Part shown: positions 1 to 64,000 of the stretch, one piece after another
Layout of the letters: each line of letters starts with the position of its first letter
Position numbering within the stretch: the stretch's first letter is position 1
Position numbers and translations under genes: made by a program
Notes under the pieces: generated by a model
Seen by the model: the letters and a program-made list of their open reading frames with translations, nothing else
What the model was told of the DNA's origin: nothing
The model's database searches: none
IMG/VR virus record: IMGVR_UViG_3300035498_000698
Span: 7,863 to 71,862 of that record
DNA length: 64,000 nucleotides
Direction: 5' to 3' (one strand)
From: a virus
Lineage: Duplodnaviria; Caudoviricetes

Positions 1-72
1 TATTTAATAATAACTTTTTCATTTTTTAAAATCACCAAATTTATAAAGGGAAGTAAAAACTTCCCTTATAGA

Positions 73-1023
73 TTAGAAGTTAAAAGTTCCTTTAGATGCG
101 GTAATGGCGCCTGTAGAAGGAAAGGCAGATGGAGTTGTAGCTGCTTTACTAGCACGATAGTCATCTGCTCTTTTCTTTACATCTGCAAGATATACTTCTC
201 TATCCTTCATTGCCTTAGTTAATTCCTCAGCAGTTAGCACTCCCTCTTCACCAAACTCATAAGGCATTTTTGCGGTCCCTGTAATAACCCATTCTTTAGT
301 TTTTCTTTCTACCATTCTTACTGCGGCTTCACCAAATGCAGAATCTTCAGTAATAGCAGTCTTTGTTGTAGTAGAAATAATTTTACCCCATACCTTTGTA
401 TATACTGGATTTGCATTAGTTACATCAAGGTCTTCAAAATATTTCATTCCGCTAGGATTTCTTACAACAAATTCAACTGGAAGAATAGCATTTCTAAAGT
501 TAAATACTGCACCTCTTACAGAAACATAAGGCTCATCAATATGTTTTGTCTCATCTACCTCTACTTTTGCTACAGAGGTAATTACCATATCTGTTGAGAA
601 GGTATTTCTTTCAGAAAGATCTGGAAGCTCATTAATTAATGTAACAAACCCACCTTCGTTTCTTTTCTGGGAAACCATTGTAGTTCCATCCTGAGAAGGA
701 AAATCATTTAATGCTAATGAAGTATCTGCTTTAACTTTTGTTGCTACATCCTTACCATCAGCAATCCAAGTTTTACCGTCATCAATAATCTTCTTTAATG
801 CCGCATAAGTAGAATTTTTTCCACCCGCTTTTGTTGTTTCAGTTACATATGTATAGTGTACAGTAAGAACATTCATACCTTCTTCATCTGTTGCAATATC
901 AAGAGAACCTGCAATAAATTCTTTTCCAAAGTTTGGGGAACTCTGATTCTGTACAGTTTTAATTGCTAAATCATGCTGATAAACTCTTCCAACGATACAT
1001 TCAGTATTAATATTTTTTCTCAT
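73..1023 (-). CDS. putative single-stranded DNA-binding protein (beta-rich, possible tandem OB fold)
   Basis: 316-aa ORF with SD and its own consensus promoter (1076-1104), located among replication genes; product is an inference. Confidence 0.45.
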   Translation of the reverse strand: MRKNINTECIVGRVYQHDLAIKTVQNQSSPNFGKEFIAGSLDIATDEEGMNVLTVHYTYVTETTKAGGKNSTYAALKKIIDDGKTWIADGKDVATKVKADTSLALNDFPSQDGTTMVSQKRNEGGFVTLINELPDLSERNTFSTDMVITSVAKVEVDETKHIDEPYVSVRGAVFNFRNAILPVEFVVRNPSGMKYFEDLDVTNANPVYTKVWGKIISTTTKTAITEDSAFGEAAVRMVERKTKEWVITGTAKMPYEFGEEGVLTAEELTKAMKDREVYLADVKKRADDYRASKAATTPSAFPSTGAITASKGTFNF

Positions 1024-1075
1024 TTAATCTTTTCTCCTTAATTTATATATCTTTTCTTCAAATTTCTATATTAAT

Positions 1076-1104
1076 ATTATATCAAATTTTTTTAATTTTG
1101 TCAA
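1076..1104 (-). promoter_or_regulatory. sigmaA-type promoter TTGACA-N17-TATAAT with extended -10 TG
   Basis: Perfect consensus, 17-nt spacer, upstream of the 73..1023 ORF. Confidence 0.85.
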
Positions 1105-1225
1105 ATATTACTTTATTATAAAATCATAGGCTTTCAGATACATCTTTTCCTAACCTTCTGAGTGATAGTACTTGCGCGGTGGTTCTCTTACTCACAGCCA
1201 TTGCTACTTCTATGATTTTTATTCT

Positions 1226-1597
1226 TTAAATATCTTTTTTAATTCCTAAATCTGTAATTGCATATGTTACAGGATCAGAACCAATTTTTTCAACAAAACC
1301 TTCAGAAATTAATTTTCTCATAGAACCCGACACCGAACGCCCGCTCATAAATAATCCTTCGCCAATTTCTTTAGCTTTAAAGATATTATTATATTTTTTG
1401 CGATTCTCATGCATATAATTAAGAATCTTAGCGCCATTTTCAGTAAGTTCTACTTTTTCTTTTGTCTTATTATTTTTAAATTCTTCAAAATATTCTAATG
1501 CAATTTTAATATTATCATCATCATTAAAAATACTAAGATCATTAACATAATCAATTAAATTTTCTACAAATTTAATAAATTCTTCTCTCTTACTCAT
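1226..1597 (-). CDS. winged-HTH DNA-binding protein
   Basis: C-terminal AKEIGEGLFMSGRSVSGSMRKLISEGFVEK pattern typical of wHTH. Confidence 0.65.
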   Translation of the reverse strand: MSKREEFIKFVENLIDYVNDLSIFNDDDNIKIALEYFEEFKNNKTKEKVELTENGAKILNYMHENRKKYNNIFKAKEIGEGLFMSGRSVSGSMRKLISEGFVEKIGSDPVTYAITDLGIKKDI

Positions 1598-1644
1598 TAC
1601 TATTTTATCCTTCTTTAATATATTTTTTTAATTCTTATAAATAT

Positions 1645-1673
1645 ATTATAACAAATTTTAAATAGTAAATCAA
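1645..1673 (-). promoter_or_regulatory. promoter TTGATT-N17-TATAAT
   Basis: Consensus boxes, 17-nt spacer. Confidence 0.8.
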
Positions 1674-1676
1674 ATA

Positions 1677-2522
1677 TTAATCATTTTTCTTGTTTATAAA
1701 AATAAGTTCATTAGCATATGGAAGCTGTTTAGCCCAATCTATAAAACTTTTCCACTCTGTAAGTTTATGTCCTGAACGCTGATTACATATTGATAAAAGA
1801 TTTTCATAATTCATTGTTACAGTTCTTGTTTGTAGCCAAGATTCTGGTAACCAACGAATTAATTCTTTCCAATATCTTTTATCTTTTGTTTCATTATATC
1901 TTTGACGAAGAGTTTCGCAAACATTAACGATATCTTCTACGCAATCATTAATAGTTGAATCAATATTATAAGGCTCATTATCAAATACAATTAAATCTTC
2001 ATTAAAATCATCAGTTTCAAAACAATCAAGAGTAATTGGAGTTGAAGCTAATTTATGCATAGTTGAAGTAGAATTGGTTGTTACTCCTATTTGATATTTA
2101 TCAAACTCTTTCCACCAATAAATAGGAGCTGTAATATCAACAGATACAAATATTTGACGCATAAATTTACGATGCTCAGGACCTGCTTTAATTAATCTTT
2201 GAGCTAAATTCATATCATTTGGACCTATAAAAGCGACTTCCATAAAATCCTCTAAGCCTCTGTTTAATATTCCATTTTTAATTAACCATTGATCGTATTC
2301 ATCTTCTAAATTAATTCTTTCGTCTTCATAATCGTCTAAATTATCTTCATAATATTCAGGTTTTTCTTTCTTTACCCAATTAGCAGCTATCTCATAATCA
2401 ATATCAGACCATTCATTAATTATTCCAAAAAAACTATCGCTTCTATCCCAACTTTCTTTAGGGTTGCGCATACCTCTTAAACTATTTTCAAAATTCATCA
2501 CTTGCGTATTAGAAAAATCCAT
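1677..2522 (-). CDS. thyX: FAD-dependent thymidylate synthase (ThyX-like)
   Basis: EHRKFMRQIFVSVDITAP..WWKEFDKY..NSTSTMHKL and WLQTRT..NYENL motifs of phage/clostridial ThyX-like proteins. Confidence 0.75.
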   Translation of the reverse strand: MDFSNTQVMNFENSLRGMRNPKESWDRSDSFFGIINEWSDIDYEIAANWVKKEKPEYYEDNLDDYEDERINLEDEYDQWLIKNGILNRGLEDFMEVAFIGPNDMNLAQRLIKAGPEHRKFMRQIFVSVDITAPIYWWKEFDKYQIGVTTNSTSTMHKLASTPITLDCFETDDFNEDLIVFDNEPYNIDSTINDCVEDIVNVCETLRQRYNETKDKRYWKELIRWLPESWLQTRTVTMNYENLLSICNQRSGHKLTEWKSFIDWAKQLPYANELIFINKKND

Positions 2523-2531
2523 TTTATTCTC

Positions 2532-3461
2532 CTATTTATTTCCTTTTGTACTATTAAAACCAAATTTATCACTTTGATATAATTCTATCCAAAATTTTTC
2601 TTTTTCATTTAACTGATTTCTTGAACACTCTTCCATTAGTTCAAAACTAAATGACCAAACACCATGTTCTTGCATTGATTTATAAAGCTTATTAGTTGCG
2701 GAAGCTTCAATTCCAAGGCCACATTTGACGTGGTCTTTCCATCTTTGAGCTACATCAACGCTTTGACCAATATAACATTGTTGAGTTTTTAAATTTGTAA
2801 TTTTATAAATACCACAAATTATTTTAGTTCCTAAAATACGATTGCACATTTCAGTAGTTTGCTTCTGAAAATATTGTGTCCATATTAACTTACTAAGAAT
2901 AACAGGTTGATTTAAAGTTAATTTAATCGTATTTAATTTAATAACATCTTCTAATTCAAGAGGTGTTAAAGAAAGTTTGTAGAATTGAAGATTTTCTTCT
3001 TTTTCTCGTTCGCGGAGTTGCGCTTGAACGCCCGCACTGAGAGTATTTTTTAACGTTTCTAATTCATCCTTATATTTTTTTTCTTGCGTATTTAAAAAAT
3101 TAACTTTTGCTGAATATTCTTTTTCAACTTTCTCATATCTTTTTTCTAACGTATATACATATTGTTCACTTGCATAATTAAGATTATCTTTATAAATTTT
3201 TATTTCTTCAGAAATTCTATTTTTTTCATTTTCATATAAAGTATTAATTCTTTCTTTTTCTTTTGTTATATCTTCTAATAATTTTATTCTCTGCAAGGAA
3301 AGATTATTAATATCTTCTTGTTTTTGTTTTAAAAGTTTTTCAGCTGCGGTGATCTCTTTTAATTTATTATTTTGAATTATAGAAGCTGTTTTATATTTCT
3401 TTAAACCTATGTATAAAATAATTATACTTATAATAGTTAAAATAATACTTAAATAAAACAT
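2532..3461 (-). CDS. membrane-anchored coiled-coil protein with C-terminal GIY-YIG nuclease domain
   Basis: N-terminal hydrophobic helix, long coiled coil, CGIYKITN..CYIGQSVD..RW..H and GFN motifs. Confidence 0.75.
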   Translation of the reverse strand: MFYLSIILTIISIIILYIGLKKYKTASIIQNNKLKEITAAEKLLKQKQEDINNLSLQRIKLLEDITKEKERINTLYENEKNRISEEIKIYKDNLNYASEQYVYTLEKRYEKVEKEYSAKVNFLNTQEKKYKDELETLKNTLSAGVQAQLREREKEENLQFYKLSLTPLELEDVIKLNTIKLTLNQPVILSKLIWTQYFQKQTTEMCNRILGTKIICGIYKITNLKTQQCYIGQSVDVAQRWKDHVKCGLGIEASATNKLYKSMQEHGVWSFSFELMEECSRNQLNEKEKFWIELYQSDKFGFNSTKGNK

Positions 3462-3521
3462 ATAATATCCTTATAAAAAAATAGGGTGAAACTAAGTTTC
3501 ACCCAAAATTTATTTAATTAA

Positions 3522-3806
3522 TTACTCAGCTTTCTCGTCTGGGGCATCTGGATCAAATGCATCACCAGCTGCGGTCATCTTAATAAATTTTACAGCTTTA
3601 TGAGATACATTACCCTCATCATCAGTAACTTGAATCTCTGCAGCAACTCGCTCCATAAGACCTTTTCTCTGAAAAGCGGAAGTAACGATACCATTTACGC
3701 TTCGTACTGGAAGATCAGTTGCTTCTGCAATATCAGCTGCGGTAATATTTGCTCCTTTAACACTTTTTACATAATCATAAACTTTTCTCGAATTTTCTTT
3801 TAGCAT
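3522..3806 (-). CDS. HTH DNA-binding protein
   Basis: ITAADIAEATDLPVRSVNGIV HTH; start moved to 3806 (SD AGGAG). Confidence 0.6.
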   Translation of the reverse strand: MLKENSRKVYDYVKSVKGANITAADIAEATDLPVRSVNGIVTSAFQRKGLMERVAAEIQVTDDEGNVSHKAVKFIKMTAAGDAFDPDAPDEKAE

Positions 3807-3894
3807 TTCTAAAAAATCTCCTTTATTAAACAATTATATTTTTATTTTTTTATTGAAAATGATATTATTTATATATCATTTATTTTACATAAAT

Positions 3895-3923
3895 ATTATA
3901 CCAAAAATTTTTTATTTTGTCAA
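3895..3923 (-). promoter_or_regulatory. promoter TTGACA-N17-TATAAT
   Basis: Perfect consensus. Confidence 0.8.
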
Positions 3924-4103
3924 TAATTTTTTACTCATTATATAATCATCAACTGCTAACATATCTTCTATATTTAAAGATAGCATTATTTTTTCAATTT
4001 TCTCTTGGCATTCTTGAACATTTTCGCCCATTTGTATCTGTTTTTCTAAATCTACAATTTTTTGGGCTAATATTTTTATATATTTATTTCTTTTATCTTT
4101 CAT
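3912..4103 (-). CDS. hypothetical protein
   Basis: 63-aa ORF directly downstream of promoter 4110-4138. Confidence 0.55.
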   Translation of the reverse strand: MKDKRNKYIKILAQKIVDLEKQIQMGENVQECQEKIEKIMLSLNIEDMLAVDDYIMSKKLLTK

Positions 4104-4143
4104 ATATATATTATATCATAAAAATTTTTAAAAGTCAACTTTT

Positions 4144-6144
4144 TTAAATTAATAATTCTTTAAGTTCAGTTTCATTGATAATAGGGATTCCAAGCTTTTT
4201 TGCATTTTGATGCTTAACGGTATTAGAATCTTTATCATTACAAACTAAATAATTTGTTTTAGCACTGATAGAGCCTGTAACTTTACAACCTTTAGATTCT
4301 GCAAAAGCAATTAAATCATCTCTCTTTTTCCATACTTGACCCAATTTCCCAGTCACACATAATGTAAAATCTTTTGAATTGTTTAAATCAACTATAAGAA
4401 TTTTTTCTGACTCAATAAAATTAAGCATTTCCGCAATTTTATCCGCTTCAGTGTAATCAAAGCTATTTAAAGATTTTTCCATTTCCAAACCAAAACCATC
4501 TAAATCTGACCATTTTCCGCCAATAGCATCTTTAAAATCATTCCAAGTTGGATAATATTTAACGATTTCTTTTGCAACTGTTAAACCAATAAGCGGGATA
4601 CCAAGAGCAGAAATAAAATTCTCTAATTTACATTTTTTACTTTCTTCTATTGCATTAAGAATTTTATCTACAGATTTTTCACCAAAACCTGCAAGTTTTA
4701 TCCATTCTAAACGATGCCCTTTTAATGAATAAATATCTATAATATTATTAAGCCAACCTAAATCTATTAATTTTCCTAAAGTAGCATGACTTAAACCTCT
4801 TATATCTAAACCTTTCTTTCTATCGCAATAGTGGTCTAACTGTTGAGATAGTTTACCTTGACATAATGAATTGTCGCAATAAATATTTTTAGTCCCGGTT
4901 TCACTTGTTTTAATAATTACATCTCCACCACATATTGGGCATTTTTCTGGTAAACAAATTAATTTGGCAGCCTGTCCTGCCCTTTCATCTTTATACCAAA
5001 GATAATCTCCCATACCATAATATCCATTTACCTCTTCATATTTTTCTGCGGAAATAATTTGTGGAATTATTTGATTAGATTTTACTACTTTAATCTTTTG
5101 TAAATAAAATGGAATATGCAGTAAATCTCCCATGACACTGAGGTTATGAAGACTAGCTCTTGATACATTAGTGCCATCAATTTCAATAGGTTTAAATATT
5201 GCGACGGGAGTAAGAATACCTAATCTTGATACATCATAATCTATATCCAAAAGTTTTGTCTCATATTCTTCATCATAAAATTTAAAGGCATACGCAGCGT
5301 TGCTATGGTGAGCTGTAGAACCTAAAGATTCTCCAAATTCTATATCATCAAATCTTCCAACCAATCCATCTATTGGATAACCTAATCTTTTAGCTTGCTC
5401 TTGCAAAAACTCTTTAGCATCCCAATTAAAAGAAGAAGTCCATGGAGTAATCGTAAAACCTAATTCTTCTGCTTCTTGTAATCTTTGCATAAAAGAATTA
5501 TCATTATCAAAACCTTTAACAATATTCCATACTACAAATGTAAGATTGCGATTTTCGCACTCTTTAGAATCCAGTAATCTAATGCTTCCCGCAGCAAAAT
5601 TACGAGGATTTTTATACTCATCTTTCCACTGTTCAAAATCTTGATAAGTACAAATAATTTCTCCATCAAGAATTAATTCATCTTTATAATCAATTCTTTT
5701 TGGAATGGATTTTAATACTTTTGCATTATGCAAAATATCTTCACCTATTTCTCCATCTCCGCGGGTTTCCGCACTTACTAAATATCCATCAATGTATCTT
5801 AAAGAACAAGTTAATCCATCTAATTTTATAGTTCCAATTATATCTTTTGAACTGTCTTTATTTATAAAATAATTTAAAAATTCATTCCAATCTTTAGTTT
5901 TATTAAGAGAAAGCATAGGATGGTTGTGTTTTACTTTTTTAAGTTCATTAACTATTTCATAATTAATTTTTTGAGTAGGAGAATTTCTAAAATAAAAATC
6001 ACATTCTTTTTCTAATCTAGCTAATTCAAAATACATATCATCCCATTCAGCATCAGAAATATATGGATGCCCTTCATCATAGGCTTCTGTTGCTTTATTA
6101 AGTTCTATAGTTAATTCTTTGATTCTATTTAGTTTTTCTTTCAT
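4144..6144 (-). CDS. ligA: NAD-dependent DNA ligase
   Basis: KLDG adenylation site, TRGDG..GED, RNFAAGS, CPICG zinc motif, HhH repeats, C-terminal BRCT; start set at 6144 by SD. Confidence 0.95.
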   Translation of the reverse strand: MKEKLNRIKELTIELNKATEAYDEGHPYISDAEWDDMYFELARLEKECDFYFRNSPTQKINYEIVNELKKVKHNHPMLSLNKTKDWNEFLNYFINKDSSKDIIGTIKLDGLTCSLRYIDGYLVSAETRGDGEIGEDILHNAKVLKSIPKRIDYKDELILDGEIICTYQDFEQWKDEYKNPRNFAAGSIRLLDSKECENRNLTFVVWNIVKGFDNDNSFMQRLQEAEELGFTITPWTSSFNWDAKEFLQEQAKRLGYPIDGLVGRFDDIEFGESLGSTAHHSNAAYAFKFYDEEYETKLLDIDYDVSRLGILTPVAIFKPIEIDGTNVSRASLHNLSVMGDLLHIPFYLQKIKVVKSNQIIPQIISAEKYEEVNGYYGMGDYLWYKDERAGQAAKLICLPEKCPICGGDVIIKTSETGTKNIYCDNSLCQGKLSQQLDHYCDRKKGLDIRGLSHATLGKLIDLGWLNNIIDIYSLKGHRLEWIKLAGFGEKSVDKILNAIEESKKCKLENFISALGIPLIGLTVAKEIVKYYPTWNDFKDAIGGKWSDLDGFGLEMEKSLNSFDYTEADKIAEMLNFIESEKILIVDLNNSKDFTLCVTGKLGQVWKKRDDLIAFAESKGCKVTGSISAKTNYLVCNDKDSNTVKHQNAKKLGIPIINETELKELLI

Positions 6145-6226
6145 GAATATCTCCATTTTTAATTTTAAAACTTCTTTATATAAATATTATAACATAATTT
6201 TTTATAAAAATAAAATAAGGGAGAGA

Positions 6227-6412
6227 TTAACTCTCCCCTTTATTTTCATATTCAATACATCTTGCTATACAGGATCTTGTTGCAGCTTTTGGAGATCTAC
6301 AATAATCTCCTTTTATTTGAGTTCCATTGTCATAATACATAATTGTATAATATAATTTTCCATAAACTGGATCTTCAAGTTGATAATGTTGTAATTCTTT
6401 TTTATTCTTCAT
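6227..6412 (-). CDS. hypothetical protein
   Basis: 61-aa ORF followed by hairpin terminator. Confidence 0.55.
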   Translation of the reverse strand: MKNKKELQHYQLEDPVYGKLYYTIMYYDNGTQIKGDYCRSPKAATRSCIARCIEYENKGES

Positions 6413-6569
6413 TATTTATAATATACCCTAATTTTGAGAATCCTTCCTCTAATGATTTAATATAATTTATCACATCGCCAAGAGCATCTTGATATGGATT
6501 ATAAGAATCAAATTCTATAAGAAAATTTATCTGTTCGCTTACTTTTTCAGGTCGTTTAAAAATATTCAT
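6402..6569 (-). CDS. small hypothetical protein (55 aa, not in ORF track)
   Basis: MNIFKRPEKVSEQ...; ATG overlaps gyrA TGA (ATGA coupling) and fills the gap. Confidence 0.5.
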   Translation of the reverse strand: MNIFKRPEKVSEQINFLIEFDSYNPYQDALGDVINYIKSLEEGFSKLGYIINNEE

Positions 6570-8905
6570 AATTTTACTACTGAATTAACAGTTCCTTTCA
6601 GCATAATATTTCCAATACTAACTCTACTTAATAGTGGGATATCTTTAGATGAAATGCATATAGATCCAGGTTTTCCAACTAATAAAATATTATCATTATC
6701 ATCTATCATTTCCGCTCCAATTATATTACCTGTAATATTTGAAGGTTTGTATGCGGAAACCCCCTTTCCACCACGAAGCTGGAATGGAAATTCTTCTAAG
6801 TTACATTTTTTAGCATATCCATTTGAAGTAAAAATAGCTACTAAATCAGTATTTTTATGAATAGGTAGTCCTACAACTACTTCATCATCATCTGTAAGTT
6901 TAATACTCTTAACCCCCGCCGTTATACGCCCAATAGGTGCAATATCCACAGTTGGAAAATGAATAGCCATACCATTCCGCGTAATAATGACAACTTCCTC
7001 ATCATTCAAGAAGGTCACATTAGCTAAAGAGTCTCCATCTTTAATATTAATTGCCGCAATTCCTGTGCTTCTTTTTACTTTTGTATACTCTTCTAATTTA
7101 GTCTTTTTAATTAAACCTTTCTTAGTAAAGAATACTACATATTCAGCCTCACTCTGTCGATGTAATGAAGTAATAGCAATAACTTTTTCATCTGCTTCCA
7201 TATTAATTAAAGTATTAACTCTAATTCCTTTTGAAATATTTGTACCAATAGGAATATTATCTACTAATAATCTATACATTTTTCCTTTTGATGTAAATAA
7301 CATAAGATTATCAATAGTGTTTGTTGAGATAGTCCCTAAGATTGCATCATCTTCTGTTTTAACCCCTTTGCCATTTTTCCTTTGTACCTTAAAAGATTTT
7401 GCGGGAATCCGCTTAATGTCACCAGATTGAGACATAATTACAACTACATCTTCTGGAATAACTTCTGCAATTTCTTTTTCCTCTTTTGGTATTTCAATTT
7501 GAGCTAATTCAGTTCGTCTTGTATCTCCATATTTTTTTACGAGTGATTGAAGTCTTTCTCTTAAAATAGTTTCTTTTCTTGATTTACTAGATATAATATC
7601 TTTTAAATCTTTTACTTTTGTTTCAAGCTCTTCTTTTTCTTTATTTAATTCAATTTTTTCCAATCTAGCTAAACTACTTAATCTCATTGCAAGAATTGCT
7701 TTTGCTTGATTTTCTGTAAATTGATATTTAGAGATTAATGCTTCTTTTGCGGCAGTCGCGCTTTCAGACTTTTTAATTAAAACAATAATATTATCAATAT
7801 CTTCAAGAGCTTTAATCAAACCATTAACAATCTCTAATCTATCTGTTGCTTTTTCTAAATCAAAAGTAGCCTCTCTTTGAATACAATCAATATTATGTTC
7901 AATATAAATTTTAATACAATCAATTAAGTTTAATTCGGTTGGCGTTTTATCAATTAAGGCAACTTGATTATAAGAAATAGAAGTTTGTAAATTAGTCTTA
8001 TTATAAAGTTTCATTACAATAGAATCTGGATTTACACTTTTTTCACACTCTATAACAATCCTAATTCCTTTTTTATTACTCTCATCGCGGATTTCAGAGA
8101 TTCCTTCAATTTCTTTTTCATCACAAGCTTTACCGATCTCTGTCAACAATCCTTCTATTGTTGTTCCATAGGGAATTTCATAGAATACAATATTTTGTTT
8201 CTCAAGTTTATACTTACCACGCACTTTAACGCTACCATGACCAGTTTTCATAATGCTAGGGATATCATTTTTATTAATGATGATACCACCAGTTGGAAAA
8301 TCTGGACCAGGTAAAATTACTTCTTTATCATCCATATAATCATAAATAGCTTGAGCGACTTCATTTAAATTATGCGGAAGCCAATTACATGCCATTGCAA
8401 CTCCAATGCCTGTATTTGGATTACAAAGAAGATTAGGAAAAATTGCAGGTAATGTTACTGGTTCTTCAAGAGTTTCATCAAAATTAACTGTAAAATTAAC
8501 ATTTTTCTTTTTTATACCAGCTAACATACCATCTTCTGCAAGTTTAGATAATCTTGCTTCAGTATAACGCATCGCCGCAGCTCCATCCCCCGCGATATTT
8601 CCATTGCTTCCATGCCAATCAATAAGTGGATATCTCATTACCCAATTTTGAGATAAACGAGTCATAGCTCCATAAATACTAGAATCACCATGCGGATGAT
8701 ATTTACCCATTACATCACCAACAATTCTAGCCGCCTTAACATGCGGTTTTGAAAATAATCTTCCCTCTTCAAAAGCAGACCATAAAATTCTTTTCGCAAC
8801 AGGTTTTAATCCTGATTTTGCATCTGGAATTGCACGATCAGTATTAACTGCAACTGCATATTCAATAAAATTAGTGCCTAATTCATGTTTTACATCATTT
8901 TGCAT
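6566..8905 (-). CDS. gyrA: type IIA topoisomerase subunit A (gyrase A-like)
   Basis: RAIPDAKSGLKPV, YHPHGDS, AAMRYTEARL catalytic Tyr, beta-pinwheel repeats; start at MQND. Confidence 0.95.
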   Translation of the reverse strand: MQNDVKHELGTNFIEYAVAVNTDRAIPDAKSGLKPVAKRILWSAFEEGRLFSKPHVKAARIVGDVMGKYHPHGDSSIYGAMTRLSQNWVMRYPLIDWHGSNGNIAGDGAAAMRYTEARLSKLAEDGMLAGIKKKNVNFTVNFDETLEEPVTLPAIFPNLLCNPNTGIGVAMACNWLPHNLNEVAQAIYDYMDDKEVILPGPDFPTGGIIINKNDIPSIMKTGHGSVKVRGKYKLEKQNIVFYEIPYGTTIEGLLTEIGKACDEKEIEGISEIRDESNKKGIRIVIECEKSVNPDSIVMKLYNKTNLQTSISYNQVALIDKTPTELNLIDCIKIYIEHNIDCIQREATFDLEKATDRLEIVNGLIKALEDIDNIIVLIKKSESATAAKEALISKYQFTENQAKAILAMRLSSLARLEKIELNKEKEELETKVKDLKDIISSKSRKETILRERLQSLVKKYGDTRRTELAQIEIPKEEKEIAEVIPEDVVVIMSQSGDIKRIPAKSFKVQRKNGKGVKTEDDAILGTISTNTIDNLMLFTSKGKMYRLLVDNIPIGTNISKGIRVNTLINMEADEKVIAITSLHRQSEAEYVVFFTKKGLIKKTKLEEYTKVKRSTGIAAINIKDGDSLANVTFLNDEEVVIITRNGMAIHFPTVDIAPIGRITAGVKSIKLTDDDEVVVGLPIHKNTDLVAIFTSNGYAKKCNLEEFPFQLRGGKGVSAYKPSNITGNIIGAEMIDDNDNILLVGKPGSICISSKDIPLLSRVSIGNIMLKGTVNSVVKL

Positions 8906-8944
8906 ATGAAAAACTTCCTTTAAAATCATTTTTTATATATAAAT

Positions 8945-8973
8945 ATTATAACATATTTTTTATTAAAAATCAA
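8945..8973 (-). promoter_or_regulatory. promoter TTGATT-N17-TATAAT
   Basis: Consensus boxes upstream of gyrA. Confidence 0.8.
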
Positions 8974-9023
8974 AAGAAAATAACTAAGCTACTTTATCAA
9001 ATTTTGATAAAGTAGCCATTATT

Positions 9024-10931
9024 TTATTCTGCATTATATGTTGTTTCTTTACTATGTTCTTTGATATAAATTTTTCTTGCAGTCACTCCAGTACCCATAA
9101 GTTGGTCAAATAAAATATTGGTAGATTGAATATCTTCAACAGTAATCTGTTTAATAATACGCTGATCTGGTTTAGTAAGAGTTTCTTCAGTTTCTTCTAC
9201 ACTCATTTCACCAAGACCTTTCATACGTCCGACTACATATTTCTTATCTTTATTAAATTTTCTAAAAGCCTCTAACTCTTCATCATTTTTAATATATTTA
9301 TATTCTTTTCCTATTGTTACTTTATAAAGCGGCGGCACTCCTGCATAAACATAACCATCTATAATTAGTTCTGGACAAAAATTCCAAATAAATGTATAAA
9401 ATAGGTTTTTGATATGAGCACCATCAACATCCGCATCAGACATGATGATAATTTTACCATAGCGTAAGTCTTCTTTATTATAAGTAACTTTCATTGTTTT
9501 TACATCAATATGTAATCCAAAAGCATCAATCATTGTCATAATTTCAGCGTTCTTTTGAATTTGTGTTAAAGTCGCTTTTTGAGTATTTAAGATTTTACCG
9601 CGGACAGGCATAACCGCTTGAAATTCATTATCACGAGCCATCTTTAAGTTTCCAGAGGCCGAGTCGCCTTCAGTCACATAAATCTCACATTTCATTCTAT
9701 CTTTTGAGTAACAATCTGCAAGCTTACTATCAAATTTAAGAACTTTTTCTTTCTTTTTCTTTTGACCTTCACGGACTGCTTCTCTAGCTTTCTTTGCGGC
9801 GTCCCGCGCCTTTCGCGCATTAATGGCTTTATCTGCAACTTCTTTTAACTCTTTTTCATTTGCCGCAAACCAAATTTGAAGATTTTCAACAAGAGCCTGA
9901 ATAAAGGGCTTAGTATCAAGTTTAGTTACTCTACTTTTAACCTGCGCATCGTAAGATACTCCAGATGCTGTAATATTAAATACAATATACATACCCTCTT
10001 GAATATCATCGCCCGTTAAGTTTTCATCTTTATCTTTTAACCACTTTTTTTCTCTAAAGAATTTATTAAACTCTCTAGTTAAAGCAGTTTTCAATTGGGT
10101 AATATGTGGACCAGATTCAGTTAATCCAGTATTAACATATGGAACAATAGTAGAAGAATAATTAGATGTATAAGTTAATACTAAATCCATTTTATTTTTT
10201 CCATCTACAAAATTCATATTAAAACGATTATTAATAATCTCTTTATCTTTTGTAGCTTCATCTACTAAATCATTTAAACCATTTTTAGAAACAAAATCAA
10301 TTTCTTTTCCATTATCATTTAAATGAATTGTTAATCCAGGTGCAAGACATACGATAGTTTTAAATAAAGATTTTACTTTTTCAATTTCAACTTCTGTATT
10401 AGTAAAAAATTCCTCTGATGGTTGCCATTTCACAAATGTTCCAGTTGGACATATTTTAGAAGATAAAGGTCCAGCATCTCTACTTTCAAATTCGCCCTCT
10501 TTAAAATAAACCACTTCTACTTGATTATCTCTATATGTAGCAACTTCAAGCCAATGAGAAAGATAGTTAGTAATCTTACTACCAATACCAAATGATCCTA
10601 AAGAAGTTCCTTCATAAGCTCCATCTTCTCTATATTTACCAGATGTATTTAAAACACTAAAAGCCGCTTCAAGAATCGTTTTTCCATCATCTCTATAACT
10701 ATTAGGAATAAAACCTTGTCCATAATCCCTTACGGTGACAATATCTTTATCTATTATTACATCAATTTTATTTCCATGACCAAGAGTAACCTCATCTACT
10801 GCGTTAGCAACAATCTCTACTAAAAGCTGAGTTGAATATGTAGTATCACCGGCATAAACTCCTGGGCGCAAACGAGTGAATTGTAATGGATCTAAGCTTT
10901 CTATTGATTTTTCATCATATAATTTACTCAT
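9024..10931 (-). CDS. gyrB: type IIA topoisomerase subunit B (gyrase B-like)
   Basis: EIVANAVDE GHKL motif, TEGDSA, PVRGKILN, MSDADVDG TOPRIM, KGLGEM. Confidence 0.95.
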   Translation of the reverse strand: MSKLYDEKSIESLDPLQFTRLRPGVYAGDTTYSTQLLVEIVANAVDEVTLGHGNKIDVIIDKDIVTVRDYGQGFIPNSYRDDGKTILEAAFSVLNTSGKYREDGAYEGTSLGSFGIGSKITNYLSHWLEVATYRDNQVEVVYFKEGEFESRDAGPLSSKICPTGTFVKWQPSEEFFTNTEVEIEKVKSLFKTIVCLAPGLTIHLNDNGKEIDFVSKNGLNDLVDEATKDKEIINNRFNMNFVDGKNKMDLVLTYTSNYSSTIVPYVNTGLTESGPHITQLKTALTREFNKFFREKKWLKDKDENLTGDDIQEGMYIVFNITASGVSYDAQVKSRVTKLDTKPFIQALVENLQIWFAANEKELKEVADKAINARKARDAAKKAREAVREGQKKKKEKVLKFDSKLADCYSKDRMKCEIYVTEGDSASGNLKMARDNEFQAVMPVRGKILNTQKATLTQIQKNAEIMTMIDAFGLHIDVKTMKVTYNKEDLRYGKIIIMSDADVDGAHIKNLFYTFIWNFCPELIIDGYVYAGVPPLYKVTIGKEYKYIKNDEELEAFRKFNKDKKYVVGRMKGLGEMSVEETEETLTKPDQRIIKQITVEDIQSTNILFDQLMGTGVTARKIYIKEHSKETTYNAE

Positions 10932-11244
10932 TTAAAACTCCTTTTCTCTTTATTAATTTATATTTATTATAATATATTTTTTATAAAAAATCAATTAATA
11001 AAATTTATATTTATGTTTTTAATTATTATTTCTTTTTCTTCTTCTTCTTCTTTATTTGACAATTAATAAAATCTTTGCTAAAATATTTATAGAACATTTG
11101 ATTAAAAGATTTTATTAATAACTTAAATTTTTTATTATTTTGCAGTTCTTAAACTATATTTATTCCTTTTATAATTATATTATAACATATTTTTCATAGA
11201 AAATCAAGCTTGTTTGTAAAAAGTTTGTTAAAATAAATAAAAAA

Positions 11245-11276
11245 ATAGGTGAATAGCAAATTTGCTATTCACCTAT
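11245..11276 (-). terminator. intrinsic terminator after endolysin
   Basis: Perfect inverted repeat ATAGGTGAATAGCAAA/TTTGCTATTCACCTAT followed by a T-run on the minus strand. Confidence 0.8.
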
Positions 11277-11279
11277 AAA

Positions 11280-12863
11280 TTAAATTCTCTTAGTAAATTT
11301 TAAAGATATCCAACCTTTTCCAGATTTTAATTTACCAAAATTATTTTTCTCTTCAATAATAGTATAAGTACCTTGATCTCTAATTACACCAGTTATACTG
11401 TATTGAGTTCCCGCGCCTGCGCGAATATTAAGAGCAGCCGCAGTTACTTTTATTTGATATTCAGTTGATAAATTTTGAATATCTTTTTCAATAGCCGCTA
11501 ATGTAATAGGACCTGCTTCTCCATCTGCTGTTAAACCTTTATCTTTTTGATATTTTACAACTGCCTCTTTTGTTTTGCTACCAAAATCGCCATCTGCGCC
11601 ATATGATCCAACTGAATAACCTAATTTAATTAAATTTTGTTGGAGTGTTTTTACAGCATCTCCTTTAGAACCCTGTTTTAAAATTGTAGTTTGTGAAGTA
11701 CTAGTACTAGTAGCAGTTACAGAGCTAGTTGTTCCACCTTCAATAGCTTTTTGAATAATCCAAGTTACAAAACAAGCGCACCAATATTGAGCTTGATATT
11801 CTGGTGCTATATCTCTCCAATATTTAGTATAATTTGCGGAACCCGCATTTGCAGTCTTACTATCAAGTTGAGAATTAGAAGCTTTTTCTAAGTATCCAAC
11901 CTCATTATTTGCTACTGTTGTAATCGCATTAATTGCATCATCTGCGGTTTTGAAAATTCCAGCATTAACTAAAATAGAATAGTCTGGTCTAAAATATTTA
12001 TTTTTTGGATAGTCTGTAATTTTATAAGATTTTTTACAAACTCCTCCACCATTTGAAATAACTGCACTTGCGCCAGACGTATTTCCTTCTATTGTATAAA
12101 TTTTTTCATTATTTATATCATAAACATATCCTGTATGAGAGTATCTTCCAGAATTATAAAATAATACGATATCTCCAATATGTGGAACTGTATTTGTTGT
12201 ATATCCCGCTAATTTATCACAAGAGATAAAAGGATAATGTTTTAATAATTGCATTGTATAATATTTAGCTTGTGAGCTAGTCATTTTAATTCCTCCTGTT
12301 GAGCTACTTATTTTTGAAGCATATTTATCATAATAAGTTTGTCCATAGGTAGCTCTTGCTTTTTTAACTGAATCTGATGTATCAGCAGGACGCTCAAATT
12401 TTGTTAATATAGCATCAGAAGCAGATTGTATTGAACTTGTAGTTTTTAAAATTGATAAAACACTTAAATAAGAAGTTTTTAATTCAGTGATTAACCATTC
12501 TAATTGAGCTTCCTCATCTGCTATAGACACATTTTTAGATTTACATAAATTATATAAACCTAATTTTCTATTGGGAGAAGTCCATTGACATAGCCCATAT
12601 CCGTATTGTTTGTTTGGTAATGGATGCAAAAACTCTTCTTTAGAAATTTGTTCTAAGTCAATAGCAGATGTGTATGTTTCATCTGTATAAACTTTTCCAT
12701 TTTCTTTCAATCTGTTCAAACAAAGCTTTTCTACTTTATTAAAAATTATTCCAGATTCAGCTTTTAAATTTCCCATTAAACCTGCGGCGCCCTGCTCAGT
12801 AAAGCCTTGAGAGATTAAATAATTCCATACTCTTTCTTCAGTAGTATTTCCTTTTAAAGCCAT
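11280..12863 (-). CDS. multidomain endolysin: tail-lysozyme domain, circularly permuted CHAP domain, peptidoglycan-binding domain, SH3
   Basis: GAAGLMGNLKAESG (lysozyme); SHTG..TIEGNT and WCACFVTW (CHAP halves); LKQGSKG..VKTLQ..DGDFG (PGBD); ALNIRAGAGT..GWISL (SH3). Confidence 0.9.
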   Translation of the reverse strand: MALKGNTTEERVWNYLISQGFTEQGAAGLMGNLKAESGIIFNKVEKLCLNRLKENGKVYTDETYTSAIDLEQISKEEFLHPLPNKQYGYGLCQWTSPNRKLGLYNLCKSKNVSIADEEAQLEWLITELKTSYLSVLSILKTTSSIQSASDAILTKFERPADTSDSVKKARATYGQTYYDKYASKISSSTGGIKMTSSQAKYYTMQLLKHYPFISCDKLAGYTTNTVPHIGDIVLFYNSGRYSHTGYVYDINNEKIYTIEGNTSGASAVISNGGGVCKKSYKITDYPKNKYFRPDYSILVNAGIFKTADDAINAITTVANNEVGYLEKASNSQLDSKTANAGSANYTKYWRDIAPEYQAQYWCACFVTWIIQKAIEGGTTSSVTATSTSTSQTTILKQGSKGDAVKTLQQNLIKLGYSVGSYGADGDFGSKTKEAVVKYQKDKGLTADGEAGPITLAAIEKDIQNLSTEYQIKVTAAALNIRAGAGTQYSITGVIRDQGTYTIIEEKNNFGKLKSGKGWISLKFTKRI

Positions 12864-12876
12864 TTAATCACTCCTT

Positions 12877-13221
12877 TTATTTTTCAATATAATCTTTTAA
12901 TTTATCATTGCTATTTAATAATTCTTTAAATTTATATAATACTTCATCTACTAAAACACTAAAAGATTCAAAAGAAACTGTTTTAGCTAGGTAAGGAAAC
13001 TTAACAATAAACATATCATACACATAACGAAGTTTAATCTGTCCAGTTCCAGACCCAAGTTCCTTCTCAGCTGCGGCAACCGCATATAATAACCACTCTT
13101 TTACTTTTGCAAGTTGTTCATCGGTCGGTCTTTTCATAAAAACATAAACTGTATATCCGCCAACGGCAATAGCCGCAATTAATATTACAAATAATAACCA
13201 ATTAGATAATAAAAATTCCAT
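12877..13221 (-). CDS. holin-like membrane protein
   Basis: N-terminal TM helix; KEWLLYAVAAAEKELGSGTGQIKLRYVYD motif; adjacent to endolysin. Confidence 0.7.
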   Translation of the reverse strand: MEFLLSNWLLFVILIAAIAVGGYTVYVFMKRPTDEQLAKVKEWLLYAVAAAEKELGSGTGQIKLRYVYDMFIVKFPYLAKTVSFESFSVLVDEVLYKFKELLNSNDKLKDYIEK

Positions 13222-13232
13222 AATATCCTCCT

Positions 13233-13646
13233 TTAACCAACACTATTATCAGTGTTTTCTATTCTATTTTGTTGTTCCAATTCATGTCTAGCTTTAAGAT
13301 AATTAATACCATTTTCAGTATTTTCTTTTGTTGATTTTATAGCATATATAGCAAATCCAATCACTTCTCCTACAACAGCTCCAATTAAAGTTACTAGTGG
13401 AGTAAAATCTGGAGACAAGCCTGTTACAAGAGTCAAATTAATGCTTTTAATAGTTGCCCATCCTGTAAAAAGCTCTATTAAAGTACAATTTAAAAATAAA
13501 AAGAAAATAAGAAGTTTAGTAGTAGTTGGTATTTTTTTAGCTTTTATAGCTTTTCTTTCTTCTTTTATCTTTTGTTTTCTTTGTATAAGATCTTTTTCTT
13601 TTGTCCAGCGCTCTTCTTCTCTTTGAATATCTAATTCTCTTAACAT
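13233..13646 (-). CDS. two-TM membrane protein (holin/lysis-associated)
   Basis: Two hydrophobic segments, located in the lysis cluster. Confidence 0.55.
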   Translation of the reverse strand: MLRELDIQREEERWTKEKDLIQRKQKIKEERKAIKAKKIPTTTKLLIFFLFLNCTLIELFTGWATIKSINLTLVTGLSPDFTPLVTLIGAVVGEVIGFAIYAIKSTKENTENGINYLKARHELEQQNRIENTDNSVG

Positions 13647-13677
13647 TTATCTTCTCCTTTCTTTTATAATAATAAAA

Positions 13678-13706
13678 AAGACTTATGTAAATTTTACATA
13701 AGTCTT
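13678..13706 (-). terminator. hairpin terminator after phoH
   Basis: AAGACTTATGTAAA/TTTTACATAAGTCTT inverted repeat. Confidence 0.65.
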
Positions 13707-13725
13707 ATAAACTAAATTATTTATT

Positions 13726-14958
13726 TTAAAGTTTTTGTGCGAGTTCAGCAATATGACTTCGATGAATATTAACAAGAGTAACTTCACCATAAATATCATC
13801 TCCTCTAAAGATCTGAGAGACTCGTCGCATACCATTATTATCTCCAGAATAAATAGGAAGATCAACTTGGGTATCTGAATCGCCTTCAAGAATACAAATA
13901 GAGTCTTCACCAATTCTTTGAAGTGCCAATCGCATTAATTCAATATCAAGATTTTGAGCCTCGGTTATATAGACTCCAGCATTAAGACCTGTAGTATCAA
14001 AACCGCGGATATCGCTCATTGGAAGTAGTTCAATTAATCCATCTTGAATTAATTTCTCTACTGCAAATTTATCACCAATTTTACTTGATAAAAAGTTTCC
14101 TATTTGCGAATCTAAAAGTTTTTCAGTCCTAGTACCAGGATAAAAACCAAGTTTTGCTGAGTCTGCAGTTGCTACTGTATTACAAAAAATAATAATTTTA
14201 TTAATGTCGCCTTTTTCAAGTTTACTAAATAAAAATGTCATAGCTAACATAGATTTACCTGTACCTGCGGCTCCGCGAATCATAGTAATCTTATTATTTT
14301 TTAAGCTATCCATTGCCAAAGCTTGATATTCATCTTTTGGTTTTATTTTACCAAACATTTTACTTTCAAAACAATTAAAAGGAATTTTAACAAAACCGTC
14401 TTTTTTATATTTATATTTATCAATAATTTCATTCTTATTATTTTTAATAATAAGATATTCATTAGCTAAAAGATTAAATTCATTTTCACTTGACCATAAT
14501 TTTTGATATATATTGGCTAGTTCTTCATCAGAATTATAAATTACTTCTTTATAGCCTGTATAATCTTGTAAATCATCTTTTAGATATTTAACATTTAATC
14601 CTACAGCTTTTGCTAACTGTTTACAATTTAAGTCTTTTGTAGTAAAAATTATATCATAATCTTTTGAAAAATTTTTCGCAGTTAAAATAATTCTACTATC
14701 ATCTGTATCTGGTAAGACAGAATTAGTTTTTAATTCTTCATCCCATTCTTTTTGATAATTAATTATGGTATACTTATCTTCATTTTCATCAAGCAGATGA
14801 ACTAATTTTCTTGCTTTAAATTTAATATTTGCATCTTTTGAAGCTGAAGTTTTAATATTTTCTAATTCTTTTAAAGTAATATTACTAATAAAAAAATAAT
14901 CTTCAAAAGCATGACGTGATTCATTTAATAAACTGCATGTATCATAAAAAATTTGCAT
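13726..14958 (-). CDS. phoH: PIN-domain PhoH family protein (PhoH2-like)
   Basis: N-terminal FYDTCSLL PIN motif; GAAGTGKS Walker A, DIRG, ITEAQN, GDSDTQVD. Confidence 0.9.
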   Translation of the reverse strand: MQIFYDTCSLLNESRHAFEDYFFISNITLKELENIKTSASKDANIKFKARKLVHLLDENEDKYTIINYQKEWDEELKTNSVLPDTDDSRIILTAKNFSKDYDIIFTTKDLNCKQLAKAVGLNVKYLKDDLQDYTGYKEVIYNSDEELANIYQKLWSSENEFNLLANEYLIIKNNKNEIIDKYKYKKDGFVKIPFNCFESKMFGKIKPKDEYQALAMDSLKNNKITMIRGAAGTGKSMLAMTFLFSKLEKGDINKIIIFCNTVATADSAKLGFYPGTRTEKLLDSQIGNFLSSKIGDKFAVEKLIQDGLIELLPMSDIRGFDTTGLNAGVYITEAQNLDIELMRLALQRIGEDSICILEGDSDTQVDLPIYSGDNNGMRRVSQIFRGDDIYGEVTLVNIHRSHIAELAQKL

Positions 14959-14972
14959 ATTGTTCTCCTTAA

Positions 14973-15200
14973 TTAGTCCTCATCTTCATCGTCATAGTTT
15001 TCTTCAATATCTGGAGCTTGAAAACCAATAACGTTAGTATTAAGTTCTTCCTCTTCTGGAATTTCTTTTTGAATTTTTGCGGTTTGTACCGTAATTAAAG
15101 TACAAAAATATTCAATTAATTGAGAAAATAAAAATATAATACCATTTAATATTGGTAAAAATAAAGATATAAATAATACACCTTTCAAGAAATTTTTCAT
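14973..15200 (-). CDS. small membrane protein with acidic tail
   Basis: TM N-terminus, SD upstream. Confidence 0.55.
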   Translation of the reverse strand: MKNFLKGVLFISLFLPILNGIIFLFSQLIEYFCTLITVQTAKIQKEIPEEEELNTNVIGFQAPDIEENYDDEDED

Positions 15201-15350
15201 TAATAAATTCTATTCCTTTCAAGTATTTTTATTTCAATTTTATCTGAAAAATATTTTAAATAAATTAATGATTTTTGTCTCATTATAAAGATTATAACAT
15301 ATTTTTTCATAAAAAGCAAAAACCCTGCTTTAAAGCAAGGTTTAATAATT

Positions 15351-15629
15351 TTATTTATTTTTCTTGACAGCTGTATGTCTAAAGAAGCTTCCAATTACTC
15401 CAAGAGTTCCGCAAAAAAGAGGGAGAGCTTCTTTATTAAAAGATAAACCTAACATAGATAAGTCTTGAATAAAAGTATCTCCAAAAGTTATTTTAATCAG
15501 CCAGCCTGTGATCCATCCACAAATAAAACTAATAAATGGAGAAAAAATTAATACTGCAACTACCAACATAATAAGTCCAAAGCAACTAAGAGCTTCTACA
15601 GTATCATTATCATAATCATAATTTTTCAT
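15351..15629 (-). CDS. membrane protein
   Basis: Several hydrophobic segments. Confidence 0.6.
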   Translation of the reverse strand: MKNYDYDNDTVEALSCFGLIMLVVAVLIFSPFISFICGWITGWLIKITFGDTFIQDLSMLGLSFNKEALPLFCGTLGVIGSFFRHTAVKKNK

Positions 15630-16177
15630 TTATTTAATTCCTTTCTGATATCAGTTAATATATTTTCTAAAAGAATAGGATAACAATTATGAGCATCACA
15701 TTCAACATGGTAAATTAATCCTTTATTAAAATCAAGAAATTTATCTTTAGTATGAGCATGTCCACAAATATTAATAGTTCTTCTATTTAAAGGTTTATTT
15801 TCATCAAAATTTGAAGTTAAGCATGGATAATGAGTTAAGAAAAAGTTTTGTTTTTCAATATTTAAAAATTTTGCATCGCACACTTCTACAACATTATAAC
15901 AATTTTTATAAAGTTCCATTCTTTTATCTGTATCATGATTACCGCGGATAATATGAATTTTTCCTTTAAGCTGTTTAATGCATTTAATTCCTTCTTCATT
16001 ATCATTTAAAATACAATCTCCAACACAATAAACATCATCGTTTGGTTGAACTACTGAATTATAATTTTTAATAATAGTTTGATTCATTTCATATTGATTT
16101 TTAAAGCCTCTAGGTTCATAAATAAAGGGCTGTGAATGGCAAAAATGCCAATCGCTAGTAAGCCAAATATTTGACAT
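15626..16177 (-). CDS. calcineurin-like metallophosphoesterase
   Basis: SDWHF, VGD, RGNHD, THYP, GHAH motifs. Confidence 0.9.
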   Translation of the reverse strand: MSNIWLTSDWHFCHSQPFIYEPRGFKNQYEMNQTIIKNYNSVVQPNDDVYCVGDCILNDNEEGIKCIKQLKGKIHIIRGNHDTDKRMELYKNCYNVVEVCDAKFLNIEKQNFFLTHYPCLTSNFDENKPLNRRTINICGHAHTKDKFLDFNKGLIYHVECDAHNCYPILLENILTDIRKELNK

Positions 16178-16179
16178 AT

Positions 16180-16671
16180 CTATATCTCCTTTTCTATAAT
16201 TTGAATTGGTTTTTCATCTTCTACAATATAAATTTTATTAAAGCCTTCTTCAAACTCTGGCGCTTCTGTTTGAATAAACATGCGGCGAATGACCTCTTTA
16301 GGAACATAAGACCGAGTTCCGCGCCTATTTTCATTTCTTTTTAAACATTCTAATAATGGAGTTTTAATCCAAATAATTTCAATAGAATCTGGTTTTTCTT
16401 TAATATTTTTTAGTAATTTTGCTCTTGAAGCTTTATTCAAATGGGTAGCGTCCGCATATACATTAACACCAAGTTTTAGATTTTCATTAATCTGTTTAAT
16501 AAATTCTTTATACACTTCTTTTTCTTTTGAAAAATATTCTTCTCCATCTGCTACCATAGAAAAGCGTATTTTATCTCTTGAAATAATAATATCATCTTCT
16601 TTATAATGATTTTTAATCCAGGTGCTTTTTCCCGATCCTGGAGTTCCACAAAGTAAATATAAAATTGCCAT
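16180..16671 (-). CDS. polynucleotide kinase-like P-loop kinase (AAA_33)
   Basis: CGTPGSGKST, SRDKIR, DATHL, CLKRN..R motifs. Confidence 0.85.
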   Translation of the reverse strand: MAILYLLCGTPGSGKSTWIKNHYKEDDIIISRDKIRFSMVADGEEYFSKEKEVYKEFIKQINENLKLGVNVYADATHLNKASRAKLLKNIKEKPDSIEIIWIKTPLLECLKRNENRRGTRSYVPKEVIRRMFIQTEAPEFEEGFNKIYIVEDEKPIQIIEKEI

Positions 16672-16674
16672 TAT

Positions 16675-17076
16675 TTACCACCCTCTATTTAATAAATTTA
16701 AAGTTTCTTCTTTATCTTCATTTTCAATAATAATACGATGGTTGCAAGAGTAAGAATGATTTGAGTTCCAACACTTGCCATTTTTATTATATTCACAAGA
16801 TGTTTTATTACAATTCATTAATTCTGCAATAGGAATTTTATGTCCATCTACAAATCTTCCAAGACGAAACTCTTCTTCAAAATCTTCGCGGTTATAGGCG
16901 CCAAAAGGACGAACTTCCGCATGATTAGTTTCTTTTTGACAATTTAAACAAAATATTTTTTTTAAATGTCCAGGTTCTCTTTGTTGTCCTGCTCGTCTAA
17001 CAATTGGAATTCCACGTTTTCCGCACTTAGTGCAATAAAATTCACTTGTTGTAATTTCATCTTTTCTTATTTTCAT
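16675..17076 (-). CDS. Cys-rich zinc-binding hypothetical protein
   Basis: CTKC, HLKKIFCLNC and a further C-terminal Cys cluster. Confidence 0.55.
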   Translation of the reverse strand: MKIRKDEITTSEFYCTKCGKRGIPIVRRAGQQREPGHLKKIFCLNCQKETNHAEVRPFGAYNREDFEEEFRLGRFVDGHKIPIAELMNCNKTSCEYNKNGKCWNSNHSYSCNHRIIIENEDKEETLNLLNRGW

Positions 17077-17282
17077 TCATCATCAATCCTTTCTACTTTT
17101 AAAATATTTTTATAATTGTCCAAATCTTTTAATGCATCTTCAATAGACAAAAATTCACAAGGACAAATGTGCTGTTTAGTTAAATTAATATAATGATATC
17201 TATTAGTTTCTTTAATTGGCATTATTGTTACAATGCTAATTTTATTATTTTTATAAAAGATTTTAAGTTTCATATTTATCAA
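17073..17282 (-). CDS. hypothetical protein
   Basis: ORF downstream of promoter at about 17296-17324. Confidence 0.55.
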   Translation of the reverse strand: MINMKLKIFYKNNKISIVTIMPIKETNRYHYINLTKQHICPCEFLSIEDALKDLDNYKNILKVERIDDE

Positions 17283-17335
17283 CCTCTTTATATATATTAT
17301 ATCAAAAATTTAATAAAAAATAAAGTTCCGATTTT

Positions 17336-17458
17336 TTATTCAGAACTTTTATCTTTATCTTTTTTCTTTTTACGCTTTTCTTCTTCTTCTAACTCTATGC
17401 GGATACGATTTTGATTTGCCGCAACTTGAGCGGCTATAAAAGGCGCAATATTAATCAT
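17336..17458 (-). CDS. small hypothetical protein (40 aa, not in ORF track)
   Basis: MINIAPFIAAQVAANQNR...; ATGA overlap with the HPr-like gene stop. Confidence 0.4.
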   Translation of the reverse strand: MINIAPFIAAQVAANQNRIRIELEEEEKRKKKKDKDKSSE

Positions 17459-17694
17459 CATATTTTGTGCCTCCAATCTAATTGTAAAATAAATTTTTCA
17501 AAATCAGTTGCTTCTTCTGGATATTCTACAATAAATCCTTTTTTTGTATCAAAAGACATCATACCTAATAAAGATTTACCATTAATGCATTTTTCTTTTG
17601 TTTTAACTAAAATATCCCCATTAATTTTTTTAGCTAAACTAACAAAGTTTGCTAAATCTGTAATCCCATATATACTTATATATTTACTTTTCAT
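17458..17694 (-). CDS. HPr-family protein lacking the His15 motif
   Basis: FV..A.K...DI....INGKSLLGMMS matches the HPr Ser46 region; no HARP motif. Confidence 0.7.
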   Translation of the reverse strand: MKSKYISIYGITDLANFVSLAKKINGDILVKTKEKCINGKSLLGMMSFDTKKGFIVEYPEEATDFEKFILQLDWRHKI

Positions 17695-17733
17695 ATCTTT
17701 AATTATTAAAAAGAGGCTATTTAGCTTCCTTTT

Positions 17734-19002
17734 TTAGTGGTTTAATAAATATTTTCGAGAAACATTTTTAAAACTGAAAGTTGGATCAGTTGTTTTATAA
17801 TATACAAAACCTTCACGAACACAATCTTTTTGTCCTTCACATACAGAAGGATTATAGTAACCATCTGCTGACTGTTTGAACTCTTCAAAATCATTTGGAA
17901 GAATGTAATTTTCGCAAATAATAGGAACTACTTCCATATTATATTTCTTCCATACTTTTGCCGCCTCAATAATAGACATTCTTCCATTAATGCTATCAGT
18001 CCAATGAAAACAATAAAAATGAGTTTCAGACAGCTTATGAGGATTTTTTTGGATTCTTGGTGCGCAAATCTCTCCCTGCCAACATACAAAAGTAGCATCT
18101 GAATGATTTAAAAGCCAATCTTTCATTTTATTTTCAATGTCATATTTTTTAGCGACTTCCCAATAATAATTATCTGAACCAAAAAAGCATTCTTGATTTT
18201 CCTCTTTCATACGAACATTTCTGCTACATACATAAAACTCAAATTTATTTCTACTTTTTCTTTCAAGAATATAAGTTCCTGAACTACCATCACACTTTTG
18301 AGTTACAATAAATGGAGTTTTATCTTCAAGGATCCAGGCTATATTTTCGCATCTCTCCTGGTCGGTTTTACTTACACCTGGGAATTTTCCGACAGGCCAG
18401 TCCTTTCCTGTATCTTTCTTTTTATTTCCCATAAAGAGAAATAAGATTTTTTTAGCAAAGTCATGCTTCATACACCAACGACCAAATTTACTTCTAGCTA
18501 ATTTTGGATGCCTAGACATCATTGATTTATATTTAGCATTTGGATCAGTTTTAGCTTTACGCTTATTGTCCTCAACTTCTAAATAAGTTACGCCAAGAAT
18601 TTCAGTAAGTCCTTCATGTTCGATCTCTTTACCTAAATTAATTCTATATTTTAAGCTTGCTAGCCAAGAAGGAAGATCTCCATCATCATTTTTAAAATCA
18701 TCTAATGACATAAGAAGACCTTGAGAGTAGAAACCTGGATTTTTGCCTCCAAAAGTATAACGCTGAGTGCGAACTTTACCATGATATTTTTCCATAAAAG
18801 CAAATTCTGGTTTGGAAGTATCTACTTTAGAATCAATTTCAAAATAGATAGCATAATCTCCCGCCTTAAAAGTGCCTTTTCTTACCATAACTTTCCATCC
18901 ACCAATTATTGCGGCTTCGCAGTTATCAGATCCTTGAATCTGATGAATTGCGTCAATTTTTACTACATATGCAAGCTCGCGCACTCCATCTTTATTAATC
19001 AT
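17734..19002 (-). CDS. RNA ligase, DRB0094 family
   Basis: RELAYVVKIDAI N-terminal domain, KTDQER, TQKCDGSS (KxDG), QGEI, REGFV, FKNVSRKYLL. Confidence 0.85.
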   Translation of the reverse strand: MINKDGVRELAYVVKIDAIHQIQGSDNCEAAIIGGWKVMVRKGTFKAGDYAIYFEIDSKVDTSKPEFAFMEKYHGKVRTQRYTFGGKNPGFYSQGLLMSLDDFKNDDGDLPSWLASLKYRINLGKEIEHEGLTEILGVTYLEVEDNKRKAKTDPNAKYKSMMSRHPKLARSKFGRWCMKHDFAKKILFLFMGNKKKDTGKDWPVGKFPGVSKTDQERCENIAWILEDKTPFIVTQKCDGSSGTYILERKSRNKFEFYVCSRNVRMKEENQECFFGSDNYYWEVAKKYDIENKMKDWLLNHSDATFVCWQGEICAPRIQKNPHKLSETHFYCFHWTDSINGRMSIIEAAKVWKKYNMEVVPIICENYILPNDFEEFKQSADGYYNPSVCEGQKDCVREGFVYYKTTDPTFSFKNVSRKYLLNH

Positions 19003-19033
19003 ATTTAGTCCTCCTTTTGTTATTTAAAATTAA

Positions 19034-19282
19034 TTATCTAATATCCACATGAAATGAAGATAAAATAAATAATATAGAAATACCAATTTTCCATTTTACA
19101 TTAAGGGGTAAACAAAAAATGGTAAAAATTGATGCGGCAATACCTATTCCATTAAGTCTTAAAATTATTCGTTTATTTTCATTCATCTTCCGCAATCTTT
19201 TTGTTTTATGATTTGGCACACATGAAGATGAATAAAAACCTTTTATTAATTTAGAATCAGTCTTTCCAGTGATAATTTTCAT
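19034..19282 (-). CDS. small membrane protein
   Basis: Two C-terminal hydrophobic segments. Confidence 0.5.
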   Translation of the reverse strand: MKIITGKTDSKLIKGFYSSSCVPNHKTKRLRKMNENKRIILRLNGIGIAASIFTIFCLPLNVKWKIGISILFILSSFHVDIR

Positions 19283-19310
19283 TTATTACCTCATATTCTT
19301 TCTACTCAAA

Positions 19311-19703
19311 TCAAAAATTAAACTTTTCTTCAAAAACTCTTTTATCTACTAAGACGTTGTTCCAATTTTTAATCTCGGTATATGGATGTTCCTTTTGCCA
19401 TACTTTAAGATCTTTTACAATAAAATGATCAATAATATCAAAAGAAAAGTGCCAATCAACATAAGAAAACCATGTCGCATAATCAAAATAAAAATCTTTA
19501 TAATATCCAGTTTTTTTATCATACATACGAATAATTACACGAAGAATACCATCAGAGTTGTCAAGGAATTTTTCCCATCGAGCTCCAATCTGTCGTGCTA
19601 CGAATCTACCTTGCCAAAGTTCATCAGTCTCTATAGCATGGTTATATTCTCTAATTTTTTTATTAAGTTTGCGCTGATATTTTTTACGCATTTTATCCAT
19701 CAT
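19311..19703 (-). CDS. hypothetical protein
   Basis: 130-aa ORF downstream of promoter 19736-19764. Confidence 0.6.
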   Translation of the reverse strand: MMDKMRKKYQRKLNKKIREYNHAIETDELWQGRFVARQIGARWEKFLDNSDGILRVIIRMYDKKTGYYKDFYFDYATWFSYVDWHFSFDIIDHFIVKDLKVWQKEHPYTEIKNWNNVLVDKRVFEEKFNF

Positions 19704-19760
19704 AGATATATCACCTTCCTTTTATTTATATAAATATTATATAATATTTTTAATAAAAAA

Positions 19761-19981
19761 TCAAGAAAATTCTTTATATCCTTCTAATTTTAATTCTGCT
19801 AAATCTGAAAAATCAAAAGTTCCTTCAAAATATTTTTCTTCAGCTTTTTCATCAAGATAATTCCAAAGACTATCATAATAATATTCCCAATTTATTACTC
19901 CTCCTTGACCAAGAGCAATAAATCTTTCCTTATTTCAAGCAAAATTAATAATTCTTCCTCTGAAATAATATAATTTTTCAT
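19761..19981 (-). pseudogene. frameshifted small gene (MKNYIISEEELL..LE / ERFIALGQGGVINWEYYYDSL..)
   Basis: 221 nt from ATG (coupled to the upstream TGA) to TGA, one base short of 74 codons; the two halves read as one protein after a single-base shift. Confidence 0.6.
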
Positions 19982-20787
19982 AATTTAGTAGGAACCTCAC
20001 TTTCCATAAAATCTGTTAATTCAACAGCATAATCGTTAAATAACATTAACCTGCGGCGGCCGTCTGTACGTGGATAGTTACGATATTGGTGATAATGACC
20101 CCAGCACCATGCGCGATAGTCAAGATTATATTCAATTCCGCCAAGATATCTTTCCATTGTTTTATCTACCATTGATTGATCTACAACAGATAAAAATAAA
20201 TCAGTTGGTTCAAACATAATTGGACAAGTATGTGAAAGAACTAAATCACAAGTCCAATTACTAGCTGTCAATAAAGAAAGTCCACGATTTCTCTCTCTTT
20301 CTGATAATTGTTCTTGTTCAAACCAACTAAATCCTTTTTGCAATCTATAAAATTTATCAATAGAATAAGCACCAGGAATTGTGAGGACTTTTAAAACATC
20401 TTTATTATAAGATTTATATGGAATTTCATAAAAAGTTACATAATCCATTGCATATTTAATATATGGATAGTCATTTTCTACCCAAACATATCCATTCCAA
20501 AATTTTTCTACATGCCAATTCTCTTGATGTTTTTCAGCAACAATACTAGGTCTTTCTTCATGATTTCCGCGTATAATAAAATATGTAAGTGGATATTTAC
20601 CTAATTTCTTTTTAAAATTTTCATCTCGGTGATTAAAAAAATAATTTGCGCCAAAATCTCCTAATACAATAAGTACATTTTCTGTGCTTTCTTGATCTTT
20701 ATATAAGGATGGATTCCGTTGACAAAAATTTTGAACTGGATGAAAATCTCCATGTAAGTCACCAATTAAATAAATTTTTTGTTCCAT
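19978..20787 (-). CDS. calcineurin-like metallophosphoesterase
   Basis: GDLHG, LGDFG, RGNHEER, SHTCP, GHYH. Confidence 0.9.
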   Translation of the reverse strand: MEQKIYLIGDLHGDFHPVQNFCQRNPSLYKDQESTENVLIVLGDFGANYFFNHRDENFKKKLGKYPLTYFIIRGNHEERPSIVAEKHQENWHVEKFWNGYVWVENDYPYIKYAMDYVTFYEIPYKSYNKDVLKVLTIPGAYSIDKFYRLQKGFSWFEQEQLSERERNRGLSLLTASNWTCDLVLSHTCPIMFEPTDLFLSVVDQSMVDKTMERYLGGIEYNLDYRAWCWGHYHQYRNYPRTDGRRRLMLFNDYAVELTDFMESEVPTKL

Positions 20788-20811
20788 TATTATTTTTCCT
20801 TTTCTTTTTTC

Positions 20812-21261
20812 TTATTTGCTTAAATATTCCATTACGACTTTATTAATTAATTTACCATCTGCTTTGCCTTTTAAAATTGGCATAATTAATTTCATAGCTT
20901 TGCCTTTATCAGATGGAGAATTAATCTCTGGATGATCTTTAAGAATATAATCTACTTCCTGTAGGATATCACATTCATCCATCATCTTTGGCGCAAAATC
21001 ATCAATATAACCCATACATACTTTATATGCTTCTAAAATATCAGGTCTATTTGCAGGACAAGTATCAATCTGCTCTTGGCAAATCTTCTTTGATTTAAGA
21101 ATTGCCACATCTACAATCTCTTCTGTGATATTATCTTTTGTACCTGCGGCGATCGCCATATTTTTCGCACAAGTAATCATATCTGCAATTACATTTTTTC
21201 TTATGCGATTTTTATCTTTCATAGATTTAACTAATTCATTTTGTAATGCTTTAAAAGTCAT
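20812..21261 (-). CDS. GatB/YqeY-domain protein
   Basis: LQNELVKSMKDK.. and DKGKAMKLIMPILKGKADGKLINKVV pattern. Confidence 0.85.
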   Translation of the reverse strand: MTFKALQNELVKSMKDKNRIRKNVIADMITCAKNMAIAAGTKDNITEEIVDVAILKSKKICQEQIDTCPANRPDILEAYKVCMGYIDDFAPKMMDECDILQEVDYILKDHPEINSPSDKGKAMKLIMPILKGKADGKLINKVVMEYLSK

Positions 21262-21473
21262 GTTCTATTCACCTTTCTTTCTTCTTCTAAATCTTCATAT
21301 TCACCTAATTTATTTACAATTTCTTCAAAAGGACAATCTCTACATGGACTATGCTCTAAATAGTATCCATAAAAGCTAAAACTGTTCATCCATTTTTCTG
21401 CTTTACATTCTTTAATTCTACATGGATAATTGTCTTTTTTTCTTGTTAATCTTGTCATTTTTCTTTTCCTCAT
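21258..21473 (-). CDS. hypothetical protein
   Basis: 71-aa ORF ending KLGEYEDLEE. Confidence 0.55.
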   Translation of the reverse strand: MRKRKMTRLTRKKDNYPCRIKECKAEKWMNSFSFYGYYLEHSPCRDCPFEEIVNKLGEYEDLEEERKVNRT

Positions 21474-21483
21474 ATATTATATT

Positions 21484-22518
21484 TTATAATGATAATGCTT
21501 CTGCTTTAAGCTCTGGTTGAGTAATTTTAATATAAGTGCCTTTCATTCCCATATTAGAAACAGTCGCAACTCCACATTCTTTTAATTTTACCATTAAGTT
21601 ATTATAAACAGGGCGGGAAATAGAATGTTTTGCTACTAATTTTGAAATAGTAATATTACCTTCATCATGGATTTCAGAAACAATAGAATAATAAGCTTTA
21701 GTTTCTGCGTTAGTTAAATTCTTAAAAAATTCTTCTTTAGAAGAAGCATCATGTTGAATTTCAACAAAAGAAGATTTAAGAATTTCTATTACTCCATTAT
21801 TAAGTGCGGCAATCGCGTCTTCATGGCACGGAGAGTCCACGTCCATGTATTTATCATTTAATTCTAAAACTTTCGATTTGAGCTCTTCGGCACGAATGAG
21901 CTTGGTTTCCGCATCCCATCCAAGTTTATCATATTTCATATTATATAAAAATTCATGCTTATCTTTTGAAATTAAACAATCTGAATAGTCTAATTCAGAA
22001 AAATAATCTTCAAGAAAATAATATAATCTATAAGCATTGTATAACTTTTTATCATCTGTTGGGTCTTGTCTTAATGTATGAAGTAATTGTCCACCAATAG
22101 AATTAATAGTTTTTTGTCTATCAAAATGAGCAATTTCTTCCCTATTATTTATAAAATAACTATCCCATAATTTTTTATATTTTGGATTAATTATAAAATA
22201 ATCTGTAAATAAAATCTCTAAATAGTTGATATTTTGCTTCATAAACATTTCTCTTAGAAGTCGAATATCTTTTACTTCAATATGTTCTCCGTTAGTTAGA
22301 TGCAGCTCTTTTGAGATTTCACTTTTATTTAAACAAAACTCTTCAAAAGTAGGAAGTATAATTATTTTACTATCTACATCGCTATGTTCGTTTGCCATAT
22401 TATAATTTTGAGATCCATATAGCCAGATTCCTAAAAATCTATCTTCATTATATCCTTGATTAGCCGCATATTCCCAGTGTTCTTTAAGTTTGTTTAAGAT
22501 TTTTTCTTTATTGGTCAT
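21484..22518 (-). CDS. Pol-beta-superfamily nucleotidyltransferase fused to a CodY-type C-terminal wHTH
   Basis: YGSQNY..SDVDSK NTase motif; C-terminal ISRPVYNNLMVKLKECGV..SNMGMKGTYIKI matches the CodY HTH (..SLGMKGTYIKV). Confidence 0.8.
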   Translation of the reverse strand: MTNKEKILNKLKEHWEYAANQGYNEDRFLGIWLYGSQNYNMANEHSDVDSKIIILPTFEEFCLNKSEISKELHLTNGEHIEVKDIRLLREMFMKQNINYLEILFTDYFIINPKYKKLWDSYFINNREEIAHFDRQKTINSIGGQLLHTLRQDPTDDKKLYNAYRLYYFLEDYFSELDYSDCLISKDKHEFLYNMKYDKLGWDAETKLIRAEELKSKVLELNDKYMDVDSPCHEDAIAALNNGVIEILKSSFVEIQHDASSKEEFFKNLTNAETKAYYSIVSEIHDEGNITISKLVAKHSISRPVYNNLMVKLKECGVATVSNMGMKGTYIKITQPELKAEALSL

Positions 22519-22653
22519 ATTTTCCTCTTTCTTATCTTTTCTATAAGTATTATATCAAAAATTTTATTAAAAATCAATTTAAAAATATTCGGTCTTCTTT
22601 ATTTAATTCTATTGAATAAATTTTAAAATATTACAGAAAAGGAGGAACTCACT

Positions 22654-22932
22654 ATGCTTAATGGAAGAGTTGGTCAAGTTTTAGGCCCCTTTGATGCCAC
22701 AGATTTATTAAGTGAAGAAGGAGCGATATCAATTTTTACTCCTGAAACAACAGCTCCTATTCTAACTAAATTAGGTATACAAACGACACCAGGTACAATT
22801 GTAAAAATCAATAACGCTGAAATAAAAATAGGTAAGACAGGGATGTATGAATTAGATGAAGTAGTTTCTGTTAAACAGCTTATTTTTCCTAATGGAGCGG
22901 ATGCTGATACAATTGTAGACTTTGTATACTAA
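22654..22932 (+). CDS. hypothetical (virion module) protein
   Basis: SD GGAGG; first gene of the plus-strand structural block. Confidence 0.6.
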   Translation: MLNGRVGQVLGPFDATDLLSEEGAISIFTPETTAPILTKLGIQTTPGTIVKINNAEIKIGKTGMYELDEVVSVKQLIFPNGADADTIVDFVY

Positions 22933-22951
22933 TATATAAAGGGAGTAAGAA

Positions 22952-23452
22952 ATGAGTAGTTTCTATGGAAGCTATTGTGGCACAAGTGGCAGTGCTAATG
23001 GCACCTCTGATTACAATGATCTATTAAACAAACCTTTTACTAATATAGTAGGAACTTTATCTTCTCCTATTGTTTTAAATAATTTGGATTATGGAAACTA
23101 TATGTTAAAAGGAAGTTTTATTTACACAAGTAAGGATAAAGATATAAAATCTGTAAGTTATCAAAATTATATTGAGATTGTTCAAGATGCGGTATCTTTA
23201 AAGAAAGTTGCTAAATATGAGACTTTTGAAGATGGAAAATTTTATATTTATTCAATATATTTTAATGATGACAATACTTGCTTGTTAGATAAAATGTCTA
23301 TTTCTAAATCAGAGGGAACTATATTTTTAAATGAGGAAGATTTACCTGAAGAAGGTATTGAATCTATTCTCTATGTAACGGAACTCGCAATATATCAATG
23401 GAAAAATGGCGAGTGGGTGAATATGAGAGATCCATTATGGGCAACTCTCTAA
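22952..23452 (+). CDS. hypothetical (virion module) protein
   Basis: DYNDLLNKP fibre-type motif; ends in LWATL. Confidence 0.6.
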   Translation: MSSFYGSYCGTSGSANGTSDYNDLLNKPFTNIVGTLSSPIVLNNLDYGNYMLKGSFIYTSKDKDIKSVSYQNYIEIVQDAVSLKKVAKYETFEDGKFYIYSIYFNDDNTCLLDKMSISKSEGTIFLNEEDLPEEGIESILYVTELAIYQWKNGEWVNMRDPLWATL

Positions 23453-23492
23453 AAATGTTTTTTATTTTATTAATAAAATGAAGGAGAAAACA

Positions 23493-25208
23493 ATGGCTTT
23501 AAATGTAAAATTTATTAAAGGTACTGCTGCGCAGTACGAAGCTTTAGGCGTAAAAGATGCTAATTCCTTTTATTATATTGATGGAAGTCAGTTATATTTA
23601 GGCGGAATTAAGTTGTCTAATAGTGACGAGGTGGCAGCTGCAGTTGCAAGAGTTGGACAAAATGAAACAGATATCAAAACACTGCAAGATAATTTAAAAG
23701 CATTAGTTGGTTCTGACACTGGTTCTATTGCCGATATGGTAAAAGCTCTTGAGGATAAATTACAACCTCAAATTACCAGTAATAAAGAAGCTATTGATGC
23801 TATTAATGATACTGATACTGGTATTTTAGCACAAGCTAAAACTTACGCTAAAGCGCAAGCCGATGGAAAAGATAGCGCAATTGCAGCAGCCCAGAAAGCT
23901 GGAGATGATGCTCAAGCTGATGTTAATGCTTTAAAAACAAAAGTTGGTACCATACCAGATGATAAAACAGTTGTAGAAATGATCTCTGATGCGCAAGCCG
24001 CAGCTACTTATAATGATACAGAAGTAAGAGATCTTATTTCTAGTAATACAACTGCTATTGAAAAAGCTCAATCTGATGCAGGCAAAGCTCAAAGTGCAGT
24101 CGACACTTTAGCAGAAAAAGTTGGTGAGCCTACAGAGGGTAAAACAGTAGTTGAAATGATTACTGATACTCAAACAGCTGAAAAGGTTACAATTACTACT
24201 AAAGATACTACTGAAGGATATTTAAAATCTTATACTGTAAGACAAGGCGAGACTCTTGTAGGAGTAATTGATATTCCTAAAGATCTTGTAGTAACAGAAG
24301 GTAAGATTGTTGTAAATCCAGAAGGTCAAACCGCGGGTAAATATATTCAATTAACAATTGCTAATCAGACAAATCCGCTTTATATCAATGTTCAAGACTT
24401 AGTTGATGTATATACTGCGGCGGCTAGCGCGTCTCAAGTTCAGATTGCAATTAGTGATACTAATGAGATTAGTGCAACTATTGTAGCTGGATCTATTGGA
24501 ACTGCTGAATTAGCTGATGGTGCGGTTACGACTGCTAAAATTGCAGATGGCGCAGTAGTAAGAGGAAAATTAGGCAAAGATGTTCAAGAGTCTTTAGACT
24601 TAGCAGATAGCGCGTTACAAGAATCTGATATCTCAGGGCTTAAATCTGATGTTTCTGATATTCAGACTAGTCTTGCTGCAGGTGGAGCTACCGCAGAGGC
24701 AATTGCTGATGCGAAGAAAGCCGGCACTGATGCTCAAGCTAGCGTTACTGCATTAGATAATAAAGTTGGTACTCTTCCAGAAGGAAGCTCAACTGTAATT
24801 GGTTATGTAAATGCCAAAGTAGCTGGCGTAAAAGATTGGACCGATGATATTGCAACCGCTAAATCTGAAGCTATCTCTGCGGCTGCTACTGATGCAACTA
24901 GTAAAGCAAATGCTGCAGAAACCGCAGCTAAGGCTTATGCAGATGGTCTTGCTAAGAACTATGATGCAGCTGGAACAGCACAGAGTTTAATTGAAGGTTT
25001 AGATGTAACTGATACTGAAGTTACAGGTCAGTATGTTTCTGCTGTAGCTGAACAAGATGGTAAAGTTATTGTAAGTAGAACTTCACTTCCAAACTATGAT
25101 AATACCTATGATGCTAAAGGCGCTGCAGATCAAGCTTTAACTTCTGCCAAGTCCTATACAGATGGTAAGGTTGATGAAGCACTTACTTGGACTTCAATGG
25201 CTAGCTGA
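23493..25208 (+). CDS. fibre-like structural protein
   Basis: Ala/Asp/Thr-rich coiled repeats; paralogous to 25294..27078; start moved to 23493 by SD. Confidence 0.7.
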   Translation: MALNVKFIKGTAAQYEALGVKDANSFYYIDGSQLYLGGIKLSNSDEVAAAVARVGQNETDIKTLQDNLKALVGSDTGSIADMVKALEDKLQPQITSNKEAIDAINDTDTGILAQAKTYAKAQADGKDSAIAAAQKAGDDAQADVNALKTKVGTIPDDKTVVEMISDAQAAATYNDTEVRDLISSNTTAIEKAQSDAGKAQSAVDTLAEKVGEPTEGKTVVEMITDTQTAEKVTITTKDTTEGYLKSYTVRQGETLVGVIDIPKDLVVTEGKIVVNPEGQTAGKYIQLTIANQTNPLYINVQDLVDVYTAAASASQVQIAISDTNEISATIVAGSIGTAELADGAVTTAKIADGAVVRGKLGKDVQESLDLADSALQESDISGLKSDVSDIQTSLAAGGATAEAIADAKKAGTDAQASVTALDNKVGTLPEGSSTVIGYVNAKVAGVKDWTDDIATAKSEAISAAATDATSKANAAETAAKAYADGLAKNYDAAGTAQSLIEGLDVTDTEVTGQYVSAVAEQDGKVIVSRTSLPNYDNTYDAKGAADQALTSAKSYTDGKVDEALTWTSMAS

Positions 25209-25293
25209 TAATTAATAAGATTTTTAAGCGGAGACTATTTATATGAATAGTTTCCGCCTATTTTAAATAATATAGTAACTAAAGGAGAAAATT

Positions 25294-27078
25294 ATGGCAT
25301 ATAATGTTAAGTTTTTAAAAGGTACTCAGACAGCTTACGATGCTTTAACAACAAAAGATCCAAATACTTTCTATTATACAGATAGTACTAATTTGTATTT
25401 AGGGGATATAAAATTATCTAACGGATCAGATGTTGCTACAGCATTAGCAAAAATTGGAACTGCAAATACAGATATATCCAATTTAAAAACGGCGGTTGGT
25501 ACATTATCTAGTTTAAATACAACAGAAAAAAGCAATCTGGTTGCCGCAATTAATGAGGTATTAAGTAAGGTAAATGCGGATGCAACTTCTGCGGCAGTCA
25601 CTGTTGAAGAAGATTCCAATTCAGCTTATGCTAAAGTTTATAATGTAAAACAAGGCGGAACTACAGTAGGAACTATTAATATTCCTAAAGATATGGTAGT
25701 TAAATCTGGTACTGTTGAAGTAAATCCAACAGGACAAGACGCGGGTACTTACATTGTTCTTACTCTTGCAAACGCAAGCTCTGATAAGATTTATGTAAAT
25801 GTTGGTTCTCTTGTTGATGTTTATACTGCACAGGCTTCCGCAGCACAGGTTCAGTTAGTTGTTAATTCTTCTACAAGAGAAATCAGCGCAAGTATCGTTG
25901 CGGGATCTATTAGCTCTACAGAATTAGCAAGTGATTCAGTAACTACTGCTAAGATTGCAAATAGTAATGTAACAAAAGCTAAATTAGATTCTTCTGTTCA
26001 GACTTCTCTTGGTAAGGCGGATAGCGCACTTCAAAGTTCCAGTATCACGACTGGTAGCACTAATGGTACAATTGCGGTTAGTGGTACCGACGTATCAGTT
26101 AAAGGACTGGGTTCAGCAGCTTACACTGCAAGCACCGCTTATGATAAATCTGGTGCAGCTTCTGCGGTATTAGGTACTTCAACTGATGCTTCAACCGCTG
26201 CAACCGTATATGGTGCTAAAGCATATGCTAAGAGCTATGCAGATGGACTTGCTGGTAACTATGCAACTGCCGCTCAGGGCGCGAAGGCTGATTCCGCTGT
26301 ACAATCTATAGCAACTGGTACCTCAAATGGTACTATTTCTGTTGATGGTACGGATGTTTCTGTTAAGGGATTAGGTTCCGCTGCATATGAGACTGTGGGT
26401 TCTGCAAATGGTAATGTACCAGTCAATGGATCTGCTCTTGGCACTACAGCAAATGTTCCAGTTGTAACCAATACTAGTGGTCAGTTAATTCCTCATGCTA
26501 GTGGAGCTCTTGGAACTGCGGCATTTGCGGCTAGTAGTTCTTTCGCAACTGCTGCGCAAGGTACTAAAGCTGATACTGCTCTTCAATCATCTAGTATTAC
26601 AGCTGGCACCTCAAATGGTACAATTGCAGTCAGTGGTACTGATGTAGCAGTAACTGGCTTAGGATCTGCGGCATATACAGCATCTAGTGCATATGCAACA
26701 GCAGCTCAAGGTAGTAAGGCTGATAGTTCTGTTCAGAGCGTGTCTCTTGCATCTGGTACTAATAATGGTACAGTTAAATTAACTGTTAATGGAACTGCTA
26801 CAGATAATATCGCAGTTAAAGGTCTTGCTTCTGCGGCTTATAAAACTGCGGGTGCCGCAAGTGGTAATGTACCTTTAAATGGCGCTGCTTTAAGTAAAAC
26901 TGCTAACACCCCTGTTGTAACTGATGCGTCTGGAAACTTAGTTTCCCATGCAAGTGGAGCATTAGGAACTGCTGCTTTCACTGCATCAAGTGCTTATGAT
27001 GCTTCTGGTGCGGCGAACACGGCTTTAACGAACGCGAAGGCTTATACTGATAGTCTTCTTACTTGGGGGACCATCTAA
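25294..27078 (+). CDS. fibre-like structural protein with internal repeats
   Basis: Four QG.KAD...GT.NGT..V.G......GL.SAAY repeats. Confidence 0.7.
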   Translation: MAYNVKFLKGTQTAYDALTTKDPNTFYYTDSTNLYLGDIKLSNGSDVATALAKIGTANTDISNLKTAVGTLSSLNTTEKSNLVAAINEVLSKVNADATSAAVTVEEDSNSAYAKVYNVKQGGTTVGTINIPKDMVVKSGTVEVNPTGQDAGTYIVLTLANASSDKIYVNVGSLVDVYTAQASAAQVQLVVNSSTREISASIVAGSISSTELASDSVTTAKIANSNVTKAKLDSSVQTSLGKADSALQSSSITTGSTNGTIAVSGTDVSVKGLGSAAYTASTAYDKSGAASAVLGTSTDASTAATVYGAKAYAKSYADGLAGNYATAAQGAKADSAVQSIATGTSNGTISVDGTDVSVKGLGSAAYETVGSANGNVPVNGSALGTTANVPVVTNTSGQLIPHASGALGTAAFAASSSFATAAQGTKADTALQSSSITAGTSNGTIAVSGTDVAVTGLGSAAYTASSAYATAAQGSKADSSVQSVSLASGTNNGTVKLTVNGTATDNIAVKGLASAAYKTAGAASGNVPLNGAALSKTANTPVVTDASGNLVSHASGALGTAAFTASSAYDASGAANTALTNAKAYTDSLLTWGTI

Positions 27079-27257
27079 AGATCTTTCTATTAGTTTGGTA
27101 TTTTTTCTTTAATTGATTTTTAATTATTTTCATTTTTTAATGAAAAAAAGAGATATTAAATGAAAAAATAAATTTTAATTGCTCTTTGTAATTTTTTAAT
27201 TGCAAAGAGCAATTTTTTATTAGATTCTATTTTTATAAAAAAAAGGAGATATAAAAA

Positions 27258-28655
27258 ATGGCACTTTTTCAGCCCTATAAAATAGATGACTCTAATTTAT
27301 CTTCTTTACCAATAAAAGAAGGGCAATATATTCTTACCACAGGTGGAAAAGCGTATTTTGATAATAGTGATACAAGCCGTATACAGTTATTTCCAGACGC
27401 TATAAAAAGTTTAAGTGTAAGCGGAAAAGTTATTACTTATACAAAAATGGATGGAACAACTGGAACTATTACTACTCAAGATAACAATACTTGGACTGCG
27501 AACTCAGCAACTGCTAATGGATATGTAACATCTGGAGAGGGGCAATACAATAAAGTTTGGAAAACTGACTCTACCGGAGCTCCTGCCTGGAGAGAAAATA
27601 AAGTATTACTTGATGAAAAAACTTATACTGGAATTTATGGATCTGCAAATGATTTTGCAAATGCAACTTTTTATTTTGGAACTGTTCGTCCAACAGATTT
27701 TTATAAAGAATGGCATGTAAAGTATCGTATTACAGCTTTTGTTCCAGATCAAAATAATTATAATGGACATTTTGAAGTAAATCTATATGGTTCTCAAAAT
27801 GCAAGAACAGCATATAAATGTACAAATGCACATTATAGTACTTCATATTTATTATTATATTATCATGTTCTTTACTCTCTTACTTCTACTGGTTATACGA
27901 ATGGTTATGGACATGCAATTGGTATTGGATTACGTAATAGCACAAATCCTACTTCATCTAGTTATCCTAGAACTTTTATTATTGATATTATTGAAGCTGA
28001 CAACTGTATTGTTACTATGTTTGATAATATGATTAAATATGAATCCCTTCCTGGAACAGGCTCAACAAATTATAGTGGATATACTGAATATAATGGGCAT
28101 AATAATGGATTACAAGAAACTGGTGATGACAATAATGTTGATCGTTTATTAGCAACCACTGGAAGTATTTATGCTGGAACTAATGGAATATATGGATATA
28201 ATTTAATTATGCAAGATACTACAGGGGCATATCAAGCATTAACTACTAAACGTTCAATTGAGACTACTAAAACAAAGAATACTACTGGATTTTTACCATA
28301 TCATTTATATTATTATAATTTAGGATCAGCTATAACTTCAGGGCAAGGTACAGCTGGATATACAATATACGATTCTTTACCTATAGATTTTAGATATTCT
28401 TCAAATTGTGGAAATACTCTTACTCCATATAAACAATTATATTTAAAAGGTACAATTGTAAATGGATTATTTTATCTTGCAGATACATGGTGGACTCAAG
28501 AGCTTCCAACTTCTGAAGATGGCTTTGTATATATGTATATAGGAATTACATATAGTAATTATCAAGTGCAATTAGTTACTAATAATCCGATTTATGAATA
28601 TAGAAATGGGTATTTACAATTATATAATGAAAAATTGACTTGGATAGATGATTAA
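27258..28655 (+). CDS. fibre/receptor-binding-like protein
   Basis: N-terminal docking-like domain shared with 28748 ORF; Tyr/Thr/Gly-rich body. Confidence 0.6.
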   Translation: MALFQPYKIDDSNLSSLPIKEGQYILTTGGKAYFDNSDTSRIQLFPDAIKSLSVSGKVITYTKMDGTTGTITTQDNNTWTANSATANGYVTSGEGQYNKVWKTDSTGAPAWRENKVLLDEKTYTGIYGSANDFANATFYFGTVRPTDFYKEWHVKYRITAFVPDQNNYNGHFEVNLYGSQNARTAYKCTNAHYSTSYLLLYYHVLYSLTSTGYTNGYGHAIGIGLRNSTNPTSSSYPRTFIIDIIEADNCIVTMFDNMIKYESLPGTGSTNYSGYTEYNGHNNGLQETGDDNNVDRLLATTGSIYAGTNGIYGYNLIMQDTTGAYQALTTKRSIETTKTKNTTGFLPYHLYYYNLGSAITSGQGTAGYTIYDSLPIDFRYSSNCGNTLTPYKQLYLKGTIVNGLFYLADTWWTQELPTSEDGFVYMYIGITYSNYQVQLVTNNPIYEYRNGYLQLYNEKLTWIDD

Positions 28656-28747
28656 TGGACAAAATAAATAAATCTTTTTATTGTTCTTTTAATAAAATTA
28701 AAAGAAATAAAGATTTAGATATATAAGAAAGGAGAATATTAGCAGAA

Positions 28748-28993
28748 ATGGGTGCAGTATTTAAACCTTATAGAACTGATGAATCAAGATTAGATTTGCT
28801 TCAGAAAAAAGAGGGTCAATGGATAGTTACAAATCAAGGAAAAATTTATTGCGATATTAGTGATACTGAACGTATTTTATTATTTTCAGATGCAACTAAA
28901 GATATTTCGATAGATGGATCTACTATTATAGTTACTAAAGAGGATGGTAGCGTTTCTAGTTTACCTATAACTCAATTAGTATGGAGTGAATAA
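28748..28993 (+). CDS. small stand-alone fibre N-terminal domain protein
   Basis: Aligns by eye to the first ~70 aa of 27258..28655. Confidence 0.6.
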   Translation: MGAVFKPYRTDESRLDLLQKKEGQWIVTNQGKIYCDISDTERILLFSDATKDISIDGSTIIVTKEDGSVSSLPITQLVWSE

Positions 28994-29010
28994 AAGGAGA
29001 AAATAAAATA

Positions 29011-30870
29011 ATGGCAAACGTTTCTTTTATAAGAACTAAGGATCTTTCATCTAAAAGTGTTGTAGATGGACAGATCGTTTTTGATACAAGTGAAAATAAA
29101 ATATATTTAGACGATGGCGATACTAGAAGGTTAATGGGCGGCGGTGTTGATGATATTACACTAAGTAGTATAGAAGCAGTTGAAGCTGCTACTGAAAAAG
29201 GATATCTAGTTGATGCCTTAGTTATTAAAGAGATTCTTGAAAATTTTAGTGGAGCCAAGTCCGTTTTGGTTAGCAGCTGGCTTGGCGGACAATTAAGTTT
29301 AACCGAGTCGATGACAACTGAAGAAATTGCTAATAAAATTAATGAATTTAGTTTAACTGGTAATGCTGCGGCATCAAATGTTGAAACAGGTAAAACATTT
29401 TATAATTCTAGTACAAGCAAAGTGACTGGAACTTTGAAAAATTTATCAGAAGAAACAACACTTGGTTATTCATCTACTTATCCAAACTCTAAAGTTATTT
29501 TGGGTAGCAAATGTATACAGTCTACTAACACAGATAGCGTTGTTAGAGTTTTAATTGAAAATAATACACGCGGAATAATCGAGAAAGGTTCATTGCTTGC
29601 CGTAGAGCCAAGCTTAGTAGCAACCGCAGTTGGATTGACTGCGGCGAAATTAGCGAAAAATCAGACCGTAATGGGTGTTGCGGGAACGTATACTTCGGAT
29701 GCGACAGCAACTGCCGCATATATCTATAAGGATAAAACTGCATACGTAAATGGATCTAAATTAACGGGAACCATGACGGTTGGAACGTTAGGGTCTTTTA
29801 GTGCAGCTGCCTATAGTAAATCTCAAGTCACTTTGACATGGACAAATCCTGCTTATGCACCTAAGAATGGAACTTGTTTTAGCGGGGTGATCGTAAGATA
29901 TCAAACAGGAAGTTATCCAAGTACTCCTACAAGCGGATCCCTTTATATGGGAACCGGGTCTAATAGCGCGGCATCCGGATCTTCTTCGTATACTGTAGGC
30001 AGCCTTTCTGCAAATACAACATATTATTTCCGTGCATGGTCTTATTTTACGTGCTCTGCCGGAAATTATACTATTAATAATACAACGGTAATGGTAAGCA
30101 GCAGCTATTTAAGTGCTACCGCCAAAACAACAGCAACTGGAACTGCAACTGTTAAGTCAAGCGGAACTTGGACGGTTCCAACAAATGTAAGAAGTATTAC
30201 AGTAACAGCTATTGGCGGCGGTGGAGGTGGGTCTGTCGGCTATTATGATAACACCAGACCCAAAACCGCGTGGGGCGGAGCTGGTGGTGGCGGCGGTTAT
30301 CAAACACAAACCACATGGTCTGTAACCCCAGGTAATACCATTACAATATCTATTGGTGCTGGAGGAACGGCAGGTGGATTCAGCGCAGGCGATGGAGGAA
30401 CCACTACGGTGACATATGGATCTAGTTCTATTTCTGCTGCCGGTGGTGGTCATGGTGTAACTGCTAAATTAGGAGGATCTACAGGCGGCGTCGGAGCAAC
30501 GACAGGTGGTACTGGCGCGGAAGTTATATCCAATAAACTTTCAGCTTTATCAAATGGCGGAAAAGGTGGTGTTGGAACCAATTTATATAATAACAGTTAT
30601 TCTGGAGCCGGTGGTGGTGGCGGCGCTTTATACGATTACTATGATAGCGAAGATGAAAGTCAGAGTTATGACGTTATAGGTTCTGCTGGCACTGCATCTG
30701 CCGGAGGTGGTGCAGGAAGTTCTTCTTATTCATCAGCTGGGACATCTGGTACAGCAAATACCGGTGGCGGTGGTGGCGGAGGTTATGGAAGCATTAGTAA
30801 CTATTCAACCGCAGGATCTAAAACTGCTGGTGGAGCTGGTGGCTCCGGCGTTGTTATCATAACCTACTAA
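29011..30870 (+). CDS. tail fibre-like protein with FN3-like domain and glycine-rich C-terminus
   Basis: VTLTWTNP..LSANTTYYFRAW (FN3-like); WTVP....VTAIGGGGGG..GGAGGSGVVIITY glycine-rich domain. Confidence 0.7.
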   Translation: MANVSFIRTKDLSSKSVVDGQIVFDTSENKIYLDDGDTRRLMGGGVDDITLSSIEAVEAATEKGYLVDALVIKEILENFSGAKSVLVSSWLGGQLSLTESMTTEEIANKINEFSLTGNAAASNVETGKTFYNSSTSKVTGTLKNLSEETTLGYSSTYPNSKVILGSKCIQSTNTDSVVRVLIENNTRGIIEKGSLLAVEPSLVATAVGLTAAKLAKNQTVMGVAGTYTSDATATAAYIYKDKTAYVNGSKLTGTMTVGTLGSFSAAAYSKSQVTLTWTNPAYAPKNGTCFSGVIVRYQTGSYPSTPTSGSLYMGTGSNSAASGSSSYTVGSLSANTTYYFRAWSYFTCSAGNYTINNTTVMVSSSYLSATAKTTATGTATVKSSGTWTVPTNVRSITVTAIGGGGGGSVGYYDNTRPKTAWGGAGGGGGYQTQTTWSVTPGNTITISIGAGGTAGGFSAGDGGTTTVTYGSSSISAAGGGHGVTAKLGGSTGGVGATTGGTGAEVISNKLSALSNGGKGGVGTNLYNNSYSGAGGGGGALYDYYDSEDESQSYDVIGSAGTASAGGGAGSSSYSSAGTSGTANTGGGGGGGYGSISNYSTAGSKTAGGAGGSGVVIITY

Positions 30871-30890
30871 TATAAAAGGAGAATGTAATA

Positions 30891-31295
30891 ATGATTGTAC
30901 ATGAAGTATTTGCACAGATTGCAAATAATGAAGTAAAAAATATCATTGTTTGTGAAGATTATGGGTTTGCAAACTATGTTACACAGGCAACTTATGGCGA
31001 AAATGCATTTGCAGTAGATTGCTTACAATATGCTTGTACTATTGGTGATAAATATCATGATGGAAATTTTTGGCGCGTAGATGAAGAAACCAATGAAGAA
31101 ATTATGATTGAATATATACCAACAGAAAAAGAAGAAATTCAAATATTAAAAAATGAAACTGCGGAAACTTCAGAAGAAAATACAACATTGCAACTTGCAT
31201 TAGTTGAGCAGTATGAAGAAAATTTAGCTCTTCAAGAAGAGTTAACAAATACTCAAATGGCAATTGCAGAAATTTATGAAACGATTGGAGATTAA
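30891..31295 (+). CDS. tail fibre-associated protein
   Basis: Follows the Gly-rich fibre gene; C-terminal LQEELTNTQMAIAEIYE. Confidence 0.55.
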   Translation: MIVHEVFAQIANNEVKNIIVCEDYGFANYVTQATYGENAFAVDCLQYACTIGDKYHDGNFWRVDEETNEEIMIEYIPTEKEEIQILKNETAETSEENTTLQLALVEQYEENLALQEELTNTQMAIAEIYETIGD

Positions 31296-31297
31296 AA

Positions 31298-31438
31298 ATG
31301 GTAAGTTATATTGCAAGAGTATATGCAGATTTAATTCGTAAAAATAAAAAAAATTTCAAGGATGTTAAACCTGAAATAAAAGAAGAAGTAAAACAGGTTT
31401 TGATTGAAATTAATCGTGAAGATTTAATTGAAGAATAA
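31298..31438 (+). CDS. small CD1375-like protein (46 aa, not in ORF track)
   Basis: MVSYIARVYADLIRKNKKNFKDVKPEIKEEVKQVL pattern; SD GGAG. Confidence 0.55.
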   Translation: MVSYIARVYADLIRKNKKNFKDVKPEIKEEVKQVLIEINREDLIEE

Positions 31439-31470
31439 AAGAGTTTTTAATAAACAAAGATGGAGAAGGC

Positions 31471-31629
31471 ATGAAAGAAAATTATCATTTAATTGAGTAT
31501 AAATTTAATACAGGAATTTACTCATTAGAAAAAATGTGTGAATTTGTCCAAAATCATAATATTTCAGAAGAAGATTTTCATTTTATTACTTCTTATAATT
31601 ATAAAGCAATAAATAATGGGTGTGAGTAA
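31471..31629 (+). CDS. XkdX-like small protein (52 aa, not in ORF track)
   Basis: YSLEKMCEFV....ISEEDFHFIT resembles the XkdX pattern; SD GGAG; followed by terminator. Confidence 0.5.
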   Translation: MKENYHLIEYKFNTGIYSLEKMCEFVQNHNISEEDFHFITSYNYKAINNGCE

Positions 31630-31645
31630 TATCACACCCATTTTT
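31616..31645 (+). terminator. intrinsic terminator
   Basis: AATGGGTGTGA/TCACACCCATT hairpin plus T-run. Confidence 0.75.
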
Positions 31646-31715
31646 TTTTATTTTGGTTAAAAGAAATTAATTGTATTAATGTGTTTTTCTTTTTTAAAGA
31701 GAAAGGAGACTATTT

Positions 31716-32171
31716 GTGATGAAAATTGTTTATAATAAAAATAATACTCTAAGAATTATAGACTACAATGAAAAGGCGGATTTAGCAGATATTATTTTTT
31801 ACATTCCAAAAGAATTAAATGGAAATTTTTATTGTAGAATTATAGATTCTAATAACAATGAAGATATATTAACATTATCTTACTCCGAAAGTGATAAAAT
31901 GTATAATATATATAATATATCTTTAGATAATACCATTGCTTGTAAAGAAGGAAATTCTACATTATCTTTACTATATTTTAATAATTCTCAAATGAAATCT
32001 TCTGAAAATTTTTCTTTAGTTTTAACATATAATACTTTTACGTTAGGCAGTCAAATAAATTTAATTGAAAAATTATCTAAAGAAATATCTGGCATGTATA
32101 ATAAAATTATTGATTTAACGCAAATGAATATAGATATTTATAAAGATATAAAGGAGGTATCTGAAAAATGA
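31716..32171 (+). CDS. hypothetical (virion module) protein
   Basis: 151-aa ORF with SD. Confidence 0.6.
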   Translation: MMKIVYNKNNTLRIIDYNEKADLADIIFYIPKELNGNFYCRIIDSNNNEDILTLSYSESDKMYNIYNISLDNTIACKEGNSTLSLLYFNNSQMKSSENFSLVLTYNTFTLGSQINLIEKLSKEISGMYNKIIDLTQMNIDIYKDIKEVSEK

Positions 32172-33676
32172 TTACCACACCTCAAGACTATATAAAAAGA
32201 CTTCAAGAGATTCAAGATAGCTATAATCCAACTGTAAAAATGATTAACTCGGATACCGAACCAAAATTTGAAATTGATGCAGATACTAGAACTATTAAAG
32301 TACCAAATGAGCTTCAAAATGTTGGAGTTTATAAAGATCATATGGCGGAAACTATTTATTTTACCATAGATAGATATTTTGATGATGTAGACTTAATGGA
32401 TAAAATTTGTATAGTTCAATATATTAATGCAAATTCAGAACAATATGTTCATGCGGTAACTGATATTTATTTAAATGATACTCAAGATAAAATTATCTTT
32501 GGTTGGACTATTACAGATAATGTAACTTCCGCAGTTGGAAAAGTAGAATTTTCCATAAGATTTTATACTTTAGAAGATGAAAGTTTCACTTATAGTTTTA
32601 ATACGATTCCTGCTTTTGTATATGTATTAAACGGATTGAATATTACAGATTCATCTGAAACTTCTCCAAGTCAAGATGATTTATCTCTTTTAGTAAGTAA
32701 AATTAATATTGCTATAAGTAACTTGGATAAAAAAGATCCTGTTAATTATAATAATTTAGAGAATAAACCTAGTATTAATGGCGTACTTCTTGAAGGAGAT
32801 TTAACAACAGAAGATTTAAAAATTGAGGCGGGCGGAAAAGTTCCTGAGAATGTTTTAACAACAGATAGCGTTGATACTGAATTATCTGATATTTCTGAGA
32901 ATCCAGTTCAAAATAAAGTTATTGATAGCAAAATTAAAGAAATTGTTGCGGCCGCCGCGCTAAAAGAAGATCTTTCTAATACAAATAATGATATTAATAC
33001 TTTAAAAGGTAATATTGTTACACTAACAGAAAAAACTGATTCTACAAATAAAAATGTTAAAGATTTATCTGGAGAATTAGATAAATTAAAAGAAGAAATT
33101 CAAGGATTAACTTATGTTCCTATTGAAATTTCTAGTTTTATAAATAATATAAATGAGGCGGAAAAGGGTCAAGTTATTAATAATATAATTTTAGATTGGG
33201 ATTATAATAAAATTCCAACAGAATTATTATTAGACGATGTTAGTATTGAAACTAGTTTAAAAACCTATACGCTTTCCGCACAAAATATAAATTCTGATAA
33301 AATTTATACATTAACCGCAAAAGATAGTCAGAATAATTCTTCAATAAAAACTACTTCTATTACTTTTGTTGATGCTATTTATTATGGCGCAAAAGAAGAA
33401 AGTGAATATGATAATACTTTTGTTCTTTCTTTAAATAAAAAATTAGCAAAAGATAAAGATCAAAGTGTAACTATAAACGCTAATACAAATCAATATATTT
33501 ATATTTGCACTCCTGTCGCTTTTGGAGAATGTAATTTTAGTGTTGGTGGTTTCACTGGCGGTTTTGAAAAGATTCAAGAAATTTCAGTTACAAATGGCTA
33601 TAATTATACAACTAATTATAATTTATATAAATCAGTTAATCCTAATTTAGGAGAAACTACAGTGCAAATTTATTAA
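32168..33676 (+). CDS. baseplate upper-type (BppU-like) structural protein
   Basis: FEIDADTRTI..AETIYFTIDRYFD..IIFGWTI..GKVEFSIRF N-terminal domain; VNYNNLENKPSING fibre motif. Confidence 0.55.
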   Translation: MITTPQDYIKRLQEIQDSYNPTVKMINSDTEPKFEIDADTRTIKVPNELQNVGVYKDHMAETIYFTIDRYFDDVDLMDKICIVQYINANSEQYVHAVTDIYLNDTQDKIIFGWTITDNVTSAVGKVEFSIRFYTLEDESFTYSFNTIPAFVYVLNGLNITDSSETSPSQDDLSLLVSKINIAISNLDKKDPVNYNNLENKPSINGVLLEGDLTTEDLKIEAGGKVPENVLTTDSVDTELSDISENPVQNKVIDSKIKEIVAAAALKEDLSNTNNDINTLKGNIVTLTEKTDSTNKNVKDLSGELDKLKEEIQGLTYVPIEISSFINNINEAEKGQVINNIILDWDYNKIPTELLLDDVSIETSLKTYTLSAQNINSDKIYTLTAKDSQNNSSIKTTSITFVDAIYYGAKEESEYDNTFVLSLNKKLAKDKDQSVTINANTNQYIYICTPVAFGECNFSVGGFTGGFEKIQEISVTNGYNYTTNYNLYKSVNPNLGETTVQIY

Positions 33677-33688
33677 AGGAGAAAAAGG

Positions 33689-36600
33689 ATGGGAAAATAT
33701 AACGGTAATACAGAATTAATTTCTGGATTAAAACAAAAAAATAATGGCAATTTCCCTTTAATGGAAGCTAGCGCAATTCAAGTTGATGATGAAGGAACTC
33801 GATTAGATGAAAAACTTAAAAAGTTAGAAGATACGAGCGAAATTGTGAATGACGTTTTAGCTTCTGAAACAGTTTCTAAAATCCAAGCAAATATATCATC
33901 ACTTCAAAGTGGATTAGATGCTAATACAAAAGAAATCTCAGATATTGGAACCGAAGTATCTAATTTATCTGGTAAGATAGACGATTTAGATATAAAGGGT
34001 AATGAATACGATATCTCTTATCAAGATAATATTTTAACTTTATTAGAAAATGATGAAGTAAAAACTCAAGTTACCATTGCGGGCGGCGGTGGTACAGGAG
34101 AATCTACTACTATTACTATTGATAGAATTACTCCTTCTACAGCGGTAGCATTGCTTGGTGATGATGTTATTATTAAATATAAATTTACTAGCGTAGATTC
34201 AGTAGGAGATGATACTGGAACTGCAACCGCAACATGGACGGTAGGTGGAAGAACTGTTGCAATTGAGATTATTAATCAAGGTGAAAACTCTTTTAATTTA
34301 AAAGAATATTTATCCGCTGGAAATAATGATGTAAAAATTTCTATTACCGATAGCGCAGGTAGCATCGCAACTAAAAGATGGACTATTAATGCTATTGATA
34401 TGTATATTACATCTACTTTTAATGATACCCAAGTTTATGATGGCGATGTAGTATTTAGATATTCTCCATATGGTGATATTGAAAAAACAGTTCATTTTGT
34501 TTTAGATGATGAAGAACTTCCAACTGTTATAGTCTCAACCTCTGGAAGACAGCAATCTATTACAATTTCACATAAGCCGCATGGAAGCCATTCATTAAAA
34601 GTTTATTGTACTGCATTAATTAATGATGTAACTATTACAAGTAATACATTATATTTTGACATTATGTTTATTGATGAAGGTAATTCAACACCTATTATCA
34701 GATGCGCATACGATGGCTCTAATGCTAGTCAATATACTGCAAAAGTTATAAAATATTCTGTTTATACTCCAGGAAACTTAACTTCCAATGTAAGTTTATC
34801 TATTGATGATAATATAGTTTCTTCATTAGTTGTAGATAGAACAGAGCAATCATGGAACTATAAACCAAATGATTTTGGTGAAAAAGTTTTAAAAATTACT
34901 TGCGGAAGTGTAGAAAAAGTATTAAATGTAACAGTTGATAAATTCCCTTATGAAATTAGTCAAGTTACAGATGGCTTAGAATTTGACTTTAATCCAAATG
35001 GTAGAAGTAATAGTGATGAAAACTATACTGATTATCAATATGGTGATTATAAAATGTCAGTTTCAGATAATTTTGACTGGCAGAATGGTGGATGGAAAGT
35101 AGATAGTGATGGTAATTCTTACTTTTGTGTAAAAGCTGGAACTACAATGACTTTAGATTATCCACTTTTTGGTAGTGATGCTAAAACTTCTGGTAAGGAT
35201 TTTAAATTCATTTATAAGGCTACTTTATGTAAAGACTTTAATGCAAAAGTTATGGAGTGTCTTGTAAAAAATATTGGTGTTCAGGTCAATGCGCAAAACG
35301 CTATTCTTTCTGCAGGCGGAACTACTTTAGATGTTCCATATATTGAAGATAAATATATGGAATTAGAGTTCAACATTCAGCCAAGCTCGACATATAGTGA
35401 AATGATGGCTTTAATTGATGCTGACCCTAGTAAGATTGCGGTTTATTCAGAAACAGATAACTTCGATCAGAGAAGTCTAAATAATGGTGAATTTGTTCCT
35501 ATTGTTTTTGGTTCAGATGATTGCGATGTTTGGATTTATCGTTTCAAAGCATATAATAAACACTTAAATGATGATGAAATCATGGACAATAGAATTGCAG
35601 ACGCACCAGATTCTGCGGAAATGGCTAATAGATATTTAAGAAACTTAATTGTTAATGCTCAAGGCGAAGTTGATTATGACTTAATTTCTAAAGTATGTCC
35701 AGACCTAAGAGTTATTTTGATCACCTGTCCGCGATTCACAAAAGGTAAAAAAGATAAAGTAGCTGGATGTACGGTTCAACATATTTATACAAAAGGTGGA
35801 GCTAAGCACAATTGGACTGCGGAAAATGTTACTTTATCAGGCCAGGGAACTTCATCTGATAACTATGGCGATTCTTCAAGAAATATGGATATTGATTGTA
35901 CTAAAACAGTATTTAAATTCTCAGATAATACAGAGTCTTCTGTTTATAGCATGACTGATAATAGTATTGGAGAAGCTTATTTTAATATTAAAGTGAATGT
36001 AGCTTCATCTGAAAACGCTAATAACTCGAGATTCCAAGATGATTATCATACATATCAGCCATATTTAAGAGAGGCTCGACAGAAAGACTCAAGAGTAAGA
36101 GACACAATGGAATTTCATCCATGCGTTATCTTTGTTCAAGAAACGGATACTGGCGAAGCTACTCAGTTCTCAGATGGAAAGATGCATTTCTACTCTTGCG
36201 GAGATTTTGGTAACTCAAAGAAAAATCATACTGCTTTAGGAATGGAAACTGACAATCCATTAGAATGTATTGTTGAAATTGATAATAATACAGATGTAAT
36301 ATGTAGATTTAAATCTGATGACCTAAGTGAAGAAACTTGGGATGGTAAACACGCTATTGAATTTAGATATCCAAGTATTGATTCTTTAGAAGAAAGCGTT
36401 GTAAATATTCTAAAAGCAAATGTTCAAAGATTATGGACTTGGGTTGTTTCTACAGATGCGGACGCCGCAACTAATAGAGCATTAAATGAAACAGAATTAA
36501 AAGATGTTGCTAAATGGGGCAAGACCTACACAACGGATTCTGCTGAATATAGATTAGATAAATTCAAATATCAATTTGAAGATTATTTTATAAAAGATTC

Positions 36601-39600
36601 TATCTTATATCACTACTTATTTACAGAAAGACACTGCATGGTAGATAATAGAGCTAAGAATGTATTTATTCATACAAGTGATGGATTGCATTGGGATGCT
36701 ATTTTTGACTATGATAATGATACCGCGGATGGTAATGATAACGAGGGTGGATTGACTCTTGAGTATGGCTTGGAAGATATTGATAAAATTGGAGATAGAG
36801 ATGTATTTAATGCAGCTGATTCAGTTTTATGGGTAAATGTTAGAAAAACCATGTTTAATGATTTAAGAACTTTATATTTAGACCGAGAGAGTGCGGGCGC
36901 TTGGAGTGCAAGCCGCATCATTCAGAAGTTTTATGATTATCAATGGGTAAAACCAGAAAGACTTGAATTAGTAGATATGAGAAGAAAATATATTCGTCCA
37001 TATGAAACTAAAACATATGATTATGAAATTCCTGTAAACAGTACTCAAGCTTATCTTCCTATGCTATACGGAAGAAAAGAGCATCAGAGAAATAGATTTG
37101 AAACTTATGAAGAAAAATACATAGCTTCTAAATACACAGGTGGCGTAGCAACTCAAGATGTAGCTACTCTTAGAGCTTATGCAAGAGGAGATATTAAGGT
37201 AACTCCATATGCGGATATGTATGTAAATATCAAAGCTGGAAGCTTAGAATTTAATCAAAGAGCTAAGAAAGGTGAAGAGGTCACTTTCTCACTTCCATCA
37301 GATGCTATTTTAAATGATACTGAAACTTATATATATACTTCTTCTTTAATTCAAAAAGTAGGAGATTTATCTGCTTTGCGTCCTGGCTATTGTAATTTCT
37401 CTATGGCAAGCAAGCTACAAAGATTGCCAATTGGATCTGGAGATTCTAGTTATTCTAACTCTAATCTTACTAATCTTGATCTTAAGAGTAATGAATTATT
37501 AGAGTATTTGGATATTAGAAACTGCCCTAAATTCAGTATGGCGTTAAATCTAACAAATTGTACTAGATTAAAAGAAATTTATACAACAGGCACTAATTGT
37601 AGTGGTGTTGTTTTTGCAACGAATGGACTATTAGAAATTGCAGAATTAAATGCTATTCAAAGTTTAATTGTTAAAAAGTTAGGATATGTAAAAAAACTAT
37701 TTTTAGAATCATATGATAATGTTAATAGTTTAGTATATGAAAGCTGCCCTTCTATTGATAGTTTAGATTTAGTTAAAAAGTGTATTAATTTATCAAGAAT
37801 TAGAGCTACTGGAATTGATTGGCTTCTAGCAAATACAGATTTATTAAATAATATTTATAAAATGACAGGTATTGATGAAAATAACTCTAATACAAATAAA
37901 TCAGTACTTGCGGGTTCTGTAACAGTTCCAGCTATCAGACAGCAAGAGTTAGATAGATACACTGCCGCATGGACTAACTTAAAAATTAATTATGAAGATA
38001 TGGTAACTCAATATACCGTAACTTTTAAAAACTGGGACGATACAGTACTAACAACAGTATTTGTAGATGCGGGAGAGTCTTGTGAAGATCCTATTGAAAG
38101 CGGTCTTATAAATACTCCTACAAAAGAAAAGGATGTACAATATACTTACACTTTTAGAGAATGGGATGTAAATTTAAGTAATCCTGTTTTAACTAATATT
38201 ACTGTAAAAGCTTTATATGATAGTGAAATCAGAAAATATACAGTTCGTTGGTTAGATGAATTAAATCAAGCATGGAAAATTGTTACAGTTGATTATGGAA
38301 CATCTGTTGAATATGATAAAGAAAATCCTACTAGGGCGGCTAGTGGAATGACTTATTATTTATTTGATGGTTGGGATAAAGCAACGACTTTTATTGATAG
38401 AGACTTAGATGTAAAGGCAAAATGGCAATCTGGAATAATTCCAGCAATTGGACAGGTAGAGACTTATGAGCTGACTCCCGCGCAAATCTATGGTCTTGTT
38501 GATAAAGATTATATTCCAAACTATTTCGAAGATGCCGATTATATAAATGTTCAAATGGGTTATATGCCTACTTTTACAAATATAGAAGAACAGGTTTTAG
38601 TAAGTGAACCTTATATATTAAATGGAACTTCAACCTATATCAATACTGGAATTAAATTATTTGATGAAGATAGAAGTTTTACAATTGCTTTTGACTTTAC
38701 AATGGGATATAAAGCTAGTGGAAAAGGAACTATATTATCTTGTTATAATGAGTATTCAACCTCTGATCTAACTGTTGGCGGTTTTACCTTATCTTCTACT
38801 AATAATAGTGTTCCAACGTTTAAATGGGGACCAAATGCTTCTCAAACCATTAACTCTTATAAACCAACAGAAGATAATCAATATAGAGAAATGTGTGTAA
38901 TTAGACATATTAAAGGTGATAATAATATTTATTTATACACCAATGATAGATTTACAACAAATGATGTTGTAGAAACAATTTTAAAACATACTTTACAAAC
39001 TTCAATACCCAATGTTTTATCTATTGGCGCAGAAATTGAGTATAATGGAACGAAAATTAAGAATTATGCAACAGGAACTGTTAATTATGCGAAAATTTGG
39101 TTTGGTGATTTAGGAGAAGAAGAATGTAGAAAAATTTGTTCTTGGACATACGGGCTTCATAAATTTGAATATTGCGGAACTGAGCGCTATGAAGTTGTGG
39201 GCGCCGCAAGATATTCAAGTGGTTCTTTTGTTGCAAAGGAGCTTTTAGATGGCTTATATCCAATCCATTCAAATAGTAATAATACTGGCGGATGGAATAC
39301 AAGTGATATGAGAGAATGGCTAAATAAGAAAATGTATGCTGCTGTTGATCCTCTTTGGAAGCAATTAATTAAACAGGTACAAATTAAATCTATTAGAGGC
39401 GGTTCTTATTCAGAATCTGATGAAACAAAATCAGAAATTTTAACTTCTAGTGATTATTTATACATTCCTTCTATTGCAGAAGTTGATAGCACTTATAATA
39501 AATCTCCTTATTCTCTTGAAAAGAAAGAGGAAGATGGACCATATTCAATGTTTACAAATGATGCTTCAAGAATTAAATATATTATTAATACAGAAACTCC

Positions 39601-39763
39601 AAACTTCTATTATTTAAGAACACCTTCTCTTACAGATTCTTCTTATAACGCGCATGTAACCTCAAAAGGTAAAACAGGCTTAAGATATAATCAAGATGAG
39701 ACTGTTGACATGTGGAATACGACATCTACTCCTGGCGGAATTTTAGTTGCATTCTCAATTTAA
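33689..39763 (+). CDS. 2024-aa multidomain virion protein (Ig-like, lectin-like, CotH-like, LRR, B-repeat, DUF6273-like C-terminus)
   Basis: VDNRAKN..W..IFDYDNDT (CotH-like); LEYLDIRNC..LNLTNCTRLKEI (LRR); YTVTFKNWD..YTF..WD (B-repeat); GGWNTSDMREWLN..YIPSIAEV..YYLRTP. Confidence 0.6.
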   Translation: MGKYNGNTELISGLKQKNNGNFPLMEASAIQVDDEGTRLDEKLKKLEDTSEIVNDVLASETVSKIQANISSLQSGLDANTKEISDIGTEVSNLSGKIDDLDIKGNEYDISYQDNILTLLENDEVKTQVTIAGGGGTGESTTITIDRITPSTAVALLGDDVIIKYKFTSVDSVGDDTGTATATWTVGGRTVAIEIINQGENSFNLKEYLSAGNNDVKISITDSAGSIATKRWTINAIDMYITSTFNDTQVYDGDVVFRYSPYGDIEKTVHFVLDDEELPTVIVSTSGRQQSITISHKPHGSHSLKVYCTALINDVTITSNTLYFDIMFIDEGNSTPIIRCAYDGSNASQYTAKVIKYSVYTPGNLTSNVSLSIDDNIVSSLVVDRTEQSWNYKPNDFGEKVLKITCGSVEKVLNVTVDKFPYEISQVTDGLEFDFNPNGRSNSDENYTDYQYGDYKMSVSDNFDWQNGGWKVDSDGNSYFCVKAGTTMTLDYPLFGSDAKTSGKDFKFIYKATLCKDFNAKVMECLVKNIGVQVNAQNAILSAGGTTLDVPYIEDKYMELEFNIQPSSTYSEMMALIDADPSKIAVYSETDNFDQRSLNNGEFVPIVFGSDDCDVWIYRFKAYNKHLNDDEIMDNRIADAPDSAEMANRYLRNLIVNAQGEVDYDLISKVCPDLRVILITCPRFTKGKKDKVAGCTVQHIYTKGGAKHNWTAENVTLSGQGTSSDNYGDSSRNMDIDCTKTVFKFSDNTESSVYSMTDNSIGEAYFNIKVNVASSENANNSRFQDDYHTYQPYLREARQKDSRVRDTMEFHPCVIFVQETDTGEATQFSDGKMHFYSCGDFGNSKKNHTALGMETDNPLECIVEIDNNTDVICRFKSDDLSEETWDGKHAIEFRYPSIDSLEESVVNILKANVQRLWTWVVSTDADAATNRALNETELKDVAKWGKTYTTDSAEYRLDKFKYQFEDYFIKDSILYHYLFTERHCMVDNRAKNVFIHTSDGLHWDAIFDYDNDTADGNDNEGGLTLEYGLEDIDKIGDRDVFNAADSVLWVNVRKTMFNDLRTLYLDRESAGAWSASRIIQKFYDYQWVKPERLELVDMRRKYIRPYETKTYDYEIPVNSTQAYLPMLYGRKEHQRNRFETYEEKYIASKYTGGVATQDVATLRAYARGDIKVTPYADMYVNIKAGSLEFNQRAKKGEEVTFSLPSDAILNDTETYIYTSSLIQKVGDLSALRPGYCNFSMASKLQRLPIGSGDSSYSNSNLTNLDLKSNELLEYLDIRNCPKFSMALNLTNCTRLKEIYTTGTNCSGVVFATNGLLEIAELNAIQSLIVKKLGYVKKLFLESYDNVNSLVYESCPSIDSLDLVKKCINLSRIRATGIDWLLANTDLLNNIYKMTGIDENNSNTNKSVLAGSVTVPAIRQQELDRYTAAWTNLKINYEDMVTQYTVTFKNWDDTVLTTVFVDAGESCEDPIESGLINTPTKEKDVQYTYTFREWDVNLSNPVLTNITVKALYDSEIRKYTVRWLDELNQAWKIVTVDYGTSVEYDKENPTRAASGMTYYLFDGWDKATTFIDRDLDVKAKWQSGIIPAIGQVETYELTPAQIYGLVDKDYIPNYFEDADYINVQMGYMPTFTNIEEQVLVSEPYILNGTSTYINTGIKLFDEDRSFTIAFDFTMGYKASGKGTILSCYNEYSTSDLTVGGFTLSSTNNSVPTFKWGPNASQTINSYKPTEDNQYREMCVIRHIKGDNNIYLYTNDRFTTNDVVETILKHTLQTSIPNVLSIGAEIEYNGTKIKNYATGTVNYAKIWFGDLGEEECRKICSWTYGLHKFEYCGTERYEVVGAARYSSGSFVAKELLDGLYPIHSNSNNTGGWNTSDMREWLNKKMYAAVDPLWKQLIKQVQIKSIRGGSYSESDETKSEILTSSDYLYIPSIAEVDSTYNKSPYSLEKKEEDGPYSMFTNDASRIKYIINTETPNFYYLRTPSLTDSSYNAHVTSKGKTGLRYNQDETVDMWNTTSTPGGILVAFSI

Positions 39764-39775
39764 TAGGAGGTCATA

Positions 39776-40039
39776 ATGTATTATTATAAATTAATGAAAG
39801 ATGATGAATTAATTGGAATGGTTGATTCTTTTGCATTAAGAAAATATCAAAAGAAACATGATATATTATTATGTTGTAGTGAAGCAGAAGCTCAATATGT
39901 GCAATATAATAATATAATTTATAGAGTAGGGTGGCTCAATCCAGAGCCGCCTGAAATTAAAGATAAATACGAAATGATTGATATGATTTTAATAGATCAA
40001 GATGAATATGAAAACTGGATTGAAAAAAACCAAAGCTAA
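39776..40039 (+). CDS. hypothetical protein
   Basis: 87-aa ORF with SD GGAGG, last gene of the block. Confidence 0.6.
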   Translation: MYYYKLMKDDELIGMVDSFALRKYQKKHDILLCCSEAEAQYVQYNNIIYRVGWLNPEPPEIKDKYEMIDMILIDQDEYENWIEKNQS

Positions 40040-40091
40040 TTTTTAAATCTTGAATGCGGGCGTTTGCTATGCGAGCAGATATAAGCATAAA

Positions 40092-40124
40092 AAAATGGGA
40101 AGTGATTAATTTCACTTCCCATTT
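40092..40124. terminator. bidirectional terminator between convergent blocks
   Basis: AAATGGGAAGTGA/TCACTTCCCATTT hairpin with A- and T-runs on either side. Confidence 0.8.
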
Positions 40125-40129
40125 AATTT

Positions 40130-41620
40130 TTATTTTACAGCTGCATATCTCTCTGATGTAATAGCTTCAAGGCAAAGATCCCATCCAGTTTTACCAGTGA
40201 GAATCTGTTTAAAGATACTAGGAGATGCGCCGCTTACAAATGAAACATTTGGACCAGCATCAAGGATAGTGTCTTTAGAAGCATTAACATTCCAATAAAC
40301 TAACTTAGGCATTTTTAATCCACAAGCTTCCCATTCTTTTCTAATCCATTCCATTTCAGTACACGTCCTGCTAGAGTCCCAATAACCATATGACATACTA
40401 TCAATCTGCATATCAGAAATAATAACAACAGTCTCTAATCTGTCTTCTGGTTTTGTTTTTAAACTAACATTTTTTAAAAGATCAAAAGTAGCTTTAATAT
40501 TGGTGTTTTCACATAAATTAGTCTTATAAATTCTACGAACTTTATCTACAAAGTCTACTCCCTGAATATGAATTAACTGCGGTTTTGAAGAGAAACTAAT
40601 ATAGTGATCTTTAAAAGGTCCACCAACTCGTTCTGCACAATACATTCCAAGACCAATAGCCATATTAATTGGAGCAGATGCCGAAGTCCCAGTCATACTT
40701 CCCGATGTGTCTACAACGCACATCATTTTGCAAGGTTTTCCTTCAAGATAATCTTCAAGTCCATTCCAATATTTTTCAAGCATTGCTCTGTCTATATCAG
40801 AAAGGTAATTAAAACGATAACTCCATTTATCTCCGCGTTCAGTAGCTTTATAGACTACTTCATAAGGATAAAGAGTTTTAGCGTTAACTGTAATATTTTC
40901 ATCTTTTGCAAAAGTTTCATATTTTTTAGCAATAATATCTCTACGAGCAAAAGCGTTCTTATAGATTAATCCAGCCTTTGATGGAATCTTATCAAATTCA
41001 ATTTCATCCCATCTATTTGCAGACATAAGTCTTTCAAGTACATTAATTCTCTTACGCAGTTCAGAAAGAACTTTTCTATACTGTCTGTGCGTAAAGCCAA
41101 GATATGATCTTACAATATTTGCTAATCTTTTAGTCTCTGCGGAAGATGCATTCTCAGATGGAAGCCATTTTGCAAGCAGAGATGGAGTTTTGCACTGAAC
41201 ATCAAGAGCTAATTGTTCCTTAATAAAGCCAAGGGCATGTTTTTCTAGCGGAGTGCCAATACAAGAGTAAAGTACATCGTCCCATCTACGATAAGTAGGA
41301 ATGTTCTCTAAGTTGCGGGCTGCCGCCTCAGGATGCTTATTAGCCAGCCATTTGAAACATGTACGAAAGAATCTACGCTCTCCCTGACCGCCGCGACAAT
41401 CTGCAATATAAAATAAACATTTAAGCGCTAAGGTCTCATCCTCTTCAAATGCATTTTTAAAAAGTAGAATACAATCTTCATCACTTCTTTTGCGATAACT
41501 AGCGCCCAATGCAAAAAGATCATATACCGCAGAATTGGTAGTTTTATGAGCCAGCGCGCCATTTTCAGTATAAGTAAAGTTAGTTGCGTTTTTAAGATTT
41601 GTCATAAATGAGTTTTCCAT
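40130..41620 (-). CDS. DUF2828-family protein (helical N-domain + vWA; Ro60/TROVE-like architecture inferred)
   Basis: TENGALAHKTT, DCRGGQGERRFFR, RRWDD, LAKWLPSE; MIDAS residues DTSGS, NTN, ISDMQ; LVYWNV. Confidence 0.8.
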   Translation of the reverse strand: MENSFMTNLKNATNFTYTENGALAHKTTNSAVYDLFALGASYRKRSDEDCILLFKNAFEEDETLALKCLFYIADCRGGQGERRFFRTCFKWLANKHPEAAARNLENIPTYRRWDDVLYSCIGTPLEKHALGFIKEQLALDVQCKTPSLLAKWLPSENASSAETKRLANIVRSYLGFTHRQYRKVLSELRKRINVLERLMSANRWDEIEFDKIPSKAGLIYKNAFARRDIIAKKYETFAKDENITVNAKTLYPYEVVYKATERGDKWSYRFNYLSDIDRAMLEKYWNGLEDYLEGKPCKMMCVVDTSGSMTGTSASAPINMAIGLGMYCAERVGGPFKDHYISFSSKPQLIHIQGVDFVDKVRRIYKTNLCENTNIKATFDLLKNVSLKTKPEDRLETVVIISDMQIDSMSYGYWDSSRTCTEMEWIRKEWEACGLKMPKLVYWNVNASKDTILDAGPNVSFVSGASPSIFKQILTGKTGWDLCLEAITSERYAAVK

Positions 41621-41671
41621 ATTCCCTTAATCTCCTTTTAATCTTTTAGATTTGGTAATTTTCATTACCTA

Positions 41672-41798
41672 ATAATGCTCTTTTGGCAGAGGAGGTCTCT
41701 TCTGCGCTCAACCTTTTTCTCCAGGCTTCTTGTTTAGCTAAGACAAGGTTCCTTTTGATTATTACGGACTTATACCGCCCCTCCCAAAAGAGCATTAT
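41672..41798 (-). ncRNA. structured RNA between a promoter and the DUF2828 start
   Basis: 15-bp perfect terminal stem ATAATGCTCTTTTGG/CCAAAAGAGCATTAT with internal hairpins; promoter-like boxes at 41816-41842. Confidence 0.6.
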
Positions 41799-41821
41799 CT
41801 TTTCTTTATATAAATACTATA

Positions 41822-42094
41822 TCATAATTTTTTATTTTTCAAGCTATCCATTAATTCTTGATAAATAATTGTTTCTACTTTATCTAAATCAAAATCAGAT
41901 TCAATAATTTTAATTGTATTTTGAGATCCCATTACTTCAAAAATTAGCATAGGATTTTCCTGTGTTGCTCTTTGCATTGCATAGTTCATAAAATTTTGAA
42001 GAAAATAAATAGCATCATCAGAATTTTCAAAAAGAATAATTTTTCCTTTATTTTGGAAGTAATAATTTTTACTTAAATCTTTAATACATAACAT
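41822..42094 (-). CDS. hypothetical protein
   Basis: 90-aa ORF with SD. Confidence 0.55.
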   Translation of the reverse strand: MLCIKDLSKNYYFQNKGKIILFENSDDAIYFLQNFMNYAMQRATQENPMLIFEVMGSQNTIKIIESDFDLDKVETIIYQELMDSLKNKKL

Positions 42095-42170
42095 ATTTTA
42101 ATCCCTTTCTCAAAATAAGTTAATTTATTTATTACATTTTCTATTTTTCAATAGGAAAGGATGATGTGAA

Positions 42171-42353
42171 ATGAACAATAATCAAAACATTAATGATTTA
42201 TTTTTAATGATTGCTTTATATAATAGTTGCTTAGGACTTTATAATAGTTCATTAAATACAACAGAAGAAGATAATCAAAAAGCAATCATGGATAAATTGA
42301 ATAAAATTGATGCGGATTTACAAAAAATAAAAGCGGCTATTCATATAGAATAG
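42171..42353 (+). CDS. hypothetical protein
   Basis: 60-aa ORF with SD AGGA, opposite strand to its neighbours. Confidence 0.5.
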   Translation: MNNNQNINDLFLMIALYNSCLGLYNSSLNTTEEDNQKAIMDKLNKIDADLQKIKAAIHIE

Positions 42354-42367
42354 TCATTTTTTTATTA

Positions 42368-42450
42368 AGTGGATAGAGAGATTTGAACTCTCGCGCATAT
42401 AGCTTACTGGTTTTGCAGACCAGCTCCATAAGCCACTCGGACATATCCAC
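42368..42450 (-). tRNA. tRNA-Cys(GCA) with long variable arm
   Basis: CUGGU-CUGCAAA-ACCAG anticodon arm, U73, ~14-nt variable region. Confidence 0.85.
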
Positions 42451-42460
42451 ATTAAATTAC

Positions 42461-42542
42461 AAGAGACAAAATTTTTTACACTTTATAAATTGGATTTAAA
42501 ATAAAGAATCTTGTTATTATTAAAAATTGCTGTGCGTCTCTT
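42461..42542 (-). ncRNA. ACWGCAA-family RNA 1
   Basis: Terminal stem AAGAGAC/GUCUCUU then G-CACAGCAA. Confidence 0.6.
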
Positions 42543-42548
42543 ATTAAA

Positions 42549-42618
42549 TCTCCTAAAGAGGATTCGAACCTCTATCCTCTTAGATCAATCAGCGCTCTAA
42601 CCATTAAGCTATTAGGAG
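42549..42618 (-). tRNA. tRNA-like gene with defective anticodon arm
   Basis: Intact acceptor, D and T arms; only 20 nt between D and T arms and no 5-bp anticodon stem. Confidence 0.65.
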
Positions 42619-42678
42619 TGAAGTCTACGGCAATTCCGATCTCCGTAGACTTTTAGGAAAGGGATTTTGATAATGGAC

Positions 42679-42838
42679 TAGACAAGAAAGATATTTATAA
42701 TCTATCGTTGTTAATTTATTCTAAATATCTCAAGAAATGAATAAATTTTTCTACGCTCTAAAAAGAGAAATCTTTTAATATCATCATAGATAGAATTAAT
42801 TGTTATTATACTTATACAATTTGCAGTTATCTTGTCTA
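42679..42838 (-). ncRNA. ACWGCAA-family RNA 2 (160 nt, multibranch)
   Basis: Terminal stem UAGACAAGA/UCUUGUCUA then UAACUGCAA; several internal hairpins. Confidence 0.6.
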
Positions 42839-42839
42839 A

Positions 42840-42911
42840 AGCACCATAAGGTAGTCGAAACCTCGTCCGATGATTGGAAGTCATCTATTCTATCCGTTGA
42901 ACTAATGGTGC
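42840..42911 (-). tRNA. tRNA-Gly(UCC)
   Basis: GAUGA-CUUCCAA-UCAUC; full cloverleaf, U73. Confidence 0.9.
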
Positions 42912-42915
42912 AATA

Positions 42916-43035
42916 TTTAACAACTAAAGATTAAGCGAATTTATATTTCATAATCACTTTAAATGCGGAGGCTAACTCTAATCTCCCTCACATACTTAAT
43001 CAAACTATTAGAGCAAGTTTTATTCAGTTGTTAAA
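42916..43035 (-). ncRNA. terminal-stem structured RNA
   Basis: 10-bp terminal IR UUUAACAACU/AGUUGUUAAA with nested GAUUAAG/CUUAAUC and AUGUGAGG/CCUCCGCAU helices. Confidence 0.5.
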
Positions 43036-43106
43036 AGCTCCTATCCGGAATCGAACCAGAAAGAAGAGGTTACAAAGCTCTCATTTTACCGTTAAATTAT
43101 AGGAGC
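43036..43106 (-). tRNA. tRNA-Thr(UGU)
   Basis: Loop UUUGUAA; cloverleaf with one anticodon-stem mismatch. Confidence 0.85.
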
Positions 43107-43131
43107 AAAAGATGCTAAAGCATCTAATATA

Positions 43132-43428
43132 TTATTTATCAGTTGTTGCTTTCTTTAAACAAGACTTAGCTTCTTTAATTAAAGTTTTACTTTTAAGAAG
43201 TTTTTTATTATATCCATTCAATAAGAACTGTTTAGAAGTTTCCTGCGCGGTTGCCGCTTCTTCAGTTTCTTTGATAAGATCTTCCTCTTTTAATTTCTTA
43301 GCATTTTTAATAGCATTTCTAAATTTCTGTTCTCTCTTGTAAACATCATATTTATTTTTAATATTTCCAAATCCCAATGCATTAGTACCTACAAGTGCCC
43401 AGCCTTTTGACATTCTTAAATCTTTCAT
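43132..43428 (-). CDS. hypothetical basic protein
   Basis: 98-aa ORF after promoter 43467-43495. Confidence 0.55.
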   Translation of the reverse strand: MKDLRMSKGWALVGTNALGFGNIKNKYDVYKREQKFRNAIKNAKKLKEEDLIKETEEAATAQETSKQFLLNGYNKKLLKSKTLIKEAKSCLKKATTDK

Positions 43429-43466
43429 TATAAAATTCCCTTTCTTGTTTTTCTTTTGATATAATA

Positions 43467-43495
43467 ATTATATCATAAAATTTTTAAAAAATCAA
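43467..43495 (-). promoter_or_regulatory. promoter TTGATT-N17-TATAAT (duplicated at 47088-47116, near-copy at 44759-44787)
   Basis: 45 nt identical at 43451-43495 and 47072-47116. Confidence 0.85.
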
Positions 43496-43505
43496 ATTTT
43501 TTAAA

Positions 43506-43577
43506 TATCTCTACAAGGAATCGAACCTTGATTAAATGATTAGAAATCATTTGTTCTTTCCATTAAACTATAAAGAT
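43506..43577 (-). tRNA. tRNA-Arg(UCU)
   Basis: AAUGA-UUUCUAA-UCAUU. Confidence 0.9.
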
Positions 43578-43581
43578 AAAA

Positions 43582-43680
43582 AATCTCTAACTTGGCGGGG
43601 GATAAAGTCCATACCCCATACTTTAAATTACATCGACATTTTGCCTAATAACCTAATTATTACCTTTCACGCTAGAGATT
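43582..43680 (-). ncRNA. terminal-stem structured RNA
   Basis: AAUCUCUAGC/GUUAGAGAUU terminal stem plus internal hairpins. Confidence 0.45.
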
Positions 43681-43683
43681 TAA

Positions 43684-43755
43684 TACTCCATATAGGACTT
43701 GAACCTACATTACTAGTTCCGTAGACTAGTGCTCTTTCCATTAAGCTAATGGAGC
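43684..43755 (-). tRNA. tRNA-Arg(ACG)
   Basis: CUAGU-CUACGGA-ACUAG. Confidence 0.9.
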
Positions 43756-44029
43756 AAAATGAGAACTTAACCTAAGCTTTTTTGTCGTTAGAAAACATTA
43801 TCTTGTTCTCAAGGTGGGTGGATTAAAGATCTTAATATCTAAACGCTGTCCGCCAGCAGCTCAGCTTTTATCGTATCTAACTAAGTAACGGAATTATAAC
43901 GCTTTTTCTGCGGATGGTGTCGATATATTCGCAAAGAGACTAGCCTCACTCTTTAAAAGGTTCGCGAACTCGATCAGAGTAACTTTCCATCATTATATTT
44001 TTATTAAATTGGTTTCCAACCAATTAAAC

Positions 44030-44088
44030 TGGCGGTCTAGGATTTGAACCTTCAGAGGGTCCAGTACTACCAGCCTACACCAACCGCC
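44030..44088 (-). tRNA. 59-nt tRNA-like element lacking an anticodon arm
   Basis: GGCGGUU/GACCGCC acceptor, GGUUCAAAUCC T-loop, D-loop-like GGUAG. Confidence 0.45.
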
Positions 44089-44095
44089 AATAACT

Positions 44096-44177
44096 AGAGG
44101 CAAATGGATTCGAACCATTTAAAAAATTTTTCATCATAAATTTTTATTTACCTTTTTTAAAATTGCTGTATGCCTCT
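44096..44177 (-). ncRNA. ACWGCAA-family RNA 3 (acceptor stem + T arm hybrid)
   Basis: AGAGGCA/UGCCUCU 7-bp stem, UACAGCAA, and AAUGG-UUCGAAU-CCAUU T arm abutting the 3' strand. Confidence 0.65.
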
Positions 44178-44180
44178 TAA

Positions 44181-44255
44181 CAGCCCCTACTGGATTCGAA
44201 CCAGTCCAACACACGGAGTCAAAGTCCGCGGCCCTTCCATCTAGGCTAAGGAGCT
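44181..44255 (-). tRNA. tRNA-Gln(UUG)
   Basis: GCGGA-CUUUGAC-UCCGU. Confidence 0.9.
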
Positions 44256-44261
44256 AAAAAC

Positions 44262-44329
44262 AAAGCACATTTTGTTAGTTTTATTTGAATAATAGTCAAA
44301 TCCTAATAAATTTTTGCTGTATGTGCTTT
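44262..44329 (-). ncRNA. ACWGCAA-family RNA 4
   Basis: AAAGCACAU/AUGUGCUUU terminal stem then ACAGCAA. Confidence 0.6.
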
Positions 44330-44380
44330 TCATTTATAGCATAAAATTTTTTAAAAAATCAATTAATTTTGATTTTTAAA

Positions 44381-44451
44381 GGTGACTAAAGGGAATTGAA
44401 CCCTTATATGCGGATCCACAAACCGCCGTTCTACCATTAAACTATAGTCAC
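44381..44451 (-). tRNA. tRNA-His(GUG)
   Basis: GUG anticodon, C73; no encoded G-1. Confidence 0.9.
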
Positions 44452-44453
44452 AA

Positions 44454-44528
44454 TCGGAATGACAGGATTTGAACCTGCAAGTCTCTTGAACCCAAATCAA
44501 GCGCGATCCCAAATTACGCTACATTCCG
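44454..44528 (-). tRNA. tRNA-Pro(UGG)
   Basis: CUUGA-UUUGGGU-UCAAG. Confidence 0.9.
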
Positions 44529-44534
44529 AAACAC

Positions 44535-44642
44535 AAGACGCCTTGTTTCTTTTGCTCTACCAATTGAGCTATTTTCAATTTTATAATAACTTGAAAAACA
44601 GGAATCGAACCCGCAACTTTCTATTTTTGCAGTGTGCGTCTT
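44535..44642 (-). ncRNA. ACWGCAA-family RNA 5: circularly permuted tRNA mimic (YrlA-like Y RNA)
   Basis: AAGACGC/GCGUCUU stem, ACACUGCAA, then T arm, closed 7-bp acceptor stem, UA, D arm in that order. Confidence 0.75.
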
Positions 44643-44659
44643 TTAGTATTTTTAATAAC

Positions 44660-44743
44660 AAGACAGAATTATTAATTTTATTAGCGTTTACCTAAATTAA
44701 ATGTTAATATAATTAAATATTTGATTTTTGCTGTGTCTGTCTT
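44660..44743 (-). ncRNA. ACWGCAA-family RNA 6
   Basis: AAGACAGA/UCUGUCUU terminal stem then CACAGCAA; first element after promoter 44759-44787. Confidence 0.6.
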
Positions 44744-44796
44744 TCTTATTATATAATAATTATATCATAAAATTTTTAAAAAATCAAATAAAAATA

Positions 44797-45162
44797 TTAA
44801 TTATCGTCCCAATTGATATCTTCTAAAAAATCTAACCAATCTATCATTTCATCTTCAAAAGAATCAATTTGAGCTTTCATTTTATCTTCAAATCTTTTTT
44901 CTTGTAAGGTTTTTATATGGCGTCCGCGCCAATCCTTACCTCTACATAAAGGACAAGAACAATGAATCTTTCCTTTTGAGTACATACCATCATAAGGATA
45001 TTCCCAACCACTATGATATTTTGAACAAATCTTTTTCTTGCGGTTAATATGCTTTTTTCGCATCCGTCGATAATAACCTCTACTATGATTCATAGCATTC
45101 ATCTCCTTAGCGCCGCACACAGGATTCGAACCTGCAAATCCTTTCAGATCAACGCATTTCAA
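44797..45162 (-). CDS. hypothetical basic protein (true start probably MNAMNH or later)
   Basis: The track start overlaps tRNA-Ser; YSKGKIHCSCPLC motif; SD upstream of 45101. Confidence 0.55.
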   Translation of the reverse strand: MKCVDLKGFAGSNPVCGAKEMNAMNHSRGYYRRMRKKHINRKKKICSKYHSGWEYPYDGMYSKGKIHCSCPLCRGKDWRGRHIKTLQEKRFEDKMKAQIDSFEDEMIDWLDFLEDINWDDN

Positions 45163-45192
45163 GTGCGCTTCTTCACCACCCAGACATACGGC
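45111..45192 (-). tRNA. tRNA-Ser(UGA)
   Basis: GCGCA-CUUGAAA-UGCGU, long variable arm, G73. Confidence 0.8.
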
Positions 45193-45209
45193 ACATAGTA
45201 GCTTAAAAG

Positions 45210-45542
45210 CTACATGTTTTTAATAATTTCATCAATTGCTTTATAAGCTTTTGACTCTTCTGCAATAGAATCAGAGAAATATTTCTGCATATTTGCATAT
45301 TTAGATTCTGCGTTAATAAGATCTTTTTCAGCTTTCTGCATTTCTTTAATAGCTCTTTTACTGCGTTTTGTTGCTACTTTTGCATTACAGCGGGCTATAG
45401 CTAACTGAACACCTTTATCCAGGTCAAATGAATCTCGCGGATCAAGCCTAGCAATTCCTCGAACTGTTTTTCCCGCATAAGTAGATGTTGCTATAACTTC
45501 ATTTTTGCCATTGGTAAAAATTTTGTAATTAGAAAACTCCAT
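45210..45542 (-). CDS. hypothetical protein
   Basis: GKTVRGIAR.DPRD.FD...G..LA..R motif; SD GGAG. Confidence 0.6.
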   Translation of the reverse strand: MEFSNYKIFTNGKNEVIATSTYAGKTVRGIARLDPRDSFDLDKGVQLAIARCNAKVATKRSKRAIKEMQKAEKDLINAESKYANMQKYFSDSIAEESKAYKAIDEIIKNM

Positions 45543-45573
45543 TTTAAATCTCCTTTTATCTCTTTTTTAATAA

Positions 45574-45664
45574 CGACACTAACTAGACTCGAACTAGTAC
45601 GCCGAATAAACGACTACTCTGTGATTAGCAATCACATGCCTTACCAAATTAGGCTTATAGTGCC
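45574..45664 (-). tRNA. tRNA-Ser(GCU)
   Basis: UGUGA-UUGCUAA-UCACA, long variable arm, G73. Confidence 0.9.
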
Positions 45665-45736
45665 ATAAGCTAATAGTTTTTATAACATCTAGAATGTAAG
45701 ATCTTGTTCGATCTTAGTTACAAAAACTTTCGCTAA

Positions 45737-45818
45737 TACGGAAAGAGGGCTACGATCCCTCACGCCTTTCAGCACAGGCTTCTAAGACCCGCATGTCTAC
45801 CAATTCCATCATTTCCGC
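45737..45818 (-). tRNA. tRNA-Leu(UAG)
   Basis: Loop CUUAGAA, long variable arm; non-canonical T loop AUCGUAG. Confidence 0.85.
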
Positions 45819-46156
45819 AAATATTGAGTAGAGAAAGTATCTTTAAGATACTCAAGCATAACGATTTTTCCTCATTTAACCTCTATGAAAATCTATAATA
45901 CTATGCTCAAAAATTAGAGTCCTCAATTAAATTAATGATTAGCTACCTCTCAAAACTAATCGGATAGAAACTTACTCACCCCTAGGTTTTGTCCTTACCT
46001 TATGAGTTCACTTCAGTTCTATCACAGTTGTTTTATGGACAAATCGTGAAGAGGTTTTTAATAATTAGTTCGCAGACTTATTTATACTCTTTAGCTTCAA
46101 CTCGTTTTTCAGAGTTTTTAAGCCACTGTCTATATTATATATAAATCAGTGCTTAG

Positions 46157-46238
46157 TACGGATGACGGGACTTGAACCCGTAAGACCTAAGTCAGGGGAT
46201 TTTAAGTCCCCGGTGTTTGCCGATTTCACCACATCCGC
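46157..46238 (-). tRNA. tRNA-Leu(UAA)
   Basis: GGGGA-CUUAAAA-UCCCC. Confidence 0.9.
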
Positions 46239-46244
46239 TTAATG

Positions 46245-46625
46245 ATTTCTAAGCGCCCCCACCCTTCTTAGAATGATTACCGCCCTCAGCATTTATTAAC
46301 ACGCTGTAGTAATCCCAAATTTCAATTTTGACTTTTACTACAATAGCCCAAAGTCAAAAAGCTATCATAAGGTTCGCTAATCTTTAGCGCGACTATCTCT
46401 CTACAAAGGATATTTCCGAGTTATCTTTTAGTTCTTTTACCTTATGTTGGCGGTAAACCAAGTGACGAGGAAATATCAATGCCACCTCTAAAACCGATCC
46501 TAAGATGTCTGTCTATCATTATTTTATGTGATAATAATTACAAACACGCTCTTTCTTTTGCCTCGTGGATTGGAGGGCAAGTTTATTTTTTACTTCTTTA
46601 CTTACGCTAGAAGTGCTCTTGTCGA
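46245..46625 (-). ncRNA. large pseudoknotted RNA, ROOL-like candidate
   Basis: ORF-free; many 7-10 bp helices including crossing pairs; family call from recalled motifs only. Confidence 0.55.
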
Positions 46626-46630
46626 GCAAG

Positions 46631-46713
46631 TGGGCGGGGTTGGACTCGCACCAACGGTGTTTCATTGTGGGAGATTTACAGTCTCTTGCCCTCGCTACTA
46701 GGCATACCCGCCC
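46631..46713 (-). tRNA. tRNA-Tyr(GUA)
   Basis: Loop CUGUAAA, variable arm, T loop UGCGAGU. Confidence 0.85.
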
Positions 46714-46714
46714 A

Positions 46715-46985
46715 AGATATATCTGATTTAGTTTTACGGACTAAATCACTGAATGATATCATCACCCCTGCCGAATACTATTTAGACGTATTTTTCTGGT
46801 TTTCCTAAAAGTGGTTTTCTCATTCTCCCACTGCGTTTATATACCGAGCTAGGATGGACGCGGTCAGTTAACTATATCATCAGATTGCCGTCTGACTAGA
46901 GTTTGTACTTCACTCTTCCAATTACTTAACTTTCTAATTGGTAAAACGTTATCGGGACTTGAAGCGCGACTTCCGCATGCCGATA
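46715..46985 (-). ncRNA. unassigned structured RNA
   Basis: ORF-free; at least six hairpins (UUAUCGG/CCGAUAA, CCAAUUA/UAAUUGG, UGAUUUAGU/ACUAAAUCA etc.). Confidence 0.4.
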
Positions 46986-46987
46986 AA

Positions 46988-47060
46988 TACCTAAGATTGG
47001 ATTCGAACCAATGATAATCTGATTATGATTCGGATGCCTTAACCTCTTGGCTACATAGGT
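46988..47060 (-). tRNA. tRNA-Met/Ile2(CAU)
   Basis: Loop AUCAUAA; cloverleaf with two mismatches. Confidence 0.75.
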
Positions 47061-47289
47061 AAGAAATCTTTTTCTTTTGATATAATAATTATATCATAAA
47101 ATTTTTAAAAAATCAATAAAATATAAATTGACTTGTTTCTAAAAGTAAATCTTCTAAGTATAATATATATAAAGATAATTTTTTTCATAACAGAAAACTA
47201 TCAAAAAACTGAGAAAGAGGAAAGAATGTCTTGTTTTATTATTTTAAAAAAGGTACAAGACTTATAAAACCTACAAAATTATAATTTTC

Positions 47290-47640
47290 TACATATCCGC
47301 AGATGAAGGATTGATTTACCTTCGTTTACTACCTCATAAGATAGTCGTGCTAATAAATCATTTTACACTAATCTGCACTATGGACCAAAATACTAATAAT
47401 CTTAATTTTGTGTAATACCAGTTTTTACACTTGCGGCATTTGAGGCAATCCGCATTTTCGACGTCACTGGATTTTGCCACCAATTCTCTTTTAAGGATAA
47501 CAGAATTGCAAATGAAACCCTGCTTACCTAGCTTTCTTAGGGACAGTTCATCTTGAACCATCTAGTCAAGATCATAAGAACGATTCATCTAGCTGCGTCA
47601 TTCTCTTTTTGTTAAATGACTCTTGTAATAATTCATTTAA
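47290..47640 (-). ncRNA. unassigned structured RNA
   Basis: Dense hairpins (AUCUUGA/UCAAGAU, CAAUUCU/AGAAUUG, UGCGG/CCGCA, GUGUAA/UUACAC, GCAGAU/AUCUGC). Confidence 0.45.
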
Positions 47641-47653
47641 TTACTTAGAGTGA

Positions 47654-47727
47654 TTGCTACGCTCCAGAGTTGAACTGGATTTCCCGAGCTTATGAGGCTC
47701 AGTAAGATATCCGACCTTCCGCCAGCT
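47654..47727 (-). tRNA. tRNA-Met(CAU), initiator-like, irregular acceptor stem
   Basis: UGAGC-CUCAUAA-GCUCG; T arm UCCAG-UUCAACU-CUGGA. Confidence 0.7.
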
Positions 47728-47921
47728 TTTATAAAATTATATAAAATGAACCAATTTTTTTAGGATGTGAGAAAGCCACTCCTCTACCCAGCATAATATA
47801 TGTAAGATTTACTTTGCTTTTTATATACCGTTTCCACAAGCTACATATCTCTTAATTAGAGCCAGTAGTAGTTTAATCTTACAAAATCCATGTAACGGTT
47901 TCTCGCTAATTAAAAGCGAAA

Positions 47922-47996
47922 TCACCCGACGGGAGCACGATTCCCGATTTCAGCCTTGAAAGGGCTGGATCCTAGTCCGATTTAGACGACCGGGTG
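47922..47996 (-). tRNA. tRNA-Glu(UUC)
   Basis: CAGCC-CUUUCAA-GGCUG; non-canonical T loop AUCGUGC. Confidence 0.85.
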
Positions 47997-48067
47997 TCAA
48001 TTGGTATATTATTTTTTAAGGCGTACCGACCTTAAAAGAGAGGTTAAACAAAAACTATCTGTCTGAA

Positions 48068-48132
48068 ACGCTTCTGTGAGAATCGAACTCACATCTCCTG
48101 CGCAGCCGCTTTGCCAATTAAGCTAAGAAGCA
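48068..48132 (-). tRNA. 65-nt tRNA with anticodon arm reduced to CUG-CG-CAG
   Basis: Perfect acceptor, D and T arms; no anticodon loop. Confidence 0.75.
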
Positions 48133-48331
48133 TTTTAGAGACGCCTCGAAGAAGGCTGCTAAGAATCTAGCTTCGATATTTGGTTCTCTAAAATAAGCAG
48201 TTTCTAATCATACTTAGGATTTCGCGTGAACGGATGTTACTTTTTAACGAGTTCTACAACTACCAACTACTCCTCGGTTCTAGTTGCTATTTTTAAGAGT
48301 CAGCATACTATTTAATAAAAATATCTCTTAA

Positions 48332-49145
48332 CTGGCTAGACAGGACTTGAACCTGCAACAACGCGGTTAATCAAAAATTAAGATTTGAACTTAAACCAAT
48401 GCCCATTGTTCATCAGTAAAACTATTTATATCCTTTTTTCTACTTGGTAAATTTTCAGTCTTACACCATTTAGTAATTGCTTTATCACTAACTCCATACT
48501 GCTCCCCTATTTTTGTAAAAGGAACTGTCCTAATAAGCTGTTTTAAAGTATCTCTATCTGGTCTTTCAACTATTCGAGATTGTTTTTTAGAACAATCTTC
48601 ACATAAACCACTTTTAGAATATCTTGTAATTTTTTTACCACAATTTGAACAAAAATATATTTTTTTATCTGATTGTTGTCCTTTGCTTTCTCTTAATTGA
48701 TTAGCAATATTTTCATCATAAACTTTATATTTATATAATTCTTCTTTAGAAAAAAGTTTATCGTGAATTTCTCTATGACAATTCGCACAAACTAAAATAC
48801 ATTTTTTTACTTCTGCTAAATCTTTTTCCAAATCATGGCAAGTTCCATTAGAAGAAATACCATATAATTTTTCTTCAGCATTGATATGATGAAATTCTAA
48901 AGCTGAATTAGTCTTATGATAACCACATATATTACACTGATTACCACATACTTTAATCAAATTATCTTTTCTTCTTCTTCTATAATTACTTGTTTCTGTT
49001 GCACCCATATTTTCACTCCTTTATTTTTCATATATAATATGAAAAATAAACCAATATGGTTAATTACTGTTGTCCAATGTTCATTTATGCTACTTAACAC
49101 CATTTTCGCACAGCCGCGTGCTACTACCAACTGAGCTACATCCCA
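48332..49145 (-). tRNA. tRNA-Asn(GUU) interrupted in the anticodon by a 740-nt HNH-encoding insert
   Basis: 5' half 49110-49145 and 3' half 48332-48369 join to ACGCGG-CUGUUAA-CCGCGU; G73. Confidence 0.75.
48391..49008 (-). CDS. HNH homing endonuclease within tRNA-Asn
   Basis: CNICG..ALEFHH..CILVCANCHREIH; zinc ribbon; C-terminal HTH. Confidence 0.85.
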   Translation of the reverse strand: MGATETSNYRRRRKDNLIKVCGNQCNICGYHKTNSALEFHHINAEEKLYGISSNGTCHDLEKDLAEVKKCILVCANCHREIHDKLFSKEELYKYKVYDENIANQLRESKGQQSDKKIYFCSNCGKKITRYSKSGLCEDCSKKQSRIVERPDRDTLKQLIRTVPFTKIGEQYGVSDKAITKWCKTENLPSRKKDINSFTDEQWALV

Positions 49146-49534
49146 AAATTTTTATTTCTTAACTTTTATATAAATATTATAACAAAAATTTTTTAAAAAA
49201 TCAATATAACCATCGGGGTTGCAGAAGCGTTTATTAAACTGTGTACCACGCACAGTATGATTTTTGTCCCCGTGCTAAATAGCAACTATTCTCTTTAGAT
49301 TATATTGATAGATAAGAATTTTTTCCTTATACAGCACTCCTTGCATTTTATTGCGTGGTCTGTTGCTTTAATGATAATTTCGGTCTTAAACTCAAAACTA
49401 CCACCAAAACTCAGGGTTTCTGGTTTGAAAAATATTTATAAAAACAAATACTATAAACCCTTTTTCTTTGTTTTTTCTTATCATATAAATATTATAACAA
49501 AAATTTTTGTAAAAAGCAAATGTTTTTTATTTAC

Positions 49535-49861
49535 TTAAACACCGTATCTATACCCGTAATGCAAAAGTAAATCTTCAATATTTTTTCTTCCAACTGGATT
49601 TAAACTATGACATTCAAATCCATAAATAGGAAGTTCATTCTCCACAATATATTTAGCAACATCATAACCTGTTTGTTTACATCCTAAATCGTGGTCAAGA
49701 GCAACATAAACTTGTGAATCGCGGCAATACTGCTCTAAGGCGGAAATAGCCTGCCTATAAGTTCTACATATCACGATTTCGCCCATCCACTTCATATAGG
49801 TAGGTACATCTCTTTCATCATCTACCCAAATTAAAGTTTTTATTTTGCTCATAATTATCAC
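49535..49861 (-). CDS. cyclic-phosphate-processing receiver-like domain protein
   Basis: IWVDDER..CRTY..ALDHDLG..GYDVAK..HSLNPVGRKNI pattern. Confidence 0.7.
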   Translation of the reverse strand: MIIMSKIKTLIWVDDERDVPTYMKWMGEIVICRTYRQAISALEQYCRDSQVYVALDHDLGCKQTGYDVAKYIVENELPIYGFECHSLNPVGRKNIEDLLLHYGYRYGV

Positions 49862-49926
49862 TTCCTTATCTTTATTATGTATATATTATAATATATTTTT
49901 AATAAAAAATCAATAAGAAAGTATAA

Positions 49927-49998
49927 CAGGGGCTCTGGGACTCGAACCCAGACCGCTGGTTTTGGAGACCAGAACGCTGCCAATTACGCCAAACCCCT
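49927..49998 (-). tRNA. tRNA-Trp(CCA)
   Basis: CUGGU-CUCCAAA-ACCAG. Confidence 0.9.
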
Positions 49999-50051
49999 AA
50001 AATTCTACATTCCGTTTAACTCGGATAAGAATGTAGATATAAAACCGAGTA

Positions 50052-50909
50052 TCACTTGAACTGATGGTCTTGAATGATATATTTAGCATTTTTTACATAT
50101 CTACTAAAATATAAACAACCACTCAAATCAACAGTTCCACCATTATAATAAACTGTTTTATTCCCTTGCAAAGCATATTTCGCAGAAGTGATAATTTCTT
50201 CAGGCATTTCTCCATTATCATAACGATTTAAAGCCTTATTAAAAGAACCATTATTCACTGGAGAAAACTGATATGGTTCGTTAATTACATCATAAATAGT
50301 ATCTTTATATACTTCAGATTCTACTCTGTTCATAACGACAATTCCAACTGCTTGCTGTCCAGCTTCACATTGATTACCAGCTTCCGCCCATATGATAGCA
50401 GACAAATACCTCAAGTCTGATTCTGAAATTTGGCTATCTTCTAACTGCTGTTCAATACTATCCGCAATATTTTCTGGTTCATCAATAGAAATAAATTCAT
50501 TAGAAATATAATATTCTTCTCCATTTATTTCTATAATATCCCAATCAGGTTCTATATTAACCCCAACTCTATGCAACTTAGTACCGACCGCCGCGGTTAT
50601 CAATATATCACTATTTACATCTGCACTAGTGCGTATGTTTACACGCTTTAAAGTATAAACATAATCTGACACCTCTTTAAATTGGTTTTCATTTTCTATG
50701 ATTTCTTCCTCTTGTGCTTTAACCAATTCTGTCACATTTTTTTCAATTACAAGCGGAGCTTCGGTTGTAATATCTTCCACTTCAACTTCTGTAACAGTCG
50801 CAATTTCAGTTGTATCTATTTGCTTTTGGCTATTGGTTAATATAACACAAGGAGTTGCGACAAAAAATCCTATAAGAATACCTGCCGCAATAATTCTTTT
50901 TAACTGCAT
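50052..50909 (-). CDS. SleB-like cell wall hydrolase with signal peptide and SH3b domain
   Basis: VNIRTSA..W (SH3b); LSAIIWAEAG..AVG.VVMNRV..QFSPV (Hydrolase_2). Confidence 0.85.
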   Translation of the reverse strand: MQLKRIIAAGILIGFFVATPCVILTNSQKQIDTTEIATVTEVEVEDITTEAPLVIEKNVTELVKAQEEEIIENENQFKEVSDYVYTLKRVNIRTSADVNSDILITAAVGTKLHRVGVNIEPDWDIIEINGEEYYISNEFISIDEPENIADSIEQQLEDSQISESDLRYLSAIIWAEAGNQCEAGQQAVGIVVMNRVESEVYKDTIYDVINEPYQFSPVNNGSFNKALNRYDNGEMPEEIITSAKYALQGNKTVYYNGGTVDLSGCLYFSRYVKNAKYIIQDHQFK

Positions 50910-50990
50910 TTCTTTTCTTACCTTTCTTCTAGTTATTTGCGAAAAAACTCAAAAAACTATCAGAACAAGTATAGAAAATAATATAAAAAA

Positions 50991-51260
50991 TTATTTTCTT
51001 AAAAAAGATTTCCAATAATTTAACCATTCATCATAGGAATATCTTTCTCTTATCCAAGTTTTCTCATACCAATCTTGAATAGCTTGTTCCATGCTCCATC
51101 TGTATGCCCATTCATGCGATTTCACTGAAAATCGCCTATATGAGCCTCCTTTTGGAATTTCCGCAAGCTTATCATGTCTGAGTCGCCGGTTCAGATAACG
51201 ATAATCTTCTGTTTCTTGTCTTACTATTGAGAACTTTTTATAAGACCTTGACATATGCAA
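50991..51260 (-). CDS. hypothetical basic protein
   Basis: 89-aa ORF, MSRSYKK start, SD GGAGG. Confidence 0.6.
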   Translation of the reverse strand: MHMSRSYKKFSIVRQETEDYRYLNRRLRHDKLAEIPKGGSYRRFSVKSHEWAYRWSMEQAIQDWYEKTWIRERYSYDEWLNYWKSFLRK

Positions 51261-51286
51261 TACCTCCTAATATAGAGTATTACATA

Positions 51287-51868
51287 TTAAACATCTCCCT
51301 TCCATTGATGGCGGCTTTTGCTTTGAGACTTCCAGTTTCTTTCTCTACAACGAGTCCAATCATCCCACCAGCCATCTGGCACATCTTTTACACTACCTCG
51401 ATTAAATTCCTTATATTCTGGATTTGCATACATAGCTTTTAAATGCTTAATACGACGAGGACGAACAGATGGACCGCCGCGTCTACCACCAGTATAAGGA
51501 ACAGGAGTTTCTCTAAAAGTGCCTTTATAAGTTTTATTTTTGTGCCAATAAAAATAATTATTTTTGTCCTTATCCGCCACATTACGCAAATATTTACAAA
51601 AATAATTCCAAGCATCATTTTTATATGCGGTTGCAGTTATATTTCTGCCATACCCATCAAAAAAATGCTCTGAAAAACGAGGATTTGAATACTTATCATC
51701 ATACCCTCTTTCATAAAAATGGTCAATTATACCTAAATAACGATAACCATTTGCAAGATATTTAATTAAATCCTGCTCGCTCCCAATACGAGTAATTCTA
51801 TAAGTCTGATGAATACGACCTACATAATGCTCTACAAAAATATCACTTTTATTTTCAATTTGATACAT
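51287..51868 (-). CDS. hypothetical basic protein
   Basis: 193-aa ORF ending WDD..R..ERNWKSQSK.RHQWK. Confidence 0.6.
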   Translation of the reverse strand: MYQIENKSDIFVEHYVGRIHQTYRITRIGSEQDLIKYLANGYRYLGIIDHFYERGYDDKYSNPRFSEHFFDGYGRNITATAYKNDAWNYFCKYLRNVADKDKNNYFYWHKNKTYKGTFRETPVPYTGGRRGGPSVRPRRIKHLKAMYANPEYKEFNRGSVKDVPDGWWDDWTRCRERNWKSQSKSRHQWKGDV

Positions 51869-51964
51869 AAGATTTCTCCTTTCAAAAAAGTTAATCTACC
51901 ATATATCAAATTTTCTTTGCTCACATACTCTGTGCATATTATCTTCTCCTTATAAAATTTATAA

Positions 51965-52089
51965 TGACGAGAGTAGGACTCGAACCTACATGGCACTAAG
52001 CCGCCGGATTTTAAGTCCGTGAGTGCCGCTATGGTTTATATCTAAACCCAGATGGTTCCGGTGCGTCTCTCCAATTCCGCCATCTCGTC
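51965..52089 (-). tRNA. tRNA-Leu(UAA) with a 41-nt insertion in the 5' strand of the anticodon stem
   Basis: Removing 52016-52056 restores an 84-nt cloverleaf CCGGA-CUUAAAA-UCCGG. Confidence 0.75.
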
Positions 52090-52091
52090 AA

Positions 52092-52208
52092 AAAGAAGGG
52101 TGGGGCTCGAACCCACGACAATCAGCTTGCCCAAAAAAGATTGCAGTTACAGGTTATTTCTAATCTAATTTTAATTGGCTGATGCTCTCCCAGCTGAGCT
52201 ACCTTCTT
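52092..52208 (-). ncRNA. tRNA scaffold whose anticodon loop is replaced by a 51-nt insert containing UAACUGCAA
   Basis: AAGAAGG/CCUUCUU acceptor, canonical D and T arms, UCAGC/GCUGA stem closing 52127-52177. Confidence 0.75.
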
Positions 52209-52210
52209 AG

Positions 52211-52283
52211 TACGGGCGCAAGGAATCGAACCTCGAATCGCTGGATATAAGCCAGGTGCAACGCACCACATCACCTCGCCCGC
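52211..52283 (-). tRNA. tRNA-Ile(UAU)
   Basis: CUGG-CUUAUAU-CCAG; cloverleaf, A73. Confidence 0.8.
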
Positions 52284-52525
52284 GTATAATCCTCATAGTT
52301 TCAGCAGCATCCTATATTATGAGGTAGTTTTATAGAGGTTTTTCGCCTCTGGAGGGTCTTTATCCGTATTCGTTCTTGGGGATATTTCCAATCTATACAT
52401 ATCTTCTTAAACAAAAGCCACCCCGCATCTGCACCCTACACTACAACGCTCACCGACAAGTTTAAAGACTCCATTCGGACTGTCTATTGATTATAAAAAT
52501 ATTATATCACAAATTTTATGAAAAA

Positions 52526-52816
52526 TCAAACAATAAAATTAGCCTTTCTTGCCATGTTATTAATCCATAGCACATATTTATGACAACTAGCATAGTCTTT
52601 CCACGAAAACAAAAGAACATCATTAGGCTCATAATAAGATTCAATATCTGCGTGAAATTCATCTTTAAGTAAAAGAATATAATCTGTTAATGACATTCCT
52701 AACATTCTCGCGGGAACCCACCATTTTCCAGATATACCTGCTAAATCCTGCACATCATTACAACGCCATCTTCCGCAGGCACCTTCCCATTCACTAACCT
52801 TATACAAATGAGCCAT
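52526..52816 (-). CDS. hypothetical protein
   Basis: 96-aa ORF with SD. Confidence 0.6.
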   Translation of the reverse strand: MAHLYKVSEWEGACGRWRCNDVQDLAGISGKWWVPARMLGMSLTDYILLLKDEFHADIESYYEPNDVLLFSWKDYASCHKYVLWINNMARKANFIV

Positions 52817-52828
52817 AATGCTGCCTCC

Positions 52829-53149
52829 TTATAAGCCCAATTTACTAATTAAATCTGCTACCGCCTGCTTCTCTTCTGCAGAAGGCTCTACTGGTGCACT
52901 AACTGGAGATGTTCCAGCAACCTCTTTAAACACAGTTGCAGGAGTTACTGAAGCTGTTGCACCTGGCACTGCTGTATCTCCACCATTTTCTACATTTGTC
53001 TTAGCCGCGGTAAGTACACATTTAATCTGAATAACTTCTCCATCTTCAGTCATAGGGATACGAATTTCTTTATCATAACGAAAAGAACCAGGAAATGTCG
53101 CTAAAATTCCAGCCATTACCTGTTCTTTTGATGCTGCTCCTCTTGCCAT
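52829..53149 (-). CDS. hypothetical protein
   Basis: 106-aa ORF with SD. Confidence 0.6.
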   Translation of the reverse strand: MARGAASKEQVMAGILATFPGSFRYDKEIRIPMTEDGEVIQIKCVLTAAKTNVENGGDTAVPGATASVTPATVFKEVAGTSPVSAPVEPSAEEKQAVADLISKLGL

Positions 53150-53164
53150 CTTATTCTCCTTTCT

Positions 53165-53368
53165 TTATCTCATATCGCTTGTCATTTCTACTACATCTGC
53201 CGCAGCTAACCTTAACATATCATAAAACTCTAAAACGCCCATACCATTCTTCTGTGCCATCATTTCCATAATAATACACAAAGTTGGTAAAGATAACTCT
53301 CCAAAAGAATCTAATGTTTCAGTTATTGCCTTTGCAGTAGCAGTACATACTAATGTAGCTTCATTCAT
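53165..53368 (-). CDS. hypothetical protein
   Basis: 67-aa ORF after a promoter. Confidence 0.55.
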   Translation of the reverse strand: MNEATLVCTATAKAITETLDSFGELSLPTLCIIMEMMAQKNGMGVLEFYDMLRLAAADVVEMTSDMR

Positions 53369-53427
53369 ATCTATTCACCTTTCCTTTTCATTTTCTATAA
53401 ATATTATATCAAAATTTTAATAAAAAA

Positions 53428-53913
53428 TCAATGAATGTCATTTACCTTGTAAAAATTTAAAATAGCGGGTTGTAATTCATTCCATAATATAATCATTTCT
53501 TCTTTATGTTGCATCATATAATTTAATCCCCATTCTGTTGCTATTATTTCATCAGGTAAATTAAAATATTTAAAATTATTTTCTTTTGTATTTTGACTAT
53601 TAGTTGCATTAATTTCATCTTTTACTCTTCTGCAATAGTCATATGTATCATCATCAATTTCGTCTAAAGTTTCATGATGCCCCAGCTCATGCATCAACGA
53701 CAGTAGAAAAGTGTCACATTTTAAATCAGGCATCAATGCATGAGCAAACTCTTGAAACCATATATCACTATTAGTAGAAACTACAAGAGCATAATTGATT
53801 AAATTATGAGCATCCCAATAACAAAAATCTTCTCCTATATCAGCAGTGCAATCAAAAGGCTCAAGAAATCTGTTTAATATATCATTAATTTCATTTATAC
53901 CTTGTAATTTCAT
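53428..53913 (-). CDS. HExxH metallopeptidase-like protein
   Basis: LMHELGHHET plus downstream E (LPDEIIAT). Confidence 0.55.
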   Translation of the reverse strand: MKLQGINEINDILNRFLEPFDCTADIGEDFCYWDAHNLINYALVVSTNSDIWFQEFAHALMPDLKCDTFLLSLMHELGHHETLDEIDDDTYDYCRRVKDEINATNSQNTKENNFKYFNLPDEIIATEWGLNYMMQHKEEMIILWNELQPAILNFYKVNDIH

Positions 53914-53970
53914 ACTTTACACCTCTTTCTTTTTACTATATAAATATTATAATATATAATAAAAAGAAAA

Positions 53971-54795
53971 TCAATTTTTTTCAAAGTCTGTGAACATAAG
54001 ACCATCTTTCTCAAGTTGCGCGGATAGCTGCTCTGTAGCTTCACATATTCGGCATCCTCTCCCCTTTAAGCAACGCTTCCCGCATCCTATACGGCGTTCC
54101 GAAAAACTTGGTAAAAGAAAACGACTATCAAGTTCTCCATCAAAACTTAAAATTACTTCATTTAATTTACCAAACCATTTCTTATCTATTGCATATATTT
54201 TATAATATGTAGCAATAGTTTCTGGTTTACCAAAAAACTCATATACATCTACATATTTTTCGTACCAAACAGTATCTTCAGGTCTTATAAAAAATTTCTT
54301 TAATGCGGGAGTATCGCTCCAATGGGATTGAGCTACATTCGGAAAACATCTAACTTCAATATTAAATGAATGAAGTATTTCCGCAACTTTATCTAATTCA
54401 AAACCTAAATCTTCTGTAATATAAATACTGGAAGGCTTAAGATTGATATATCCCCATAAAGTATCCCAATCACTAACAAAGCAATTAAAAAAATATTTAT
54501 GCTGAATTTCGCTATTAATAATCATAGCATATAGTTCTTTAACATCTTCCGCATATGAATTTAATTTAAAACAAAAATTTAATTCTGGATGCTCTGTTGC
54601 GATAGCATCAAATATTTTAATACAATTATGAGCAATAAAGTCTTTTTCATCTTTAATGTAAATGTTAATTCTCTTCTCTTGATGTTGTATTAAAAAATCA
54701 ATCAATGAAGTATCTTTTCTATTATAAATAATAGTAATTTCATCTACATCATTAAGATATTTAAAACCTTTCTGATAATCAACACAATATTTCAT
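53971..54795 (-). CDS. hypothetical protein, possibly peptidase U32-like
   Basis: FIRPED..YE..D motif and C-terminal C-x3-C-x4-C-x2-C cluster; weak recall. Confidence 0.4.
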   Translation of the reverse strand: MKYCVDYQKGFKYLNDVDEITIIYNRKDTSLIDFLIQHQEKRINIYIKDEKDFIAHNCIKIFDAIATEHPELNFCFKLNSYAEDVKELYAMIINSEIQHKYFFNCFVSDWDTLWGYINLKPSSIYITEDLGFELDKVAEILHSFNIEVRCFPNVAQSHWSDTPALKKFFIRPEDTVWYEKYVDVYEFFGKPETIATYYKIYAIDKKWFGKLNEVILSFDGELDSRFLLPSFSERRIGCGKRCLKGRGCRICEATEQLSAQLEKDGLMFTDFEKN

Positions 54796-54819
54796 CTATA
54801 TCTCCTTATAAAATAAAAT

Positions 54820-54846
54820 AAGGTAGAGGTAACTACCTCTACCTTA
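54820..54846 (-). terminator. intrinsic terminator
   Basis: ATAAGGTAGAGGT/ACCTCTACCTTAT inverted repeat. Confidence 0.75.
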
Positions 54847-54858
54847 TCAGGTTTTATA

Positions 54859-55269
54859 TTACTCAGCCTCTACTTCCTCAACATCGCCAGAGCCTAACTT
54901 GTACGCAGTTACCTTTCTGCCGTCTTCAGTCTTAACCATATCCTTCGTTGCAGCGCCGCTCTTAACCAACTGAGTTAATCTAGCAGTTACCTTAGCCTTA
55001 GTAATGTCCTCGCCCTCAATCTGAGCCGTAATAGTGTCAATAGTCTGGAGCTCATCTGTCAGTACAGCCTGTACAGCCGCTCTTAACTCATCACCCTCAG
55101 CTTTCTTAGAAGCCGCTCTTGCTGCAGCTTTTGCTGCCTTTGCATCCAGCAACTCAACCTCATGGTCAATAAATGCTGTAATCTCGTCCTTCTGGTCACT
55201 CTCAGAAGCCTCTACGATTGCCTTAATCTGTGCATACCAATCTTTCTTTGTTACCTTTACATCTGCCAT
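54859..55269 (-). CDS. wHTH-type DNA-binding protein
   Basis: TIDTITAQI..TKAKVTARLTQLVKSG..K....GRKVTAYKL; GC-richer codon usage suggests high expression. Confidence 0.55.
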   Translation of the reverse strand: MADVKVTKKDWYAQIKAIVEASESDQKDEITAFIDHEVELLDAKAAKAAARAASKKAEGDELRAAVQAVLTDELQTIDTITAQIEGEDITKAKVTARLTQLVKSGAATKDMVKTEDGRKVTAYKLGSGDVEEVEAE

Positions 55270-55395
55270 TGTTCAGTTCTCCTTTTTCCTTTTTCCTCTT
55301 AAAATTTTTTGTGTGTATTTGTTTATCTATCTTATATAAATATTATATCAAAAATTTTTTTCTTTTTCAAGGGCTGGCATTTTGCCGCGAGTAAG

Positions 55396-55695
55396 TTATC
55401 TCCGTGCCCTAGATGAATTATACATCGCTTCGACTTTAGTTACTAATGTTTTTGCGTCAAAATCAGTAAAATCTGCATCTGTTAAGTTATGTTTATCAAA
55501 AATTACTGATTTTACATCATTAGGATTATAGCCTGCGGCAATTGCTGCTTCAAAGTCCGGAAGAACGCGATATAAATTCTCCTGACTCTGCATAATCATA
55601 GCCTGCATACCATTTACTTTACCATTACACGCTTTAGTACCATGACAAAAGGCATTATGCATTGTCGTAGGCTGAATTGCACTTAAACTAAACAT
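55396..55695 (-). CDS. hypothetical protein
   Basis: 99-aa ORF after a promoter. Confidence 0.55.
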   Translation of the reverse strand: MFSLSAIQPTTMHNAFCHGTKACNGKVNGMQAMIMQSQENLYRVLPDFEAAIAAGYNPNDVKSVIFDKHNLTDADFTDFDAKTLVTKVEAMYNSSRARR

Positions 55696-55786
55696 ATATT
55701 ATCACTTCTTTCTTTTCTTTATGTATATATTATAATAAAATTTTTTTAAAAAATAAAAACAGTAAAATGGTTCCCGCTTTTATTTT

Positions 55787-55873
55787 TTAAAATCTATCCT
55801 CCTTTCTGCGGATTCTATCCATTTTTTGTCTACGATTGTCAGTTCTAGCAGGCTTTCCGCCAGGTAACTTTTT
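55787..55873 (-). pseudogene. orphan 3' fragment homologous to the end of gene 56652..56849
   Basis: Reads KKLPGGKPARTDNRRQKMDRIRRKEDRF* vs SPLRHGRPAREDTRKQRMERIKRKEKFDY*. Confidence 0.75.
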
Positions 55874-56579
55874 ATATCCATTGCCAATGGTATCCACCTG
55901 CACTTTGTCTTTTTCCGTTACAGACTCTTCCTATTGAAGAAGAATCTATACCAGTACACCTTTCAGCCTCTTTTGCAGAATCATATTCAATATTAGTTTC
56001 TATACATAAAACCTTAGATTTAGCTCTTTTCTGTTTTTTTATAACGATTTCTTCTTTTCCTGTATAATCTTCAATATATTTCCATAATAAAGCATTACCA
56101 TTTTTATCTTTACCTGCTGTCTTTATTTTCCCAGAACAGCAATCTCCTATGTGTTCTGCACCAGTTGCTTTTTTTGCAGAAGTTTCACTATCATAAATAA
56201 CACCAGTATTTAAACAAACAACTGACCTGCCTAATGTTTTAATATTTGATAATCTTATTTTTTCTTTATGTTCTTCTGTTAAATGTTGATTATTTCCACC
56301 TTCTCTTATATTATAACCATTTTGTATAGAATTATATTTTTCAATCCAATACCGTTCTCTTTCATTTAATTCATCATCATTAAGTCCACATTCTAAGATT
56401 TTATGTTCAAAATTATCCCACCCATATTTTTGAATAGCTCTATAAAAACAAGTGCATGTAGAATATAAGCTCCCTCCGCCCCATCTATGTTGTAATGTTT
56501 GAATTGTTTGTCCAACATATGCTTTTCCATTGATTTTATTAATGTGGACATAAATAATACCTTTACGATTTCTATTCAT
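55872..56579 (-). mobile_element. freestanding GIY-YIG homing endonuclease with NUMOD-type repeats
   Basis: GIIYVHIN..AYVGQT..RW, GYNI; two V.C..T...YDS...A repeats; start moved to 56579 by SD. Confidence 0.85.
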
Positions 56580-56651
56580 ATATATATAATATCTCCTTTT
56601 TATTGATATTATATATGAAATTAATGTCAAACCTGTTAAACAAGTTTGACA

Positions 56652-56849
56652 TTAATAATCAAATTTTTCTTTTCTTTTTATTCGTTCCATTCTTTGTTTT
56701 CTTGTATCTTCTCTTGCAGGTCTACCATGTCGCAAAGGAGAGTAAGTTTTGCAAATTTGGCATTGCTTTCTGAAAGTACCATCCTTGCCCAAATCGCATA
56801 CACCTTCAGCTTTATAGTGGATACAAGCGACCTCCCGCGTTTTACTCAT
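56652..56849 (-). CDS. small Cys-containing basic protein
   Basis: CIHY..GVC..CQIC; start moved to MSKT by SD. Confidence 0.6.
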   Translation of the reverse strand: MSKTREVACIHYKAEGVCDLGKDGTFRKQCQICKTYSPLRHGRPAREDTRKQRMERIKRKEKFDY

Positions 56850-56853
56850 ATCT

Positions 56854-57027
56854 TTATTCCTCCCTATTCCAAAAATAAGATGCCATATAAACAACAGTTC
56901 TAGCAGTTTTTGTTACATCTTTTTTATCTTTTTCTTCAAAAACAAAAGAATAATCATTAACTTTAGTTACTAATCCATCTTTCCAATGTTTTCTCTGAAA
57001 ATCTTTGGCTACTTCTTCCATATTCAT
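56854..57027 (-). CDS. hypothetical protein
   Basis: Start moved to MNMEEV by SD. Confidence 0.5.
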   Translation of the reverse strand: MNMEEVAKDFQRKHWKDGLVTKVNDYSFVFEEKDKKDVTKTARTVVYMASYFWNREE

Positions 57028-57041
57028 AATTATTATCTCCC

Positions 57042-57125
57042 TTACTCTGAGTCGAAAAATTCGCTTTCGCAATCATAATCAGAAAAAGCATAATCTTCTA
57101 TATCTTCTTCAAGCTCTTCTTCCAT
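57042..57125 (-). CDS. 27-aa highly acidic peptide (not in ORF track)
   Basis: MEEELEEDIEDYAFSDYDCESEFFDSE; SD AGGAG; fills the gap between two genes. Confidence 0.5.
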   Translation of the reverse strand: MEEELEEDIEDYAFSDYDCESEFFDSE

Positions 57126-57127
57126 TA

Positions 57128-57370
57128 CTAATCTCCTAAAGTAATTCTTAAACATACCTGTCCATCATCATCATTAGTGAATGGACAAATTGCTTCATCA
57201 CCATCATTATCTTTAGCATCAATTAAATGATATTTCATTAAAGACCAAGGAGTATCCATAGCCAAACCTTCAAAGACTATTTCCCACTCCTCCCCGTTCA
57301 ATGAAATATTTTGAAAAATTCTAATAGTAGTACAGCCGTCTATAAACTTAATCAATTTTCCTAACTTCAT
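57128..57370 (-). CDS. hypothetical protein
   Basis: 80-aa ORF after a promoter. Confidence 0.55.
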   Translation of the reverse strand: MKLGKLIKFIDGCTTIRIFQNISLNGEEWEIVFEGLAMDTPWSLMKYHLIDAKDNDGDEAICPFTNDDDGQVCLRITLGD

Positions 57371-57449
57371 ATTAACTACCTCTCTTTCTTTTATATAAAT
57401 ATTTTATCAAAAATTTTAATGAATATCAATGAAGATTATCAGCCTAGAA

Positions 57450-58133
57450 TTAAGCATCCCAGAAGTCAGAATAATCAAGGATAATAGGCTTTTCGCCAAT
57501 ATAACCTAAATTGCTATCATGCAAATCACCTATTTCATATTTTTTAATAAAAGACATAATTTTATCAAACTTTTTTTCACCATAATATTCAAGAGCATCT
57601 GTCTGCCAGCTTAATAATTCATCTTCAAAAATATTAAAGTGTTTCTGTTCACAGTGTTTGATTGTCTTTTGTCTTTCATCATCACTAGCTGAATCGTACT
57701 TATCTGAATATCCATAAACTTCTGCTCTCTGCTGAATATAAATAGGATGTTTGTTAATTGCCCCAATAATTCTTTCTTTTGCGAAAATCTGATTAACATT
57801 TTCATTTTTTGCAATTCGCCATAATAAAGTTTCAGTTAAACAATAATCCCAAAAATATTCATCTGTATTATTTGCGGAAGTGAATTTACTATGGATATAT
57901 TCCTCATTTTCATAATCCCAATATCTTTGTCCAGTATATGGAATTTTAATAACATAATCTGCATTATCAGGAATAATAACTAATTTAGAAGCGCCCTCCC
58001 GCCACTCATATATAAAATCTTCTGGTAAATGAAGAAAAATCTTCTCTTCTGCATCTTCTGAGCTTAATTCTCCATCAAAAATGCAATTAGAGAATAAATC
58101 TATAATTCTTCTCTTTTCCATCTTTACCTCCAC
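57450..58133 (-). CDS. protein-kinase-like fold protein
   Basis: EGASKLV..YVIKIP (beta3 Lys), conserved E, DLHDSN catalytic loop, ILDYS. Confidence 0.7.
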   Translation of the reverse strand: MEVKMEKRRIIDLFSNCIFDGELSSEDAEEKIFLHLPEDFIYEWREGASKLVIIPDNADYVIKIPYTGQRYWDYENEEYIHSKFTSANNTDEYFWDYCLTETLLWRIAKNENVNQIFAKERIIGAINKHPIYIQQRAEVYGYSDKYDSASDDERQKTIKHCEQKHFNIFEDELLSWQTDALEYYGEKKFDKIMSFIKKYEIGDLHDSNLGYIGEKPIILDYSDFWDA

Positions 58134-58248
58134 CTATTGTCTTTTTTTTATTTATTGCAAAAATTTCCTTTATAATTTTTTCATATAAATATTATATCAT
58201 AATTTTTATTAAAAATAAAAAAAGATGCTATAAATAGCATCTTTTAAA

Positions 58249-58575
58249 TCATTTGCCTATTAAAATATTATATATTTTGCGATATTTTATAAAATCTTCT
58301 ACATTTCCATTATTATCTGGGTGAGAAACTTTCATAGCTAGTTTAACCGCATCTAAAGTACCTTCAGGAACTACAGGTTTGATTGTTATATTACTGTATT
58401 GAGCAAACTGGAGAGATTTTCTTAATCTATCATTTTCATACTCTTGATTATTCTTCTCTCTTATTAAACGAAAAATCATTTTATGACATACCTCATTTCT
58501 ATACTGCATTTCACAATATAAGCCAAGATTTAGTATTACACTTAATAAAAGCAAAACCCCAATTATAATAGTCAT
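58249..58575 (-). CDS. membrane-anchored protein with truncated J-domain
   Basis: N-terminal TM; KLAMKVSHPDNNGNVEDF..Y.IL HPD motif. Confidence 0.6.
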   Translation of the reverse strand: MTIIIGVLLLLSVILNLGLYCEMQYRNEVCHKMIFRLIREKNNQEYENDRLRKSLQFAQYSNITIKPVVPEGTLDAVKLAMKVSHPDNNGNVEDFIKYRKIYNILIGK

Positions 58576-58577
58576 AT

Positions 58578-59153
58578 TTATTCTCCTATTGGTTTAATAA
58601 TGCAGCGTGAAAGCTGTGTAGTTTTAACGCCACGAAACTCTTCATGTTTCTTAACCGTAGCGGTTAAATCAACTGCCTGACCGCGTTCTAAATCAACATC
58701 ACACTGCGTGAACCACACTAAAACATCGTCTCCAACTTCAAAAGTATGAATATTAGTCCATCCGTACTTACCACTGAAACCGCGTGTTGATTTATAAATA
58801 GCAGTAAGATTGCGGAGACGCTCGCCTGGAGTTCCTACATATTCAGATAAGGAAGGACCTTCCGCCTCTCTAAACTGTCTATCTATTATTTCTTTTGCTT
58901 TTTCATAATAACAAATTGTTTCATTTTCTTCATCCCACTGTGCTATTGTATCAAAAGAAATAGAAAACATTCCATATCCGACAGGAATATCAATAGGATT
59001 TGCAGAGTGCCATTTTAAAAGTGGAGAAAACTTACATCCCCACTCTTTTAATTTATCTTTGATGGCGTAAGTATCATCACCAAAAACACACCAAGTTAAA
59101 CCATTTTCATTAAAACCATTCTTAGTCAACCATTCTGCTTTTGTCATTTTCAT
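58578..59153 (-). CDS. OB-fold hypothetical protein
   Basis: EYVG..GER..LTATVKKHEEFRGVKTTQLSRC motif. Confidence 0.5.
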   Translation of the reverse strand: MKMTKAEWLTKNGFNENGLTWCVFGDDTYAIKDKLKEWGCKFSPLLKWHSANPIDIPVGYGMFSISFDTIAQWDEENETICYYEKAKEIIDRQFREAEGPSLSEYVGTPGERLRNLTAIYKSTRGFSGKYGWTNIHTFEVGDDVLVWFTQCDVDLERGQAVDLTATVKKHEEFRGVKTTQLSRCIIKPIGE

Positions 59154-59159
59154 TCCTCC

Positions 59160-59531
59160 TTACCACCACATAGCATCATGCTGAGCAGCCTCAATTTCTC
59201 CAATATGATAATTATTCATTGCAAGATACTCTTCATAATTTTCATAATCAGCTTCATTAAGTCCATCAATTCTTGATACCATTTCATCTACTGAAACATT
59301 AGGAAAATAGAAATCGTGGAGATGCTCGAGTTCTGACCACATTGTGCCAGCTTTGTAGTAGCCATAGTTCATCACTGCCGCAGCTAACATTGTTGCATCT
59401 ACAATTTCAGAATGATTATACCAATCAATAGCCTGAGCCTCAATAATAGTGTTATTTTCTGTAATTCCTTCTGCCTCATAATAGCTTGATACCATTTTTA
59501 CTGTTTCTGCAATTAACTGATGATTTATCAT
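59160..59531 (-). CDS. hypothetical protein
   Basis: 123-aa ORF. Confidence 0.6.
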   Translation of the reverse strand: MINHQLIAETVKMVSSYYEAEGITENNTIIEAQAIDWYNHSEIVDATMLAAAVMNYGYYKAGTMWSELEHLHDFYFPNVSVDEMVSRIDGLNEADYENYEEYLAMNNYHIGEIEAAQHDAMWW

Positions 59532-59625
59532 TATTCATCAACCTCTCTTTCTCTTTTCACTTTCTATATATATTATAACAAAAAATTTTTAAAAAATAAA
59601 GGGCGGGATTTAATCCGCCCTTAAG

Positions 59626-59799
59626 CTACCTCTTCCGCGTTAGCAGATATGAACCAAAATTTAATATTGCACAAAGTATCCAACAGATACAACAAAAGAT
59701 ACTACTGAATAATGGCTTATCTGCAATATAATTAACATATATTTGTATGCCATAACAAATAGCACAAATTATATCTAAGATTACTAAAAATAGATACAT
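59626..59799 (-). CDS. 57-aa two-TM membrane protein (not in ORF track)
   Basis: SD GGAGG; hydrophobic Cys-rich ORF; followed by terminator 59600-59622. Confidence 0.55.
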   Translation of the reverse strand: MYLFLVILDIICAICYGIQIYVNYIADKPLFSSIFCCICWILCAILNFGSYLLTRKR

Positions 59800-59814
59800 A
59801 TGTTTATGCCCTCC

Positions 59815-60933
59815 TTATACAAGATAATGAATGTCTTTACTATGCTGACGATGGAAGATAAGTTGAACAGGCTTAACATCTTTATATTTATTATATAAAG
59901 CAACATAAGTATCATCTTCCGCGTTCTTTAAGTAATTTTCAAGTTCAAACTTTAAGTTCTCTGCTTTAATTACGCAACGCCCAGTATTATAGTCATATAC
60001 ATTATCCGCAGGCGTAAAATGAACATATGCTAAATCGTTAATACGCTCAGCATCTTCAAATTCAACCCACATTTCATCTTCACTAAAAATGTCAAGAGCA
60101 TAGTTACGAATTTTAAGTGACTCTCCATTATCAAGTTGAAGGATAAGAGTAAATCTATCTCTTTCAATATTGACGATATTGAGGTCTTTAATTACTTCAG
60201 CGAAGCTATCCCCGCTATTTAATTCAAAAGCAATGGCTCTTAGGCAATCATAATTAAGATTAACTTTTCTTGAGAAAGTGATTACTTCATTAATCTCTTT
60301 CCAATATTTTTTATCAAGAGCATCTTGTAAATATTCTGTAATCGCTGCAGCATCTGGATACTGAAATCTAAAATGATAGTGGAAACGACCAGGTCTATTG
60401 ATAAGGAAATCGTTTAATCCATCAAGTTTATTGCAAGTTACTACAAAGAGTTTCTTACCTTGAGCGATTCCATCAAATAAAGTAAGCATTTCTGCCTGCG
60501 GGTCCATCTTGTCTGTGCTTTTGAATACCTTATCAAATTCATCAAACAATACCATTACCTCTTGTTCAATGCTGTTGAGATATTCTGCAATGCCAGGAAT
60601 ATACATATTGACTATGATTAGCGGGATTCCATGCTCCATAGCGGTTTGAGCCAGCATTTTAGAGAATAGGGATTTGCCTATACCCTTATCACCGCTTAAA
60701 ATGACACCGAGATTACGATTAAATTTTTGGAATGAATTAAATACTTTATTAACCTTATCTGTATGCACTCCATAAATCTTTTCGTTAATTTCAATGTCTG
60801 AATATAAAGTTAAATAAAAACCTGTCTGGTCACTAAAATTAACTAAATAAGCCTGTGGCGGCAGGTTGTCATAAGTTCTTAAACTGTTATCATAAATACG
60901 AAATGAGTTGCCAGTTTGTATTGCTTTCATCAA
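59815..60933 (-). CDS. AAA+ ATPase
   Basis: GDKGIGKS Walker A, VLFDEFDK Walker B, VTCN, NRPGRFHY. Confidence 0.9.
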   Translation of the reverse strand: MMKAIQTGNSFRIYDNSLRTYDNLPPQAYLVNFSDQTGFYLTLYSDIEINEKIYGVHTDKVNKVFNSFQKFNRNLGVILSGDKGIGKSLFSKMLAQTAMEHGIPLIIVNMYIPGIAEYLNSIEQEVMVLFDEFDKVFKSTDKMDPQAEMLTLFDGIAQGKKLFVVTCNKLDGLNDFLINRPGRFHYHFRFQYPDAAAITEYLQDALDKKYWKEINEVITFSRKVNLNYDCLRAIAFELNSGDSFAEVIKDLNIVNIERDRFTLILQLDNGESLKIRNYALDIFSEDEMWVEFEDAERINDLAYVHFTPADNVYDYNTGRCVIKAENLKFELENYLKNAEDDTYVALYNKYKDVKPVQLIFHRQHSKDIHYLV

Positions 60934-61133
60934 AATAAACCTCTTTTCTATAATTTATATAATAATTATATCTTAATTTTTTATAAAAATCAATTCATAT
61001 TTTATTTAATAGCAACATTATTGACTTTTGTCCAAAATTTTGTTATAATATAATTATATAAAAGAGAATGGCGGTTTGGAGGTTATTAGTAACTTTAAAC
61101 CAGGTAAAAGTGTTTAGAAAGCGAGGTTCCCGC

Positions 61134-61487
61134 GTGATTAAAAAGATTTTAAGTATTATTATGTTATGTTTATGTTTATGCTTTTGTTTAACAGGATGTA
61201 GAAAATTAGTGAATATAGAGTATTCAGATGTAGAAGTTATAGTTGTAGATTCTTATTATTCTCCTATGTGGTTACAACCTATTATAGTAGGAAAAACAAC
61301 TTCTTTTATTACTCATCCTGCCATTTATAGAATTACAGTTGAGTATAATGATTTAGAATTTAATATTAGTGGAAGTGATACTTATAATAAATATAAAAAT
61401 AAAATTGGAGAAACTACTATTGGAGTTTTAGAGATTTATACATATGATGATGATACAGTAAAATATGATATTTTAGAATTAGAGTGA
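61134..61487 (+). CDS. putative lipoprotein
   Basis: GTG start after GAGG; VIKKILSIIML..CLTG-C lipobox. Confidence 0.6.
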   Translation: MIKKILSIIMLCLCLCFCLTGCRKLVNIEYSDVEVIVVDSYYSPMWLQPIIVGKTTSFITHPAIYRITVEYNDLEFNISGSDTYNKYKNKIGETTIGVLEIYTYDDDTVKYDILELE

Positions 61488-61654
61488 AAAGTGCGGCAGG
61501 TCTTGATAAAAGAGCGTTAAAGCAAGACTTCCGCATAATATATATAGTTAGGAAGAGAAAAAATCAACAGTTTGTTGAAAACTTAAAACTTATTTAAAAA
61601 TACGATTTTAACGAAGTCGGTTTTTAACTATTTTGCTAAAAACGGTAAGTAAAA

Positions 61655-61801
61655 TGTTAAAAAAGTGTGTTAAAATTTTTCTAATGATTAGTTTATATAA
61701 GCAAAATGTTAAAAAATCGTGTTAAAAATTTTCTGATAAATGTTAAAAAATTTCTAATAAATGATTTTAATAGATAGGACAAAAAATGTTAATCTTTAAC
61801 A
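61655..61801 (+). repeat. iteron-like repeats TGTTAAAA..TTTCT.ATAA (upstream set)
   Basis: TGTTAA at 61655, 61668, 61707, 61720, 61741, 61787. Confidence 0.8.
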
Positions 61802-61845
61802 TTTAGATTTTATATTAGGTATAGAATGAAAGGAGTAAATGAATA

Positions 61846-62442
61846 ATGTTAAAGGTGCAACCAAATTCTCGTCAAATTCCAAGTAATGAGATTTATACTG
61901 CGGATAAAAAATATAATGATTTATTATATGGAACTTTGCAAGAAATGTCATATGTTGGAAATGAAGGGATTCGATATGTAAATAAATCGGATATTAGTTA
62001 TGTTAAATTAGCAGAAAAATTAAATTTAACTAGACAAACTGTATCTTCTCGTTTTAAACATTTATTAGAAATAGGGTTAATAAATTATGAAGAAGAAAAT
62101 AAAAGGTATCAATTATGTTCAGTTGATAAAACTTTATGTTCTTTAGTTCCTTTTGAAACATTAAGAAAATTAAATAATACATTAAATCAGAATACTATTA
62201 GTATTTATGTATATTTATTAAAGCGTTTTATCGCAAATGGAGAACAACCTTATCAAGTTTTAATGGCGCAAATGAAGAAGTTTATTGGAATAGCAACTAC
62301 TACTACAAGTAATAATGCGGTTATTACAGATATTTTATGTGTTTTACAATTATTAAAGTTGATTGACATGGAATATGTTAAAGGAGAAGATAATAAAACT
62401 AATATTGTTATTAAAGTAGTTAGGAATGTTATTCCTAATTGA
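61846..62442 (+). CDS. putative replication initiator (HTH)
   Basis: YVKLAEKLNLTRQTVSSRFKHLLEIGLI HTH; flanked on both sides by iterons. Confidence 0.6.
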   Translation: MLKVQPNSRQIPSNEIYTADKKYNDLLYGTLQEMSYVGNEGIRYVNKSDISYVKLAEKLNLTRQTVSSRFKHLLEIGLINYEEENKRYQLCSVDKTLCSLVPFETLRKLNNTLNQNTISIYVYLLKRFIANGEQPYQVLMAQMKKFIGIATTTTSNNAVITDILCVLQLLKLIDMEYVKGEDNKTNIVIKVVRNVIPN

Positions 62443-62443
62443 G

Positions 62444-62557
62444 TGTTAAAAAATTTCTAATATATGTTAAAATTTTTCTGATGGGTGCTGTAATAAAATG
62501 TTAAAAATTTTCTGATAAATGTTAAAAAATTTCTGGAAGTTGTTAAAATTTTAGATA
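62444..62557 (+). repeat. iteron-like repeats (downstream set, 21-bp period)
   Basis: TGTTAAAA at 62444, 62465, 62499, 62520, 62541. Confidence 0.8.
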
Positions 62558-62602
62558 CCATATAAATAGAGTAGAATAGAAAGTGCTAAATAGACAAAGG
62601 TC

Positions 62603-62657
62603 GTTATGAAACAAACTCTCCATCTCGCTTCGCTCGATGTTCGGTTTGTTTCATAAC
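62603..62657. other. long hairpin next to the iterons
   Basis: GTTATGAAACAAAC/GTTTGTTTCATAAC 14-bp IR enclosing a GC-rich TCGCTTCGCTCG loop. Confidence 0.65.
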
Positions 62658-62691
62658 TCTATCAGAATTTTGTAATTACTGTTTTCAAATA

Positions 62692-63060
62692 ATGATTTTA
62701 AAATATGCGGTTGCCGCGTTAAAAGGAGACTTTAGAAAAATGATTTTGAATTTTAAAGGTGAAACTACTTTAGAAAGTTTATTAGTAGATAAAGGTATTA
62801 CTAATGTAGTAAGATGTGGACAATGTTCTAATCTTGTTGCTTTTGATGATAATGATATTAGTTATGTTGCAGTGAATGAAAGTGCGGAAAAAGGTTTTGT
62901 TAAATGCCCTTGGTGTGGGCATAGTATGTATGTTGCGGAAGTGAGAAATACTGCATTTGGGAGATTAATGAGTAGAAAGTATTTTACTACTATTGAAGGT
63001 GAAGAGTTTGAGGAGAAGTTAGCTTGCTTCCAGCAAGCTAACAATGGGCGGATGGTTTAA
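62692..63060 (+). CDS. zinc-ribbon hypothetical protein
   Basis: CGQC and CPWC pairs; true start possibly 62740. Confidence 0.55.
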   Translation: MILKYAVAALKGDFRKMILNFKGETTLESLLVDKGITNVVRCGQCSNLVAFDDNDISYVAVNESAEKGFVKCPWCGHSMYVAEVRNTAFGRLMSRKYFTTIEGEEFEEKLACFQQANNGRMV

Positions 63061-63283
63061 AATAAGATAGTTATAGAGTTTAAAAGAAAGAAGTGTATAA
63101 GATTATTTATTAAGAGTGAAATTAGTGGTTTATATAAATTTGTGAAAGAATTTTATGCAAGTTTGTGAAAAAGTGTTAATAGACCTGCGACCGGTACCCA
63201 GCTCTATACCGTCTTCGTCATTCGTTTTCATTATTCTTTTATCAAGGTGCACTTCTCCCTAAACCGCGTAAAGAAAGAGAGCC

Positions 63284-63721
63284 TTATCTCAGGCTCTCTA
63301 AAAATCTCTTCAGTACTTCATCTGGGTCTGCTTTCTTTTCAGCAGGTTTTACTTTCTCTTCTTTTGGCTCGTCCTCAGAAGCATTTACCATATCGTGTAA
63401 CATTCTTACAAATGCCATCTTCATACGGAACTCTTCCTCTGCGCCTTTAATTGCTTCAATCAGTTCATCAATGTCCTCATCAGTGATGTTCATATCCTCA
63501 GGAATGACGCCAACCGCAGTCAAATAATCAAGGATAACGCAAACTGCCTCTTCTCTAAGTTCGTCAAGAGTAACTTCATCCTCTTTCTCTTGTGCTTTCT
63601 TTTCCGCGGCGACCTCGTTCTGTGCTGCCTTTAACTGAGCCTCAAACTGCTCACGAAGTGTCTCTGCGGAAGCTCCCTGTCTAAGTGCATCACTCAAAGT
63701 ACTCATATTCTGTTTAATCAT
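63284..63721 (-). CDS. hypothetical acidic coiled-coil protein
   Basis: 145-aa ORF with SD and promoter upstream. Confidence 0.6.
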   Translation of the reverse strand: MIKQNMSTLSDALRQGASAETLREQFEAQLKAAQNEVAAEKKAQEKEDEVTLDELREEAVCVILDYLTAVGVIPEDMNITDEDIDELIEAIKGAEEEFRMKMAFVRMLHDMVNASEDEPKEEKVKPAEKKADPDEVLKRFLESLR

Positions 63722-64000
63722 ATAACAAAATCTCCTTGCATTGTGTATTTATTTTTCTTTCCTTACTTTATATAAATATTATACCATAAAATTTTTGAAA
63801 TTTCAAGAACCTCTCTTAACTCCGTTGCAAGAGTTGAGCAATACTCTAATTAGGCAAATTTATTGCGAAAGGCGTTTTATGAGTATTTGTTGGTAAGAGT
63901 AACAAGAGTAGATGAATTTATTGAAATTTTGGAATGAGGTTAAAATTTAGCATTTTTTTAATATTATAACATATTTTTTATAATAAGTCAAATGCGGCGG

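What the first reader, a model, noticed from the sequence alone, without database searches (positions are those of the whole stretch)
40130..44743. Candidate new Ro60/Y-RNA-like system: DUF2828 protein plus an array of ACWGCAA-motif small RNAs
Seen: six non-tRNA elements (42461-42542, 42679-42838, 44096-44177, 44262-44329, 44535-44642, 44660-44743) are interleaved with tRNA genes on the same strand as, and upstream of, the DUF2828 gene. Each has a different 7-9 bp stem joining its 5' and 3' ends, followed within 0-2 nt by an unpaired motif: CACAGCAA, UAACUGCAA, UACAGCAA, UACAGCAA, ACACUGCAA, CACAGCAA. The stems differ in sequence but stay paired, and the interiors (68-160 nt overall) are unrelated. 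A seventh motif copy sits inside the tRNA scaffold at 52092-52208. Known: Ro60 is a helical ring plus vWA that binds a conserved motif in the terminal stem of Y RNAs; bacterial Y RNAs lie near Ro genes and often mimic tRNAs; the reported bacterial motif is GNCGAAN(0-1)G, absent here. Inference: DUF2828 (about 300-aa helical region plus vWA with an intact DxSxS MIDAS) is a divergent Ro-like protein with its own class of Y-like RNAs and a different recognition motif. These may act as modular adaptors or decoys in RNA repair or anti-defence. ACUGCAA also resembles a Cys anticodon loop (CU-GCA-A).
Basis: partly seen in the sequence, partly recalled or inferred. Interest (0 to 1): 0.92.

Follow-up and report, generated by a model that had tools for sequence, protein, structure and literature searches.

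The report
Phage Ro60-like protein with handle-tagged RNAs
A large phage encodes a ring-shaped Ro60-like protein and, just upstream among its tRNA genes, six small RNAs sharing one "handle" (a short closing stem plus ACAGCAA); the pairing recurs across very different phages and bacteria, I found no published description of it, and it looks like a new branch of the Ro60/Y-RNA particle linked to tRNA repair.

Summary

- **The six elements.** Each has a 7-10 bp clamp helix joining its ends, then ACAGCAA or ACUGCAA. Observed: 6 motifs, 6 with a clamp. Shuffles gave 0.05.
- **The RNA family.** The clamp covaries. Element 5 is a YrlA-like tRNA mimic.
- **Gene to RNA.**
  - Hits lie beside the gene in 5 of 5 distant cultured phages.
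  - There were none in 5 control phages, three of which carry a TROVE Ro60.
  - In 80 prokaryote-genome loci, all 152 hits were on the gene's strand.
- **RNA to gene.** 24 of 25 handle-bearing viral records encode the protein.
- **Context.** RtcB sits next to the gene in 33 of 80 genome loci. This phage also carries a kinase, phosphoesterase and RNA-ligase cluster.
- **Published look-alike.** Dictyostelid Class I RNAs have the same design.

Direct binding and function are untested. The seventh copy and the Cys-anticodon idea are rejected. Verdict: a new variant of the Ro60/Y-RNA kind.

The parts
40130..41620 (-). Gene for a 496-aa DUF2828 + DUF7788 protein: a Ro60-like helical ring plus a vWA domain with an intact MIDAS.
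40093..40124 (.). Bidirectional terminator-like hairpin just after the gene.
   Evidence: 13-bp stem followed by a T run.
42461..42542 (-). E1: handle RNA. Clamp AAGAGAC/GUCUCUU, then gc, then ACAGCAA. AU-rich cargo.
   Evidence: Sequence and fold. Model R1 34 bits, E 9e-5. Lies 6 nt after one tRNA and 10 nt before the next.
42678..42839 (-). E2: long handle RNA (162 nt). 10-bp clamp UUAGACAAGA/UCUUGUCUAG, then ua, then ACUGCAA.
   Evidence: It starts directly after tRNA-Gly. It is too long for model R1.
44096..44177 (-). E3: handle RNA. Clamp AGAGGCA/UGCCUCU, then u, then ACAGCAA. A T arm (AAUGG-UUCGAAU-CCAUU) abuts the 3' clamp strand.
   Evidence: R1 23.9 bits, E 0.013. Lies 2 nt from the tRNA on either side.
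44262..44329 (-). E4: short handle RNA. 9-bp clamp AAAGCACAU/AUGUGCUUU, then ACAGCAA. The cargo hairpin has a 6-bp stem and the 7-nt loop CUAUUAU. It begins at the predicted start of promoter P2.
   Evidence: R1 59.6 bits, but it is a training row.
44535..44642 (-). E5: YrlA-like handle RNA. Clamp AAGACGC/GCGUCUU, then ac, then ACUGCAA, followed by a T arm, an acceptor-like hairpin and a D arm.
   Evidence: Rfam YrlA 36.1 bits, E 5.7e-5, full length, below the gathering score of 69. It aligns with 15 relatives, and 18 of 22 pairs show compensatory changes.
44660..44743 (-). E6: handle RNA. 8-bp clamp AAGACAGA/UCUGUCUU, then c, then ACAGCAA. First gene after promoter P1.
   Evidence: R1 35.8 bits, E 3.6e-5.
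44759..44787 (-). Promoter P1 (TTGATT, 17 nt, TG-TATAAT) driving E6, E5, tRNA-Pro and tRNA-His.
   Evidence: Near-identical cassettes lie at 47088-47116 and 43467-43495.
44333..44362 (-). Promoter P2 (TTGATT, 18 nt, TATAAA), a variant of the same cassette. It driving E4, tRNA-Gln and E3 is my inference from gene order.
   Evidence: Read from the sequence. It is below the threshold of the scan.
42335..42355 (-). Terminator-like hairpin closing the tRNA/handle-RNA array, upstream of two small ORFs and the Ro60-like gene.
15626..21261 (-). Context: an RNA end-healing and sealing cluster. Metallophosphoesterase 15626-16177, P-loop kinase (AAA_33) 16180-16671, RNA ligase 17734-19002, phosphoesterase 19978-20787, YqeY-like 20812-21261. 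A nucleotidyltransferase follows at 21484-22518.
   Evidence: PHROGs and Pfam.

Best explanation
This is a phage version of a Ro60/Y-RNA-type ribonucleoprotein. It is built from a divergent Ro60-fold protein (DUF2828 + DUF7788) and its own class of partner RNAs.

The six RNAs are transcribed with the tRNAs from repeated sigma-70-type promoters. Because they lie 0-10 nt from flanking tRNAs, they are probably cut out by the tRNA-processing enzymes.

Each RNA has a constant 'handle': a 7-bp clamp helix joining the 5' and 3' ends (consensus AAGRC.../...GYCUU, then G), followed by single-stranded ACAGCAA or ACUGCAA. Each also has a variable 'cargo', which is often a piece of tRNA: a permuted T/D module in E5, a T arm in E3 and an anticodon-arm-like hairpin in E4.

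I infer that the handle docks on the Ro60-like ring, as the conserved stem of Y RNAs docks on Ro60. I also infer that the cargo brings in, or decoys, enzymes that act on tRNAs, serving tRNA repair or protection during infection.

Shown here: the fold, the RNA family with covariation, two-way co-occurrence and synteny with the gene, and the link to RtcB and end-healing enzymes. Inferred: direct binding of the handle by the protein, processing by tRNA enzymes, and the repair or decoy role.
For: - **RNA family in related phages.** In 81 phage loci, 246 of 417 motifs on the gene's strand have a clamp, against 36 of 206 on the other strand.
- **Covariation.** The clamp covariation score is 0.642, against 0.219 when shuffled (0 of 500 shuffles reached it) and at most 0.18 when slid.
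- **This window.** Model R1 finds only array elements in the whole 64-kb window.
- **Cultured phages.** All 13 R1 hits in 5 whole DUF2828-phage genomes (Mycobacterium, Bacillus, Listeria, Escherichia, Vibrio) are on the gene's strand. Twelve lie within about 3 kb of the gene and the Vibrio hit about 10 kb upstream.
- **Controls.** There were no hits in 1.22 Mb of T4, T5 and three TROVE-Ro60 phages.
- **Prokaryote genomes.** All 152 R1 hits in 80 loci are on the gene's strand. Of 201 elements found by the pattern scan, 146 lie within 2 kb upstream of the gene.
- **Reverse test.** Of 63 viral loci with a true handle, 15 had the gene in the fetched piece, all on the same strand. Nine of 10 further whole records encode it, against 0 of 5 records with a chance pattern match.
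- **Same position as the Ro-binding stem.** E5 and its relatives carry the YrlA tRNA-like module on this handle, where YrlA has its Ro-binding stem.
- **Repair link.** RtcB is adjacent on the same strand in 33 of 80 genome loci, as in the Salmonella rsr-yrlBA-rtcBA operon (PMC7790460). A kinase, phosphoesterase and RNA-ligase cluster lies in this window.
Against: - No binding or expression data exist.
- The protein does not match Pfam TROVE, and the RNAs lack the Ro-binding motif GNCGAAN0-1G.
- For the look-alike Dictyostelid Class I RNAs, the only direct binder known is an RRM protein, Rnp1A (PMC7919456).
- Some family members in related phages enclose a whole tRNA. That would also fit a role in pre-tRNA handling rather than a stable Y-RNA-like particle.
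- The loci were chosen by the protein, so only searches test independence.
Confidence: 0.7

Rival explanations
1. The RNAs and the Ro60-like protein belong to one pathway, but the handle is read by a different factor, such as an RRM-type protein, RtcB, an RNA ligase or a host protein. The ring would then bind the cargo or damaged RNA ends instead.
For: Dictyostelid Class I RNAs with the same handle design bind the RRM protein Rnp1A directly (PMC7919456). Ro60 also binds misfolded RNAs through its central hole (titles of PDB entries 2i91 and 9nep). Genome neighbourhood alone cannot say who touches what.
Against: RtcB is absent from all 80 related viral loci and from this window, although the handle RNAs are present. 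The only constant partner found is DUF2828. ACAGCAA is kept unchanged among phages whose proteins are only 28-40% identical, as expected for a site read by the conserved protein.
Confidence: 0.15
2. The handle is a leader-trailer pairing signal for processing, folding or stability of tRNA-array transcripts. It sits near DUF2828 only because that gene tends to sit next to tRNA arrays.
For: The elements lie 0-10 nt from tRNAs. Some relatives enclose whole tRNAs, for example L018 6962-7063 around a tRNA at 6981-7052.
Against: Handles flank the gene where there is little or no tRNA array: Mycobacterium phage Gardann, and bacterial chromosomes such as Oscillibacter valericigenes. The large tRNA arrays of T4 and T5 have none.
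Confidence: 0.08
3. The elements are decayed tRNA genes or small mobile repeats with terminal inverted repeats, and have no function of their own.
For: Several carry tRNA pieces. The array region also holds homing endonuclease genes.
Against: The clamp sequence varies with compensatory changes, while ACAGCAA is invariant across phages of Actinobacteria, Firmicutes and Proteobacteria and across bacterial genomes. Strand bias is absolute, 152 to 0. The elements have their own promoters.
Confidence: 0.03

Closest known systems
Ro60 (Rsr, TROVE + vWA) with Y RNAs, especially bacterial and phage YrlA (Rfam RF02553; Chen et al. 2014, PMC4201824; Thermus phage phiLo Ro60 with Yrl1/2, PMC12135203)
   Same: The protein is a helical ring plus a MIDAS vWA. 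The small RNAs are encoded within a few kb on the same strand. A terminal stem joins the RNA's 5' and 3' ends, with a conserved motif on its 5' side. At least one RNA per genome carries a permuted tRNA-like T/D module. The gene is linked to RtcB in bacteria.
   Different: There is no Pfam TROVE match and only 9-18% identity to solved Ro60s. The motif is ACAGCAA after a 7-bp clamp instead of GNCGAAN0-1G or CGAA. There are up to 12 RNAs per locus, interleaved with tRNAs. The cargo ranges from simple hairpins to whole tRNAs. YrlA scores are below the gathering score (34-36 against 69 bits).
Class I RNAs of dictyostelid social amoebae (Kjellin et al. 2021, PMC7919456)
   Same: The design is the same. 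A short stem joins the 5' and 3' ends, followed by a conserved single-stranded motif containing ACAGCAA (11-nt motif CCTTACAGCAA), then a variable interior, then a short conserved 3' tail: GUUGAC-CUU-ACAGCAA...GUCAAC-UG (supplement). They occur as many gene copies.
   Different: They are eukaryotic, 42-65 nt long, have their own DUSE promoter and are reported as unique to Dictyostelia. Their known direct binder is an RRM protein. No link to a DUF2828 protein has been reported, and I could not test one here.
T4-type tRNA repair (polynucleotide kinase/phosphatase plus RNA ligase against anticodon nucleases); established knowledge
   Same: This phage carries a kinase, phosphoesterases and an RNA ligase in one cluster, together with a large tRNA set. 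Many family cargos copy anticodon loops, with CUUUUAA (tRNA-Lys-like) the commonest.
   Different: T4 has no DUF2828 gene and no handle RNAs. A role for the handle RNAs in this repair is an inference only.

Membership tests
Ro60 / TROVE protein family | Ring of HEAT-like helical repeats followed by a C-terminal vWA domain | tested here: met
Ro60 / TROVE protein family | Sequence match to Pfam TROVE (PF05731) | tested here: not met
   Only DUF2828 and DUF7788 matched at E <= 0.01. A profile search of PDB sequences reached TROVE proteins only at E 0.42, on the MIDAS stretch.
Ro60 / TROVE protein family | MIDAS motif DxSxS...T...D in the vWA domain | tested here: met
   D304, S306, S308, T373 and D403 are invariant in 114 sequences.
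Ro60 / TROVE protein family | Binds Y RNA on the outer ring surface and RNA 3' ends in the hole | not testable with these tools
   No protein-RNA modelling or binding assay was available.
Y RNA / YrlA (Rfam RF02553) | Score at or above the Rfam gathering score (69 bits) | tested here: not met
   E5 scores 36.1 bits, E 5.7e-5, full length. Relatives score 33.6-33.8 bits. E1-E4 and E6 have no match.
Y RNA / YrlA (Rfam RF02553) | 5' and 3' ends paired in a terminal stem, with a conserved protein-binding motif on the 5' strand side | tested here: met
   The clamp plus ACAGCAA is present in all six elements, and the clamp covaries. That the motif binds protein is inferred.
Y RNA / YrlA (Rfam RF02553) | GNCGAAN0-1G motif | tested here: not met
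   No occurrence on the array strand between 41.6 and 53 kb.
Y RNA / YrlA (Rfam RF02553) | tRNA-like domain (T arm, acceptor-like stem, D arm) in at least one RNA per genome | tested here: met
   E5 has it. The same class is seen in 15 other loci, including Mycobacterium phage Gardann.
Y RNA / YrlA (Rfam RF02553) | Encoded within about 4 kb of the Ro60 gene on the same strand | tested here: met
   E1-E6 lie 0.8-3.1 kb upstream on the same strand.
Dictyostelid Class I RNA | Short stem joining the ends, then the 11-nt motif CCUUACAGCAA next to the 5' strand, then a variable interior | tested here: inconclusive
   The architecture and the ACAGCAA core are shared. The first four motif positions, the clamp sequence and the length (68-162 nt against 42-65 nt) differ. 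Common descent cannot be tested from such a short motif.
Dictyostelid Class I RNA | DUSE promoter about 60 nt upstream; dictyostelid host | tested here: not met
   These are bacterial-type promoters in a phage.

The most novel reading that the evidence does not exclude
The clamp-plus-ACAGCAA handle and the DUF2828 Ro60-like ring form one ancient ribonucleoprotein that spans phages, bacteria and eukaryotes. On this reading, the 'dictyostelid-only' Class I RNAs are its eukaryotic members, and a DUF2828 protein is their missing partner. In phages the particle would display tRNA pieces (anticodon arms, T arms, whole tRNAs) to repair or shield tRNAs, or to decoy host anticodon nucleases, working with RtcB or with kinase-plus-ligase repair enzymes.
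Probability: 0.35. Interest if true: 0.9.

Novelty: new variant of a known kind. Interest (0 to 1): 0.82.

Why it matters
- **A larger Ro60 world.** Ro60/Y-RNA particles are known from animals, about 5% of bacteria and a few phages. DUF2828-type proteins occur in many more phages: 694 of 50,697 GenBank phage records, including Felixounavirus, the Listeria, Staphylococcus and Enterococcus phages among the hits, KVP40-like vibriophages and Mycobacterium phages such as Gardann.
- **A ready experiment.** If the DUF2828 proteins bind the handle RNAs, the Ro60 world gains a defined seven-letter recognition motif. That makes binding, structure and genetics directly testable in laboratory phage-host pairs.
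- **A possible function.** The tRNA-like cargos, the RtcB link and the phage's end-healing and ligase genes point to a role in the fight over tRNAs between phages and bacterial defence nucleases.
- **An open eukaryotic puzzle.** The same handle design in Dictyostelium Class I RNAs, whose function and origin are unexplained, suggests a concrete candidate partner to test there.

Tried and rejected
- **No close relative in GenBank phages.** Megablast of the region against GenBank phages found no match.
- **Sequence searches of PDB were uninformative.** The single sequence gave nothing relevant. The profile gave only a weak MIDAS-level hit. The Ro60 relation shows only at fold level.
- **Rfam.** Nothing matched E1-E4 or E6, even at E <= 10 on a 96-nt piece around E4.
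  - The search for related loci with the 114-row alignment failed for lack of conserved blocks; a 25-row alignment worked.
  - The search with PF11443 on control phages had no positive control.
  - The ESM Atlas look-up returned only DUF2828 clusters, mostly viral, so it gave no information on Dictyostelium.
- **A wasted literature search.** 'ACAGCAA' plus 'class I' matched anywhere returned only primer noise.
- **Rejected ideas.**
  - The seventh motif copy at 52141-52147 is not a family member. It has no clamp and no R1 hit, and it lies in a 44-nt insert of a tRNA-like gene.
  - ACUGCAA is not a Cys anticodon-loop mimic; ACAGCAA is the main form.
  - Chance is excluded.
- **Caveat on the covariation test.** My first element set required a perfect clamp of at least 7 bp, so the paired percentage is partly by construction. 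The independent evidence is the strand, shuffle and slide controls and the covariance-model searches.

Full report
**Setting.** The window is 64 kb of a 71.9-kb IMG/VR virus contig, estimated 47% complete, with 31% G+C. On the - strand it carries a tRNA array from 42.3 to 52.3 kb: 18 ARAGORN calls and 18 Rfam tRNA hits. Downstream of the array lies a 496-aa ORF at 40130-41620 that matches Pfam DUF2828 and DUF7788, and PHROG 850 'RNA-binding protein' at E 2e-114.

**The observation.** Reading the - strand and folding each element confirms six non-tRNA elements at the reported coordinates.
- Each is closed by a 7-10 bp helix joining its two ends. After 0-2 nt comes ACAGCAA (E1, E3, E4, E6) or ACUGCAA (E2, E5).
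- The stretch has 6 motifs, all with a clamp. In 1000 dinucleotide-preserving shuffles the means were 0.20 motifs and 0.05 motif-plus-clamp.
- The elements lie 0-10 nt from neighbouring tRNAs.
- They follow repeated promoter cassettes (TTGATT, 17 nt, TG-TATAAT) at 44759-44787, 43467-43495 and 47088-47116, plus a variant at 44333-44362 whose predicted start coincides with the first clamp bases of E4.
- GNCGAAN0-1G does not occur on this strand of the array.

**The protein.**
- With an alignment of 114 diverse relatives, AlphaFold2 gives a model of pLDDT 95.6 and pTM 0.94.
- The 11 best Foldseek matches in the PDB are all Ro60/TROVE proteins: Xenopus and human Ro60, Deinococcus Rsr and Thermus phage phiLo Ro60. 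Each aligns over more than 510 columns.
- The MIDAS residues D304, S306, S308, T373 and D403 are invariant.
- At sequence level there is no TROVE match.
- So the protein has the Ro60 architecture but belongs to a family that sequence methods keep apart. Annotators already call some homologues 'Ro-like RNA binding protein'.

**The RNA family in related phages.**
- Eighty related viral loci were fetched with the protein.
- Together with the window (81 loci in all), a pattern scan on the gene's strand finds 417 ACWGCAA motifs, 246 with an adjacent clamp of at least 7 bp. The other strand has 206 motifs and 36 with a clamp.
- That gives 224 distinct elements, up to 12 per locus, 50-250 nt long. 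Of these, 84% have ACAGCAA and 76% have a G after the clamp.
- I aligned 41 short elements from low-GC gut phages and from Bacillus, Listeria, Escherichia and Mycobacterium phages.
- In that alignment all pairs of the clamp show changes on both sides. The covariation score is 0.642, against 0.219 in shuffles (0 of 500 reached it) and at most 0.18 with slid partners. The first seven pairs are paired in about 95% or more of rows.
- This set was selected for having a clamp, so the controls matter more than the raw percentage.

**Association, gene to RNA.** A covariance model of the handle (R1) was run with filters off over the whole window. It finds only E4 (a training row), E6, E1 and E3 at E <= 0.013, all in the array. 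E2 and E5 are too long for it.

In five complete genomes of distant cultured phages that encode the protein, all 13 hits lie on the gene's strand. The phages are Mycobacterium phage Gardann, Bacillus phage vB_BcoS-136, Listeria phage P61, Escherichia phage HY02 and Vibrio phage VH1_2019, 705 kb in all.
- The hits are directly downstream of the gene in Gardann and HY02.
- They are directly upstream in P61.
- They are in the tRNA array just upstream in the Bacillus phage.
- They are 10 kb upstream in the vibriophage.

Five control phages, 1.22 Mb in all, give no hit at E <= 0.1. They are T4 and T5 (large tRNA arrays, no Ro60) and Bxz1, CcrColossus and G (TROVE-type Ro60).

In 80 loci from prokaryote genome assemblies found with the protein:
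- R1 gives 152 hits at E <= 1, all on the gene's strand and most within 1.5 kb upstream.
- The independent pattern scan gives 201 clamped motifs on the gene's strand against 20 on the other, with 146 of the 201 within 2 kb upstream.

**Association, RNA to gene.**
- A 16-nt handle pattern was searched in IMG/VR without regard to the protein. It returned 110 loci.
- Sixty-three of them hold a true handle with a clamp. In 15 of those, a DUF2828 ORF lies in the short fetched piece, always on the same strand.
- Of the 47 loci with chance matches and no clamp, one has such an ORF.
- Of ten further handle-positive records searched whole, nine encode a full-length DUF2828 protein, including 7 of 7 records that are at least 90% complete.
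- None of five chance-match records encodes it.
- For comparison, 1.4% of GenBank phage records have the gene.

**Cargo.**
- E5 matches Rfam YrlA over the full model: 36.1 bits, E 5.7e-5, against a gathering score of 69. It has a T arm, an acceptor-like hairpin and a D arm.
- Relatives in other loci score 34 bits.
- An alignment of E5 with 15 such elements, including one from Gardann, gives a consensus with the clamp, T arm, acceptor-like stem and D arm. Eighteen of 22 pairs keep pairing through double changes.
- The YrlA-type tRNA mimic is therefore mounted on the ACAGCAA handle, where YrlA has its Ro-binding stem.
- Across the family, 97 of 223 interiors contain a hairpin of at least 5 bp with a 7-nt YU-NNN-R-N loop. 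Shuffles give 13-21 and the reverse complement gives 43.
- These loops are T-loops (UUCGAAU and similar) or anticodon-like loops. CUUUUAA, as in tRNA-Lys, is the commonest of the anticodon-like ones.
- Some handles enclose a whole tRNA.
- In this window, E3 has a T arm abutting the 3' clamp strand, and E4 has a 6-bp hairpin with the loop CUAUUAU.

**Functional context.**
- In the Oscillibacter valericigenes chromosome, the DUF2828 gene is followed at once by RtcB.
- An RtcB homologue is adjacent on the same strand in 33 of the 80 genome loci, and 1.3 kb downstream of the gene in Listeria phage P61.
- This mirrors the Salmonella rsr-yrlBA-rtcBA RNA-repair operon (PMC7790460).
- The related viral loci and this window lack RtcB.
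- The window does hold a cluster of a metallophosphoesterase, a P-loop kinase, an RNA ligase, a second phosphoesterase, a YqeY-like protein and a nucleotidyltransferase at 15.6-22.5 kb. This is the kind of end-healing and sealing set that T4 uses against anticodon nucleases (established knowledge).

**Literature.**
- Y RNAs next to TROVE-annotated Ro60 genes, including in 22 phages, were described with the GNCGAAN0-1G motif (PMC4201824).
- Thermus phage phiLo Ro60 binds two CGAA-motif Y-like RNAs (PMC12135203).
- None of the five papers that mention DUF2828 concerns this system, and a search on phage Ro60 and anti-defence found nothing on it.
Those RNAs read GUUGAC-CUU-ACAGCAA...GUCAAC-UG, with the 11-nt motif CCTTACAGCAA. 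They are described as a short stem joining the ends, a conserved motif next to the 5' strand and a variable interior, and as unique to Dictyostelia. Their direct binder is the RRM protein Rnp1A (PMC7919456).
- The resemblance in design is real. Common descent, and a DUF2828 partner in amoebae, remain untested.

**Verdict.** I put 0.7 on a Ro60/Y-RNA-type particle in which the protein binds the handle. Rivals are a different reader of the handle (0.15), a tRNA-transcript processing signal (0.08) and decayed tRNAs or repeats (0.03). Within the best reading, a role in tRNA repair, protection or decoying is the most likely function but is inference only. It is a new variant of a known kind. The scan has reported the same system many times on other DNA; I re-tested those leads here rather than relying on them.

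Noticed in passing
window 52092-52208 (-): A 117-nt tRNA-like gene (Rfam tRNA 48.4 bits) with an insert of about 44 nt in the anticodon loop. ARAGORN with the intron option calls it tRNA-Ala(ggc) with a 44-nt intron. The insert holds a lone ACUGCAA with no clamp.
   Followed up: partly
window 44000-44093 (-) and 42549-42618 (-): Two odd tRNA calls. ARAGORN's 94-nt 'tRNA-Gln(ctg)' has no Rfam tRNA hit and looks like a partial tRNA mimic (acceptor stem, D arm and a GGUUCAAAUCC T-loop motif). The tRNA at 42549-42618 has a two-base anticodon call (6-nt loop) but scores 52 bits in Rfam.
   Followed up: no
window 47088-47116, 44759-44787, 43467-43495 and 44333-44362 (-): A promoter cassette of about 40 nt (TTGATTTTTTAAAAATTTTATGATATAAT...) is repeated nearly verbatim four times through the array. 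It splits the array into separately promoted units.
   Followed up: partly
window 48391-49008 (-) and 55872-56630 (-): HNH and GIY-YIG-type homing endonuclease genes sit inside or next to the tRNA array.
   Followed up: no
window 15626-22518 (-): An RNA-repair-type gene cluster: phosphoesterase, AAA_33 kinase, RNA ligase with a PHA02142 OB domain, a second phosphoesterase, a YqeY-like protein and a nucleotidyltransferase. A PhoH-like ATPase lies nearby at 13726-14958.
   Followed up: partly
L028 3912-4516; L028 6946-7256; L013 7851-7930: The arrays of related phages also carry a ROOL RNA (338.8 bits) and tmRNA-like genes among the tRNAs and handle RNAs.
   Followed up: no
L018 6962-7063; L013 7266-7376; L028 769-879: In related phages some handles enclose a complete, high-scoring tRNA, so the clamp pairs a leader carrying ACAGCAA with a trailer.
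   Followed up: partly
window 33689-39763 (+): A 2024-aa ORF whose only Pfam match is a C-terminal DUF6273 domain, facing the Ro60-like gene. Its function is unknown.
   Followed up: no
L081 5537-5607 (Mycobacterium phage Gardann, record 42089-42159): The annotated 'tRNA-Asn' overlaps the middle handle RNA (clamp UGGACUCC, motif UACAGUAA, YrlA-like module). It is probably a mis-annotated Y-like RNA.
   Followed up: partly

Follow-up and report, generated by a model that had tools for sequence, protein, structure and literature searches.

The introns known from bacterial and phage tRNA genes are textbook group I ribozymes, and bacterial examples that sit in the anticodon loop and come with homing endonucleases are found in Synechocystis tRNA-fMet (I-Ssp6803I), in tRNA-Leu(UAA) and in Azoarcus tRNA-Ile. 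To our knowledge, tRNA splicing that depends on proteins is held to be archaeal and eukaryotic. Phage tRNA clusters are also home to free-standing homing endonucleases, such as SegB of T4 and the HNH F-Tfl enzymes of T5. The locus described here lies in a 64-kb stretch of DNA (the window, meaning the whole sequence analysed), which is part of a 71.9-kb IMG/VR phage contig with an estimated completeness of 47%. The insert at this locus occupies the same niche as the group I tRNA introns and follows the same logic, that of a mobile anticodon-loop insert with its own nuclease, but it lacks both a ribozyme core and a terminal G, has only 122 non-coding nt and is built on a tRNA-shaped scaffold. 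Like SegB and the F-Tfl enzymes, its HNH family is resident in tRNA clusters, but the HNH gene of the window is located within a tRNA gene, enclosed by a tRNA-like frame.

Comparable inserts have been described in Lak megaphages, whose “enigmatic” tRNA introns are anticodon-loop inserts that belong to no Rfam class, were stated to be previously unreported in phage tRNAs, and include one that “may encode a tRNA” (Devoto et al. 2019, PMC6784885). In the searchable literature we found no later work that puts forward a mechanism for introns of this type. The Lak introns and the window insert are alike in being phage tRNA anticodon-loop inserts outside the Rfam classes, and the concept of an insert that may itself look like a tRNA applies to both, but for the former neither ORFs nor a mechanism were reported, whereas the latter carries an HNH ORF. 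In the one Lak-A1 intron that we read (L129:2974-3160), ~32 nt precede the inner tRNA-like part, which does not directly abut the 5′ exon. Lak-A1 also encodes a homologue of the HNH protein (35% identical), which is free-standing and has an intact tRNA-Asn 4 nt upstream.

Three better-understood systems offer partial likenesses. The 5′ end of tmRNA is made by RNase P, and as in tmRNA the ends of the insert form an acceptor stem and T-arm domain with a reduced D-arm, enclosing an ORF. The window insert is, however, no trans-translation RNA, since its 205-aa ORF is a complete gene that has a Shine-Dalgarno sequence and an AUG to itself; the 3′ part of one relative’s insert gives a faint tmRNA match, and ARAGORN made no tmRNA calls. 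Archaeal bulge-helix-bulge introns and split tRNAs are protein-spliced, some of them at positions other than the canonical 37/38, but the window insert has no bulge-helix-bulge, lies at 35/36, comes with no EndA that we could find, and belongs to a bacterial host setting (Bacillota-like MAG hits). T4 Pnkp and Rnl1 show that a phage RNA ligase can seal a break in an anticodon loop, and the window has kinase, phosphoesterase and ligase genes. The T4 enzymes repair damage done by a host nuclease, whereas the break in the window’s tRNA would be programmed, with RNase P and RNase Z ends that would need no healing.

The split tRNA-Asn gene and its HNH insert

About 20 tRNA genes are clustered on the minus strand of the window at 42.3-52.3 kb, and among them is a tRNA-Asn(GUU) gene interrupted within its anticodon. 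The 5′ exon (49110..49145, minus strand), read directly, provides tRNA positions 1-35 as UGGGAUG-UA-GCUC...CGCGG-CUGU, and the 3′ exon (48332..48369, minus strand) provides positions 36-73 as UAA-CCGCG...GCAGG-UUCAAGU-CCUGU-CUAGCCA-G, with the discriminator G at 48332 and no encoded CCA. The anticodon stem of this outer tRNA, CGCGG/CCGCG, has all 5/5 pairs, and once joined the two halves form the loop CUGUUAA with the Asn anticodon GUU. The original prediction of a tRNA-Asn split inside its anticodon by an HNH-carrying insert therefore stands, with both halves, a 740-nt insert and the 35/36 site all read on the minus strand. Elsewhere in the window’s tRNAs there are two further inserts, of 41 and 44 nt, which do not fit the tRNA-like frame described below.

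Within the insert is an ORF of 205 aa (48391..49008, minus strand) with an HNH domain, a Cys4 zinc ribbon and a C-terminal helix-turn-helix. It matches profile phrog_2255 (E 7e-20) and seven further HNH-annotated PHROG families, and has the invariant residues C25, C28, H40, H41, N76, C74, C77, H78 and H82 (CxxC...HH...N...CxxCH...H). Pfam HNH models scored below their cut-offs on this ORF, and the profile had no significant relatives among solved structures. With its beta-beta-alpha-metal residues, zinc ligands and profile match, the ORF is predicted to encode an HNH homing endonuclease. A search with the protein finds 2095 homologues at E<=1e-10; IMG/VR contains 472 relatives, and among the best 80 of these viral relatives, 79 have tRNA genes within 1.2 kb. 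More distant family members are free-standing between tRNA genes. In binned genomes, the closest full-length relatives sit on ~150 kb contigs labelled Clostridia, Acutalibacteraceae, Erysipelotrichaceae or Lachnospiraceae, so the host of the phage is probably a gut member of the Bacillota.

The insert itself (48370..49109, minus strand) ends in GAU, and its boundaries follow from tRNA-like pairing together with a 7-nt outer anticodon loop, composed of 4+3 nt across the junction. Its first seven nucleotides, GCGAAAA (49103..49109, minus strand), make 6/7 pairs with the acceptor-like 3′ strand, the partners being 48377-48371; this strand, UUUUUGA, is followed by a discriminator-like U (48370), lacks CCA and abuts the 3′ exon directly (48370..48377, minus strand). 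The two ends of the insert can thus form a stem of the 7-bp acceptor type. Directly after the 5′ strand comes U8 of the frame (49102) and then a D-arm-like hairpin, GUG-UUAAGUAG-CAU (49087..49100, minus strand). Just before the acceptor-like 3′ strand is a T-arm-like hairpin, UUAAG-UUCAAAU-CUUAA (48378..48394, minus strand), with 5/5 pairs, a 7-nt loop that fits UUCRANY and the G53-C61 pair; the 5′ strand of this hairpin contains the HNH stop codon (48393-48391). A 14-bp hairpin (49020..49050, minus strand) adjoins the Shine-Dalgarno sequence (GGAG, 49019-49016). Both this perfect hairpin and the T-arm-like one had been picked out in the original prediction, which also expected ~100 and ~20 non-coding nt around the ORF and a GAU end. 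All are present, the non-coding sequence amounting to 101 nt before the ORF and 21 nt after it.

The two hairpins gain their support in different ways. The 14-bp hairpin is unusually stable (z -4.56; 0/200 shuffles fold as well), and a hairpin around the ribosome-binding site is also found in relatives of the insert. Folding energy lends nothing to the T-arm-like hairpin (z -0.5), the support for which is comparative, nor to the D-like one. Nor is the insert a genuine tRNA gene in its own right. It lacks an anticodon arm, and its Rfam tRNA match, which is a hybrid of the insert’s 3′ end and the 3′ exon, reaches 16.9 bits against a 29-bit bar. When the ORF is deleted, the remaining construct folds with a terminal helix, and ARAGORN finds a cloverleaf in it only at a lowered threshold. 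A relaxed single-sequence scan of the AT-rich window for such nested frames gave 57 hits, 56 of them by chance, and for this reason the case for a tRNA-like frame is made by comparison and not from the window’s sequence by itself.

It had also been proposed that the HNH gene entered a small intron that was already in place, leaving repeats on either side of the ORF. Direct repeats are indeed there (12/14 and 9/9; families D6 and D7), but they are weak evidence taken by themselves, because the AT-rich stretch of 841 bases contains eight families of such short repeats, of which these are two. Entry into a pre-existing small intron is plausible, and relatives of 44, 67 and 70 nt have the same frame and no ORF.

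A tRNA-like frame shared by fifteen inserts

We compared 15 distinct, diverged inserts from phage tRNA-Asn, tRNA-Lys, tRNA-Asp and tRNA-Glu genes, all of which have the same tRNA-like frame. Twelve bear an HNH gene (those of the window, L001, L130, L133, L141, L142, L147, L149, L150, L151, L153 and L203) and three have no ORF (L144, 44 nt; L249, 67 nt; L143, 70 nt). Their acceptor-like stems differ widely in sequence, for example GGUAGUU/AAUUACC, GUCAGCU/AGUUGAC, GACGAAG/UUUCGUC and GAUUUAG/UUAAAUC, and pairing is retained throughout. Among 13 distinct inserts, an insert’s own strands make a mean of 6.4/7 pairs, versus 3.7/7 when strands are paired across inserts, and a cross-paired combination reaches 7/7 in 1/150 cases. 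Each position of the stem is occupied by 3-7 pair types in these 13 inserts. The T-arm-like stem behaves as expected of a T-arm, with its G-C pair invariant in 13/13 and its other pairs covarying. The 3-bp D-like stem covaries as well (G-C, G-U and A-U pairs, and G-C, A-U, U-A or C-G at the third pair), around a conserved loop, UAAGNAN, which in the window reads UUAAGUAG. All HNH-bearing inserts in which a script placed the frame have U at position 8; the script misplaced that of L151, which was read by eye. In seven relatives the discriminator is followed by CCA that is flush against the 3′ exon. Pair 1-72 is mismatched in the window’s subgroup (G.A or A.A).

The frame also coincides with the borders of the insert. 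On both sides its ends abut the exons directly in 15/15 inserts, over four tRNA types and two registers, the insertion point being 35/36 in general and 34/35 in L147 and L150. When boundaries were chosen from the tRNA-like pairing alone and the insert was deleted at these ends, ARAGORN recognized a valid tRNA with a 7-nt loop in 12/15 cases (seven Asn, four Lys and one Asp); in the other three, including the window, the flanking halves make no tRNA. The element is thus exactly a unit of tRNA shape that leaves no nucleotide over, set inside an anticodon. Covariation gives good support to its central feature, a tRNA-like frame that meets the exons directly at both junctions.

Searches for further copies yielded little. 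With a 16-mer DNA motif we recovered the three known relatives and chance hits, with a 24-mer two sequences, and using the neighboring gene as an anchor found nothing. A gapped-motif search for ORF-less forms gave one chance hit in viral contigs and one true insert (L249) among 53 hits in metagenomes.

Neither the window insert nor its relatives resemble a known intron class. At E<=10, Rfam matches neither class of self-splicing intron, group I or group II, whether the 13-kb region, the whole contig or the 900 nt alone are searched, and neither class, the group I model RF00028 included, gives a match over the homologous inserts of 11 relatives. The search does work in such tRNA clusters, since it detects a group I intron at 44.9 bits in a tRNA-Phe gene (L130:2964-3163) that adjoins the split tRNA-Asn of L130. 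A bulge-helix-bulge is absent from the junctions, where the fold consists of the anticodon stem, a 4+3-nt loop and a 7-bp terminal helix, at 35/36, and the EndA nuclease (PF01974) was not found in the contig, itself 47% complete.

One could still imagine that this is an ordinary intron that splices itself, whether a group I intron or some other ribozyme, with its core overlapping the ORF. The 5′ exon ends in U, and GUUAAGUAGC, near the 5′ end of the insert, is complementary to both exon ends in the manner of a P1/P10 guide. When we followed this up by hand, the guide-like sequence proved to be the D-like hairpin, which covaries with itself, and in the absence of any Rfam match we dropped the group I reading. 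The inserts end in U (as in the window), C or CCA and never in the terminal G of a group I intron, and the ORF-less forms are merely 44-70 nt long. With these points and the real intron next door against it, self-splicing is exceedingly improbable. The insert is not a group I or self-splicing intron, and the earlier judgment that no group I core is evident, which had called for a check with group I and group II models, is upheld by the lack of an Rfam match, the lack of a terminal G and the 122 nt of non-coding sequence.

A chimeric 5′ exon in the window copy

The outer tRNA of the window is imperfect. Its acceptor stem, UGGGAUG/CUAGCCA, has 4/7 pairs, with exactly the three mismatches that had been predicted (G4.G69, A5.A68 and U6.U67), and ARAGORN at its default threshold rejects the joined exons as a tRNA. 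The most similar insert, L003, has an HNH protein 97% identical to that of the window, and its 5′ exon strand UGGCUAG pairs perfectly with the window’s CUAGCCA. In an alignment with L001 and L003, positions ~4-22 of the window’s 5′ exon (UGGGAUG...GUUGGUA) are L001-like and both flanks are L003-like. By this alignment the window’s tRNA-Asn copy is a chimera, in which a stretch of the 5′ exon derives from a different allele. The original prediction had the two halves deriving from different alleles; more than one allele is indeed involved, but the boundary lies inside the 5′ exon and not at the insert. The chimeric exon accounts for the three acceptor mismatches, so the tRNA of the window copy is probably defective, and a spliced product, if there is any, would probably be a poor one. 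The D-arm (GCUC...GUAGC), which we at one point considered a defect, is also present in the intact outer tRNA of L150 and was dropped from consideration. A scan for CGCGGCTGTTAACCGCG as a mark of insert-free alleles returned 114 viral stretches, none of which had the window’s exons.

Could the mismatch be an artefact, with the real phage having matching halves? The sequence is a metagenome contig, and the related strains L001 and L003 occur in sibling samples, as an assembly chimera would require. The patch is, however, ~19 nt long and L003-like on both sides, which is too short for a strain switch in a de Bruijn graph, and the identical allele, chimeric exon included, is found in a second, independent assembly, the 1.4-kb contig L223. 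We consider an assembly chimera very unlikely, and because L223 carries the same allele we treat the chimera as real.

Incompatible tRNA halves also surround the inserts of L151 and L227. Such chimeric exons are what uneven co-conversion would give during homing into diverged alleles, and since inserts exist between incompatible halves in three places (the window, L151 and L227), broken host tRNAs are tolerated. For the window copy, a homing scar or dead gene is a realistic reading.

Proposed excision, rejoining and homing

The ends of the insert suggest how it might be removed. RNase P cleaves on the 5′ side of an acceptor/T-arm domain of tRNA-like shape, so that the leader ends in a 3′-OH; in precursors that lack CCA, RNase Z cleaves behind the discriminator, so that the trailer begins with a 5′-phosphate; and a 3′-OH/5′-phosphate nick is the substrate of nick-sealing RNA ligases. 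If these enzymes treated the insert as a tRNA, RNase P would cut 5′ of its first nucleotide, releasing the 5′ exon as a leader with a 3′-OH, and RNase Z would cut after its discriminator, releasing the 3′ exon as a trailer with a 5′-phosphate. The tRNA halves would be kept together by the outer tRNA fold, with a 3′-OH/5′-phosphate nick in the anticodon loop that could be sealed by an RNA ligase such as the Rnl5-type enzyme of the phage. The excised RNA would be the HNH mRNA with tRNA-like ends, as in tmRNA. In the insert, the structured ribosome-binding site and the HNH gene stand where a tRNA has its anticodon and variable arms. At the DNA level, the HNH enzyme would cut insert-free tRNA genes and repair would copy the element in, with uneven co-conversion during this repair producing chimeric exons. 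That RNase P and RNase Z cut the insert out and a ligase then joins the exons may be how the element works, and is a reasonable reading of its ends. The full scheme, in which HNH homing spreads a mobile tRNA-shaped insert, RNase P and RNase Z excise it and a ligase reseals the exons, seems to us roughly an even call.

The window encodes enzymes that could do the sealing. An Rnl5-type RNA ligase (17734..19002, minus strand; PF09414 and a PHA02142 OB domain; phrog_968; Naegleria RNA ligase 5COT, E 8.6e-23) is a candidate for the trans-acting sealing enzyme, and the window also has a polynucleotide-kinase-like protein (16180-16671), phosphoesterases (15626-16177 and 19978-20787) and, directly beside the split tRNA gene, a cyclic-phosphate-processing receiver domain (49535-49861). 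An ATP-dependent RNA ligase is present in the window and in 3/5 relatives; none was found in a 100%-complete genome with two such inserts, and RtcB was seen in no relative examined. Because it is partial, this co-occurrence cannot serve as proof.

The same gene set would suit a different route, in which some other endonuclease leaves a 2′,3′-cyclic phosphate and a 5′-OH, and kinase, phosphoesterase and ligase then heal and seal the ends. We found no candidate endonuclease and no recognition motif for it, and there is neither a bulge-helix-bulge nor, in the contig, an EndA. Repair kits of this kind are common in phages, where they counter anticodon nucleases, and the route would leave the tRNA-like frame unexplained. 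We consider it improbable. In the RNase P and RNase Z route, tRNA-like ends at the exon junctions point to these two as the cutting enzymes, and healing by the kinase would be unnecessary. The suggestion of protein-assisted splicing by a phage ligase and polynucleotide kinase thus keeps its footing as far as the genes go (ligase, kinase and phosphoesterases are all encoded), but the kinase’s part in it would be superfluous.

Whether the halves are rejoined at all is a separate matter. The insertion could be wholly selfish, killing the tRNA and leaving its halves as debris, with the frame serving only to release the HNH mRNA from the long tRNA-cluster transcript, and to stabilize it, through RNase P and RNase Z. 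The incompatible halves in the window, L151 and L227 favor such an outcome, as do the ligase not found in 2/5 relatives and the standing of phage tRNAs as accessory genes. From copy to copy, moreover, the exons vary more than the inserts, a pattern consistent with new alleles being invaded repeatedly rather than with long residence. Release of an mRNA, on the other hand, requires no precise junction, and the ends are flush on both sides in every insert, whatever the tRNA type or register. Moreover, ORF-less versions of 44-70 nt are kept inside otherwise perfect tRNAs, and in two nearly complete genomes of relatives the split gene is the sole tRNA-Asn. We therefore regard insertion without rejoining as a real but somewhat unlikely account of the family.

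The flush junctions over four tRNA types, the ORF-less forms in perfect tRNAs and the sole tRNA-Asn genes are the points in favor of excision by RNase P and RNase Z with religation. Against splicing stand the broken copies, the complete two-insert genome with no detectable ligase, and the G.A mismatch at 1-72 in the window’s subgroup. The inserts that end in CCA are a further difficulty, as they would require a 3′ cut after A76, where most RNase Z enzymes are not known to cut.

We tentatively suggest, as a possibility that falls somewhat short of even, that these elements could form a third class of tRNA intron in bacteria and phages, which would neither splice itself nor depend on a bulge-helix-bulge; it would be mobile and tRNA-shaped, cut out by RNase P and RNase Z, its exons joined by a nick-sealing RNA ligase, and the excised RNA would be the mRNA of the HNH enzyme by which the element spreads. 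The family is large, and its members are framed so that the universal tRNA-end-processing enzymes could excise them. If they are spliced, they would represent a novel route of splicing, and a selfish gene would have found a novel means of travelling inside an essential RNA. If they are not, homing endonucleases would routinely destroy phage tRNA genes, and the tRNA-like wrapper would free their mRNA from the tRNA-cluster transcript. Either way the tRNA annotation of gut phages is affected, as default tRNA finders miss or misname the split genes: ARAGORN named Asn as His, and Lys as Thr, Gln or Stop.

Interrupted tRNA genes in related sequences

The compared sequence L004 carries a tRNA-Gln(UUG) gene (L004:2488-3345) in which an ORF interrupts the tRNA between positions 35 and 36 or 36 and 37. 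This ORF encodes a PD-(D/E)XK nuclease domain (PF11645, I-Ssp6803I family), fused to the same zinc-ribbon and helix-turn-helix tail as is found in the window's HNH protein, with 57% identity. The non-coding flanks of this ORF are only ~16 and 9 nt long, and the L004 tRNA-Gln insert is without a tRNA-like frame. The same sequence also has a tRNA-Tyr(GUA) gene with a large insert (L004:646-1368), in which ~630 nt containing two small ORFs separate the anticodon stem from the T-arm. The anticodon arm itself is intact, and the acceptor strands are 7/7 paired.

In L130, another compared sequence, a tRNA-Phe gene has a genuine group I intron (L130:2940-3240; RF00028, 44.9 bits) ~0.8 kb from the tRNA-Asn gene that bears the tRNA-shaped insert, and therefore one tRNA cluster holds both intron types.

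Prevotella phage Lak-A1 (L129:1743-2592) has an intact tRNA-Asn gene, with a free-standing HNH homologue, in whose reading TAG is Gln, lying 4 nt downstream. An unannotated tRNA-like stretch of 117 nt with a long internal insert follows the homologue.

Small inserts and odd tRNAs in the window

Two adjacent tRNA-like genes on the minus strand (window 51964-52090 and 52092-52208) have inserts of 41 and 44 nt within or next to the anticodon arm. The gene at 51964-52090 is Leu(UAA), and CGGA is repeated at the two ends of its insert, whereas no reading of the gene at 52092-52208 gives U33. Both inserts lack a T-loop and an acceptor-like frame. ARAGORN also reports two odd tRNAs on the minus strand (42549-42618 and 44000-44093), one having a two-base anticodon and the other being a 94-nt tRNA-Gln(CUG).

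RNA repair, homing and candidate Ro-like genes

The window encodes an RNA repair kit (15626-20787, minus strand) comprising a phosphoesterase, a polynucleotide-kinase-like P-loop protein, an Rnl5-type RNA ligase and a second metallophosphoesterase. Elsewhere, the split tRNA-Asn and tRNA-Trp flank a gene for a cyclic-phosphate-processing receiver domain (49535-49861, minus strand). The phage has several homing-endonuclease-type genes, among them two GIY-YIG endonuclease genes (2532-3461 and 55872-56630, both minus strand), one of which bears an I-HmuI-like NUMOD tail.

A sub-threshold match to YrlA (Y RNA-like; 44532-44642, minus strand, 36 bits) falls within the tRNA cluster, near a gene for a DUF2828/DUF7788 protein (40130-41620, minus strand; phrog_850, 'RNA-binding protein'), and together these may constitute a Ro/Y-RNA-like module. 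L149, which also bears a tRNA-shaped insert, has a similarly weak YrlA match.

What the first reader, a model, noticed from the sequence alone, without database searches (positions are those of the whole stretch)
52092..52208. Unpermuted tRNA body with the anticodon loop replaced by a 51-nt ACUGCAA domain
Acceptor, D and T arms and the 5-bp anticodon stem are canonical, but the loop is CAAUUAAAAUUAGAUUAGAAAUAACCUGUAACUGCAAUCUUUUUUGGGCAA, which contains the family motif next to an AGAUU/AAUCU helix. It is the topological counterpart of the permuted 44535-44642 RNA: the same modules with the ends at the acceptor stem, so it could receive CCA. It may be an evolutionary intermediate between tRNA and Y RNA. 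The alternative is a short tRNA intron.
Basis: partly seen in the sequence, partly recalled or inferred. Interest (0 to 1): 0.8.

Follow-up and report, generated by a model that had tools for sequence, protein, structure and literature searches.

The report
tRNA-shaped RNA carrying Ro60-like handle
A gut phage encodes an RNA folded like a complete tRNA whose anticodon loop is replaced by a conserved 51-base domain, and that domain carries the same short motif as the small RNAs that accompany the phage's Ro60-like protein, so it is most likely a non-decoding partner RNA and not a tRNA with an intron.

Summary
On the minus strand, 52208-52092 is a canonical tRNA cloverleaf (Rfam tRNA 48.4 bits) with a 51-nt anticodon "loop" containing ACUGCAA.

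Six diverged orthologues from other phage contigs keep the whole design. Compensatory changes occur in the acceptor, anticodon and T stems and in a hairpin inside the insert (15 covarying pairs; 0 of 500 shuffles reach this).

The motif (ACUGCAA, ACAGCAA or ACGGCAU) and a GNNA-capped hairpin just before it are conserved. No excision gives a shared 7-nt loop with U33 and one anticodon, so a simple intron is unlikely for this gene.

The conserved helix is the local hairpin.

The phage's DUF2828 protein models as Ro60. Stem+ACAGCAA RNAs are strongly enriched beside DUF2828 genes (186 versus 7 by strand in 80 loci). The same module sits in other tRNA bodies nearby.

Best reading (about 0.5): an unpermuted, tRNA-shaped, Y-RNA-like partner of the Ro60-like protein. 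Binding and expression are untested.

This scan has already reported the same design on other DNA, in at least 20 genomes. I found no published description.

The parts
52092..52208 (-). Whole tRNA-shaped RNA (117 nt), 5' end at 52208
   Evidence: Rfam RF00005 48.4 bits, model positions 1-71; orthologue alignment A2
52202..52208 (-). Acceptor stem 5' strand AAGAAGG; it pairs with 52099-52093 CCUUCUU, and the discriminator U is at 52092
   Evidence: 6 of 7 pairs change on both sides across orthologues
52184..52199 (-). D arm GCUC-AGCUGGGA-GAGC
   Evidence: Nearly invariant in 7 orthologues
52178..52182 (-). Anticodon-stem 5' strand UCAGC; it pairs with 52126-52122 GCUGA
   Evidence: The orthologues have CCUGG/CCAGG or CCGGG/CCUGG; 3 of 5 pairs are compensatory
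52127..52177 (-). 51-nt domain in place of the 7-nt anticodon loop
   Evidence: conserved plan in the orthologues
52150..52167 (-). Hairpin P2 with a GAAA cap: U-AGAUU-A / GAAA / U-AACCU-G, with one A.C mismatch in this copy
   Evidence: Alignment columns 43-49 pair with 54-60; 4 covarying pairs and 95.9% of cells paired
52141..52147 (-). Motif ACUGCAA, predicted single-stranded, 3 nt after P2
   Evidence: the orthologues have ACUGCAA, ACAGCAA or ACGGCAU at the same place
52127..52140 (-). U-run plus GGGCAA linker back to the anticodon stem. The orthologues have a U/C-rich stretch followed by AAGGGA. It could pair weakly with the purine-rich 5' linker (52177-52168).
   Evidence: the duplex is weak and not better than shuffles
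52100..52116 (-). T arm GUGGG-UUCGAGC-CCCAC
52210..52283 (-). tRNA-Ile(UAU), which abuts the 5' end of the RNA with a 1-nt spacer
   Evidence: it heads the same cluster in the related loci
51965..52089 (-). Leu-type (type II) tRNA with a 41-nt module holding the hairpin GGUUU-AGAUAU-AAACC and AGCGGCA; the CUUAAAA loop is intact. It abuts the 3' end of the RNA.
   Evidence: in relatives the same position carries ACUGCAA or ACAGCAA (L032, L050)
44535..44642 (-). Permuted tRNA-like handle RNA: closing stem, ACUGCAA, T arm, capped acceptor, D arm, closing stem
   Evidence: Sequence; recovered as an open handle
40130..41620 (-). DUF2828/DUF7788 protein with a Ro60-like fold; proposed partner
   Evidence: Pfam. 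AF2 model with pLDDT 69; the 13 best Foldseek PDB hits are all Ro60/TROVE
15626..19002 (-). RNA repair genes: metallophosphoesterase 15626-16177, P-loop kinase 16180-16671, RNA ligase 17734-19002

Best explanation
This is a stable, non-decoding, tRNA-shaped RNA. It is transcribed with its two abutting tRNA neighbours. Because its acceptor, D and T arms are intact, RNase P and the 3'-trimming and CCA-adding enzymes probably release it like a tRNA.

In place of the anticodon loop it displays a folded module: a 7-bp hairpin capped by a GNNA tetraloop, then 3 nt, then single-stranded ACUGCAA. This module is the internal, capped form of the 'closing stem + ACWGCAA' handle found on the free-standing small RNAs beside the phage's Ro60-like (DUF2828) gene.

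The module most likely docks that ring protein. The tRNA body would then recruit, or compete for, a tRNA-recognising factor, as YrlA-type Y RNAs are thought to do for Ro60.

Shown here: the structure, its conservation, the shared motif and its context, the Ro60-like fold of the protein, and the enrichment of handles beside DUF2828 genes.

Inferred: expression, end processing, binding to DUF2828, and the downstream role.
For: 1. The cloverleaf plus the P2 hairpin are supported by 15 compensatory pairs; 0 of 500 shuffles reach this.
2. Inside the insert, the hairpin cap (UAG..AUA) and A-AC.GCA are conserved as strongly as the D and T arms in 7 orthologues, while the linkers vary.
3. No shared U33 or anticodon can be regenerated. 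ARAGORN calls Ala, Phe, Leu, Pro and SeC for the orthologues.
4. Six free-standing RNAs in the window have a 7-9-bp closing stem, 0-2 nt, then ACAGCAA or ACUGCAA.
5. In 80 loci around DUF2828 genes, stem+ACAGCAA occurs 186 times on the gene strand and 7 times on the other. The density of AC[AU]GCAA handles is 16.7 per 100 kb, against 2.2 in 90 kb of unrelated phage DNA.
6. Of 57 distinct tRNA inserts in these phages, 18 carry ACNGCAH, against 3% of control windows. In L050 the type I and type II RNAs carry near-identical modules.
7. The DUF2828 model's 13 best PDB matches are all Ro60/TROVE, aligned over the full length.
8. All four relatives that carry embedded-handle RNAs, and whose record returned a DUF2828 match, encode the protein: G001, G004, G006 and G008.
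9. There is a precedent. M. smegmatis YrlA is cut by RNase P and receives CCA in vivo (PMC4201824, read).
Against: - No expression, processing or binding data exist.
- In the free-standing handles the stem is formed by the RNA's own 5' and 3' ends, followed by a 3' UG. If the protein needs those free ends, a capped internal hairpin may not bind.
- The window copy is the most divergent orthologue. It has an A.C mismatch in P2, and its linkers have lost the AKAAAG and AAGGGA blocks shared by the others.
- ACUGCAA is the minor variant among open handles: 26 on the gene strand against 9 on the other.
- A generic scan for 'hairpin then motif' is barely enriched by strand, 182 against 143. The case therefore rests on the tRNA context.
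- Several sister RNAs with the same module keep a perfect anticodon loop (Leu UAA, Tyr GUA, Pro UGG). That leaves room for an intron-like role of the module.
- G005 has DUF2828 but no embedded-handle tRNA at this site.
Confidence: 0.5

Rival explanations
1. The module is a new kind of protein-dependent tRNA intervening sequence. A nuclease would recognise the hairpin+ACNGCAA signal, possibly with the Ro60-like protein, and cut it out. The phage's kinase, phosphoesterase and RNA ligase would then heal and seal the ends. This gene would be a copy whose joined product has a non-standard loop, or whose halves are the products.
For: - Sister RNAs with the same module regain a perfect 7-nt anticodon loop on clean excision: Leu(UAA) in the window, L002, L032, L047 and L107; Tyr(GUA) in L125; Pro(UGG) in L085.
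- The CUUAAAA loop is conserved across diverged phages.
- The phage encodes an RNA ligase, a P-loop kinase, a metallophosphoesterase and a PIN-PhoH protein.
- Lak megaphage tRNAs were reported to carry conserved, unexplained introns (PMC6784885).
Against: - For this gene, no excision gives U33 or a common anticodon in six diverged orthologues.
- The same motif occurs on free-standing RNAs that interrupt nothing.
- No tRNA-intron endonuclease and no RtcB were found in 5 related records.
- No allele without the insert was found in IMG/VR.
- The neighbouring Leu-type RNA flips its anticodon between UAA and GAA in near-identical contigs (L029 and L030), which argues against a decoding constraint.
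Confidence: 0.18
2. It is a tRNA decoy or mimic that works without the Ro60-like protein. For example, it could soak up a host tRNA-targeting defence nuclease or another tRNA-binding factor, with the insert only blocking decoding and stabilising the RNA.
For: - The tRNA elbow and acceptor are intact while the anticodon is missing.
- Other anticodon-less tRNA look-alikes exist in these phages: window 48068-48132 and L139, which has a GAAA-capped anticodon arm.
- The phage carries a large tRNA set and RNA repair genes, which suggests conflict over tRNAs.
Against: A plain decoy does not need a conserved 50-nt module. The module's motif and context match the handle that is enriched beside DUF2828 genes.
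Confidence: 0.15
3. It is a cis-acting element of the polycistronic transcript. It would act as a processing or regulatory leader for the conserved 193-aa gene that always follows these handle-bearing tRNA look-alikes.
For: Handle-bearing tRNA-like genes sit directly upstream of the 193-aa ORF family in the window, in 7 of 9 IMG/VR loci and in about 24 of 32 metagenome loci.
Against: The tRNA-like ends and the 1-2-nt spacers predict release by RNase P. In other phages the same module occurs in tRNA arrays with no such ORF nearby. The ORF's function is unknown.
Confidence: 0.07
4. It is a decaying tRNA pseudogene, derived from a tRNA-Asn-like or tRNA-Ala-like gene, that was hit by an insertion.
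For: - The window copy is the most divergent orthologue and has a mismatch in P2.
- The closest intact tRNA is tRNA-Asn(GUU) of sister phages, with an identical T arm.
- The first 7 nt of the loop, CAAUUAA, resemble CUGUUAA.
Against: Compensatory changes in four stems, and an invariant motif, persist across phages whose neighbouring protein is only 39-67% identical.
Confidence: 0.04

Closest known systems
YrlA-type Y RNAs with Ro60/Rsr in bacteria and mycobacteriophages (Rfam RF02553; Chen et al. 2014, PMC4201824)
   Same: A small RNA that combines a tRNA-like D arm, T arm and acceptor module with a protein-docking stem plus a short conserved motif. It is encoded near a ring-shaped Ro60-fold protein. 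M. smegmatis YrlA is even cut by RNase P and receives CCA.
   Different: - The protein is DUF2828/DUF7788, not Pfam TROVE. It has no sequence match to any PDB Ro60 and resembles Ro60 in fold only.
- The motif is ACWGCAA, not GNCGAAN0-1G.
- The RNA ends lie at the acceptor stem, a real 5-bp anticodon stem is kept, and the docking helix is an internal capped hairpin.
- There is no RF02553 match.
Free-standing 'closing stem + ACAGCAA' handle RNAs beside DUF2828 genes
   Same: The same motif, with a helix ending 0-3 nt before it, on the same strand and in the same genomes as the DUF2828 gene.
   Different: In those RNAs the RNA's own ends form the helix and the cargo lies inside it. In this RNA the helix is capped by a tetraloop and the cargo, a whole tRNA body, lies outside it. 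The two are circular permutations of each other.
'Enigmatic' tRNA introns of Lak megaphages (Devoto et al. 2019, PMC6784885)
   Same: Short, conserved inserts in the anticodon region of phage tRNA genes. They are found only when tRNA finders are run in intron mode, and no self-splicing class fits them.
   Different: The Lak inserts were defined by the tRNA they restore. In this gene no canonical anticodon loop is restored, and the insert carries a motif shared with RNAs that are not introns.
Thermus phage phiLo Ro60 with its Yrl1 and Yrl2 RNAs (PMC12135203)
   Same: A phage-encoded Ro60-fold protein with phage-encoded partner RNAs next to the gene. PDB 9kop and 9l5y are among the best structural matches of the DUF2828 model.
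   Different: The phiLo RNAs are classical stem-bulge-stem Y RNAs with a CGAA motif and are not tRNA-embedded. Their binding was shown experimentally, whereas binding is only inferred for this RNA.

Membership tests
tRNA (Rfam RF00005) | Cloverleaf with acceptor, D, anticodon and T stems and the conserved elbow nucleotides | tested here: met
   48.4 bits against a cut-off of 29, model positions 1-71; covariation in the stems
tRNA (Rfam RF00005) | 7-nt anticodon loop with U33 and an anticodon conserved among orthologues, either directly or after removal of an insert | tested here: not met
   The loop is 51 nt. Every 7-nt reconstruction in the window has A or G at position 33. ARAGORN calls Ala, Phe, Leu, Pro and SeC for the orthologues.
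tRNA (Rfam RF00005) | Aminoacylation and use in decoding | not testable with these tools
   There is no G3:U70. It has a type I body, and the discriminator is U or A.
YrlA Y RNA (Rfam RF02553) | Match to the covariance model | tested here: not met
   Only tRNA matches were returned, both at gathering score and at E<=1.
YrlA Y RNA (Rfam RF02553) | Ro60-binding stem formed by the 5' and 3' ends, with the GNCGAAN0-1G motif | tested here: not met
   The ends form the acceptor stem and the sequence contains no CGAA. The motif definition comes from PMC4201824.
YrlA Y RNA (Rfam RF02553) | tRNA-like D, T and acceptor module | tested here: met
YrlA Y RNA (Rfam RF02553) | Encoded near a Ro60 (TROVE + vWA) protein | tested here: inconclusive
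   The DUF2828 gene lies 10.5 kb downstream on the same strand. It has a Ro60-like fold (Foldseek E 1.6e-6 to 1.7e-3, TM about 0.5) but no TROVE Pfam hit and no PDB sequence hit.
Stem+ACWGCAA handle RNAs linked to DUF2828 | AC[A/U]GCAA lying 0-3 nt 3' of a helix strand | tested here: met
   ACUGCAA lies 3 nt after P2. The orthologues keep both elements.
Stem+ACWGCAA handle RNAs linked to DUF2828 | The helix is the closing stem formed by the RNA's termini | tested here: not met
   The helix is a capped local hairpin, and no open stem was found at 52147.
Stem+ACWGCAA handle RNAs linked to DUF2828 | The same genome encodes DUF2828 | tested here: met
   Window 40130-41620; relatives G001, G004, G006, G007 and G008
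Stem+ACWGCAA handle RNAs linked to DUF2828 | Physical binding to the DUF2828 protein | not testable with these tools
   No RNA-protein docking or experiment was available.
Self-splicing group I/II introns in tRNA | Catalytic core (over 200 nt) with a match to the Rfam intron models | tested here: not met
   The insert is 44-51 nt and no intron family matched at E<=1.
Archaeal/eukaryal bulge-helix-bulge tRNA introns | A 3-4-3 bulge-helix-bulge at the junctions and an EndA-type endonuclease | tested here: not met
   The consensus structure has no such motif. PF01974 is absent from 5 related records, 3 of them at least 90% complete.
Lak-type phage tRNA introns | Excision restores a canonical tRNA | tested here: not met

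The most novel reading that the evidence does not exclude
The hairpin+ACNGCAA module is the recognition signal of an undescribed protein-dependent tRNA maturation or splicing pathway in phages. The Ro60-like ring would hold module-bearing pre-tRNAs, including the Leu, Tyr and Pro genes with intact anticodon loops. The phage kinase, phosphoesterase and ligase would finish the job. Anticodon-less copies such as this RNA would act as regulators or competitors of that pathway.
Probability: 0.12. Interest if true: 0.9.

Novelty: new variant of a known kind. Interest (0 to 1): 0.6.

Why it matters
Ro60/Y-RNA particles are conserved from bacteria to humans, yet what their tRNA-like modules do is still unclear. 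This phage lineage appears to have rebuilt the arrangement with a different protein family and a different docking motif. It uses several RNA topologies side by side: free hairpins, permuted tRNA mimics, and whole tRNA bodies with the handle in the anticodon arm.

An RNA with true tRNA ends and an internal handle is an easy object for experiments, including CCA tailing, pull-downs and structure work. It could show which tRNA-recognising factor the particle engages. It also cautions that 'tRNA introns' reported by gene finders in phage genomes may be docking modules and not introns.

Tried and rejected
- Nucleotide search of 2.5 kb around the site against GenBank phages found no match.
- An exact scan of IMG/VR with the 5' half found nothing. 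A two-half pattern found only the two closest relatives.
- A scan for an allele without the insert returned only unrelated tRNAs with the same D and T arms, none with this acceptor stem.
- Metagenome records could not be searched for DUF2828, so co-occurrence could not be checked for L027-L058.
- The single-sequence fold of the window RNA is not more stable than its shuffles (z = -0.22). The structural support comes from covariation only.
- Pairing between the purine-rich 5' linker and the U-rich 3' linker (P1) is weak (0.4 to -3.9 kcal/mol) and no better than shuffles.
- A small helix that RNAalifold proposes after the motif (columns 70-73 with 83-86) consists mostly of G.U pairs, so I did not adopt it.
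- A generic 'hairpin then motif' scan was too noisy to use.
- RtcB and tRNA-intron endonuclease searches were negative.
- The DUF2828 protein has no meaningful sequence match in the PDB (best E 0.33, all to unrelated proteins).
- The 193-aa neighbour has no Pfam hit and only a weak PHROG hit. Its AF2 model was too poor to search (pLDDT 46.7). The protein atlas gave only a sub-threshold NUMOD3 lead (0.77).
- A literature search for DUF2828 found only unrelated plant and animal papers.

Full report
**Observation**

The feature is on the minus strand, 52208 to 52092, 117 nt. Rfam's tRNA model matches it end to end at 48.4 bits (cut-off 29), with a 50-nt insertion where the anticodon loop should be. 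Default ARAGORN does not report it. In intron mode ARAGORN calls it 'tRNA-Ala(GGC) with a 44-nt intron', with A at position 33.

Reading the sequence gives:
- acceptor AAGAAGG/CCUUCUU
- D arm GCUC-AGCUGGGA-GAGC
- anticodon stem UCAGC/GCUGA
- variable loop UUGUC
- T arm GUGGG-UUCGAGC-CCCAC
- discriminator U, no encoded CCA

ACUGCAA lies at 52147-52141. The RNA is the middle member of three abutting genes. tRNA-Ile(UAU) at 52283-52210 lies upstream. A Leu-type tRNA with a 41-nt insert (52089-51965) lies downstream. A conserved 193-aa ORF follows.

The host record is a 71.9-kb IMG/VR phage fragment, about 47% complete, with about 30% G+C and more than 18 tRNA genes.

**Orthologues and structure**

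The 193-aa ORF family led to 9 IMG/VR loci and 32 metagenome loci. The same tRNA-shaped RNA is present in L002, L003, L027, L029, L030, L032, L049 and L050. Across these the neighbouring protein is 39-67% identical.

In the 7-sequence alignment A2, the cloverleaf plus one hairpin inside the insert gives 99% paired cells. Fifteen pairs have changes on both sides. None of 500 shuffles reach this, and slid controls give 40-51% paired. The window's anticodon stem UCAGC/GCUGA corresponds to CCUGG/CCAGG elsewhere.

The insert has one shared plan:
1. A purine-rich linker (AKAAAG...).
2. A 7-bp hairpin (GGAUU/AAUCC, GAUUU/AAAUC, GGGAU/AUUCC, GGGGU/AUCCC) capped by GAAA, GUAA or GAUA.
3. Three nucleotides (RAA or GUA).
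4. The motif: ACUGCAA in five sequences, ACAGCAA in L050, ACGGCAU in L049.
5. A U/C-rich stretch.
6. AAGGGA (GGGCAA in the window).

The motif and the hairpin cap are invariant or nearly so, while the linkers vary.

It does not exceed shuffles (70 of 500), and it is mutually exclusive with the covarying hairpin. I treat it as a possible alternative conformer only. The window copy is the most divergent orthologue and has an A.C mismatch in the hairpin.

**Intron or permanent domain?**

For a decoding tRNA with an insert, orthologues should regenerate the same 7-nt loop with U33. They do not. All reconstructions in the window have A or G at position 33. Across orthologues ARAGORN proposes Ala, Phe, Leu, Pro and SeC.

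No insert-free allele with this acceptor stem turned up in IMG/VR. The insert is far too short for self-splicing classes, and no Rfam intron or ribozyme family matches at E<=1. No bulge-helix-bulge appears in the consensus structure. Neither a tRNA-intron endonuclease nor RtcB is encoded in five related records, three of them at least 90% complete.

A simple intron is therefore unlikely for this gene.

**Link to the handle family and the Ro60-like protein**

The window holds six free-standing RNAs of 68-160 nt. Each has a 7-9-bp stem formed by its own ends, followed after 0-2 nt by ACAGCAA or ACUGCAA. They lie just upstream of a DUF2828/DUF7788 gene.

I modelled that protein (pLDDT 69). Its 13 best PDB matches are all Ro60/TROVE proteins aligned over the full length, including D. 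radiodurans Rsr, Xenopus and human Ro60, and Thermus phage phiLo Ro60. It has no detectable sequence match to any of them.

In 80 IMG/VR loci centred on DUF2828 homologues, I counted a strand of at least 7 nt with an exact complement 25-240 nt downstream, followed within 3 nt by ACNGCAN. This occurs 268 times on the gene strand and 74 times on the other. For ACAGCAA alone the counts are 186 and 7. The density of AC[AU]GCAA handles is 16.7 per 100 kb, against 2.2 in a small control of unrelated phage DNA.

Locally, the target's module has the same geometry as these handles. A helix strand runs 3' into the single-stranded motif. The far end of the helix is closed by a tetraloop instead of being the RNA's termini.

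Starting from the motif, the order of modules in the permuted RNA at 44535-44642 is: linker, T arm, capped acceptor, D arm, purine-rich linker (AAAAGAAACAAG), then the stem. In the target orthologues the order is the same. The differences are the extra anticodon stem and the break at the acceptor; the purine-rich linker there is AUAAAGAAAAU.

**The module is portable**

Across all fetched loci, ARAGORN in intron mode gives 57 distinct inserts. Eighteen contain ACNGCAH, against 3% of control windows. Thirty-two contain the core CNGCA, against 12% of controls.

The module sits in other tRNA bodies too. Leu-type RNAs next to the target carry it:
- L032 has ACUGCAA.
- L050 has GGUUU-AGAUAU-AAACC-AUU-ACAGCAA, almost the same as its type I neighbour.
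- L004-L008 have ACYGCAA.
- The window copy has the same hairpin but AGCGGCA.

It also occurs in Tyr, Pro and unassignable bodies beside DUF2828 genes. L098 even encodes a 3' CCA.

Some carriers keep a perfect anticodon loop (CUUAAAA, CUGUAAA). This keeps an intron-like or regulated-maturation role open for the module in general. However, the Leu-type neighbour flips between UAA and GAA in near-identical contigs (L029 and L030), which argues against decoding constraint.

**Mechanism proposed**

The RNA is most likely released from the tRNA transcript by RNase P and 3' trimming and given CCA. It then serves as a tRNA-shaped partner of the Ro60-like protein. The module docks the ring, and the tRNA body engages a tRNA-recognising factor.

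The phage also encodes an RNA ligase, a P-loop kinase, a metallophosphoesterase and a PIN-PhoH protein. That fits a role in tRNA surveillance or repair during infection. This last step is inference by analogy with Ro60/YrlA (PMC4201824) and with the RNA repair discussion for jumbo phages (PMC7824862).

I put this reading at about 0.5. The rivals are:
- a protein-dependent intervening sequence, 0.18
- a DUF2828-independent decoy, 0.15
- a cis element for the 193-aa gene, 0.07
- a pseudogene, 0.04

**Comparison with what is known**

It works like a YrlA-type Y RNA but is not a member of that family. There is no RF02553 match and no GNCGAA motif. The ends are at the acceptor stem and not at the protein-binding stem. 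The partner protein belongs to a different sequence family.

M. smegmatis YrlA, which RNase P cuts and which receives CCA, is the nearest published precedent for a Y RNA with tRNA ends.

Lak megaphage 'enigmatic introns' (PMC6784885) share the symptom, an insert in the anticodon region of a phage tRNA. They were defined by the tRNA they restore.

I found no paper linking DUF2828 to RNAs.

**Status within this scan**

Earlier notes of this scan describe the same design in at least 20 other genomes. I reached the reading from my own calls before seeing the notes from other genomes. They are not independent evidence.

This instance adds three things:
- a covariation-tested orthologue set
- the observation that type I and Leu-type neighbours carry the same module

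Noticed in passing
L029:1284-1409 versus L030:1284-1409; also L027:1254-1377 and L108:9182-9308: The Leu-type (long variable arm) RNA next to the target flips its anticodon between UAA and GAA in near-identical contigs. A Leu-type body with a Phe anticodon recurs in a distant phage. This is odd for a decoding tRNA.
   Followed up: partly
window 13726-19002 (-): An RNA healing-and-sealing gene set: PIN-PhoH (13726-14958), metallophosphoesterase (15626-16177), AAA_33 kinase (16180-16671) and an RNA ligase with an N-terminal OB domain (17734-19002). A second metallophosphoesterase lies at 19978-20787.
   Followed up: partly
window 51287-51868 (-) and its homologues (alignment A1): A 193-aa protein of unknown function sits directly downstream of the handle-bearing tRNA look-alikes in most related loci. 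It has a basic, Trp-rich C-terminus. The AF2 model is poor and the only lead is a sub-threshold NUMOD3 match.
   Followed up: partly
L016:121-258 (-) (G004 35143-35280) and L004:6809-6957: tRNA-Asn(GUU) and tRNA-Asp(GUC) genes carry 65- and 77-nt inserts inside the anticodon. These belong to a different sequence class: the Asn insert is closed by CGGAAG...CUUCCG, and neither has an ACNGCAA motif. Clean excision restores a canonical anticodon loop for Asn; the junction is less clear for Asp.
   Followed up: no
L098:4097-4216 and L079:2191-2309: tRNA-like RNAs have the middle replaced by hairpin-AUGU-CUGCAA. The L098 copy encodes a 3' CCA.
   Followed up: no
L139:3913-3965 (-): An unrelated phage encodes a tRNA look-alike whose anticodon arm is a 5-bp stem closed by a GAAA tetraloop. 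It is another anticodon-less tRNA, like window 48068-48132.
   Followed up: no
window 52210-52283 (-) and the related loci: tRNA-Ile with a UAU anticodon, unusual for bacteria, heads this cluster in nearly all relatives. The L009 and L010 clade has Ile(GAU) there and no handle-bearing RNA.
   Followed up: no
L111:7272-7423 and L116:14044-14193: A third class of 75-77-nt tRNA inserts shares GGGG(C/U)..UGUAAAGAACA. They occur in Leu(CAA) and Gln(CUG) genes beside DUF2828 loci.
   Followed up: no
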